A stretch of DNA of 41,932 nucleotides from Akkermansia muciniphila (GTDB taxonomy: Bacteria > Verrucomicrobiota > Verrucomicrobiia > Verrucomicrobiales > V1-33). Of the stretch, positions 1 to 41,932 are shown in pieces; within the stretch, counting starts at the first letter, position 1; every line of letters starts with the position of its first letter. The notes below the pieces were generated by a model, which was not told where the DNA came from, did not search any database, and worked only from the letters and a program-made list of their open reading frames with translations. Position numbers and translations under genes: made by a program. The DNA lies in NCBI GenBank assembly GCA_943331195.2, contig CALQKQ020000001.1:1-41932 (forward strand). Direction: 5' to 3'.

Positions 1-459
1 CAAGGAGCGCGACAAGCTCAGCACGTTCCGGCCCACATCCTCCACCGCCTTTTTGTCCTCCGCTTGCACCGCAATAAACCCATCCGCCACCGTCGACCCC
101 AACAGCAAGGCCACGTCCGTCCGCTCGCGGAACGCCGGCTTCGGCGAAGCGCTCACCTCCGCCTTCCAGTCAGGATCGCCCAACTTGTCCAACACGCTGA
201 AAATTTCGCTCGGCACCGGAACCACCACTTCGTCAATGACCTGGCCCGGAAACTTCGTCAGATCCAATTCGCCGCCGCCCTTGTCCACTGACTCCACTGA
301 CGCCACCGCAGCCGCCGCTTTCGGCGCAGCCCCCGGCACCGGCGGAGCCGCAGGCTTTGGCGAAGCCGCAGGCTTTGGCGAAGCCGCAGGCGCAGCGCAA
401 AGCGGACACACCGCCGCCATCATCAGGGCAGTTAGAAAAACAGGGCGAACTCGATTCAT
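1..459 (-). CDS. Hypothetical secreted protein, N-terminal 153 codons (3' end runs off the window)
   Basis: Absent from the ORF track because there is no stop inside the window. The reverse-strand ATG at 459 reads MNRVRPVFLTALMMAAVCPLCAAPAASPKPAASPKPAAPPVPGAAPKAAAAVASVESVDKGGGELDLTKFPGQVIDEVVVPVPSEIF... It stays open to position 1 (frame checked by hand). It has a signal-peptide-like N-terminus followed by an Ala/Pro/Lys linker. No family recognised. Confidence 0.55.
   Translation of the reverse strand, partial: MNRVRPVFLTALMMAAVCPLCAAPAASPKPAASPKPAAPPVPGAAPKAAAAVASVESVDKGGGELDLTKFPGQVIDEVVVPVPSEIFSVLDKLGDPDWKAEVSASPKPAFRERTDVALLLGSTVADGFIAVQAEDKKAVEDVGRNVLSLSRSL
347..392. repeat. 18-bp tandem repeat, about 2.5 copies (gccgcaggctttggcgaa)
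   Basis: Exact copies at 347-364 and 365-382, with a partial third copy. It encodes the AASPKP-AASPKP linker of the reverse-strand CDS. Confidence 0.8.
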
Positions 460-563
460 GGGCAGCGGAAGGAGGGAAACAGCAACACTCTACGCGACGA
501 TTCCGCAAAATGCCAGCGCCGCCCCGCATTTCCTCACCGCCCTCCCCGCCGCGCCCCGCGCCC

Positions 564-1448
564 TCAGTGCACCAATTTATTGAGCGGATATTCAATGATC
601 CCTTCCGCGCCGAGAAGCTTCAGCTGGGGGATGATCTCGCGCACCACCGCTTCGTCAATCACCGTCTCCACGCTCACCCAGTCGCTGTCATACAGCGGCG
701 AAATCGTCGGTCGGCGCAAGCTGGGAAGCGCCTCGACCAGGTTTTTCACCTGGTGGCTCGGCAAGTTCATTTTCAGCCCCACCTTGCCCCGCGCATCCAG
801 CGCCCCCTTCAAAAGCATCGCCATGCGGGCGATTTTGCCCGCCTTCCAGGGGTCCGCCAGCGCCGCCGGACTCGCAATGAATTGCGGATAGCTCTCCATC
901 AAGGTGTCCACAATGCGCAGCCGATTCGCCCGCAAACTAGAACCCGTTTCCGTGATGTCCACGATGGCATCGACCAACTCCGGCACCTTGACCTCCGTCG
1001 CCCCCCACGAAAACTCCACCTCAGCTTGCACCCCCTTCGATTCCAAATACCGCTTGGTCAGGCCCACCGCCTCCGCCGCAATCCGCTTGCCCTGAAGGTC
1101 TTGCACCGTCTGAATCGGCGAATCCTCCGGCACCACCAACACCCAGCGCGTCGGCCGCGGCGTGGCCCGGCTATACGGCAACTCGCAAATATATTCCACC
1201 TTGGCGTCGTTCTCCACAATCCAGTCGCGCCCCGTGATCCCCGCATCGAGAAACCCGTGGTCCACATACCGGCCAATCTCCTGGGCCCGCAGCAAGCGGA
1301 TTTCCAACTCCGGATCGTCCACCGCCGGGCGATAGCTCCGCGTCGCCCCCGAGACAGTAAAGCCAGCGCGAGCCAGCAAAGCGAGGGTAGGTTCCTGCAG
1401 GCTGCCGCTAGGCAGGCCGAGTTTCAGTTGGCGGGGAGCATCGGACAT
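564..1448 (-). CDS. hisG: ATP phosphoribosyltransferase, long form
   Basis: 294-aa [33 protein letters not shown]... The length and N-terminal motif fit long-form HisG with a C-terminal regulatory domain. Confidence 0.92.
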
Positions 1449-1525
1449 AGATAGGAAAATGGGGGCTTGAAACTCCCGGACAGGTGCCGGAACGCAACCG
1501 GAATCCGTTCCCCCACCCGCCCCCC

Positions 1526-2347
1526 ATGAAATTCTCCATCTGCAATGAAACCTGGCAGGGCCCCGACTGGACCTACGACCTCGTCTGCGAACGCATCGCC
1601 GCCCACGGCTACGACGGCGTCGAAATCGCCCCCTTCACCCTCAAGCCCAACCCCGCCGACCTCACCGAAGCCGAAGCCCAAGAAATCGGCCGCCTCACCC
1701 GCAAGCACGGCCTCGAAGTCGTCGGCCTCCACTGGCTCCTCGTCCAACCCCCCGGCCTCCACCTCACCTCCCCCGACCCCACCCAGCGCCTCCGCACCGC
1801 CGCCTACGGCTGCCACCTCGCCCGCCTCTGCGCCGCCATGGGCGGCACCGTCATGGTCTGGGGCAGCCCCCAACAACGCCACCGCGACGACCACACCTCC
1901 TGGGACGAAACCGCCGCCCGCGCCGCCGAGGTCCTCCGCCACATCGCCGAAACCGCCGGCCCCCTCGGCGTCACCCTCGCCCTCGAACCCCTCGGCCGCA
2001 AAGAAACCAACTTCCTCAACACCGCCGCCGAAACCACCAAGCTCCTCCGCCTCGTCGACCACCCCGCCTGCCGCCTCCACCTCGACGTCAAAGCCATGAG
2101 CGACGAAATCGCTTCCATCCCCGAGATCATCCTCGCCCACGCCGCCGATACCGTCCACTTCCACGCCAACGACCCCAACCTCCGCGGCCCCGGCCAGGGC
2201 GCCGTGCTCTACGAGCCCATCGTCGCCGCCCTCCGCGCCACCAACTACGACCGCTGGATCAGCGTGGAAGTCTTCGACTACAGCCCCGACGCCGACACCA
2301 TCGCCGATCTCAGCCTCTCCTACCTCCACGAGGTCTTCGAACAATAG
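1526..2347 (+). CDS. Sugar phosphate isomerase/epimerase (xylose isomerase-like TIM barrel)
   Basis: [37 protein letters not shown]..., ...[11 protein letters not shown]..., ...WISVEVFDY. This is the typical AP-endonuclease-2/xylose-isomerase-like TIM barrel. Start moved to the MKFS Met (ORF track start 1484). Confidence 0.85.
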
Positions 2348-2468
2348 CGCCGCCGCCCTAGCCACACCGCCGCCTCAGCTAGGGGGATCCGCGCCCGCGC
2401 CCCAGCGGCATCCCCGGCCGCGCCCTCCCGTCTTGCTTTCCCCCAGCGCGTCCGCTTTGCTCCCTCCC

Positions 2469-5054
2469 ATGATGTCGCCCCTCCGCCCGGCCCTGCTCCT
2501 GTCCCTCGCCATCAACCTCCTCCCCGCCGCCCCGCCCGCCCCACCGCGCCTCCTCGCCCCAGGATGGGAAATCACCCTCTTCGCTAGCGAACCCGATATC
2601 GTCACCCCCGTCGGCCTCGCCGTCGACCCCAAGGGCCAAGTCTTCGCCGTCGAAAACCACACCCACCAAGTCAAACCAGACTACCCCGGACCCAAATCCG
2701 ACCGCATCAAAATCCTCCAGGACACCGACGGCGATGGCCGCGCCGACCGCATCCGCCTCTTCGCCGAAGGCTTCACCTCCTCCATGAATCTCGCCTTCGA
2801 CCCCGACGGCGTCCTCCACCTCGTCCACCGCAACGGCGTCATCCGCCTCGAAGACCACGACGGCGACGGCCTCTGCGATAAGCAAGTCAACCTGCTCCGC
2901 CTCGACACCACCGAAACCTACCCCCACAACGGCCTCAGCGGCATCGCCTTCTCTAGCGAATACATCTACATCGGCAGCGGCGAAAATTTCGGCACCCCCT
3001 ACACCGCCCAAGCCGCCGATGGCTCCCAGTTCCGCCACACCCCCGGCGGAGCCATGATCTTCCGTATGCGCCGCGACGGCTCCCACCTCGAACCCTTCGC
3101 CACCGGCCTCTGGAACGCTTTCACCCTAGCCTTAGACGGCGCCGGCCGACTCTTCGTCGGCGACAACGACCCCGACTCCCGCCCCCCCTGCCGCTTCCTC
3201 CACGCCGTCGCCGGCGCCGACTTCGGCTATCAATTCCAATACGGCCGCAGCGGCCTCCACCCCTTCGTCTGCTGGAACGGCGAACTGCCCGGCACCCTCC
3301 CCATGGTCGCAGGCACCGGCGAAGCCCCCACCGGCCTCCTCGACGCCCGCCTCGCCCGCCTCGGCCCCGGACGCGGCCAGGGCTTTCTCATGACCGAATG
3401 GGGCGACAGCTCCCTCTCCTGGTATCGCCTCCAGCCCCGCGGCGCCTCCTTTTCCGCCACCCGCGAAATCGTCATCCAAGGCGACCCCTCCTTCCGCCCC
3501 GCCTGCCTCGCCCCCGCCCCCGACGGCAGCGTCTACCTCAGCGACTGGGCCGACCGCGAATATTCCGTGCACCAAAAAGGCCGCCTCTGGCGCCTCCACG
3601 CCTCCCACCCCGAGCAAACCCCCACCGACAAACCCTTCCTCCCCATCAGCGAACCCGAACTGCGCCGCCAACACCTCGCCCAACCCTCCGCCACCTGGAC
3701 CGAGTTGCAAGCCGCCCTAACGGACCCCGACCCCTACATCCTCAGCGCCGCCCTCACCACCCTAGCGCTACCCGCCTTCCAGCAAAACCTGCTCGAAAAC
3801 GCCGCCGCTCCCGACCCCAAAATCCGCCAAGGCGTCCTCCTCGCCCTGCGCCGCGCCCAAGCCCCCCAAGCCGAAACCCTCCTCCGCCAAGCCCTCGCCG
3901 ACCCCGACGACACCGTCCGCCGCATCGCCATGCGCTGGACCGCCGAATTGCGCCTGAAAAACCTCCGCCCCCTCCTCGAGCAATCCCTCCACGCCAACGC
4001 CACCACCACCCCCAGCCCCGAAGACTTCGCCCTCTGGCTCGCCGCCCTCGATCTCGTCTCGCGCGACGGCCCCCCCACCGCCGCCACCGCCTCCACCGCC
4101 AACGACGACCTCCTCCAAAAACTCCTCGCCGACCCCGCCACCAGCCCTAGCACCAAGGCCGCCGTGCTCCCCCAACTCACCAACTTCAAAGCCCCCGCCA
4201 TGATCCGCACCCTCATGGCCCTAGCCTCCACCGGAGAGGCCCCCGTCCGCCGCGAAGCCCTCCGCAGCCTCGCCTTTGTCAGCGCCAAAGCCGCATCCAC
4301 TCCCCTCCAAAAAATCGCCCTCGACCCCGCCGAATCTCCCGACCTCCGCCACGAAGCCCTCGCCGCCTTGGCCCCCAAAGACCCCGCCGCCGGTCTCCCC
4401 CTCCGCCCCCTCCTCGACGACCCCGACCCCGCCCTCGCCGTGGAAGCCGCCCGCGCCCTCCGCCCCCATCTCGCCGACCCTGCCATCAAACAAGCCCTGC
4501 AAACCCGCGCCGCCTCCGCCCCTCCCGGCGCCTTGCAAGACCAACTCGCCCTAGCCTTAGGCACCCCCCTAGCCGAACCCAGCCCCACCACCGACGCCGC
4601 GTGGACTGCTGCCTTGCTCGACACCAGCGCCCCCGCCAGCGCCGCCCGCGGCCGCCACCTCTTCTTCAACCCCGCCACCCTCTGCAGCAGCTGCCACATC
4701 GCCGAAGGCCGCGGCGCCGCCGTCGGTCCCAATCTAACCACCGTCGCCCGCGCCTCCGACCGCGCCCGCCTCATCACCTCCATCCTCGAACCCAGCCGCG
4801 AAATCGGCCCCCTCTACAGCGCCAAACAAGTCACCCTCCAGGACGGCCGCCAGCTCTCCGGCATCCCCATCCTCCCAGACCAAAACGGCATCCTCAACCT
4901 CATTCAACCCGGCGGCGCCCTCCTCCCCGCCCCCCGCGACCAGATCGCCCACATCCAAGATACCGGCGTTTCCCTCATGCCCGAAGGACTCGAATTAGCC
5001 CTAACGCTCCAGGACTTCCGCGACCTCCTCGCCTATCTCCAATCCCTCCACTGA
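2469..5054 (+). CDS. PVC-type heme-binding CxxCH protein (membrane-bound dehydrogenase-like beta-propeller + HEAT repeats + C-terminal cytochrome c domain)
   Basis: Signal-like MMSPLRPALLLSLAINLL. The propeller start is WEITLFASEPDIVTPVGLAVDPKGQVFAVENHTH. Central Ala/Leu/Pro HEAT-like repeats follow (DPKIRQGVLLALRR, DPDDTVRRIAMRW). The C-terminal HLFFNPATLCSSCHIAEGRG matches the Pirellula/Verrucomicrobium-type heme domain. Alternative start at 2433. Confidence 0.85.
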   Translation: MMSPLRPALLLSLAINLLPAAPPAPPRLLAPGWEITLFASEPDIVTPVGLAVDPKGQVFAVENHTHQVKPDYPGPKSDRIKILQDTDGDGRADRIRLFAEGFTSSMNLAFDPDGVLHLVHRNGVIRLEDHDGDGLCDKQVNLLRLDTTETYPHNGLSGIAFSSEYIYIGSGENFGTPYTAQAADGSQFRHTPGGAMIFRMRRDGSHLEPFATGLWNAFTLALDGAGRLFVGDNDPDSRPPCRFLHAVAGADFGYQFQYGRSGLHPFVCWNGELPGTLPMVAGTGEAPTGLLDARLARLGPGRGQGFLMTEWGDSSLSWYRLQPRGASFSATREIVIQGDPSFRPACLAPAPDGSVYLSDWADREYSVHQKGRLWRLHASHPEQTPTDKPFLPISEPELRRQHLAQPSATWTELQAALTDPDPYILSAALTTLALPAFQQNLLENAAAPDPKIRQGVLLALRRAQAPQAETLLRQALADPDDTVRRIAMRWTAELRLKNLRPLLEQSLHANATTTPSPEDFALWLAALDLVSRDGPPTAATASTANDDLLQKLLADPATSPSTKAAVLPQLTNFKAPAMIRTLMALASTGEAPVRREALRSLAFVSAKAASTPLQKIALDPAESPDLRHEALAALAPKDPAAGLPLRPLLDDPDPALAVEAARALRPHLADPAIKQALQTRAASAPPGALQDQLALALGTPLAEPSPTTDAAWTAALLDTSAPASAARGRHLFFNPATLCSSCHIAEGRGAAVGPNLTTVARASDRARLITSILEPSREIGPLYSAKQVTLQDGRQLSGIPILPDQNGILNLIQPGGALLPAPRDQIAHIQDTGVSLMPEGLELALTLQDFRDLLAYLQSLH

Positions 5055-5106
5055 CCCCGCGAAAACATCTTGCGCGCGCCGCCCCCGGCCCACATCCTCT
5101 CCCACG

Positions 5107-6027
5107 ATGCAAACCTGGTATTACTCCCATAAGGGCGAACGGCAGGGACCGGTCGCTTTCGAGGCCTTGCAGGCCCTCGCTCAACGCGGTGAACTCGACC
5201 CCCACCAAGACCTCGTCTGGACCGCCGGCATGCAAGATTGGGCCCCTTCCGGCACCGTGCCCGGCCTATTTCCCACCGCCGCTTCCCCCGACGCCCCTTC
5301 CCCCGACCCCGGCAGCCTTCTCGCCCCCCGCGCCGACTCCGCCCCCCTACCCGAAATCGCCCCAGGCTCGCAGCCCCTCGACGTCATCGCCTGCCTCCAG
5401 CGCGCCATCGCCCTCACCAAACGCCACTTCGGCCAAATCATCGGCATCGGCATCGTCTATTGGATCGCCTCCTCCGCCGTGCTCATCGGCGCAGAATATC
5501 TGCATGAACCCATCAAAACCCCCGTCCTACTCCTCGGCACCGTCATCTCCATGTTCTTCAACTTGGGCCTCACCCGAGTCTGTTTCAATATAATTGCGGG
5601 AGAAGCCGCCAGCGTCAGCCAACTCTTCGGCGAAGGATCCAAACTACTCCGCTCCCTCGGCGCCTTCCTCCTCTACTTCGCCATGGTGTCCCTCGGCTTC
5701 GCTTTGTTCATCCTTCCCGGGATCTACCTAGCCCTGCGCTTTGGGCTCTTTCAATATGCCATCGTAGACCGAAACCTAGGCATCATGGAGTCCCTTCGCT
5801 ACAGCTCCGCCCTCACCGCCAACAACCGCCTCAGCCTCTTCGGCATGGGCATCCTCACGACCCTCATCATCCTCGCCGGAGCCCTCGCCCTCGTCGTCGG
5901 TTTGATTTTCGCCATCCCCGCAGTCACCCTAGCCATACCCCTAGCCTATCGCTTTCTCCAGTTCGGGCCCGGCGCCCTACAAGACCAGCCCGGCACCGCC
6001 CGGCACCGCCTGCGCCGCATCAGCTGA
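5107..6027 (+). CDS. GYF-domain (DUF4339-like) protein fused to a multi-pass membrane domain (DUF975/YciC-like)
   Basis: N-terminus is WYYSHKGERQGPVAFEALQALAQRGELDPHQDLVWTAGMQDWAP (GYF_2 pattern). A Pro-rich linker follows, then about five hydrophobic helices. Confidence 0.75.
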   Translation: MQTWYYSHKGERQGPVAFEALQALAQRGELDPHQDLVWTAGMQDWAPSGTVPGLFPTAASPDAPSPDPGSLLAPRADSAPLPEIAPGSQPLDVIACLQRAIALTKRHFGQIIGIGIVYWIASSAVLIGAEYLHEPIKTPVLLLGTVISMFFNLGLTRVCFNIIAGEAASVSQLFGEGSKLLRSLGAFLLYFAMVSLGFALFILPGIYLALRFGLFQYAIVDRNLGIMESLRYSSALTANNRLSLFGMGILTTLIILAGALALVVGLIFAIPAVTLAIPLAYRFLQFGPGALQDQPGTARHRLRRIS

Positions 6028-6111
6028 CCTCCCCACGCTGAGCGCCCGACACACCCCGCCCTCCTGCCCGCTCCGCAACCCTCCCAGCCATTCGCGAAGC
6101 CTTCGGCCGCC

Positions 6112-6252
6112 CAAGGTAGCCAGACCGTCCCGGTCTGATTCAAAAAACCCCAAGGTAGCCAGACCGTCCCGGTCTGATTCAAAAAACCCCAAGGTAGCCA
6201 GACCGTCTCGGTCTGATCCGTTGCCGGGTCCAGAGCGCGACGCTCTGGCTAC
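6112..6252. repeat. REP/BIME-like cluster: three tandem 39-bp GTAG-headed hairpin units plus one inverted copy
   Basis: Units at 6112-6150 and 6151-6189 are identical; the third starts at 6190. Each unit is GTAG-C-CAGACCG-TCC-CGGTCTG plus the tail ATTCAAAAAACCC. The inverted element at 6230-6252 reads, on the - strand, GTAG-CCAGAGCG-TCG-CGCTCTGG. Confidence 0.8.
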
Positions 6253-6293
6253 AGCCCCTGCGTCGGGTCACTGGAGAACCGCTTCGGCAATCC

Positions 6294-6958
6294 GTGCCGA
6301 TCGTGTTCCGCCGCCAAATCACCCCTGACGACCTCCCACAAAACGAGCTCCTCGACGATTTCGAGGCGCACTCGATTTACACCCAGCTCGCTCCCTCGGC
6401 GCGGCGCAAAGCAACCATGCGCGGCAAAACCCCTCCGATCCCGAAGCTGGTTACGACCGGCATAAGGGCGCTGGCGATCAACGCCTGTCGGCGATCACTC
6501 AAAGTGCACCACCTGAAAATCACTTTCCAAGCTTCAAAGTCCACCACTTTCGAAGGTAACACCGCTCCTCCCAAGTCAGCGCCTGCGCCGCCAAGCTCGA
6601 TGACGAACTCAAGCTCTGGCGCGAGCGTACCCTGCTGGCCTGTCCCTATCTCATCTTCGACGCCCGCTATGAAAAAGTCCGCCACGGAGGCCTCCTGCGC
6701 GACGGTGCCGTGCTCATTGCCATTTGCGTCGGCACCGATGGCAAACGCTCCGTCCTCGGCGTCAGCACCGCCCTGAGCGAGGCCGAAGTCCATGGACGTG
6801 AGTTCTTCTCCTCCATCGTCGCCCGCAGCATCTGCGGCACTCGTTTCATCGTCAGCGATGCCCATCTGGGCCTGGCTGCCGCCCTCCTCTGCGAGCAAAG
6901 CGACGAATGGCTCACCTCCAAAATTGATCTCAACATGAACTCCGCCACCCACCCCTAA
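6294..6958 (+). pseudogene. IS256-family (Mutator-type) transposase remnant, frameshifted and internally deleted
   Basis: One frame reads ...SSQVSACAAKLDDELKLWRERTLLACPYLIFDARYEKVRHGGLLRDGAVLIAICVGTDGKRSVLGVSTALSEAEVHGREFFSSIVARSICGTRFIVSDAHLGL. This matches the IS256 core up to the second catalytic Asp region. It then jumps straight to a C-terminal-type EQSDEWLTSKIDLNM. There is an in-frame stop just upstream of SSQVS, and the N-terminal part lies in another frame. Confidence 0.75.
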
Positions 6959-7069
6959 CCTAACCGCCAATTTTACAGAACAAACATTGTGCGGCCGGTC
7001 AGTTTGAATTGTCGTCAGTGCTCAGCCCTAATCGTCGTCGCACAAACAGCGCCGCTCGCCAAGTAGGTG

Positions 7070-9349
7070 CTAGGCCCGCGGATCCTCCGCCAACAGCCCC
7101 AGCACCAAGGCGCGCAATTCCTCCGGCTGATAGGGCTTTGGCAGGACCGCGCAAAATCCAAAATCCGCGTAGCGCGACATCACCGGATCATCGCTGTAAC
7201 CAGAGGAAACAATCGCGCGCACCCCAGGGTCGAACTGGCGCAGCTGGGCCATGGCTTGAGCCCCGCCCATCCCGCCGGGGATGGACAGATCCATCACCAC
7301 CAGGTCAAAGCCCACCCCGCCCAAAAGCGCTTCGCTGTAGCGAGCCACCGCTTCCGAGCCCTCGCTCGTGCACGTGACCTCGCAGCCCGCCGCGCTCAGA
7401 TTGCTCGCCATGAGCTGCAAAATCAGGGCCTCATCTTCGAGCACCAAAACCCGCCGCGCCCGCCGCGGCCCCGCCACCTCCCGCCCCACCGCCGCACCCG
7501 CCACCACCTCCGGCACTGCCGCCGTCGGCAGGGAAACCCGCAACACCGTGCCCAAGCCCAGACGGCTCTCCACGCTCATGGTTCCGCCGTGCGCCTTGGT
7601 GATCGACTCGCACACCGTCAGCCCCAACCCACTGGCGTTGCTCTCCGCCCGCGTCGTAAAATACGGCTCGAAAATGTGGCTCAAGGTTTCCGCATCCATC
7701 CCTTCGCCCACATCCGCGACCTCCAAAACTAGCAGGTCGGACGCAGCCGTTAGCCGGAGCGACACCGCGCCCCCCTGCGGTTGCGCCTGCTCCGCGTTGC
7801 GCAGCAGATTGCTCCAGAGGCGGTGAATCTGGTGGCGGTCGACCTCAGCGGGACAAAGCTGCGGCGGCACCTCCAGTTGATAGTCCAATCCAGGGCGCCG
7901 CGGCCACTCCGCAAACCAACCGCGCAACAAACTCGCCACATCCGCCACTTGGCGAATCGGAGCCCCACCCCGGGCAAAGGTGAGCAGCTGCTGCACCAAA
8001 TTCTGCGCTTGGAGACTGGCCCGGCGCGCCGCCCCCAGCTCTCGCCGAGCTGGCGCCTCCGCCTCCAACTGAAGCTCCACCAGCGCTAGGTTGCCCAAGA
8101 GAACCGTCAGGAGATTATTGAAATCGTGGGCAAACCCGCGCGCCAACAGGCCCAGCGACTCCAGCTTTTCCAGTTTATCCTGCTGCTGCTCCCCCTGCTT
8201 GCGGACCGTGATGTCCCGCATCAAAACCAACAAACCTTGCCCAAAAGGATAGAGCTGCACCCCATACCAGGCACCCCGGGCCTCGTGCTCCATCTCAAAG
8301 GATGCCGGGCTGCGCTGCGTCAGCGCAGCCGAAAATTCTTGGTAGTAAAGCCGGTGCAGACTGGGCGGGAGAATGTCCCAAAAAAACTGCCCCAGCAAGG
8401 ACTCCCGCCGACTCCCCAGCACCCCTGCCGCCAAAGGATTCAGATAGGTGATCCGCCAATCCGCATCCAGCGCTAACAGAGGATCCGCAATGCTGCCGAC
8501 GATCCCCGCCAGGTTGGGAATCGGACTGCCCGCGAGAACCTCATCAAGGGAACTGAGCCGCTGCGGCAGCCTCGGCCGCGCCGCCTCCGCCGCCAGCCGG
8601 AACAAAACCACAATGCCCGTGAGCGATCCCTCCGCATCGCGAATCGGAGTCGTGGTGTCCTCAATGTGCACCGCCCGCCCCTCGCGATCCGTCAGCAATA
8701 TCGTGCGGCTGGGCACCCCGCTGACCAGCGCCGCAGAATCAAGCACCTCGCCGCTCGGCAGGGCCACCCGGAACACGCTGTGCAAAGGACGGCCCACCGC
8801 CTCCCCCGCCGACCAGCCGGTAAGCTGCTCCGCCACGGGATTCATGAAATTCACAATCCCCAACATGTCCGTGGAAATCACCCCCTCCGCCAAGCTGCAA
8901 AGCGTGGAAATAAACCGACCCTCCCTGGATTGCAGCTGGCGCAGCGCACTGTGCCGCGCGTGCGCCAATTCAATCGCCGAGCGAAGCTCGCTCTCCTGAA
9001 AGGGCTTGCGTAAAAAGCCATAGGGCTGCGCCGCCCGCGACCTCACTAGAGTCGCCTCATCGGCACAGCCGCTCAGAAAAATCACCGGCGCGGGGTGCTC
9101 CGCCTGCAAGCAGGTCGCCGCCTCCACCCCATCCATGCCCGACGGCAAATGGATGTCCATGAGGATGACATCGGGCTGCTCCCGGCGCAGCGCCGCCAGG
9201 GCCTCCGCGCCGCTGCGGCACAGGGCCGTGACCTCGAAGCCCATCCTTGTCAGGGTGGCCTCCAGGTCACGGGCCACCAGGGTCTCATCCTCAACTACCA
9301 GGATACGCAGGGCATTCATCGCAATCGCCTGGGCACGCGCCCCAGCCAT
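7070..9349 (-). CDS. Hybrid sensor histidine kinase / response regulator (REC-PAS-PAS-HisKA-HATPase_c-REC)
   Basis: N-terminal receiver (ILVVEDETLVARDL...ILMDIHLP). PAS-like segments follow. H-box is FAHDFNNLLTVLLGN, and the ATPase G-boxes are EVADVGEGMD and GLGLTV. C-terminal receiver is VLVLEDEALIL...VVMDLSIPGGMGG. Confidence 0.9.
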   Translation of the reverse strand: MAGARAQAIAMNALRILVVEDETLVARDLEATLTRMGFEVTALCRSGAEALAALRREQPDVILMDIHLPSGMDGVEAATCLQAEHPAPVIFLSGCADEATLVRSRAAQPYGFLRKPFQESELRSAIELAHARHSALRQLQSREGRFISTLCSLAEGVISTDMLGIVNFMNPVAEQLTGWSAGEAVGRPLHSVFRVALPSGEVLDSAALVSGVPSRTILLTDREGRAVHIEDTTTPIRDAEGSLTGIVVLFRLAAEAARPRLPQRLSSLDEVLAGSPIPNLAGIVGSIADPLLALDADWRITYLNPLAAGVLGSRRESLLGQFFWDILPPSLHRLYYQEFSAALTQRSPASFEMEHEARGAWYGVQLYPFGQGLLVLMRDITVRKQGEQQQDKLEKLESLGLLARGFAHDFNNLLTVLLGNLALVELQLEAEAPARRELGAARRASLQAQNLVQQLLTFARGGAPIRQVADVASLLRGWFAEWPRRPGLDYQLEVPPQLCPAEVDRHQIHRLWSNLLRNAEQAQPQGGAVSLRLTAASDLLVLEVADVGEGMDAETLSHIFEPYFTTRAESNASGLGLTVCESITKAHGGTMSVESRLGLGTVLRVSLPTAAVPEVVAGAAVGREVAGPRRARRVLVLEDEALILQLMASNLSAAGCEVTCTSEGSEAVARYSEALLGGVGFDLVVMDLSIPGGMGGAQAMAQLRQFDPGVRAIVSSGYSDDPVMSRYADFGFCAVLPKPYQPEELRALVLGLLAEDPRA

Positions 9350-9412
9350 ACACCCATAAGGACCCTGCGCGCCTCCAACAACGGGAAATCAGCCTCCGCC
9401 CGCCCCCGGCCC

Positions 9413-11158
9413 CTACATCCGCTCCGTGGTGCGGATCCCCATCAGCCCCAGGCCCGTCTTGAGGGTGCGCGAAGTCGCCTCGCACAGCGCCAAGCGCGTC
9501 CGCCGCACCTCCCCCTCCGCCCGCAACACCGGACACGCTTCGAAAAAGCTGTGAAACGCCTGCGCCAAGGTAAACAAATAGGTCGCCAGCAAGTTGGGCC
9601 GAAAATCTTCCAGCACCGCAGGCACCACCTCGGCGAAGCGCGCCAAGGTCAGCGCCAACCAGCGCTCCGCCTCCTCACTGATCAGATAGGGCCCCGCCAA
9701 GTCCGGCACCGCGCCCTCCAACTTGCGGAAAATCGAGCGCGTCCGCACATAAGAATATTGCAGATAGGGTGCCGTGTTCCCTTGGAATGCTAACATCTTT
9801 TCCCAGGAAAATTTGTAGTCCGTCAGGCGATGTTGGCTCAACTCCAAATACTTCACCGCCCCAATGCCCACCGCCCGCGCGATCTCCGCCTTCTCTTCCT
9901 CCCCCAGCTCCGCGTTCTTCTCCTGCACCACCGCCAGGGCGCGCTCTTCGGCTTCCTCGAGCACTTCTAACAAACCAACGCTCTCCCCGCTGCGCGTTTT
10001 CATCATGGTGCCATCCGCCCCCAAAATGCTCCCAAAAGCCACATGCTGCAAACGGCCCGGCAAGCCCCAGCGCCGCGCCGCGTCGAAGAGCTGCTGAAAG
10101 TGGAAGGCCTGGGGTGCCCCCACCACATACCACACATCGCTAGCCTGCCACACCCGCAGGCGATGCTCCACCGTAGCCAAATCCGTGGTGGCGTAGCCGT
10201 AGCCGCCATCCCGCTTCCGAATCATGAAGGGCGCCGCCGCCCCGTCCCCCTCAGGGAAAATGCACAGCGCCCCCTCGCTCTCCCGCGCCAAACCGCTGGC
10301 CTCCAATTCCGCCACCAAGGACGGCAGCCGATCGTTGTAAAAACTCTCCCCCAGGTAATGGTCAAAGCTGATGTCTAACTTGTCGTAAACCGTCGCCAAA
10401 CCCGCTAAGGAAACATCGACGCAGCGCTGCCAGATCGCCCGATTCTCCGGGTCCCCCGCCTGGAGCTTGACCAACTCCGCGCGGCAGGCGTCTCGCACCG
10501 GCGTATCCGCGCGCTCCCCCGCTTTCATCGCTTCCTCCTCCACTTTGCTCTCCGCGTTGACCGCCTTGTAAAGCCGCAACAACTCGCGAATCGGATCCGC
10601 CAGCAACGCTTCCTCGCGCAAATCCCGCTTCCAGCCATACAACACCATGCCAAACTGCGTCCCCCAATCGCCAATGTGATTGTCCGTAATCACGGTGTGC
10701 CCCACAAAGCGCGCGATCCGGGCCAGGCAGTCCCCAATGATGGTGCTGCGAATGTGCCCCACGTGCATCTGCTTCGCCACGTTAGGCGCGCTGAAGTCAA
10801 TCACGATGGTGCGCGGCTCCGCCACCGCCGCCGTTCCCAATTGAGGGTCGCCCAACAGCAGCCCCAAGCGCGCCGCCAACGCCTCCGGCGCCATCGCAAA
10901 GTTGATGAAACCAGGGCCAGCCACCGTGGGCGCCGCGCAAAGCCCCGTAACGTCAATCGCCGCCGCCAACTCCCCCGCCAAAGCCCGCGGGTTGGTCTTG
11001 AGCGCCTTGGCCAACACCATCGCCGCATTGGTTTGATAGTCGCCAAAACGAGCATCCGCAGCGGGGTCCACCGCCACCGCGAAGCCCTCAGGCAAAGCGT
11101 GGCCGAGCGATCCGAGCGCGGCCGCGACGCGTTCCTGGAGCAGTTGGGGGAAAGTCAT
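9413..11158 (-). CDS. argS: Arginine--tRNA ligase
   Basis: 581 aa with the HIGH-type motif AKQMHVGHIRSTIIGD. The anticodon-binding C-terminus ends ...GLMGIRTTERM, as in ArgS. Confidence 0.95.
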   Translation of the reverse strand: MTFPQLLQERVAAALGSLGHALPEGFAVAVDPAADARFGDYQTNAAMVLAKALKTNPRALAGELAAAIDVTGLCAAPTVAGPGFINFAMAPEALAARLGLLLGDPQLGTAAVAEPRTIVIDFSAPNVAKQMHVGHIRSTIIGDCLARIARFVGHTVITDNHIGDWGTQFGMVLYGWKRDLREEALLADPIRELLRLYKAVNAESKVEEEAMKAGERADTPVRDACRAELVKLQAGDPENRAIWQRCVDVSLAGLATVYDKLDISFDHYLGESFYNDRLPSLVAELEASGLARESEGALCIFPEGDGAAAPFMIRKRDGGYGYATTDLATVEHRLRVWQASDVWYVVGAPQAFHFQQLFDAARRWGLPGRLQHVAFGSILGADGTMMKTRSGESVGLLEVLEEAEERALAVVQEKNAELGEEEKAEIARAVGIGAVKYLELSQHRLTDYKFSWEKMLAFQGNTAPYLQYSYVRTRSIFRKLEGAVPDLAGPYLISEEAERWLALTLARFAEVVPAVLEDFRPNLLATYLFTLAQAFHSFFEACPVLRAEGEVRRTRLALCEATSRTLKTGLGLMGIRTTERM

Positions 11159-11231
11159 AAGCCTGCCACTCTGGCAGGGGCCAAACGATTCTCAACCGTC
11201 CATGGCGCGCCCGCCCCCGCGCCATCCAAAG

Positions 11232-11762
11232 CTATGACTTTCGCCGGTAGCGCCGCCATTCCGCCACTCCCGGAAGCCGATCCAACACCTCGACCAGCTC
11301 AAAAGCTTCCTCAAAGGCCGGAAAGGTGGTGTCGCCTTCCGCCGGGTCATCCAGCACCGTCAGCAGCACTTCATCGAGCTGCGGCAGCAGCAAACCGTAG
11401 ATCTCCGCGCCCCCAATCACATAAACCGGCCCTTCCAAACCCAGGGCCTCAAGCGCCGCTAGGCTCGGCAGCACTTCCGCCCCCGGAGCACTTGTCAGGG
11501 TGCGCGAGAGAATCAAGTGGCGCCGGTTGGGCAGCAGTCGGCCAAGGCTTTCCCATGTCTTCCGCCCCATCAATATAGGATGCCCCGTCGTCGTCCTCCG
11601 AAAAAATCGCATGTCCTCCGGAAGATGCCAGGGCAAGCCCCCATCCTTCCCAATGACCCGGTTGGCGGCCATGGCCGCGATTCCAATGTAAAATGGTGGC
11701 GTTTTCAGTTTGTATAAAAGTTCAGTGATTCTCCCAACGAGTTGTTCTCCGGCCCCCCTCAT
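11232..11762 (-). CDS. folA: Dihydrofolate reductase
   Basis: [48 protein letters not shown] matches the DHFR core. The ATG at 11762 overlaps the thyA stop (ATGA). The roughly 24-aa N-terminal extension means the true start may lie downstream. Confidence 0.88.
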
Positions 11763-12559
11763 ACCGCAATCGGAGCCTTGATCGCAGGATGCGGATCGTA
11801 CCCCTCGAAGCTAATGTCCTCGTAGCGAAAGTCGTCGATCGATTGAATCGCCGGATTCAGCCGCAGCGTGGGCAGGGCGCGCGGCTCCCGGCCAAGTTGC
11901 TCGGCAACTTGATCGAGGTGATTTTGATAGAGATGCAGATCCCCAAAGCTGTGAATGAAGTCCCCCGCCCGCAAACCCGTGACCTGCGCCACCAAGTGCG
12001 TGAGCAGCGCGTAGGACGCTATATTGAAGGGAACCCCCAAAAAAAGATCCGCGCTGCGCTGATACAACTGGCACGACAGCGTGCCCTCCTCAGGGTCGAC
12101 GTAAAATTGAAAAAGACTGTGGCAGGGAGGCAGCGCCATCCCGGAAATCTGGGCCGGATTCCAGGCGCTCACGATGAGGCGGCGACTGTCCGGCGTCTTG
12201 CGAATCTGCTCAATGACTTGCGCTAATTGATCAATCCGCGTCCCGTCAGGAGCGGGCCACGCCCGCCATTGCGCCCCATAAACCGGGCCCAACTCGCCCT
12301 CCGCATCCGCCCATTCGTCCCAAATCGTCACGCCATGCTCCCGCAAATAGCGCACATTGGTCTCCCCTTTGATGAACCACAGCAACTCGTGGATGATGGA
12401 GCGAAGATGCACCTTTTTTGTGGTCAGCAGCGGAAAGCCGTCCCCCAAGCGGTAGCGCGCCTGCGCCCCAAAAACCGATAGGGTCCCCGTGCCCGTGCGG
12501 TCGGTCCGCCGCTTCCCCTCGCGGAGCACTAGGCGAAGCAAGTCATGATAGGTCTGCAT
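11759..12559 (-). CDS. thyA: Thymidylate synthase (ThyA type)
   Basis: [31 protein letters not shown]..., the nucleophile motif [14 protein letters not shown], and a C-terminal ...[10 protein letters not shown]. Confidence 0.95.
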
Positions 12560-12568
12560 CGGAATAAA

Positions 12569-13054
12569 CTATTTCTTCTTTTTGGCGACCCGCTGTTCCG
12601 CCGCGGCGCGCGCTTCCGCCAAGGTCGAGGGCTGATAGCGCTCCTTCACCTGGTCCGAGCGCACGTCGTCCGCATCCCCCCAGACCCCGTTGGCTCCTGC
12701 GCTGGCCACCAGCACCTGATCGTCCTTGACCTCCATCTTCAGGGGCTGGCCGTAAACATCATAAATCGCGCCGCCCGAAAATTCCCCCGTGCGGCCATGC
12801 ATGTAGCCTCCAGGTATGCGCCGCTCATCGGCCCCAATAACATTGTACATGAGCAACCCAAACTGCCGCGCATCAGTCAAATCAGGCCAAGACCCCGTTT
12901 CTTGGCGGCATTCGCTCAACCCCGCCCGCCAATCGGCCACGGTTTCTTCGTTGGCCTCCAGCAAAAACCGGGGAACCACCACCCGCTGAATGGTCCACGC
13001 CAACACCCCCGCACAGATGGCGATGGCTAGGATGGCGTATAGATAAGGCTTCAC
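12569..13054 (-). CDS. Membrane-anchored hypothetical protein with a GspG/pseudopilin-like C-terminal domain (no prepilin cleavage motif)
   Basis: Single N-terminal TM (MKPYLYAILAIAICAGVLAWTI). DVYGQPLKMEVKDDQVLVASAGANGVWGDADDVRSD resembles the DPWGxPY...SxGADG...DDI core of T2SS major pseudopilins. The stop lies 9 nt upstream of the thyA start. Confidence 0.6.
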   Translation of the reverse strand: MKPYLYAILAIAICAGVLAWTIQRVVVPRFLLEANEETVADWRAGLSECRQETGSWPDLTDARQFGLLMYNVIGADERRIPGGYMHGRTGEFSGGAIYDVYGQPLKMEVKDDQVLVASAGANGVWGDADDVRSDQVKERYQPSTLAEARAAAEQRVAKKKK

Positions 13055-13175
13055 TCCTGCCCATGTTGTCCGCCCTGCCCCCCTCCATCAAGCGGCAATG
13101 CTCGCCGCCCCCACCCAGCCCCTCCCCCACCATTTGCCAGTCGCGCCGGCCGATTCGCTCCGATATAATGCCCCA

Positions 13176-14090
13176 ATGCCCCCGTCCCTGACCGCCCCGC
13201 CCGTCGCGGCTCTGCCCCCCATCCCCGTGATTGTCAATCCCGGTGCCCGCAGCGCCACAGCCGGACGCTCCATGGCACAAATCCGCGCCTTCAGCCCGCG
13301 CATCGAATTCCACGAAACCCGCCACGCCGGCCACGCCCGCCTCCTAGCCATGGATTTGGCCAACGCTGGCGCCCCCCTCATCGTCGCCGCCGGCGGCGAC
13401 GGCACCGTCAACGAAGTCGTCCAAGGCATCGCCCAGGCCCACGCCACTCAGCACACCGCCATGGGCGTCTTGCCCACCGGAACCATGAACGTCTTCGCCG
13501 CCGAACTCGGCTTGCCCTCCCGCCAACTGGAACGCTGCTGGCACGCCATCGTCGCAGGCCACACCCGCGACATCGACCTCTGGGAGCTCCAGGGGCGCTG
13601 TTTCGTCCAGCTCGCCGGCATCGGCTTAGATGCCGCCATCATCAGCGAAACCACCTGGGCCTCCAAAAAACGCCTCGGCCCCCTCAGCTACCTCCTAGCT
13701 GGTCTCAAAGTGCGCCGCCGCCCCGCCCCCCTCCTCCTCGTGGACGCCCCCGGCCAGCCGCGCCACCAAGGCACCGTCGTCCTCATCGGCAACGGCCGCC
13801 GCTACGGTGGCCCCTTCCACCTCTTTCCCCAAGCCCTCCCCAGCGACGGCCTCCTCGACGTCGTGGTCATGCCGCAACACCGCTGGCGCGACTTCTTCGC
13901 CCTCGGATGCGCCATGCTCACCGGGCACTACCCCGCCCACCGCCCCATCCACTATTTCCAAACCGAACACCTCCGCGTCCTCGCCGACCACGACGTCGCC
14001 TATGAAGTCGATGGCGAATTAGTCGGAACCAGCCGCGTCCTCAACGTCGCCCGCCGCGGCAGCCTTCGCGTCGTGGTCCCAGCCCCGTAA
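13176..14090 (+). CDS. Diacylglycerol kinase-family lipid kinase (YegS/BmrU-like)
   Basis: PVIVNPGARSATAGR..., the nucleotide-binding VAAGGDGTVNEVVQGI, and GVLPTGTMNVFA. Start placed at MPPSL (13176); the ORF track start 13098 is also possible. Confidence 0.85.
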   Translation: MPPSLTAPPVAALPPIPVIVNPGARSATAGRSMAQIRAFSPRIEFHETRHAGHARLLAMDLANAGAPLIVAAGGDGTVNEVVQGIAQAHATQHTAMGVLPTGTMNVFAAELGLPSRQLERCWHAIVAGHTRDIDLWELQGRCFVQLAGIGLDAAIISETTWASKKRLGPLSYLLAGLKVRRRPAPLLLVDAPGQPRHQGTVVLIGNGRRYGGPFHLFPQALPSDGLLDVVVMPQHRWRDFFALGCAMLTGHYPAHRPIHYFQTEHLRVLADHDVAYEVDGELVGTSRVLNVARRGSLRVVVPAP

Positions 14091-14331
14091 AATAGTTAGC
14101 GCCAGGAAAGAAGTCCGCCCGCCGGCCTCCCCGCGCCCCTTGCGGTTCGACCCTAACGCCACGCTCCGGCGCGCGCCTCGCCCCATCGCGCCCCATCGCG
14201 CCCCCGCACCATCGTGGCCAGACGCCCCGGCCGGATTTTCCTTGGCAGCTCCAGGCCCAAACAGGTATTCATTGCCAATCGATTAAAATCGCGGCCAGCG
14301 GTGGCCGCGTCCCTTCCCAACCCCCTCCACC

Positions 14332-17300
14332 ATGTCCCCCAGCTTTCGCCAAGCCATTCGCGGCGGCCTCGCCTTAAGCGCCCTCCTCGGCCGCCTCCTC
14401 GCCGCTCCCGCCGCACCCGCCGCACCTACTCAAGATCTAGGAAAACCGCGCTTCCAAGAGCGCCCCAACGCCATCCCTTTTGCCGCCCCCTGGCAGCCCG
14501 CCCCCGCCTATAGCGGCCTCAAAGACGGCGCCTTCGCCGGCGGCGGCGTCGCCATCGGCGATGTCACCGGCGACGGCCTCGCCGACGTCTATCTCTCCAG
14601 ACCCTCCGGAGGCGGACGCCTCTTTCGCAATCAGGGAAACTGGTCCTTCACCGACATCACCGACACCTCCGGCCTAGCGGAAGACCGCAGCCATTGGGCC
14701 TCCGGTTGCACCTTGGTCGACGCCGACAACGACGGCGACCTCGACCTCTCCGTCTGCGGCTACGATACCCCAAACCGCCTCTTCCTCAATTCAGGCCAGG
14801 GCCAATTCCGCGACGTGGCCCCACAAGCTGGCCTAGCCTTCCATGGCGCTAGCATCATCCTAGCCTGGGGCGACTTCGACTGCGACGGAGACGCCGACGC
14901 CTACCTCGTCACCAGCCGCGCCTACGATTCCGAGAAACTCAGCCCCGCCGACACCGCCCGCCTCAAGGAAATCGACAAGCGCCTCACCAAAGACCCCAGC
15001 ACCGGCGCGTGGCGCGTCCCCGATGACCTCCGCGAAGAATTCGCCGTGGTGATGCGCCCCGGCGCCCCCTACCTCGTCAAGGCCGGCCAAGCCGACCGCC
15101 TCTACCGCAACGACGGCCCCGGACCCGATGGGGTGCCCACCTTCCACGACATCACCGCCGCCGCCGGCTTAACCGATTTCGGACGCGGCCTCGCCGCCCA
15201 CTGGTGGGACTACGACCACGACGGCTTCCCCGACCTCTACGTCTCCAACGACTTCTTCGGCGCCGACCGCCTCTGGCGAAACAAAGGCGATGGCACCTTT
15301 GAAGACCAAGCCCCAGCCCTCCTGCGCCATACCCCCTGGTTCTCCATGGGCTGTGATAGCGGCGACATCAACAACGACGGCCTCCTCGATTTCATGGCTT
15401 CTGACATGGCTGGCTCCTCCCACTACCGCGATAAAATGGGCATGGGCAGCATGGACAAAAATGGCTGGTTCCTCGAAATGGGAAGCCCTCGCCAATACAT
15501 GCGCAACGCTCTCTATCTCAATAGCGGCGCCGGCCTGCCCTTCATGGAGTGCGCCCACCAACTCCGCATCGCCGCCACCGATTGGACCTGGTCCGTTAAG
15601 TTCGGCGACCTCGACTGCGATGGCTGGCTCGACCTTTTCGTCACCAACGGCATGACCGGCGACTATCTCAATTCTGACTTGGTGGCGGCCAATCCCGCAG
15701 GTGGCGCCGTGCGCCAAGCCCCTCCCAAACCAGACCGCGACATGGCCTTCCGCAACCTCGGCGCCGCGCCCGGAGGAGCCTGGTCCTTTCAATTCGAAAA
15801 CGTCAGCAAACCCTGGGGCCTCGACCGCGAAGGCATCAGCTTTGGCGCCGCCTGGGGCGACCTCGACGCCGATGGCGACCCCGACCTCGTCGTCAATAAC
15901 TTCAATGAGGCCTGCACCACCTACGAAAACACCACCCCACCAGCCGAAGCCAACCGCCTCGTCGTCCGCCTCCGCGGCACCACTTCTAACCGCAGCGGCC
16001 TCGGAGCCACCCTGAACCTCACCGCCGCCGGCATCACCCAAACCCGCGCCATCGCCAGCGCTCGTGGCTTCTTCAGCTCCGATGAACCCGTCGCCTTCTT
16101 CGGCTTGGGCCGCGCCAAACCCCAACGCCTCGAAGTCCGCTGGCCCTCAGGTATTCAGCAAGTCATCGAACCCCTCCCCGAGGGCATAACCATAACCATC
16201 ACTGAATCCGGAAAACCCCGCCCCGCCCCCGCCCCCGCCCCAAGCCTCTACGCTCCTAGCGATCTCCTATCCATCCCCCACCAAGAGCGCCCCTTCGACG
16301 ACTTCGCCGCAGAACCCCTCCTTCCCAACCGCCTCTCCCGCCAAGGCCCCGGACAAGCCTGGAGCGATGTCGATGGCGACGGCGACGACGACCTCTTCCT
16401 CGGCGGCCCCGCCGGGCAAGCCGGCCAACTTTTTCTCAATCAAGGGCCCCCCTCCGCCGCCCAACCCTCATTCACCCTAGCCTCGCCCGCTCCCTTCGCC
16501 GCCGATGCCGCCGCCGAAGACCTCGGCGTCCTCTTTCTCGACGCCGACAGCGACGGCGACGCCGACCTCTATGTCGTCAGCGGTGGCGTCGAAGCCGCCG
16601 CCCAGCCTTCCCTCTATCAAGACCGACTCTACCTCAACGACGGCCACGGCCTTTTCGCCAAAGCCCCCCAGGGAGCCCTTCCCCCGGAACAAGACAGCGG
16701 CTCCTGCGTCTGTGCCGTGGATTTCGATCGCGATGGCGACCTCGACCTCTTCGTGGGCGGCCGCCTCATTCCGGGACACTACCCCACCAGCCCCGGCAGC
16801 CGTCTCCTCCAAAATCAAGGCGGCACCTTCCACGATGTCACCGCCGCCGCCGCCCCCGCCCTGAGCCAAACCGCCCGAGTCACCAGCGCCCTCTGGGCCG
16901 ACCTGGACAACGATACCTGGCCAGACCTCGCCCTAGCCTCGGAGTGGGGCGCCCTACAAATCTTCCGCAACCACCAAGGCCACCTCCAACCCCTCCCCAC
17001 CGGAGCTGAAACCCACACCGGTTGGTGGAACAGCCTCGCCGCCGCCGATCTCGACAACGATGGCAAACTAGACTTGGTCGCCGGCAATAGCGGACTCAAT
17101 ACCAAATACCATCCTAGCCCAGGCCACCCTGTCTCCCTCTACTACGGCGACTTCGACGACAGCGGACACCCCCAGTTAGTCGAGGCCAAGTCCCTCGAAG
17201 ACGGAACCCTCCTCCCCGTCCGCGGGAAAAGCTGCTCCCAGGCCGCCATGCCCATGCTCAAAACCAAGTTCCCCAAATTCCACGACTTCGCCGCCTCTGA

Positions 17301-18009
17301 CCTAAATCACATTTATACCCAGAAAAAGTTAGAATCCGCCTTGAAACTCCAAGCCACCACCTTGGAAAGCGCCATTTTCTGGAATGAAAGCCCCGGCCCC
17401 GGCCGCGTCTCCCTAGCCCTCCAAGCCCTCCCCCCCGCCGCCCAAATCGCCCCGATCTTCGGCCTAGCTTTGCTCGACCTCGACGCCGACGGCGACCTCG
17501 ACCTCGCCGCCGCGCAAAACTCCTCCAGCCCACAGCGCGAGACCGGGCAGATGGACGGCGGCGTTTCCCTCCTCCTCCGCAACGACGGCAAACGGGCCTT
17601 CTCCACCGTTTGGCCCCACCTCAGTGGCCTCGCCGTCCCGGCCGACGCCAAATCCTTGGCCGCCGTCCCCCTCGCCCCCACCGGCGCCCCAGCCCTCTTT
17701 TTCGGCGTGAATCAACACACCTCCATGACCTTCCTCCCCTCCCCACCAGCCCTTCCTCTAGCCATGCTTCGGCTGCGCAGCCGCCAGGGAAATCCCCACG
17801 CCATCGGCGCCCGCATCACCTACTCCCTTCCGGGCGGCCGCCCCCAAACCCAACTCATCTCCGCCGGCGGCGGCTACCTTTCCCAGGCTCCCCCAGTGCT
17901 TCTGCTGCCCTCCACCACCGCGCAAGTCAAGGTCCTCTGGCCCGACGGAACCCAGTCAACCCACCCCTTCAAGCCAGGGGGCACCACCCTCACCCAGCCC
18001 GCCCCCTAG
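14332..18009 (+). CDS. FG-GAP/VCBS repeat protein with two ASPIC/UnbV-type modules (CRTAC1 family), secreted
   Basis: Signal peptide MSPSFRQAIRGGLALSALLGRLLAAPAAP. Repeated motifs include GDVTGDGLADVY, RLFRNQGNWSFTDIT, DxDxDGDLDL and NxLYLNxG. Two UnbV-like segments are present (GATLNLTAAGITQTRAI...; GARITYSLPGGRPQTQLISAGGGYLSQ). Confidence 0.85.
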   Translation: MSPSFRQAIRGGLALSALLGRLLAAPAAPAAPTQDLGKPRFQERPNAIPFAAPWQPAPAYSGLKDGAFAGGGVAIGDVTGDGLADVYLSRPSGGGRLFRNQGNWSFTDITDTSGLAEDRSHWASGCTLVDADNDGDLDLSVCGYDTPNRLFLNSGQGQFRDVAPQAGLAFHGASIILAWGDFDCDGDADAYLVTSRAYDSEKLSPADTARLKEIDKRLTKDPSTGAWRVPDDLREEFAVVMRPGAPYLVKAGQADRLYRNDGPGPDGVPTFHDITAAAGLTDFGRGLAAHWWDYDHDGFPDLYVSNDFFGADRLWRNKGDGTFEDQAPALLRHTPWFSMGCDSGDINNDGLLDFMASDMAGSSHYRDKMGMGSMDKNGWFLEMGSPRQYMRNALYLNSGAGLPFMECAHQLRIAATDWTWSVKFGDLDCDGWLDLFVTNGMTGDYLNSDLVAANPAGGAVRQAPPKPDRDMAFRNLGAAPGGAWSFQFENVSKPWGLDREGISFGAAWGDLDADGDPDLVVNNFNEACTTYENTTPPAEANRLVVRLRGTTSNRSGLGATLNLTAAGITQTRAIASARGFFSSDEPVAFFGLGRAKPQRLEVRWPSGIQQVIEPLPEGITITITESGKPRPAPAPAPSLYAPSDLLSIPHQERPFDDFAAEPLLPNRLSRQGPGQAWSDVDGDGDDDLFLGGPAGQAGQLFLNQGPPSAAQPSFTLASPAPFAADAAAEDLGVLFLDADSDGDADLYVVSGGVEAAAQPSLYQDRLYLNDGHGLFAKAPQGALPPEQDSGSCVCAVDFDRDGDLDLFVGGRLIPGHYPTSPGSRLLQNQGGTFHDVTAAAAPALSQTARVTSALWADLDNDTWPDLALASEWGALQIFRNHQGHLQPLPTGAETHTGWWNSLAAADLDNDGKLDLVAGNSGLNTKYHPSPGHPVSLYYGDFDDSGHPQLVEAKSLEDGTLLPVRGKSCSQAAMPMLKTKFPKFHDFAASDLNHIYTQKKLESALKLQATTLESAIFWNESPGPGRVSLALQALPPAAQIAPIFGLALLDLDADGDLDLAAAQNSSSPQRETGQMDGGVSLLLRNDGKRAFSTVWPHLSGLAVPADAKSLAAVPLAPTGAPALFFGVNQHTSMTFLPSPPALPLAMLRLRSRQGNPHAIGARITYSLPGGRPQTQLISAGGGYLSQAPPVLLLPSTTAQVKVLWPDGTQSTHPFKPGGTTLTQPAP

Positions 18010-18030
18010 CCAAAGCCCGCCCATCCCGCC

Positions 18031-18918
18031 TCAGGCCCGCCCACTCGCCGTGGCTTCCGCAAGAACCCCTTCCAAATAACTCCGATAGTCCGGGCTGCGC
18101 GTGGAGGCAATCACCGCCTCAAATCCAGCGCGATCAATGAACTTCTGGTTGAAGGCGATTTCCTCAATGCAGGCCACCTTGAGGTTCTGTTGGCGCTCAA
18201 TCGTGGCGATGTAGTTGCCCGCCTCCAGCAGGCTCGCGGGCGTTCCCGTATCCAGCCAAGCAATGCCGCGGCCCAGCAGGCGCACCTCAAGCTTGCCCTC
18301 CTCCAAGTAGGCATTGTTGAGATCAGTGATCTCCAACTCGCCCCGCGCGCTAGGCTTCTGCTGCTTCACCCGCTCCACCACGGTGTGGTCATAAACATAC
18401 AGCCCAGGAACCGCATAGCTGCTCTTGGGATGTTTCGGCTTCTCCTCAATGCTGAGCACTTTCTGGTTTTGATCGAACTCCACCACCCCAAAGCGCTCCG
18501 GGTCCCGCACATGGTATCCAAAAACGCAGGCCCCCTGCTCCAGGGCCAAGGCCGAGCGGAAAAAATCTAACTTGCCATAAAAAATGTTGTCCCCCAAAAT
18601 CAAGGTCGCCCCCGCTCCCCCCAGAAAATCCTCCGCTAAAAGAAAAGCCTGGGCAATGCCTTCCGGAGCCGCTTGCTCCTGATAGCTCAGCCGAATCCCC
18701 AGCCGCTCCCCGTCACCCAGCAAGTTCTCAAAAGCCGGCAGATCCTTGGGCGTCGAAATAATGAGAATGTCCCGAATCCCCCCCAGCATCAACGTCGAAA
18801 GCGGATAGTAAATCATCGGCTTATCATAGATCGGAAGCAATTGCTTGCAGGCGATACGGGTAAGCGGATCGAGCCGGGAGCCAGCTCCTCCAGCGAGAAT
18901 GATGCCTTTCTTGGTCAT
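18031..18918 (-). CDS. rfbA: Glucose-1-phosphate thymidylyltransferase
   Basis: MTKKGIILAGGAGSRLDPLTRIACKQLLPIYDKPMIYYPLSTLMLGGIRDILIISTP is the RmlA signature. Start moved to the MTKKG Met (ORF track 18993). Confidence 0.93.
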   Translation of the reverse strand: MTKKGIILAGGAGSRLDPLTRIACKQLLPIYDKPMIYYPLSTLMLGGIRDILIISTPKDLPAFENLLGDGERLGIRLSYQEQAAPEGIAQAFLLAEDFLGGAGATLILGDNIFYGKLDFFRSALALEQGACVFGYHVRDPERFGVVEFDQNQKVLSIEEKPKHPKSSYAVPGLYVYDHTVVERVKQQKPSARGELEITDLNNAYLEEGKLEVRLLGRGIAWLDTGTPASLLEAGNYIATIERQQNLKVACIEEIAFNQKFIDRAGFEAVIASTRSPDYRSYLEGVLAEATASGRA

Positions 18919-19002
18919 GGGATAAATCAAATACGGTTGAATGTGCCCGGGCCTCCCGGCGCCCCACCCTAAACAGCCCGCCACAAGTCGCAAGAGCCGC
19001 TC

Positions 19003-20649
19003 TCAGGCATCCCGCAATAAGTGAGAAAACAGCGCCCCGAGCAACACCGAGGACAACGCCGCCGGCACCAGGCTGTGAATCGCCGCCTCCCAACCCCCAT
19101 CCCACACCAAGAAATTCAGCAGCGTACCCAGCACCACCGCCGTGCCCAACAAAAAAACCGCCTGAGCGCTCAGCGCCTGCGGCGCGCCGTCCTGCTCATC
19201 GCGCACCACTTGAAAGTAGTGCCAAGCGAGACCAGCCACGATAAAAGGGAACATCCCCGCCAACTCCCTGGAAAAAAGATTGTCGTGCCCGCCCTGACTG
19301 AAATTGTATAGCCCGTGCAGCAGCACCATGCTGCTGAAGGTAGCCAGAAAAGCCGGACCATAGTTCTTCGGATAGCGCAAAAAACGGAACAGGGCGTGCC
19401 CCGTCAGCCCGCTCATCGCCAAATGCATGAAGTTAGCAGTGACAAAGCGCGTCAGCATCCCCGCGCCCCCCGAGGCCCCGTAGTAGCCAATGTTTTCCTT
19501 CAAGGCAAACCCCAGGCCCGTGCACGACGCCGCCATCAGCGCTTGCGCCGGCGTCCCCCGCCGCAGCCACAGCAGCAGCGGCAAGGCACACACCAATTTG
19601 GAAATCTCCTCGCGCAAGCCCACCCCAGCGATCTGATAGAGCAGCGCCGGCCCCGCCAACGCAGAATCCCCTAGCCCATTTCTCGCCTCCTGCAGCTCCA
19701 TCAGCACCAGCGTCAGCACCGTACTGCACATCCCCAGCGGCAGCCCCATCAGGCTGATCCACCACTGCCGCCGCGGCAAGCGACAGGCCTTGTGCAAGCT
19801 GACAAACCAGACCACGCCAGTGAGGAGGCTGAGCAAAAGATAGTCCGTCATCCGCAGCAAGGAAAAGGTGTAGTCGATGCTCCTCCGTAACAAAGGCCGC
19901 ACGTCTAACTGGTAGCGAGCGGCCGCCGCCGAAAGCCCATCCGGCACTTCGTGCACCGCCGCATAGTAGGCGGGATCAGCCAGCAACCGCGCCGCCACCG
20001 CTCCCCACTCCCGGCTCAACGCCAAATCCACCGCCCGCCGCCGCGCCTCCCCCCCATCCGGAAACGCCCCCGCTGCCTCATAGGCCGCCAGCGCCCCCGC
20101 ATAGTCCCGCGATGCCCTCCGCAAATCCGCCGCCATTGTCGCCGGCACCTGCGGCGCCGTCGGCATCGCCAGGTTTTGCAATTGCACCCCTAACGCCGGC
20201 GGAATCACCCCGCCCAGCAGCGCCCCGTGCCAGGCCGCGAAGGCCTCCTGCTCCCCAACCGGAAGCGCGCTCGCCCCCAACAACGCCGCCAGATCCAAGC
20301 GCTCCTCCTCCTTTTCCTCCTCATCTCCCTCCTCATCCTCACCCCCAGCCGCAGACTGCGCCGCCCGGGCTGCCCGCCCCGCATCCGCCCGCAAGGCCCG
20401 CAGCAGCGCCACCCGATCGATCGGCTCGGCCTGCAACACCTCCCGCAAGGCCGCCGCGCGCCCTACCAAAGCACTCCCCACCTCCGCCCCAGGACCCGCC
20501 GCCGGACGCGTCGCCCCCAGCCAGAGCGCCGTTAAAAAAAAGACCCCCAACACGATCAAAATAGCCCGCGTCAAAACCCCCGCATCCCGGCTCAGGGCAT
20601 GCAGGTGGCGGCGGGTCGGCAGCAGCGCAGGCATCAGAAAACGGCGCAT
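19003..20649 (-). CDS. PrsW-family intramembrane protease with a ~250-aa N-terminal extension
   Basis: Core motifs are GLREEISKLVCALPLL (EExxK), GLGFALKENIGYY and FMHLAMSGLTGHALF, spread over about 8 TM helices. The N-terminal part has one TM and an acidic tract, GGEDEEGDEEEKEEE. Confidence 0.72.
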   Translation of the reverse strand: MRRFLMPALLPTRRHLHALSRDAGVLTRAILIVLGVFFLTALWLGATRPAAGPGAEVGSALVGRAAALREVLQAEPIDRVALLRALRADAGRAARAAQSAAGGEDEEGDEEEKEEERLDLAALLGASALPVGEQEAFAAWHGALLGGVIPPALGVQLQNLAMPTAPQVPATMAADLRRASRDYAGALAAYEAAGAFPDGGEARRRAVDLALSREWGAVAARLLADPAYYAAVHEVPDGLSAAAARYQLDVRPLLRRSIDYTFSLLRMTDYLLLSLLTGVVWFVSLHKACRLPRRQWWISLMGLPLGMCSTVLTLVLMELQEARNGLGDSALAGPALLYQIAGVGLREEISKLVCALPLLLWLRRGTPAQALMAASCTGLGFALKENIGYYGASGGAGMLTRFVTANFMHLAMSGLTGHALFRFLRYPKNYGPAFLATFSSMVLLHGLYNFSQGGHDNLFSRELAGMFPFIVAGLAWHYFQVVRDEQDGAPQALSAQAVFLLGTAVVLGTLLNFLVWDGGWEAAIHSLVPAALSSVLLGALFSHLLRDA

Positions 20650-20655
20650 TCAACC

Positions 20656-21984
20656 CTACTTCCAGCGGAAGGCCAATACTTTATCCAGCGCCCGAATCAC
20701 CACCAGATCCCCATCCACCGCCAGATGCGCCCAGGTCTCCGATTCCGACACCTTCTTCTCCGCCACCATGTGAAACGCCGCCGGATCCGCGTCGATCAAA
20801 TAAAGACTCCCATTCTGGTCCAGCGTGAGCAGGCGCTTCCCCTGACTTATCAAACTCCAGTACTCCCCAAATTTGCGATCCGTCGTCCACTCCGCCTTCC
20901 CCGTAGCCAAATCCAAGCAGGTGAACTTCTTGTTGCGCAAGTGCAGGTATACCTTCCCCCCAACCACCACCGGGGTCGACATGTAGCCTTCCGCCTTCTC
21001 CTCCCACGCCAGCGCCACCCCAGGGCTGCCCGCACTGGTCGACAAATCCCAAGCTTGACTGACACCTTGATAGGCGGTGGTGAAGAGCCGGTTCCCTTCG
21101 ATCACCGGGGTCTGAATGTTCATGCCCCGAAAGGCCTTGATGACTTGGCTCCACAGCACGGTGCCATTCGCCGGATCCACCCCGCAGAGCTTCTCCCGCG
21201 TCTGCACCAGCAGTTGCCGCTGACCGTTGACGGTTGTTAGCATAGGCGAGGAAAACGCGCTATCCATCGCCGCCCCCTTTTCTTCCAATGCCCGCCACAC
21301 CACCTTGCCGCTGGCCTTCTCCAACTTGCACAGCGCCGCCCCCGCTTGCACATAAATAAAATCCCCGTCGAGCAGCGGAGAACAGACAAATCCAAAACCA
21401 GGTGCCGGCTTCTTAAATTGCTCCACAAAATCCACCCGCCACTTTTCCTTCCCCGTGGCCCCATCCAGCGCCACCAAGACATCCCGCATCCCCGCCACAA
21501 ACAAAACCTTCCCATCCCAAGCCGGCGTGCTGCGCATCCAGTCCCCATTGCGCGCCGCAAAAAACGGCACCCCCTGGTGGCCCTCCCACTCCGCCGTCCA
21601 CACCGTCTTCCCCGTCGCCCGGTCCACCGCGTGCACCCGCTCCAGCCGCTTGTCCACGCTCTCCGTCGTGAAAACCAAATCCTTGCTGATGATAGGACCA
21701 GAATAACTCGGCCCCAGCGGCACCTCCCAAGCTAACTCCATTTTGGAAAAATCCGCCGGCCACGCCGGTCCCGACACCACCCCCGTCCGCTCCGGCCCCC
21801 GCCACTGCGGCCACTCCGCCCACCCACTCCCCGCCGACCCCAGCAACCACAGCGCCGCCGCTCCCAGCTTCACGGATCGATGGATGCCCGGGAGCCAGCC
21901 GAGCCGCGAGGAAATTGCCTGGGTTGTTTTCATGGTTGTTTTCATGTTGCCAAAGACTACGCCACAAAAAAGCCGCCGCGTCAT
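20656..21984 (-). CDS. PQQ-like beta-propeller repeat protein (BamB-like fold), secreted
   Basis: WPQWRGPERTGVVS... followed by repeated ...ATGKxxW... blades (DRATGKTVWTAEW, DGATGKEKWRVDF, ASGKVVWRAL, ANGTVLWSQ, ATGKAEWTTD). The start is uncertain (21984 or the MKTTMKTT Met at 21945). Confidence 0.85.
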   Translation of the reverse strand: MTRRLFCGVVFGNMKTTMKTTQAISSRLGWLPGIHRSVKLGAAALWLLGSAGSGWAEWPQWRGPERTGVVSGPAWPADFSKMELAWEVPLGPSYSGPIISKDLVFTTESVDKRLERVHAVDRATGKTVWTAEWEGHQGVPFFAARNGDWMRSTPAWDGKVLFVAGMRDVLVALDGATGKEKWRVDFVEQFKKPAPGFGFVCSPLLDGDFIYVQAGAALCKLEKASGKVVWRALEEKGAAMDSAFSSPMLTTVNGQRQLLVQTREKLCGVDPANGTVLWSQVIKAFRGMNIQTPVIEGNRLFTTAYQGVSQAWDLSTSAGSPGVALAWEEKAEGYMSTPVVVGGKVYLHLRNKKFTCLDLATGKAEWTTDRKFGEYWSLISQGKRLLTLDQNGSLYLIDADPAAFHMVAEKKVSESETWAHLAVDGDLVVIRALDKVLAFRWK

Positions 21985-21993
21985 GGTAAATCC

Positions 21994-23139
21994 TCAGCGC
22001 CGCACCACCCGGTAAAAACGCCGCGCCGCCGCCCCTAGCAGGACATCCTGCACCTGCCCCGCCCCCGCAGCCGTGGCCACCACTTCCACACCCGTCCGCT
22101 CCCCCACCGCCGCAAAGCTCCCCAACCTCGCCCAGGCTCCCGCCCCCAACTGCGCCGTCGCCTCCACCTCATACGTGGCCCCTGGAGTCGAGCGAAACGC
22201 CAGCGCCACCTGCGGCGGCGCCGCCGCGCGAATGCGCGCCTCCAGCAGTTGCAACTGCGGCGGGTCCGCCGCCACCGGCAGCTCATAGTCCTTCACCACC
22301 GCCTGGTGCTGCATGTTGCTGGCCCCGCTGTCCCCAGCCAGCGCCGGAGCCAACTCCGCGATCGGCTGGTACGTCCGCGTATCTGCCACCAACCCGTTAG
22401 GAAAAACCGATTTCCCCAGCACCGTGGCCGTCTGCAAGGCGTGCCACCCCTTGCCCGCATAGACCGCGTCATAGGGTTTGGCCCGCCCCGCATTCGTATT
22501 CACGTTCCCGAGCCGGTCTGCCGGGTGCGCCGTGCCTATCACCACCAAGGACGAAAGCGTCTCCAAGCAGGCCTCGCTGCGCGTGTCCGTATTGAAATCC
22601 CCCCCAATCACCAAATAATCGCTGCCCCGCGCCCCATTGTTAGCGGCGTAGTAGTCCTTGATGAAACTGGCCAACTGCACCGCCTCGTTGGGCCGCTGGC
22701 TGTCCGTGGTCGGCAAATGCACGCTCACCGCAAGCAGCTCCCGCGCCCCCGGCAGGTCAATCCTCGCCCAGGCAAAGTCCCGCTCCGCCACCGGCGAGGG
22801 CCATTCCCCCGACTCCAACAAGGGATACCGGCTGATGATCCCATTCGGAATGCTCCCCGGCCCTCCCTCCCGGTAATAACTAAACCCCGCCCCAAACGCC
22901 TCGTCCACCAGCGCCCGCACATCCGACACGGAATTTGTTAGGTAGTTGAATTCCTGGATCAAGATGATGTCCGGCTTCAGCCCCTTAAAGATGCGAATGC
23001 CGTGCCCGGGATCGTAGTCTTGGCCGTCCCCGCTCGAAATATTCGCCGCCGCAATGCGGATCCGCTGCCCGAGAGCTGGCCCTGCTCCTAGCAGGGAGCC
23101 CAGCAAAAGCAGTCGCAGGAATGTGGCAGGAAAAGACAT
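21994..23139 (-). CDS. Secreted endonuclease/exonuclease/phosphatase (EEP) family protein with an extra C-terminal ~100-aa domain
   Basis: Signal MSFPATFLRLLLLGSLLGAGPALG. EEP start is RIRIAAANISSGDGQDYDPGHGIRIFKGLKPDIILIQEFNY. Also ...LVIGGDFN... The C-terminal tail ends ...RRFYRVVRR. Confidence 0.8.
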   Translation of the reverse strand: MSFPATFLRLLLLGSLLGAGPALGQRIRIAAANISSGDGQDYDPGHGIRIFKGLKPDIILIQEFNYLTNSVSDVRALVDEAFGAGFSYYREGGPGSIPNGIISRYPLLESGEWPSPVAERDFAWARIDLPGARELLAVSVHLPTTDSQRPNEAVQLASFIKDYYAANNGARGSDYLVIGGDFNTDTRSEACLETLSSLVVIGTAHPADRLGNVNTNAGRAKPYDAVYAGKGWHALQTATVLGKSVFPNGLVADTRTYQPIAELAPALAGDSGASNMQHQAVVKDYELPVAADPPQLQLLEARIRAAAPPQVALAFRSTPGATYEVEATAQLGAGAWARLGSFAAVGERTGVEVVATAAGAGQVQDVLLGAAARRFYRVVRR

Positions 23140-23241
23140 CGTCGAGGGCGCGCCGCAGCATGGCTTTGCCGCCGGAAAGCCCACCCCATCCGCTCGCCCC
23201 CGCCCGCCCGCAAAGGCCAATTTGGCCCAATTCCCCGCCCC

Positions 23242-25305
23242 TCAGGGCCAGGGCACCACCAGCCGCAGCCGGGTTCCCCCGCCCCGCGCCCCCCCAATCT
23301 CCAATCGCCCCCCCAAGGTCGCCGCCCGCTGCCGCATCCCCCTCACCCCCGCCCCCGAGACCGCCGCTCCCGGATCAAAACCGCACCCGTTGTCCTCTAA
23401 CTCCAAAACAAAATGCGCCGCGTCCCCACCCACCCGAACGGAAGCCCGCGTGGCCCCAGCGTGCCGCATCACATTGTGCAGCGCCTCCTTGAACACCAAG
23501 AGTACCTGGCGCTTGAACTCCAGCGGCAACTCCCGCCCCTGCACCGCCGGATCCACCGCAAAGTCGTGTGGCACCGCCGCTAACATCGACGCCGCCGTCT
23601 CCCGCAAGCGCTGCGCCAGATCCCCCAACGTGCGCGTCTCCGGGCGGATCAACCACACAATATCCCGCAGGCTCTCCGTGATCTCCCGCGACAAATGGTT
23701 GATTTCCGTGAAATCCTGACGCGCCTCCTCCGGGTGCGTTCCCTTGGCTCCGGCCATCTGGCTGAGCAAGGCGATCGTCCCCAGCCCACTCCCGATTTCA
23801 TCGTGCACGTCGCGGGCAATCCGCTGGCGCAAGGCCTCCAGCTCGCGCCGCCGCTCCCGCCGGTTGCGCCGCGCCGCCCACCCCAGCCCCAACGCCGCTA
23901 GGCAACTGATCCCCAAACCCCATTCGATGAGGCGGCGCAGCACCCGGCGGCTCAGTTCCTGGCGCCGCTCTGGCAAAGCCGCCCACGCCACCTCCAACTG
24001 CCGCCGCTGCTCCAACCCATCCAGATAGGACGGCCATGCCGCCACCTGCCGCTGGCTCGTAAAACCGTCCGTGAGAAACGCGCTAGACCACCGCGGCGTC
24101 TCCCGACTATCCGATGCCGTAGCCGGACACCCCGCCGCCACGTTCTCCCCCGCGCTGAAGACCTGCAACTCCGCCAAGGCCAACATGTAATCGTTAAATC
24201 GCTCTCCTAATTTCGTCGCCGTCAGCCGAAGGTAACGCGCCCCCAGCCCCGGCACCGCCTGCACCACCGGGTTCTCTAGCGGATTAGCAAAGTCCGCCTT
24301 GCCCGACTCCCCCAACACCACGGGCTCCGCAAAACTCGCCTCGCGGGACGCCTCCAGCCGCCACCGCAGCGGAAACCCAAAACCCCGCCGCGCCGGAAAT
24401 TCCACCGCCCGCGCCGGAAACATCCTCACCTCATCAATCGGGCATTCCTCCCCCAAATCCACCTGCAGCCACTTCACCGCCTGCGCCCCGCGCTCCGCCT
24501 GACTCTGAAATCCCTCCGTGCTCGAGGCCAAGATCCCACTCGGAGCCCCCACCACACTCTGGCTATCCACCAAATTCATCACCGACCAATTCCGCAGCGC
24601 CTCGTCGCTGTCGCTCACCCGCAGCGCCTCCCGCGGCAACCCCGCCGCCACATTCCGCACCCCCTGCAACACCATCAACTCCCCCAGCGCTAATAGACTC
24701 CGCCCATTGCGCCCCCACAGCTTCACCGCCGTCAGCCGCACATACCGCCCGCTCACCGGCTCCTCCGGCACCACCGAGACCGGCCACACCCCAGGATTGG
24801 GAAAATCCGCCCCCGTATAGTCTCCCAGCAACTCCGCTTCTTCAAAAGAAGGGTCGTCCGCCACCTCCACCCGCCAGCGCACCGGAAATCCATAGCCCGC
24901 TCCCGGATCCGCATCGACCGCAAAATCCGCCGGCACCAACACCACGCGGTCGATCCGCTGCTTCGATCCCAAATCCAGCCGAATCATCCGCGTCTCCGGC
25001 ACCCCCCCGCGCTCCGCCGCCAAGCGCGCCCCTCGCCGCACCGAAGACGGCTTGCTCGAATAGCCAATCCGCTCGGTCTGCTGGTCCGGAAACAAACTCG
25101 GCAAGCCCGCCAATTCCTGCTTCATCCGCACCTGCTCCGCCTCCAGCGCCCGCCACTCCGCGCTAAACCACCCGCTAAACCACCCGCTAAACCTCTCGCT
25201 CAACCCACCCTCCCCCACCTGCCCCCGGCAACCTCCAAGCAACGCCAACCCTAGCAAGCCAGCAGCCCGGAGACCTCCCTTCACGCTGCGCCTGCCCGTC
25301 TTCAT
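23242..25305 (-). CDS. Sensor histidine kinase (HisKA_3 + HATPase_c) with two extracytoplasmic discoidin (F5/8 type C)-like domains
   Basis: Lipobox-like LALLGGC. Two repeats end RYVRLTAVKLWGRNGRSLLALGELMVL and RYLRLTATKLGERFNDYMLALAELQVF. One TM (WGLGISCLAALGLGWAA). H-box is RIARDVHDEIGSGLG, followed by NVMRHAGA...DNGCGF...GVRGMRQRA. Confidence 0.85.
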   Translation of the reverse strand: MKTGRRSVKGGLRAAGLLGLALLGGCRGQVGEGGLSERFSGWFSGWFSAEWRALEAEQVRMKQELAGLPSLFPDQQTERIGYSSKPSSVRRGARLAAERGGVPETRMIRLDLGSKQRIDRVVLVPADFAVDADPGAGYGFPVRWRVEVADDPSFEEAELLGDYTGADFPNPGVWPVSVVPEEPVSGRYVRLTAVKLWGRNGRSLLALGELMVLQGVRNVAAGLPREALRVSDSDEALRNWSVMNLVDSQSVVGAPSGILASSTEGFQSQAERGAQAVKWLQVDLGEECPIDEVRMFPARAVEFPARRGFGFPLRWRLEASREASFAEPVVLGESGKADFANPLENPVVQAVPGLGARYLRLTATKLGERFNDYMLALAELQVFSAGENVAAGCPATASDSRETPRWSSAFLTDGFTSQRQVAAWPSYLDGLEQRRQLEVAWAALPERRQELSRRVLRRLIEWGLGISCLAALGLGWAARRNRRERRRELEALRQRIARDVHDEIGSGLGTIALLSQMAGAKGTHPEEARQDFTEINHLSREITESLRDIVWLIRPETRTLGDLAQRLRETAASMLAAVPHDFAVDPAVQGRELPLEFKRQVLLVFKEALHNVMRHAGATRASVRVGGDAAHFVLELEDNGCGFDPGAAVSGAGVRGMRQRAATLGGRLEIGGARGGGTRLRLVVPWP

Positions 25306-25350
25306 GTCATTGAATTTCTCGCGGAAACGTCCCCCGCCTCGCCCCCCGCC

Positions 25351-26016
25351 TCAGCGGCGCTTCACCTCATAGCCTCCCAAATCATAGGAAAACTGGCTAG
25401 CCGGAATCACCGCATTCTCCTGCAATCCGCTGAACACGTTGTTGACCCACGACCCATCCCGCAAATGCACCTGCATCGCCCCCAGCCGGTGCGTCGTCTG
25501 ATGCAGCACCATCACCAACTTGCGCACCGCAAAACTAGCCCCGGGCCCGATCGGCTTCACTTCCAGATTGTCCCAGCCCTCCGCCCCCTTCAAGTCCAGC
25601 ACCTCAAAGCGCTCCAAAAAGGCCTCCAAACTCGCCGGAAACCCCGCCCGCAAAAAAGCAATCCCCTGCCCCGCATCTTCCCGCTCCACCGCCGCTTGGG
25701 AAAACACCTCGGCCGTCTTCTTCGCCGGATAAATCAGAGAAAATTCCTCCTTCGGGTTCATCAAAGCCACCACCTTGGGCGGATCTCCCGCCTGCCACCG
25801 GAAGGCCCCGCCTTGCACAAACCAAAACCGCCCCACGCTCTCCAGCGGCTTCTTCACCGTCCGCAAATGCCGCTCCTGCTTGATGTCGACAATGAAACTT
25901 TTCACCTCCGCCTGCTGCGCAATCCACGCCTTCACCGGTGCCAGGTCCAACTCCGCCCGCAGGGGAACCGCCAGCCCCAACAGAATTCCCGCGATCATCA
26001 ACAATCTGTGCTGCAT
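25351..26016 (-). CDS. LolA-like outer-membrane lipoprotein carrier family protein
   Basis: Signal MQHRLLMIAGILLGLAVPLRA. SFIVDIKQERHLRTVKKPLESVGRFWFVQGGAFRWQAGDPPKVVALMN fits the LolA/LolA-like pattern. Start moved to the MQHR Met. Confidence 0.68.
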   Translation of the reverse strand: MQHRLLMIAGILLGLAVPLRAELDLAPVKAWIAQQAEVKSFIVDIKQERHLRTVKKPLESVGRFWFVQGGAFRWQAGDPPKVVALMNPKEEFSLIYPAKKTAEVFSQAAVEREDAGQGIAFLRAGFPASLEAFLERFEVLDLKGAEGWDNLEVKPIGPGASFAVRKLVMVLHQTTHRLGAMQVHLRDGSWVNNVFSGLQENAVIPASQFSYDLGGYEVKRR

Positions 26017-26101
26017 AGTCTCACGCCTCCGCCAGTTGCCGCCCGCCCGCAAAGGAAAAGGCGCCCCTCCTCCCCTCTACCCCCCCGCCTTCCGCCCTCA
26101 G

Positions 26102-27136
26102 CTACTGCGGCTTGCGAAACCGATAGTGCGAAACAATCCACTCCTCCCCGCCCCGGTAGCCCCACAATTCCGCGCAGGACAAGTAGAACACCCGCCAGTA
26201 GGCCCACCAGCGCTTCGCCTGCCCAGCTCCATAGGTTTGCTCAAAAAGCGGCCAAATCTCCGCGCGGTGCGCATCCATGTTCGCCAGCCACGCATTGCTC
26301 GTCTTCTCATAGTGCTGGCCGCTCACGCACCAGTGATCCTCAATCCGCAAATCCTCCTGAAAATAGAGCAACAAGTCGTCGCTCGGCATCTGCCCACCCG
26401 CAAAAAAATACCGCGTCAACCAATCACTCGGCCCCTTGTCCACATAGTGATAGGCCAACTCCCGGTGCGTGAAAATATGCACAAAAAGCTTGCCGCCCGG
26501 CTGCAACCACGACGCCACCTTGCCGAGCAACTTCTCGTAGTTCTTCATGTGCTCGAACATCTCCACGCTCACCACCCGCTCAAAGCGCTCCCCCGTGTCG
26601 AAGACATTCATATCGCACGTGACCACCTCCAGGTTCCCAAACCCCTTCTCCGCCGCCACCCGATCAATGTGCTCCTTCTGCGTGCGACTATTCGAAACCG
26701 CCGTGATCTGAGCCTTGGGATAGTGCTCCGCCATCCACAGCGACAGCGAACCCCACCCGCAGCCCAGTTCCAAAATGCGCTGCCCATCCGCCAACTCCGC
26801 CCGCGCACACGTCAACCCCAACATGTTTTCCTCAGCCTCATCCAAGCTCACCGTCCCCTCTAACCAGAGCCCCGAACTGTACTTCAGGCGCTTCCCCAAA
26901 CACCTCTGGTAAAAAACCGTCGGCACCTCGTAGTGCTGCTCATTGGCCGCCGCCGTCTGCTCCGCAATCCCTCGCGTCTTCAGATCCGCCACATACGCCA
27001 GCAGCGCCGCGCGCTGCGAAGCCACCTCCGCATGGCCGTGCTCCTTCAAAGTGCCCGCCAGCAAATACCGGATCCCCGCGCGCAACAGCACGTCTGGCAC
27101 CAGGTCGGATTCGATGAGTTTGTCGACATTGATCAT
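26102..27136 (-). CDS. cfa: Cyclopropane-fatty-acyl-phospholipid synthase family SAM-dependent methyltransferase
   Basis: [27 protein letters not shown] motif [17 protein letters not shown], and ...SVEMFEHM... Start moved to the MINVDK Met (27136). Confidence 0.88.
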
Positions 27137-27260
27137 AGAAATATCCCAGGAAAAAAATCCACCCTGCCGCATCCGGGCGCCATTTCCATAGCGGATGCCA
27201 CGCCGCTTTGGATGCCCCTTTTTTCCGCCGCCCCACCACGCGCCCTCCCCCCGCACAATC

Positions 27261-28337
27261 TCAAACCCCCACCGCCACGCGGCGCCGGTCCCGCACCGCA
27301 TCCGCCAAATCCGCCAGCACCGCCTTGGTCGCCTCCCAATCAATGCAAGCATCCGTGATGCTCTGCCCATGCACCAAGGCCTGATTCGGCGTCACGTCCT
27401 GGCGACCCTCCACCAAATAACTCTCTATCATCACTCCCGTGATCGCCTTGTTGCCCGCCCGTATCTGACTAGCCACATCGCCAGCCACCTTGGGCTGATT
27501 CCGATGGTCCTTGTTCGAGTTGCCGTGGGAACAATCAATCATGATCGTCGGCGTCAGCCCCGCCTTTTCCAGCATCGCCGTAACCTCAGCGACGTGCTCC
27601 GGACTGTAGTTAGGCCCAGACTTGCCGCCCCGCAGAATAATGTGGCAAGAATCGTTGCCGCTCGTCTTCACAATCGCCGCCACCCCCTGCTTGGTCACGC
27701 TCAGAAAATGGTGACTCCCCCGCGCCGCCCGAATCGCGTCCAGCGCAATCCCCAACCCGCCGCCCGTCCCATTCTTAAACCCCACCGGCATCGACAAGCC
27801 GCTCGCCAACTCCCGGTGCACCTGGCTCTCCACCGTCCGCGCCCCAATCGCCCCCCACGACACCAGATCCGCCACATACTGCGGACTAATCGCATCCAAA
27901 AACTCCGTCCCCGTCGGAATCCCCATCCCCGTCAGCTTCAACAAGAGGTGCCGCGCCAAATGCAGCCCCCGGTTGATGTCAAAACTCTCGTCCAAACCAG
28001 GATCATTAATATATCCCTTCCACCCCACCGTCGTGCGCGGCTTCTCAAAATAAACCCGCATCACTAACTGCAGCGCATCCCCGTATTTCGCAAACTCCCC
28101 CTGCAACAGCGCCGCATACTCCAGCGCCGCCTTCTCATCGTGTATCGAACACGGCCCCACCACCACCAACAAGCGGTCGTCCCTCCGATGGATAATATCC
28201 TCCGCCTGCGACCGCGCCTTCGTCACAAACGCAATCTCCCGCTCGCTCGGACACAGCTCGCGGATCACCACCTCCGGCGAAACCAAACTCCAAATTTCAG
28301 AAATGCGGACATCGTCAGTGGAGATCTTGGCGGACAT
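27261..28337 (-). CDS. aroG: 3-deoxy-7-phosphoheptulose (DAHP) synthase, class I
   Basis: [38 protein letters not shown] and [13 protein letters not shown]. Which isozyme (F/G/H) cannot be told. Start at the MSAKIS Met. Confidence 0.92.
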
Positions 28338-28360
28338 AGCGAAATAGCGAATAGCTCTTG

Positions 28361-28399
28361 GAAAAAACACAAAGCCGCCCGGCTCAAAAAGCGGGCGGC
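28361..28399 (-). terminator. Intrinsic-terminator-like hairpin + U-tract in the 5' leader of the DAHP synthase gene (candidate attenuator)
   Basis: The - strand reads GCCGCCCG-CTTTTTGAGC-CGGGCGGC-TTTGTGTTTTTTC. That is a perfect 8-bp GC stem and a 10-nt loop. The T-rich tail ends 23 nt before the aroG ATG (28337). No same-strand gene lies upstream of it. Confidence 0.55.
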
Positions 28400-28526
28400 G
28401 CAGGAATTCCCATTTACCAACAGCGCGCCCTCCCTTTCAAGAGAAAATCCCCCGCCTCCCACCGCCCCAGCCCCCACCAGGCTTTCCTCTTGACCCTCCC
28501 AGACCCGACAGCTTAGGAACGGCCAC

Positions 28527-29477
28527 ATGATCAATGTCCTCGTTACCGGTGGGGCCGGATTTATTGGCTCGCACACCGTCGAGCGCCTCCTCGCCCAAGG
28601 TGCCAACGTCACCGTGCTCGATGAATTCAACGACTACTACGACCCCGCCATCAAGCGCGCCAACGTCGCCCCCTTCCAACACCACGCCCGCATCGTCGAA
28701 GGCGACCTCCGCGACCGCGCCACCGTCGACCGCCTCTTCGCCGAAGGAACCTTCGACACCGTCATCCACCTCGCCGCCCGCGCTGGCGTTCGCCCCTCCA
28801 TCGAGGACCCCGCCCTCTACCTCGCCACCAACATCAACGGCACCTTCCACCTCCTCGAAGCCGCTAAGGCCACCGGCGTCCCCCGCTTCGTCTTCGCCAG
28901 CTCCTCCTCCGTCTACGGCATCAACAAAAAAGTCCCCTTCGCCGAAACTGACCGCATCGAGCAAACCATCTCCCCCTACGCCATGACCAAAATGGCCGGA
29001 GAACAAATGTGCTCTAACTACACCAACCTCTACGGCATCCGCAGCGTCTGCCTCCGCTTCTTCACCGTCTACGGCCCCCGCCAACGCCCCGACCTCGCCA
29101 TCTCCAAGTTCACCCGCCTCATCGACCTCGGCCTCCCCGTCCCCCGCTACGGCGACGGCAGCACCGCCCGCGACTACACCTTCATCGAAGACATCGTCGA
29201 CGGCATCCTCGCCGCCGCCCGCTACCAAGGCGACCTCTTCGACATCTTCAACCTCGGCGGCTCCCAGACCACCACCCTAGCCGGCCTCATCGCCGCCGTC
29301 GAAACCGCCCTCGGCAAGACCGCCCTCATCCAAGACCTCCCCCTCCAGCCCGGCGACGTCCCCATCACCTACGCCGACGTCGCCAAAGCCCAGCGCCTCC
29401 TCGGCTACACCCCGCACACCCCCATCCAAGAGGGCATTCCCAAATACGTCCAGTGGTATCAGCAGCGCCAAAAATAG
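28527..29477 (+). CDS. NAD-dependent epimerase/dehydratase (SDR; UDP-glucuronate 4-epimerase-like)
   Basis: MINVLVTGGAGFIGSHTVERLL (Rossmann GxxGxxG), the catalytic SPYAMTKMAGE (YxxxK), and ...FRFFTVYGPRQRPD. Confidence 0.9.
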   Translation: MINVLVTGGAGFIGSHTVERLLAQGANVTVLDEFNDYYDPAIKRANVAPFQHHARIVEGDLRDRATVDRLFAEGTFDTVIHLAARAGVRPSIEDPALYLATNINGTFHLLEAAKATGVPRFVFASSSSVYGINKKVPFAETDRIEQTISPYAMTKMAGEQMCSNYTNLYGIRSVCLRFFTVYGPRQRPDLAISKFTRLIDLGLPVPRYGDGSTARDYTFIEDIVDGILAAARYQGDLFDIFNLGGSQTTTLAGLIAAVETALGKTALIQDLPLQPGDVPITYADVAKAQRLLGYTPHTPIQEGIPKYVQWYQQRQK

Positions 29478-29589
29478 CCCCCCGCCCCCACGCCTGAAAA
29501 ACCACCAACCAAATCCTCTTGCAATTAGAGACATCCCGTTTTACGTCCCGCTCCCCGTTCCGGGACCACTCTGTAACACCGATTAATTT

Positions 29590-29694
29590 ATGGGATCGCT
29601 CAAAAAAAGGAGAAAGACCAAGATCAACAAGCATAAGCGCAAAAAGCGCATGCGTGCCAACCGGCACAAGAAGCGCTTGCGCTACAAGTCCTAG
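29590..29694 (+). CDS. Small basic protein, bS22-like (AURKAIP1/COX24-domain type) candidate ribosomal protein
   Basis: A 34-codon ORF below the track cut-off: MGSLKKRRKTKINKHKRKKRMRANRHKKRLRYKS*. It matches the MGS-[VL]-x-KKRRK...KHK...RH pattern of the small 30S protein bS22. It sits in a 410-bp gap and is followed by a hairpin. Confidence 0.65.
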   Translation: MGSLKKRRKTKINKHKRKKRMRANRHKKRLRYKS

Positions 29695-29801
29695 TCCCCT
29701 CGCCTCGGTGGCGCGGAACCCACGGCTTCGCCTCGCGCAGCCCACCTTCCTCTCCCCGTCGCAGGACTGGCTACCCGCCTAAGCTTCACCTCTCAATCCA
29801 A

Positions 29802-29842
29802 GGTCCACGCAGCTGCCCCTCCGGCATCTCCGTGGACCTTTG
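29802..29842 (+). terminator. Hairpin + TTTG downstream of the small basic ORF (weak terminator candidate)
   Basis: GGTCCACG (29802-29809) pairs with CGTGGACC (29831-29838) across a 21-nt loop, followed by TTTG. Confidence 0.3.
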
Positions 29843-29886
29843 TCGTGCCCCCATCGCTCCTTTCCTGCCCCCTCCTCCCTTCCCCC

Positions 29887-30684
29887 ATGCCCGAACTCGC
29901 CGAAGTCGCCTTCTACGCCAAAGCCTGGCACCCCGCTCAGGGCCAAACCATCCTCCGCGTCCACACCGGCCCCAAACCCCGCTTCTTCCGCCACACCCCC
30001 GCCGCCGCCTTCGCCCCAGCCCTCACCGGTCGCTCCTTCCTCGACACCCGCACCCACGGCAAAAAACTCCTCTTCGCCTTCCAAAACAACCTCTGGCTCA
30101 CCGGACACCTCGGCATGACCGGCGAACTCCTCCTCGCCCCCCCCGATCACCTCCCCACAGCCCACGACCACCTCGTCCTCTACACCGCCCACCACGCCCT
30201 CATCTTCCGCGATTCCCGCATGTTTGGCGCCGTCCTCCTCGATGAATCCCCCGGCCCTCCCCCCGCCTGGCAGGCCCTCCCCCCCGAAATCCTCAGCCCC
30301 CAATTCACCGCCGCCCACGCCGCCGCCGCCCTCCAGCGCCACCCCCGCAGCCCCCTCAAAGCCTTCCTCCTCGACCAAACCTACTTCCCCGGCATCGGCA
30401 ACTGGATGGCCGACGAAGTCCTCTTCCAACTCCGCCTCCACCCCGCCACCCTCGCCGCTTCCGTCAACCCCAGCGCCCTCCGCCAAGCCCTCCGCACCAT
30501 CTGCCAAAAATCCCTCCAGACCATCGCCGTCAATTGGTCCGATCCCCCCAAAAACTGGCTCATGACCCACCGCTGGAAAGCCGGCGGCCTCTGCCCCCGC
30601 TGCCACACCCCCCTCCTCCGCGACACCCTGCGCGGTCGCACCGCCTGCTGGTGCCCCACCTGCCAACCACAGTCTCCTCCCTAA
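29887..30684 (+). CDS. mutM: Formamidopyrimidine-DNA glycosylase (Fpg/Nei family)
   Basis: N-terminal MPELAEV, an H2TH region (IGNWMADEVLFQLRLHP), and the C-terminal zinc finger CPRCHTPLLRDTLRGRTACWCPTCQ. Start moved to the MPELAEV Met. Confidence 0.88.
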   Translation: MPELAEVAFYAKAWHPAQGQTILRVHTGPKPRFFRHTPAAAFAPALTGRSFLDTRTHGKKLLFAFQNNLWLTGHLGMTGELLLAPPDHLPTAHDHLVLYTAHHALIFRDSRMFGAVLLDESPGPPPAWQALPPEILSPQFTAAHAAAALQRHPRSPLKAFLLDQTYFPGIGNWMADEVLFQLRLHPATLAASVNPSALRQALRTICQKSLQTIAVNWSDPPKNWLMTHRWKAGGLCPRCHTPLLRDTLRGRTACWCPTCQPQSPP

Positions 30685-30780
30685 CACGAGTTGCCAATAA
30701 ACCTAAAAACGGGAGTCGAAACTCGACCACGGGGCCTTTTTCATGATAAGTGCAGACCATAGGCGGTTTTTTGCGGCTCT

Positions 30781-30816
30781 GGACACTCACCCTTTGGGTG
30801 AGTCCTTCCTGTTGTC
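30781..30816 (+). terminator. Hairpin + T-rich tail about 100 nt after fpg (weak terminator candidate)
   Basis: ACTCACCC-TTT-GGGTGAGT is an 8-bp stem, extended by GG/CC across a 2-nt bulge. It is followed by TTCCTGTTGTC. Confidence 0.35.
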
Positions 30817-30955
30817 AAAAGCCCCCAGCCAAATCGTGGCCGGTGGACACGCCCGGCGGCCGGGTGCACCCCAAATGGGGTCATGATGCGCCCATGACCA
30901 GGGAGGGTTCACTGAGGTTTTTCCCGCTTTATAGCAAGGCTGGGATGCTGGCGCC

Positions 30956-30977
30956 GTCGGCCTCAGGCCGACCCTAC
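30956..30977 (-). repeat. GTAG-headed palindrome (second REP-like type)
   Basis: The - strand reads GTAG-G-GTCGGCC-TGA-GGCCGAC (7-bp stem, 3-nt loop). The layout matches the 6112-6252 elements. Confidence 0.4.
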
Positions 30978-31000
30978 AGGGCGTAACTTCCTTTGCTGCT

Positions 31001-31024
31001 AAAAAAACCAGGGCCTCGCCCTGG
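31001..31024 (-). terminator. Rho-independent terminator (minus strand)
   Basis: The - strand reads CCAGGGC-GAG-GCCCTGG followed by TTTTTTT. It lies 196 nt downstream of the RluE-like stop. Confidence 0.65.
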
Positions 31025-31219
31025 GTGCGAAGGGCAAGGCCCTGGGGGGCGATGTCGACAAATGATTGGGGTGACCCTGCGAGTGGAACCGAAGGGCCAC
31101 GCCAAAGGGCACCATCGAGCCAACTCCCGCTTCTAGGGTAAGCGAGCCGGAGGTGATAGATTTTTTCGGCTAGAGTGCACCGCCTTGACCCGACAAAGCA
31201 CCTGATCGCGGCGGCGGGC

Positions 31220-31789
31220 TCAGGCTTGGCGCAAGACCAGGTCGCGCTCTGCGGCGCTGAGTTCTCGCCAAGATCCGGCCGGGAGGTCTGCGGGGCGAAA
31301 GCCGCCAATGGCGCTGCGGATCAGCCGCAAGGTGGGGTGGCCCACGGCGGCGGTCATGCGGCGTACTTGGCGGTTGCGCCCCTCGATCAGGCGCAGTTCT
31401 AGCCAACAATCCGGCACATTCTTGCGAAAACGCACCGGGGGAATCCGCGGGGCGTGCTCGGGCGGCGGATCGAGCCGCCGCACGTTGCAGGGCAAGGTGG
31501 GTCGCCCTTCCAAGACGACGCCGCGGGCCAATTGGGCCAGGGCGGCCTCCGCGGGGACGCGCTCCACGAGCACTTCGTAGATGCGAGGATGAGCCCCCTG
31601 GGGATTGAGCAGGCGGTCGACCCAGGCCCGCTCATTGGTCAACAGCAGCAGGCCTTCGGAATCGCGGTCCAAGCGCCCGATCGGATAAACTTCTTTGGGT
31701 AGCCCGAATTCCGCCAGGGTGCGCTGTCCGGGCAACTCCGGAGTGAATTGGCTCAAGACATCGTAGGGCTTATTCAGGGCGATCAGCAT
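31220..31789 (-). CDS. rluE: RsuA/RluE-family pseudouridine synthase (no S4 domain; RluE-like)
   Basis: MLIALNKPYDVLSQF..., catalytic PIGRLDRDSEGLLLLTN, and EGRNRQVRRMTAAVGHP. Start moved to the MLIALNK Met. Confidence 0.87.
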   Translation of the reverse strand: MLIALNKPYDVLSQFTPELPGQRTLAEFGLPKEVYPIGRLDRDSEGLLLLTNERAWVDRLLNPQGAHPRIYEVLVERVPAEAALAQLARGVVLEGRPTLPCNVRRLDPPPEHAPRIPPVRFRKNVPDCWLELRLIEGRNRQVRRMTAAVGHPTLRLIRSAIGGFRPADLPAGSWRELSAAERDLVLRQA

Positions 31790-31852
31790 CAGGATTTCAT
31801 AAGCCCGACGCCCGGCCCGCCGCAAGCCCGTCCGCAGCGGCGGGGGCTGCCC

Positions 31853-33046
31853 TCACACGGTTTTGGCATTCTGTTGGCCTAACACCCGCTTGTAAAGCTC
31901 CTGGCGCACCGCTTCGAGGCCTTCGCCGGTTTCGGCGGAAATGGGCAGGATCTTCACTTTGGGGAAACGCTGCTTGAAGTGCTTGAGGTTTTCTGCGGCT
32001 TCGGGAAGGTCCATTTTATTGGCAATGACGAGCCACGGCCGCTTCGCTAGGATGGGATCGTACAGCGAAATTTCCTGGCGCAGCGTGGCCACGTCTTCGC
32101 AGGGGTCGCGCACTTCCGAGCCCGCCATGTCGACGACAAAGAGGAGGAGGTGGCAGCGCAGAATGTGGCGGAGAAACTCGAAGCCTAGCCCGACGTTTTC
32201 GTGGGCCCCCTCGATCAAGCCGGGGATATCGGCGACGGTGACGCGTTGGTAGCCTTCGTATTCGATGACGCCCACCATGGGGTGGAGGGTGGTGAAGCGG
32301 TAGGGAGCCACCTTGGGCTTGGCGGCGCTCAATTTGCCGAGCAGCGAACTCTTTCCGGCGTTGGGAAAGCCGACCAAGCCGGCGTCGGCGATTTGGCGCA
32401 GTTCAAAATAAAACATGCCCTCTTCGCCCTTCACGCCGGGAGTGAACTCGGTGGGGGCGCGGTGGGTGGAGGTTTTGAAATGGACATTGCCCTTCCCTCC
32501 CTTGCCTCCTTTGCAGAGCACGAAGGTTTCGCCGACCTTAGTTAGGTCCGCCACTAGCTCTAGCTCGACTCCTTCATCTAGGCGCTGCTTCAGGGTCCGC
32601 TTGCGGCTCGCAGCTTCGGCGGCGGCGTCCTCGTCGCTGCCCGGCTCGAAAATATCGGACTCATCCGCTTCATCCTCGACCAAAAAATCCCCGCCCTCGG
32701 GCAGGGCGGGCGGCAGATCCGTTGGGTTAGGGGGCTCGGCCGACCACGACGCGTCGCGGTAAATCAGAGTGCCGGGGGGCACCGTGATGACGAGGTCTGG
32801 GGCGGACTTTCCAAAGCATTGGCGCCCCGTCCCGTTGCCGCCGTGGGGGGCGTGCACCTTGGGATTGAAGAAGAAGGCCTTGAGATTGCTGGTGTTGGAA
32901 TCGACCCGGACAATGATGTCGGCGCCCTTCCCCCCGTCGCCGCCGTCGGGGCCTCCGAGCGGGTTGAATTTCCCGCGGTAAAAGTGCGCAGAGCCGTCCC
33001 CGCCATTGCCGGCCCGGGCGTGGATTTTGATGTTGTCGACAAACAT
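31853..33046 (-). CDS. obg: GTPase Obg/CgtA
   Basis: MFVDNIKIHARAGNGGDGSAHFYRGKFNPLGGPDGGDGGKG (Obg fold), G1 GFPNAGKSSLL and G3 DIPGLIEGA. The N-terminal domain contains an acidic insertion of about 65 aa. Confidence 0.95.
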   Translation of the reverse strand: MFVDNIKIHARAGNGGDGSAHFYRGKFNPLGGPDGGDGGKGADIIVRVDSNTSNLKAFFFNPKVHAPHGGNGTGRQCFGKSAPDLVITVPPGTLIYRDASWSAEPPNPTDLPPALPEGGDFLVEDEADESDIFEPGSDEDAAAEAASRKRTLKQRLDEGVELELVADLTKVGETFVLCKGGKGGKGNVHFKTSTHRAPTEFTPGVKGEEGMFYFELRQIADAGLVGFPNAGKSSLLGKLSAAKPKVAPYRFTTLHPMVGVIEYEGYQRVTVADIPGLIEGAHENVGLGFEFLRHILRCHLLLFVVDMAGSEVRDPCEDVATLRQEISLYDPILAKRPWLVIANKMDLPEAAENLKHFKQRFPKVKILPISAETGEGLEAVRQELYKRVLGQQNAKTV

Positions 33047-33251
33047 GAGAAAAGAAAAGCAACCCCGCCCACCCGAATCAACCGCAGCGCGGGGAATCCG
33101 CAGTCTGCCCGAGGAATTCGCGCCGTGCCAGCGGAAAGGTCGATCTCCGCTGGGCCGAACACGCAGCGAGCCCCCACCAGGAAGGCGGGGGCTCGGCGCG
33201 GGGAGTTAGGTGGACTTGGGGAGGACGCGGCGGCTTCCCCCGGAGGTCGCC

Positions 33252-36062
33252 TTATTTGGCGATGACGTAGCGGGAATCGAGCAACTTGGTGACGCGCGCC
33301 GCGTTTTCGCGGAAGTGAGCGCGGCTGTAGGCGTCGACATTTTGCTGGGCGGCCCCGGCGGTGAGGCGCTCGCGCAATTCCGCCAATTGTCCGGCGGCGA
33401 GGTCGCTGATGGGCTTGGCAGCAGGGCCGGCGCCGAGCTTGTTATTGGCCAAATCAATCAGGCGCTCGATGTGCTCGCGCTGCAGGTTGCGGCGCAGGCT
33501 ACTCACCAGCGGGCTGCGGTCGGTGTAGGCCTTGGCGGGATCGATCTGGCCGATTTCGGACCAAGCGGCTTCGTAGACGGCCTTGAGCACTTCGGGCAAG
33601 GTCACGGCGTCTTCGTTGGCGGCGGTGCGGAACTCGTTGTCGTAAACCCGCGCCAAGGTCACCGGATTGAGCAGCGAGGTCATGGCGGCGGCCTGAATTC
33701 CGAGCACCTTGTCGTGGACGGGCCAGGTCGGTTCATCGAATTGGTTTTGCATGTCCCACCATTTGTCGATGGTGAGGTACTTGAGCAAATCCGGGGTCAG
33801 GCCATAAGCTTCATCGTGGAAGGTGTTTTGGAGCACGAAGGCCATGGCCTTGCGCTGAGTGTCGGCGGCCACCGGCACCACCGGAGCGGTGGCGTTAGGA
33901 TCACCCTTGCGGGCCCGGTTCACGTAGGAGCCTCCCAGCCAGTTGGACATCATGGTGACGGCCTGGACTTGGGTGAGGAGGGTCAGTTGATAGCCGCGGC
34001 GGGCTTTGGACCAGGATTCGCCATCCTTGACGAACTTGTCGAGCAGCTTGGCGCGAGTGGCCTTGGCCAGGGCGATCTGATTTTCGGCATAGGCGAGGGG
34101 GTCCTTGGCAAAATCGTAGCGCCGCGCCCGCGGGTCGGGTCCGCCGGTGTCTTCGTCGGTGCCGTAGATCAACTGCGGCTCGGCGGCGCGGGCCAGAATG
34201 GGCTTGAGTTCCTTTTCGAAGGTGTAGCCGTATTCGATGGCCCACTCGTCGTAGACGCCGACGCTGTGCATGCCGTAGTCGCCTTGGGAGCGATCTTTGC
34301 CCGCCACCACGTTGACGGGGATGTAGTCCATCACCGAACCGGCGAAGGCCTTCTTGCCTTTCATGGCGTCGCTGTTGATCTCGCTGTAGTCGAAGATGCT
34401 AGAGGCTTTGAAGTTGTGGCGCAGCCCGAGGGTGTGACCGACTTCGTGAACTACGAGATTTGCTAGGAGCGGTCCAATGAAGGACTCGGGGATGCCATCG
34501 ACGATTTGGGCCCCGGGTTCGGCGGCGGCTTCGGACAAGGTGAGGGCCATGTCCATCAAGGCGACTCCGTGGGCCATCCAATTAGCTGCCTGGCAGAAGC
34601 CATTGAATTGGCTGGCGCGGTTTGCCAGGCCATCGAATTCGCTGCGTCCGACGAGCGGACCGTTGGCCCGGGCCGTGGCAATGGCGTGGCCTCCGAGGAG
34701 GGGGATGGGCTCGCGGGAGACGCGGTCAACCAAGTTGGCGCGCAACTCTGGCGCGGCCAGGCGCACTCGCGGATCCCACTGGGGATTGCTGTGGAGCCAG
34801 GTGAGCATTTCGGGCCCGGCACCATCCATGGCGATTTGGGGGATGACGTCGTTATACTGTTTCCACCAGTGGCGGATCCAGCCGTCGGTCAGGATGATGT
34901 CGGCGTCGAGAATTTGTCCGGTGAGGGGGTGCACCCGGCTGGGCCCGATCGCGGTACCGGCTCCGTTCGAAAGCCAGCGAATGAAATTGTAGTTTACGTC
35001 CTCGGGGTCCTTATCCATATGCTCGCCGCTGGCGGCGTCTTGGAAGCGGACTTCGATGGCATTGATCAAGCCGACTTTTTCGAAGGCCCGATTCCACATC
35101 ATGAGGCCTTCTTGGACCCAGCGGCGGTAGCGGATCGGCGTGGTGTGCTCGACGTAAAAGATGATGGGATTTTTCGGCGGGCTCAGCTTGAGGGAGGGGT
35201 CGGCTTTTTCCAAGTGCCAGCGGTTGATGAAGCGCACCTGGGTTTCCTCGGGGGTGAACTTGCCGAAGTCGGAGTAGCTCGTCGTGAAATAGCCGATGCG
35301 CTCGTCGGCGAGGCGCGGTTGATAGCCGGTGTTGTCAGGAATCAAGCTGAAGCTAAAGTGGAACGTGCGCAGTTTCCCTTCTCCGGTGGGGCCTTCGACA
35401 GCGATTTCGATATTGCTCGGAAAAGCCTTGGCGCTTTTGATGGTGTAAATGCCCCGATTGAGGCCCCGGGCTTCTCCGCCGAAGAATTTCTCGGCGTGCT
35501 GCACGACCAATTCATCCAAGTCGATCACGGGTCCGCCCTGGGGGATTTGGGTGACGATGGGGATATCTAAAATCACGCGGTCGGTAAACAGGCGCTTGAT
35601 GGAATCCTGCGAGGCCTTGTCTCCGGTGGAGCGAATTTCCAAGCTCGGGGTGACCATGGCCAAGCGCTTGCCGTAGTTTTTCCAATAGAAATAGACTTCT
35701 CCCGCCTGGAGTCCGGCATAGTCATCGCCGCTAGCCACAGTTAGGGCGAGGTAGTGTTTTTGGCCGGCGTAGGCGGCAGGCAATTCCGCTAACAACTGCT
35801 GATCTTTGCCGCGGCTCCACACGTTGTAAAAGCTCTTTCGGCCGTCCGCCGTGGAAACCACCTTTTCGTAGCCTTGGAGCACCTCTTCGGGCCGAGGGAA
35901 ATCTGGCTCGGGTGGTTTGGCTGGCCCCCCTACCCCGCCGGGAATCGTAGTTGGTCCGCTAGGCACAGGCCCCGGCGGCCCCAGCAGGGGATTTTGCGCG
36001 CAGGCCAGCGTCGCCGTCAGGGCCATCATCGCCAGAGAGAGGAGGGGAGGTCGGTTTTTCAT
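33252..36062 (-). CDS. Secreted zinc-dependent metalloprotease (DUF4953/DUF5117-type family)
   Basis: Signal MKNRPPLLSLAMMALTATLACA. The zinc site is VVHEVGHTLGLRHNF (HExxHxxGxxH). The 936-aa size and layout fit the large zinc-dependent metalloprotease family common in Bacteroidota and PVC bacteria. Confidence 0.85.
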   Translation of the reverse strand: MKNRPPLLSLAMMALTATLACAQNPLLGPPGPVPSGPTTIPGGVGGPAKPPEPDFPRPEEVLQGYEKVVSTADGRKSFYNVWSRGKDQQLLAELPAAYAGQKHYLALTVASGDDYAGLQAGEVYFYWKNYGKRLAMVTPSLEIRSTGDKASQDSIKRLFTDRVILDIPIVTQIPQGGPVIDLDELVVQHAEKFFGGEARGLNRGIYTIKSAKAFPSNIEIAVEGPTGEGKLRTFHFSFSLIPDNTGYQPRLADERIGYFTTSYSDFGKFTPEETQVRFINRWHLEKADPSLKLSPPKNPIIFYVEHTTPIRYRRWVQEGLMMWNRAFEKVGLINAIEVRFQDAASGEHMDKDPEDVNYNFIRWLSNGAGTAIGPSRVHPLTGQILDADIILTDGWIRHWWKQYNDVIPQIAMDGAGPEMLTWLHSNPQWDPRVRLAAPELRANLVDRVSREPIPLLGGHAIATARANGPLVGRSEFDGLANRASQFNGFCQAANWMAHGVALMDMALTLSEAAAEPGAQIVDGIPESFIGPLLANLVVHEVGHTLGLRHNFKASSIFDYSEINSDAMKGKKAFAGSVMDYIPVNVVAGKDRSQGDYGMHSVGVYDEWAIEYGYTFEKELKPILARAAEPQLIYGTDEDTGGPDPRARRYDFAKDPLAYAENQIALAKATRAKLLDKFVKDGESWSKARRGYQLTLLTQVQAVTMMSNWLGGSYVNRARKGDPNATAPVVPVAADTQRKAMAFVLQNTFHDEAYGLTPDLLKYLTIDKWWDMQNQFDEPTWPVHDKVLGIQAAAMTSLLNPVTLARVYDNEFRTAANEDAVTLPEVLKAVYEAAWSEIGQIDPAKAYTDRSPLVSSLRRNLQREHIERLIDLANNKLGAGPAAKPISDLAAGQLAELRERLTAGAAQQNVDAYSRAHFRENAARVTKLLDSRYVIAK

Positions 36063-36086
36063 GAAGTGTGTCGCCGGTGGAGGCGG

Positions 36087-36137
36087 AATATTTTATGAGG
36101 ATAATAATAACTATGGAAAACACAACGACAAAATGAC
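36087..36137. promoter_or_regulatory. AT-rich island in the divergent promoter region (metalloprotease <-> NPCBM/dehydrogenase-like gene)
   Basis: aatattttatgaggataataataactatggaaaacacaacgacaaaatgac is the most AT-rich ~50 nt in the window. It lies 25-75 nt upstream of the ATG at 36062. No clear -35/-10 pair could be assigned. Confidence 0.3.
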
Positions 36138-36284
36138 TTGCCCTCTGGATTGGACGGGAGGCCGGACCGGGGCGGTGTTTTCTGGGGCGGGCGGCGGGGA
36201 GGCCGCCGAGGCAAACTTTCTCCGATATGCGGCACCGCCGGCCGCGTTTATTTGCCGTCTTTTTGCTTTGCTCCCGACCTCGCT

Positions 36285-38702
36285 ATGAAACCAACTCTCA
36301 TCCTCTCGCTCGCTGCCTTCCCTGCCTTGCTGCACGCGGCCCCGGCCAAGCCCGCCTTCGCCAGCCACCGCCTCACCGCGGAAACCGTCGGGCACAGCGT
36401 GGAAATCAAAGCCGATCTCACCGGCGCGAAAAAGCTCTATCTCGTGGTCAGCGACGGCGGCGATGGCTTGGTGGCCGACTGGACGAACTGGGTCAATCCG
36501 ACGCTGAAGGGCTCCTACGGTTCCCGCTCCCTGACGGAACTCAAGCCGGTGAAGGTGGAAACGGGCTGGGGTCAAGTGGGCCTCAACCGCAACGCCAATG
36601 GCCAGCCGATGTCGATCAGCGGCAAAACGGGCGGGTTAGGCTTCGGGGTTCACGCCCCCTCGGTGCTGGAATTTGACCTCCCTGAGGGGACTTCCTCCTT
36701 CGAAGCCCTCGGCGCGCTCGACGATGGCGGGGTGAGCCAAAATGCGGGCTCCACCGTGGAATTCAAAGTCTACACCCAAGCGCCTCCCGCTTCCGCGAAG
36801 CCCAACGGCGGCGGCGGACTCGATCCCGATGCTGCCCTGGCGGGCCTCACGCCGGGGGATGGCCTCCAAGTCGATACCTTCGCGGCGGAGCCGATGCTGC
36901 TGAGCCCGTCTTCCATCGACGTCGACCACCTCGGCCGGGTTTATGTGGCGGAAATCGTCAACTACCGCGGCCACGCCGGCAAACGCCCGTCCGGCGATCG
37001 CATCCTCGTCCTTGAAGATACCAATAAAGACGGCCAGGCCGACAAACAGAGCGTCTTTTTTGAAAGCCCGGACATCATCTCGCCCCACGGCGTCACTGTG
37101 TTAGGCAACAAAGTCATCGTCTCTGCGAGCGGCAAGGTTTTTGTCCTCACGGACGACAACGGCGACCTCAAGGCCGACCGCAGCGAAGTCCTCTTCAGCG
37201 GGATTCACGGCGCGCAGCACGACCACAGCATCCACGCCTTCCACTTCGGTCCCGACGGAAAATACTACTTTAACTTCGGCAACGAAGGCACCGAGCTGAA
37301 GGACAAAGACGGCAAGCCAGTCGTCGACCAAGTCGGCAACACCATCACCGGCTCGGGCCATCCCTACCGCCAAGGCATGATCTTCCGCTGCGACCCGGAC
37401 GGCAGCCACGTGGAAACGCTAGCTTGGAATTTCCGCAACAATTGGGAAGTGGCCGTCGACAGCTTTGGTGCCCTTTGGCAAAGCGACAACGACGACGACG
37501 GCAATCAGTCGGTGCGCATCAACTTCGTCATGCCCTATGGCAACTACGGCTACACCGACGAACTCACCGGTGCCGGTTGGTCCAAGGGCGACGCCAAGAC
37601 CAAAGAAGAAGTCATCAGCCGCCACTGGCACCTGAGCGACCCCGGAGTGGTCCCCAATCTGCTCAACACCGGCGGCGGCAGCCCCACCGGCATCTTGGTC
37701 TATGAAGGCGACCTCCTCCCCCCCGTTTTCCGGAACCAAATCATCCACTGCGACGCCGGTCCCAACATCGTGCGCGCTTACCCCGTGACTCCCCATGGAG
37801 CCGGCTACTCCGCCGAATCTGTCAGGATCCTTGAAGGCACCAGCGACAAGTGGTTCCGCCCCTCCGATGTCAACGTGGCCCCGGACGGCTCCCTCATCGT
37901 GGCCGATTGGTATGATCCCGGTGTCGGCGGCCACGCCATGGGCGACCTCGACCACGGCCGCCTCTACCGGGTTACCCCCACGGGCCACCAGGGTTATACC
38001 AACCCCACCTTCGACCTCACCACTGCGGAGGGTGCCGCAGCCGCGCTGTCCAATCCTAACGAGGCCACGCGCTATCTGGGCTACACCGCCCTCAAAGCCA
38101 TGGGCGAAAAAGCGGCTCCGGCCCTGCAAGCGCTCGCCGCCCAGGCCAACCCGCGCCTCCAAGCCCGCGCCCTCTGGCTGCTCGCGCAGTTGCCCGGCAA
38201 AGCCGAAGCCACCGTACAAGCCGCCCTCGGCAGCAAGAATGCCGACCTCCGCGCCATGGGCCTCCGCCTCGGATTGGAGCACGGCATGGACGCCGCCCAA
38301 CTGGTCGCCAAACTGGTCAAAGACCCCTCCGCGGCGGTGCGCCGCGAGGCCGCCATCGCCCTCCGCTTCAGCAAAGCCCCCCAAGCCCCCGCCCTCTGGG
38401 CCGCCCTCGCCCAGCAACACGACGGCCAGGACCGCTGGTATCTCGAAGCCCTCGGCATCGGCGCCGCCCTGCAGTGGGACGCCTGCCTCGACGCCTATCT
38501 CCAGGCCGTGCCCCATCCCGAAACCACCCCAAGCGGGCGCGACGTGATCTGGCGCAGCCGGGCCAAAGCCAGCGCCGCCCTCCTCGCCAAAATCGTCAAA
38601 GACGCCTCCCTCCCCGAGGCCGAAAAAGACCGCTACATGCGCGCCTTCGACTACCAACCCACTGCCGAAAAAGACCGGGCCCTCGAAAGCCTTCTCCAGT
38701 AA
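36285..38702 (+). CDS. NPCBM-like domain + PVC membrane-bound-dehydrogenase-like beta-propeller + HEAT repeats (no cytochrome c domain)
   Basis: Signal MKPTLILSLAAFPALLHA. The NPCBM/NEW2-like segment is KKLYLVVSDGGDGLVADWTNWVNPTL...GWGQVGLNRNANGQPMSISGKT...GFGVHAPSVLEFDL...STVEFKVY. The propeller start LQVDTFAAEPMLLSPSSIDVDHLGRVYVAEIVNYRGH is paralogous to the 2469-5054 gene. HEAT-like repeats follow (ANPRLQARALWLL, DPSAAVRREAAIALR). The gene ends without CxxCH. Confidence 0.8.
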   Translation: MKPTLILSLAAFPALLHAAPAKPAFASHRLTAETVGHSVEIKADLTGAKKLYLVVSDGGDGLVADWTNWVNPTLKGSYGSRSLTELKPVKVETGWGQVGLNRNANGQPMSISGKTGGLGFGVHAPSVLEFDLPEGTSSFEALGALDDGGVSQNAGSTVEFKVYTQAPPASAKPNGGGGLDPDAALAGLTPGDGLQVDTFAAEPMLLSPSSIDVDHLGRVYVAEIVNYRGHAGKRPSGDRILVLEDTNKDGQADKQSVFFESPDIISPHGVTVLGNKVIVSASGKVFVLTDDNGDLKADRSEVLFSGIHGAQHDHSIHAFHFGPDGKYYFNFGNEGTELKDKDGKPVVDQVGNTITGSGHPYRQGMIFRCDPDGSHVETLAWNFRNNWEVAVDSFGALWQSDNDDDGNQSVRINFVMPYGNYGYTDELTGAGWSKGDAKTKEEVISRHWHLSDPGVVPNLLNTGGGSPTGILVYEGDLLPPVFRNQIIHCDAGPNIVRAYPVTPHGAGYSAESVRILEGTSDKWFRPSDVNVAPDGSLIVADWYDPGVGGHAMGDLDHGRLYRVTPTGHQGYTNPTFDLTTAEGAAAALSNPNEATRYLGYTALKAMGEKAAPALQALAAQANPRLQARALWLLAQLPGKAEATVQAALGSKNADLRAMGLRLGLEHGMDAAQLVAKLVKDPSAAVRREAAIALRFSKAPQAPALWAALAQQHDGQDRWYLEALGIGAALQWDACLDAYLQAVPHPETTPSGRDVIWRSRAKASAALLAKIVKDASLPEAEKDRYMRAFDYQPTAEKDRALESLLQ

Positions 38703-38847
38703 ACCCCCTCCCTCAACCCCCGCTGCCTTTGCCACCGGCAAGGCGGCGGGGCCGGGGGACGCTGTCCTAGCATAGGCCTCCGCGCCGCCCCCAGCGCATC
38801 GGAAAGTCACCTTCCGATGGAGTTTCTAACAATTCTTCGGCGGCGCC

Positions 38848-40047
38848 TTAGGCGGCCGCGTCCTGAGGCGCGCGCTCCTTGACCAGCATCAAGGAGGCGA
38901 TCAGGATGAGAACTGCCGAGCCCGCCGCAGTGGGGCCGACCCCAAAACGGGCCGCGCAGGCGAAGGCCGCGAAGGGCGCAATCAGGCCGCGCGCGCCGGT
39001 GAGAAACGTGTGCACCGCCATGTAATCGGTGACCCGCTCCGGCGGTGCCACCTTGGTGACCCACAGGCTCCAGGCCAGATCCGCTCCCGCATTGGCGATC
39101 CCAAATAAAATAGCCCCCGCCCAAAGGCCCAAGGATCCGCCGCCCGTGAAAAAGGAGAGGATTCCTAGCATGAAGCCGGTGTTAAGGAGGATGCGCAGGG
39201 TAAAGAAAGGCATGCGGTCAAAGAGGCGGCCCCACCCCCGGGTGCACAGCAAGCGCGCGGCGTTAGGGATGATGGTGGTGAAGAGGGCGATGTCGGTGGC
39301 GGCGAGGTGCAGGCCGTAGCGCTCGTTGGCGAGGTATTCCACGCGGAGGGGAAACATCACGAGATTGCCAAATCCCATGAACATCCAGCTGATCAGGGTA
39401 AGGCGGAAGAGCCGATCCTGCCGCACCCAGCGGAACGCCCGCAGGGGATGGCGCCCCGCGCTGCCCACCAGGGGCACCGCAGGCAACTGCCAAACGCAGA
39501 TCGCATTGAGCAGCAGGGCCACGCCATAGACCGCGAGAATGCCGCGGAAGTTAGCGGGATCCGCCTGGAGCACCCGGCCCGCGACCCACGCGAAGGAAAC
39601 GCTAGCAAGGATCCGGACGACGATGTTGCGGGAGAACAGGTCGCCGCGGCACTCCGCGCGGTAATTTTCGCTGTAAATCGTCGCCATGAAGGGAGCGGTG
39701 GCCGCGACGCAGAGAAAGCCCAGGCCCGCCCCACTCAAAAAAACAGTTAGATCGGGGACGAGGGCCGCGAGGAGCAGTCCGAGGGCACCGAGCCCGAAGA
39801 GGGCGGCGGCGGCGCGCTGGGCGTGCCAGCCCAGGGCGGCAGCCGCACTCACTAACAAGGGCGTGAGGAGCAAGCCGGCGCTGGAGGCCCCTTGGAGCAG
39901 TCCTTTTTGAAGGGGGTCGGCGCGAAACCAGCGCTCCGCGATGAGGAGGAGAAAGGTGACTTGGGCGGTTTCCAAGACGCCGCCAGCGAGGGCGCGCCAC
40001 CGTTCCAGGCGGAAAGTAGCGCGTTCGCGGGCGAGGATGGAAAGCAT
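38848..40047 (-). CDS. MFS transporter
   Basis: 399 aa with about 12 hydrophobic helices and the basic loop pattern typical of MFS. Substrate unknown. Confidence 0.82.
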   Translation of the reverse strand: MLSILARERATFRLERWRALAGGVLETAQVTFLLLIAERWFRADPLQKGLLQGASSAGLLLTPLLVSAAAALGWHAQRAAAALFGLGALGLLLAALVPDLTVFLSGAGLGFLCVAATAPFMATIYSENYRAECRGDLFSRNIVVRILASVSFAWVAGRVLQADPANFRGILAVYGVALLLNAICVWQLPAVPLVGSAGRHPLRAFRWVRQDRLFRLTLISWMFMGFGNLVMFPLRVEYLANERYGLHLAATDIALFTTIIPNAARLLCTRGWGRLFDRMPFFTLRILLNTGFMLGILSFFTGGGSLGLWAGAILFGIANAGADLAWSLWVTKVAPPERVTDYMAVHTFLTGARGLIAPFAAFACAARFGVGPTAAGSAVLILIASLMLVKERAPQDAAA

Positions 40048-40166
40048 GGGAAGTTGTCATCTTCGCGCCAGGGGGTGGGCGCTGCACGGGGAAAAATCGG
40101 GTGCCCCCCGCGCGTTAGGGCTGCCATCTCGACTTGCCACGGGGTCGGGCTTGGCGATGATGGGCC

Positions 40167-40451
40167 ATGATCGCGCGACGGGTATTTTACAGTGGAAGAG
40201 TGCAGGGGGTGGGGTTTCGCTATGCGGTGAAGCAGTTAGCGGCGGGCTACGAGGTGTCCGGCTGGGTCAAGAACTTGCCGGACGGGCGGGTGGAGTTGTT
40301 GGCGCTGTCCCGGGAGGCGGAGGAGTTGCAGGCCTTTCTGGAGGAATTGCGGGAGAACTCGGCGGTGGCCCACCACATCAAAGAAGTGCAGGAGGAAGTG
40401 GTCTCGCCCGCCCCGCTGGGGATCACGGGCTTTTCCATAACAAAAGATTGA
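40167..40451 (+). CDS. acyP: Acylphosphatase
   Basis: 94 aa. [21 protein letters not shown]...[15 protein letters not shown] is the acylphosphatase signature. Confidence 0.9.
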
Positions 40452-40481
40452 TCCTGGCGGCGGATGGGCGAGAAGTAGCGC

Positions 40482-41537
40482 ATGGAACTCCTCAGCCTGC
40501 GCCAAATCCGGCAAGCCGCCTCCGATACCCCCATCGCGGCGGCAGTCCACGTGCAGGTGGAGCGGGCCCAATTGAAGCCTACCAAGAGCGGCTCGGAGTT
40601 TTTAGAGCTGAAACTCACCGATGCCACCGACCACGTGGTGCTGCGGGTTTGGGGCGACGCCCCAGCCTTCGCCCAAGCGCGGGCCTTGGGCGCCGGGGCC
40701 TTCATTGAAGTCCAGGGCGACTGGGCCACTAGCACCTATGGCCTGGAGCCGCGGCAGTGGAGCCTGCGCGGACTTGAAGCAGAAGAGCGCATGGCTTTGC
40801 TCGGGGGACCAGAGGATCTCCGCGTCAAGCAAGCGCGCGACTATGCCAACATCGTCGGCCTCATCGACGGCCTAACCGACCCCCGGCTGCGCGGACTGGG
40901 TCGCTTGTTTTTGGAAGAACACGGCGAGCGCTTCCGCCGCACCGGCGCCGCCCGAGAATACCACCACGCGCGCCGCGGCGGCTTGGTGGAACACGTCGCC
41001 CAAATGATGCGAGCGGCGGTGGCTTTGGCCCGCGTTTACCCTGACATCAATGTGGACCTGCTCGTCAGCGGGGTCCTCTTTCACGACTGCGGAAAGCTTT
41101 GGGAAAATTGCTATGAGCGCGAGGGCTTCACCATGCCCTACTCAGAACACGGCGAGCTGATGGGGCACATTCCTCTGGGGATTGAGCTCGTAAACCGCCT
41201 CTGGCGGCGGCTCCTCGAGGTGGACCCCTCCGCCGCTGCGCCCGAGGCGATGCCCCCAGCGGAGAGCGTGCGCCTGCACTTACTGCACCTCATTGGGGCC
41301 CACCACGGAGAGCACCAATTCGGCTCCCCCGTGCTGCCGCGGACGCCTGAGGCGATTTTGCTGCACCACGTCGACAATATCGATGCCAAGTTAGAGATGC
41401 TGGCGGAGACCTATGCGACGGCCCCGCTGCTGGCGCCGCAGGTGTTTGAGCGGCGGCGGCCCATGCCGGGGAATCCGGTGCGGCCATTGCCGGGCTATGC
41501 AGGGCCTGCGGAGGCCGGGGCGGCGGAGGAGAGCTGA
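40482..41537 (+). CDS. OB-fold + HD-domain phosphohydrolase (3'-5' exoribonuclease YhaM-like family)
   Basis: N-terminal OB fold (VERAQLKPTKSGSEFLELKLTDATDHVVLRVWGD...FIEVQGDW). HD region is YHHARRGGLVEHVAQMM...GVLFHDCGKLWE...GAHHGEHQFGSP. Confidence 0.85.
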   Translation: MELLSLRQIRQAASDTPIAAAVHVQVERAQLKPTKSGSEFLELKLTDATDHVVLRVWGDAPAFAQARALGAGAFIEVQGDWATSTYGLEPRQWSLRGLEAEERMALLGGPEDLRVKQARDYANIVGLIDGLTDPRLRGLGRLFLEEHGERFRRTGAAREYHHARRGGLVEHVAQMMRAAVALARVYPDINVDLLVSGVLFHDCGKLWENCYEREGFTMPYSEHGELMGHIPLGIELVNRLWRRLLEVDPSAAAPEAMPPAESVRLHLLHLIGAHHGEHQFGSPVLPRTPEAILLHHVDNIDAKLEMLAETYATAPLLAPQVFERRRPMPGNPVRPLPGYAGPAEAGAAEES

Positions 41538-41557
41538 AGGCTGGGGCAGACGCCGCG

Positions 41558-41932
41558 TCAGGCCGCCGAGGCCAAGGCCGCCGCGCAGGCTTCAACGCAC
41601 TCCCTAACGAGGCGCGGGCCGCGGTAGATCAAGCCGGAATAGAGTTGCACCAGGGTGGCTCCCGCCTGCAGCTTGGCCGCAGCGTCGGCTCCGCTCATGG
41701 TGCCGCCAACGCCAATGATGGGAAGGGCGCCGTCGAGGTCGCGGGCTAAGCCAGCGATGAAAGCCGTGGCGCGTTCCGTTAGAGGGGCGCCGCTGAGGCC
41801 GCCCGCTTCGTTGCTGTGAGGCAGGCCTTCGGTGTGGGTGCGGCTGAGGGTGGTGTTGGTGGCGATGACGCCTTCCAGGCGCTCTTCCGCGAAGATCTGC
41901 GCCAGGCGGCGGCGGTGCTCGGGCTCGAGGTC
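41558..41932 (-). CDS. pyrD: Dihydroorotate dehydrogenase (quinone-type), C-terminal 124 codons (5' end outside the window)
   Basis: Absent from the track because it is edge-truncated. The reverse strand reads ...[95 protein letters not shown]...*. The stop is at 41558-41560. Confidence 0.85.

Follow-up and report, generated by a model that had tools for sequence, protein, structure and literature searches.

A sharp strand-composition step downstream of fpg in a freshwater Verrucomicrobiales genome probably marks a lineage-specific rearrangement seam

Local GC skew has been used to flag inverted genes and segments (Merrikh & Merrikh 2018, PMC6220195), skew-based inversion calls have in turn been criticized (Liu & Zhang 2022, PMC9098844), and the landscapes of inversions have been surveyed (Repar & Warnecke 2017, PMC5850607). 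The junction described here is of a known kind, a skew discontinuity at a rearrangement seam; what is unusual about it is the magnitude of the asymmetry, the neutral state of the moved block and the rapid G/C turnover that separates the sister species.

The stretch analysed, hereafter the window, comprises 41,932 nucleotides; an Obg-based scan assigned its uncultured species to a freshwater Verrucomicrobiales lineage, and our analysis covered ∼60 kb of that species' genome. Base-level analysis of the window gave a mean plus-strand GC skew of −0.29 to the left of ∼30.7 kb and +0.035 to the right of it. Expressed as mean (G−C)/N, the two sides are −0.187 and +0.022, with ∼23 standard errors between them. 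A two-segment least-squares fit placed the change point at 30,687–30,710, directly 3′ of the fpg stop codon (30,684). The skew step is real and sharp. An initial annotation of this DNA had proposed an abrupt switch at ∼31 kb from G/C hand counts of five single lines; all five counts were exact on recount, and both the change-point fit and the skew profile bear the switch out. The same annotation called the right side G-rich, and here it was wrong, the sign of the small right-hand skew following gene orientation. The step is no mirror flip: a skewed block meets an unskewed block.

The left block (1–30,684) runs from hisG to fpg and holds 20 genes in both orientations, identified by Pfam; its plus strand is C/A-rich and its minus strand G/T-rich. 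Local skew in this block ranges from −0.07 to −0.56, and plus-strand skew is −0.07 to −0.50 per gene and −0.23 to −0.48 between genes, so that the plus strand is C-rich whichever way the genes point, as first proposed, and in intergenic DNA as well. The last gene of the block, fpg (29,887–30,684, plus strand; Fapy-DNA glycosylase/H2TH by Pfam), has a coding skew of −0.50 and a third-position skew of −0.83. As a measure of the strand effect on each gene we took R, the logit of third-position G/C after correction for coding-strand bias, and obtained values of about −0.96 to −2.0 in all 20 left genes. Third-position skew on the plus strand was −0.68 to −0.83 in plus-strand genes and −0.16 to −0.59 in minus-strand genes, and the Ala codons GCC and GCG were used 407 and 12 times, respectively, in the former compared with 107 and 461 times in the latter. 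In this chromosome, G/C odds at third codon positions differ about four-fold from one DNA strand to the other, independently of gene orientation. The left-arm data show a true strand effect on top of a weaker C-rich coding-strand bias; this bias is found in every gene of the window and also in near relatives. Synonymous choice had been said to flip across the junction; the flip in fact lies between plus- and minus-strand genes inside the left arm.

Beyond fpg the strand effect is absent. The right block begins at 30,685 and has R of about 0 to the end of the window at 41,932 and, in same-species contigs, to window-equivalent ∼47.4 kb. Its coding strands are C-rich in both orientations (plus-strand skew of +0.05 to +0.12 in minus-strand genes and −0.15 in the plus-strand NPCBM gene, which had already been noted as breaking the uniformity of this arm), and because of this the plus strand is mildly G-rich only under minus-strand genes. 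GCC is preferred over GCG ∼3:1 in either orientation, with acyP/HD at 24/24. R lies between −0.4 and +0.16 for most right-arm genes and is ∼+0.55 for HD. A same-species contig, L087, reached through an acyP look-up, adds 10 kb on the right and brings the unskewed stretch to at least 16.7 kb; its fit gave R = −0.06 with c = −0.68, uniform over about 11 genes. The next genes, ABC1 and TetR (window-equivalent 47.6–49.6 kb), look left-arm-like again, with R of about −1.0 and −1.3 (c = −0.64). The partial N-terminus of the MFS-acyltransferase, used as a query for homologues, gave no match that would carry the sequence rightward beyond L087, nor did a 26-mer scan of JGI metagenomes for an extension of the window. 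An ABC1-based scan returned more distant relatives only, in which TetR and ABC1 are kept together and never adjoin GSDH.

The first genes of the right block are an rluE-like pseudouridine synthase (31,220–31,825, minus strand; PF00849), the obg GTPase (31,853–33,046, minus strand; Pfam) and, within 33,252–38,702, a minus-strand DUF5117/DUF4953 metalloprotease-like gene and a plus-strand NPCBM/DUF7133 gene, both named by Pfam. The unit rluE-obg-DUF5117-NPCBM, 7.5 kb long, shows synteny with the closest relative (contig L007) and with contig L011, and the obg-rluE pair is kept in L007, L009, L010, L011 and L013. The unskewed zone as a whole is made of two synteny blocks and includes the single-copy core genes obg, pyrD and purC. 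Between fpg and the rluE-like gene lies a convergent spacer of 535 bp (30,685–31,219) with right-block composition (skew +0.04, GC 0.60). It contains a strong intrinsic terminator on the minus strand (31,008–31,045; a 15-pair stem followed by T7), which presumably ends rluE-obg transcription, and hairpin prediction found a weaker terminator-like hairpin on the plus strand downstream of fpg (30,785–30,803).

The closest relative, here called the sister, is the MAG GCA_947460575.1, represented by contigs L093, L098–L101 and L007 (the obg block); its Obg protein is 94% identical to that of the window, compared with 83–91% for other relatives. Window positions 19,003–30,668 are collinear with a sister contig, the order NTP-transferase, PrsW, PQQ, histidine kinase, LolA, CMAS, aroG, epimerase and fpg being kept in L093 (also L098–L101). 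In the sister, fpg is followed not by rluE but by convergent genes for a ketoacyl synthase (KAS), a thioesterase (4HBT) and DLH, and the skew, −0.3 to −0.45, passes through the 3′ end of fpg without a break. The convergent KAS/fpg pair recurs in L097, which is more distantly related (fpg 72% and KAS 69% identical). Therefore, the fpg/KAS arrangement is ancestral and the fpg/rluE adjacency is derived.

In alignments with the sister and with outgroups, L097 among them, fpg homology stops after the CWCPxCQP zinc-finger motif, at ∼30,668–30,670, and the C-terminal tails of fpg differ in every species. The distance from the end of homology to the skew change point is 20–40 bp, and the alignment and the change-point fit jointly define an interval of 30,669–30,710 that most likely contains the rearrangement breakpoint. 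The initial annotation had offered an inversion breakpoint as one reading of the step. It stands as a rearrangement junction, since collinearity with the sister is broken here at fpg, the fpg/KAS order is ancestral and the sister has no step; the data do not show a simple recent inversion, for the right block has R of about 0, where mirror skew would give about +1.5, and its genes are oriented so that ancestral skew should have been kept.

The window species' own KAS block was found on contigs L095/L096, where KAS is followed by AP_endonuc_2/PPDK and skew is strong on both sides. Judging from this block, strong skew appears to be general in the genome, with the right block standing out as exceptional. 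AP_endonuc_2/PPDK adjoins rluE in no relative examined, and the spacer at the KAS junction has no sequence in common with the fpg/rluE spacer. Searches for repeats and IS elements at the junction or flanking the block gave chance-level repeats only, and no inverted repeats above chance flank the unskewed block. Gene order around obg-rluE is different in every close relative, and mosaic skew was also seen in L008, L009, L011, L012 and the sister's L098.

We next compared the right block with its counterpart in the sister. There, on L007, NPCBM-DUF5117-obg carries full skew: R is about 1.3–1.8 and obg lies on the G-rich strand. The coding skew of obg at 4-fold sites is −0.43 in the window and +0.45 in the sister. 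At shared 4-fold sites, read on the window's plus strand, G in the window faces C in the sister 75 times in obg, 136 times in DUF5117 and 78 times in NPCBM, and the reverse was found 5, 4 and 11 times, respectively. Likewise, T in the window faces C in the sister at 63 right-block sites, with 10 in reverse. Both biases hold in either gene orientation. The background 4-fold divergence from the sister (transitions and other transversions) is 13–17% on the right and 11–20% in eight left-arm genes, and the right block appears, from these comparisons, to stand at the same distance from the sister as the left arm. Swaps between G and C dominate synonymous change, in the left arm too; there the G/C differences from the sister go both ways (68 vs 189). 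One strand-specific process has all the same moved about one third of the right block's synonymous sites; the predominance of G/C swaps would be expected if strong GC-favouring fixation leaves them as the main neutral channel.

Polymorphism among same-species contigs was less consistent. Right-arm SNPs polarised by minor allele run towards negative skew (74 vs 41), those polarised by the sister run in the opposite direction (22 vs 42), and those polarised by both majority and outgroup are balanced, with 16 decreasing skew and 17 increasing it. The direction tests disagree, and homoplasy and possible introgression limit what they can tell. At 33 of the 88 block SNPs the minor allele is the sister's allele. 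Parsimony polarisation of the G/C changes with L011 as outgroup was suggestive and was set aside as unreliable given parallel pressure in L007 and L011. One contig, L091, is a mosaic, being 99.5–100% sister-type up to ∼37,155 and 99–100% window-type beyond.

Taken together, we think it likely that the step is a lineage-specific rearrangement seam at which a block with extreme skew was joined to a block whose strand effect has been erased. By the usual rule the G/T-rich strand is the leading strand. The left block represents the strongly skewed state, on this reading a skew equilibrium, with its minus strand G/T-rich, and a rearrangement at the end of fpg, specific to this lineage, would have joined it to the spacer and to rluE-obg-DUF5117-NPCBM and onwards. 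The step would then be the seam between chromosome pieces with different replication-strand histories. We infer that, for part of the period after the two species parted, the right block may have lain the other way round with respect to replication, owing to at least one inversion, and that strong strand-specific pressure would have shifted its skew from a sister-like value to about zero, where it may have been caught in transit.

Transit after one or more inversions is the cause of the skew loss that we favour, import from a low-skew congener coming second. The transit model carries a cost. The obg gene and its neighbours lie on the strand that is G-rich in the left arm, so that a single polarity-preserving join should have kept sister-like skew; because such skew was not kept, the model needs at least two events or a changed fork direction. 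A flip and re-flip, that is two events, is plausible given the fluid gene order and the recurrent mosaic skew. An R of −0.06, uniform over ∼16.7 kb and two synteny blocks, would moreover be a coincidence under transit and is expected at equilibrium.

Import would mean that the right block, from the spacer to about GSDH (∼16.7 kb), was recombined in from a closely related low-skew species; the donor genome would then account for its lack of strand effect, and the step would be where the imported DNA begins. Congeners with little skew are known (R is about 0 to 0.2 in L010, L012/L094 and L013), the return of skew at ABC1/TetR may make the block an island, and the L091 mosaic and the sister's alleles among the minor alleles of block SNPs would fit between-species exchange in this region. 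We nonetheless regard import as unlikely. Background divergence from the sister is alike on both sides of the junction, and in Obg no other relative comes as close as the sister; mobility genes, tRNA and flanking repeats are all absent; the zone consists of two synteny blocks with core genes; and L091 may itself be a metagenome assembly chimera. A distant donor is not supported by the divergence and nearest-neighbour tests, and an unsampled close donor may be the form of import that these sequence comparisons would accommodate.

Equilibrium offers a different account of the same flatness: the right block would be replicated both ways about equally, either through frequent flips or between polar fork barriers. 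The uniformity of R across about 11 genes and the balance of the doubly polarised new mutations (16 vs 17) speak for it. We consider it very unlikely, no mechanism fitting the flanks: there are no inverted repeats around the block and no alternative junction in the contigs fetched, the polarity of the left flank is wrong for a termination zone and the far-right genes seem to agree in sign with that flank, the block has no dif-like site, and the sister's orthologous block is fully skewed. A replication terminus (dif region) at the junction was likewise rejected, the polarity being opposite and no XerCD dif site lying near the skew change; the sole dif-like match in the window has 3 mismatches and is at 6972–6992, far from the skew changes.

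Highly improbable, in our judgement, is a related reading in which the junction is a replication boundary, whether a polar fork barrier or an initiation site that is recently acquired or used part of the time, with the left side always replicated leftwards and the right side both ways and so held at a zero-skew equilibrium. If true, composition would directly reveal a secondary or facultative origin in a bacterial chromosome.

The other reading offered by the initial annotation was that the spacer is a replication origin. As a functional chromosomal origin, classical or newly acquired, with a right arm that is turning G-rich, it has some points in its favour: the change from negative to non-negative skew has origin polarity, the cumulative-skew minimum within the window is at 30,835, and the right block has shifted relative to the sister towards plus-strand G and T, as if now replicated rightwards. 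Degenerate TTGTCCACA-like 9-mers are also weakly enriched in the spacer, with six sites at up to 2 mismatches compared with a mean of 1.05 per 535 bp. However, the spacer has no perfect TTGTCCACA box and a single 1-mismatch site (31,053–31,061, minus strand), and TTATCCACA with at most one mismatch has 4 matches in the window, where 2.55 are expected by chance, and 0 in the spacer. The two 7/9 DnaA-like 9-mers noted earlier are indeed present at 30,842–30,850 and 30,778–30,786, and they form no cluster of boxes. No AT-rich DNA unwinding element was found in the spacer, where no 40-mer falls below a GC of 0.42; the window's AT-richest 40-mer, with GC 0.23, lies outside it at 36,086.

Other properties of the locus also argue against an origin. 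The flanking genes are convergent and no dnaA or dnaN is nearby, as had been recognized from the start: a terminator lies between the genes, and Pfam annotation of genes over the first ∼50 kb turned up neither dnaA nor dnaN. None of the relatives has the spacer, the right arm stays flat at zero over at least 16.7 kb before turning negative again at ABC1/TetR, and the minor-allele SNP flux is towards negative skew. We give the origin reading hardly any weight: a replication origin at the junction is not supported, the skew seam is most probably not where forks diverge, and the site is not to be annotated as an origin.

The spacer had been described as comparatively AT-rich, and it is slightly GC-poor only (0.60 vs 0.64). 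It had been described as packed with hairpins, and it folds marginally better than shuffled sequences (z = −1.75), mostly on account of the one strong terminator. Nor is it clearly the longest non-coding stretch of the window, since 6028–7069 and 12,560–13,097 are as long or longer. A crude ORF caller reported possible genes in both of these stretches. Scanning against Rfam, at gathering thresholds for the window and permissively for the spacer, returned only a chance miRNA match on the terminator hairpin, no tRNA or tmRNA was found in the spacer, and its ORFs are low-complexity, overlapping ones, none of them convincing. The spacer sequence has no copy elsewhere in the fetched DNA and no counterpart in any relative. 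It contains a 15-nt inverted pair (30,702–30,716 and 31,123–31,137), and a MITE or repeat identity was considered on that account and rejected, there being no second copy of the spacer in the fetched DNA.

That the junction is an assembly chimera of co-occurring high-skew and low-skew genomes is unlikely and in our view scarcely credible, for although closely related species share samples (L102, from a KAVA23-1 sample, is sister-type) and L091 looks like a chimera or recombinant of two species, the junction is crossed collinearly and base for base, besides the window itself, by five separate contigs of the same species (99.3–99.7% identity; metagenome assemblies and MAGs of several samples), a sixth ends within the spacer, no contig fetched shows another junction partner, no repeat is common to the junction and any other locus, and the window species' KAS block is assembled separately beside other genes, as expected if fpg lost that neighbour.

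With the rearrangement seam as the preferred reading, the lineage-level asymmetry is a more useful result than the junction. In fits of R at Verrucomicrobiota loci, |R| was 1.2–1.5 in the window species, the sister and L019/L020, and ∼0.6 or less in the other fitted lineages. To our knowledge, the asymmetry here, with whole-sequence skew of −0.3 to −0.5 and third-position skew to −0.83, is well above any in bacteria, and a search of the library available to us found no description of extreme skew in freshwater Verrucomicrobiales. Synonymous codon choice is fully inverted from plus- to minus-strand genes, and the asymmetry evolves fast: in orthologous blocks of the sister species, with proteins 91–96% identical, G and C are swapped at about one third of 4-fold sites. 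Mosaic skew together with fluid gene order could help to establish the age and direction of rearrangements and how quickly strand bias re-equilibrates. Genomes of this sort often change skew sign locally, and such changes are unreliable predictors of origins.

Compared with known systems, the junction resembles oriC in its change from negative to non-negative sign and in having a local cumulative-skew minimum in an intergenic region. Unlike oriC, it has no box cluster, AT-rich element, linkage to dnaA/dnaN, conservation or mirror skew, and its flanks are convergent with a terminator. The right block resembles horizontally acquired genomic islands in being a sharp-edged block of differing composition, here in the strand effect; it differs from them in having the same G+C content (0.63 vs 0.64), no integrase, tRNA or direct repeats, core housekeeping genes, and a divergence from the sister equal to that of the flanking DNA. 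The closest likeness in kind is to skew discontinuities at inversion breakpoints, which share the sharp change of composition with a break in collinearity and have sides that differ in replication-strand history. Here, in contrast, the moved block is neutral rather than mirrored, in an orientation whose genes should have preserved the ancestral skew, and the asymmetry is far stronger, with turnover by G/C exchange rather than by transitions.

Within the strongly strand-skewed block to the left of the step (window positions 1–30,684), gene orientation reverses synonymous codon preference inside a single 30-kb stretch. Counted over all genes of this block, + strand genes used the alanine codons GCC and GCG in the ratio 407/12 and − strand genes in the ratio 107/461; the corresponding counts were 198/3 versus 58/157 for threonine ACC/ACG and 238/12 versus 128/284 for glycine GGC/GGG. 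Besides the spacer at the step, two other long stretches have no Pfam-supported gene; both lie in the same block, at 6,028–7,069 (1,042 bp) and 12,560–13,097 (538 bp). A GC3-based ORF caller placed a candidate at 6,560–6,955 (+ strand) in the former and at 12,572–13,087 (− strand) in the latter, suggesting that both contain unannotated genes.

To the right of the step, where the strand effect is about nil, acyP and the HD gene (40,167–41,537, + strand) were outliers. Their third-position skew was +0.39 and −0.05, respectively, compared with about −0.45 for other + strand genes, which implies a locally positive strand effect in this interval; the two genes are possibly an additional small block with a separate history.

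The AT-richest stretch of the window (36,086–36,130; 40-mer GC of 0.23) lies in the divergent intergenic region between the DUF5117 and NPCBM genes and is overlapped by a DnaA-like 9-mer with one mismatch (TTATCCTCA, 36,096–36,104). This stretch is probably merely a divergent promoter region. A weak dif-like match (GCACAATGTTTGTTCTGTAAA, 6,972–6,992, − strand), also intergenic, has three mismatches to a proteobacterial-type core; matches of this quality arise in 5% of shuffles, and no skew change was found at the site.

We also compared the spacer between the KAS (ketoacyl synthase) gene and AP_endonuc_2 in two contigs of the window species, L095 (3406–4176) and L096 (3406–3793), and found that they differ by a tandem duplication of ∼384 bp. 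This spacer may be the site of the reciprocal junction; it has no sequence in common with the spacer of the window.

Scaffold_13951 of ENA ERZ28593089 (L091) is a mosaic of sister-type followed by window-type sequence: its left part, equivalent to window positions 34,776–37,155, is 99.5–100% identical to the sister species (contig L007) and just 76–88% identical to the window, and from ∼37,156 onward it is 99–100% window-type, with the switch point within the NPCBM gene. Either this scaffold records genuine recombination between species, or two species that occur together were joined into a chimera during metagenome assembly. Six SNPs cluster at 36,264–36,323, around the initial codons of NPCBM and the small ORF that precedes this gene; two further contigs (L001 and L004) have sister-species alleles there, and the cluster resembles either a short tract of conversion or an ancestral haplotype that has been retained.

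The sister species has a skew step of its own in contig L098 (1–3,389 versus 3,454 onward), 6.6 kb past KAS. The strand effect at third codon positions (R; logit, corrected for coding-strand bias) was ∼+0.2 in its 1,628-residue DUF7133-containing gene and +0.6 to +2.1 in every later gene. Because similar mosaics were also found in contigs L008, L009, L011, and L012, skew steps look common in the clade of the window. In a distant lineage, represented by two Verrucomicrobiaceae MAGs (L019 and L020, Obg ∼58% identical), R was ∼−1.4 to −1.5 over 21 kb, a strand effect as strong as that in the window. There, the C-rich strand carries 11 of 14 to 16 genes, obg among them, so that the relation between genes and strand is the reverse of that in the window's clade.
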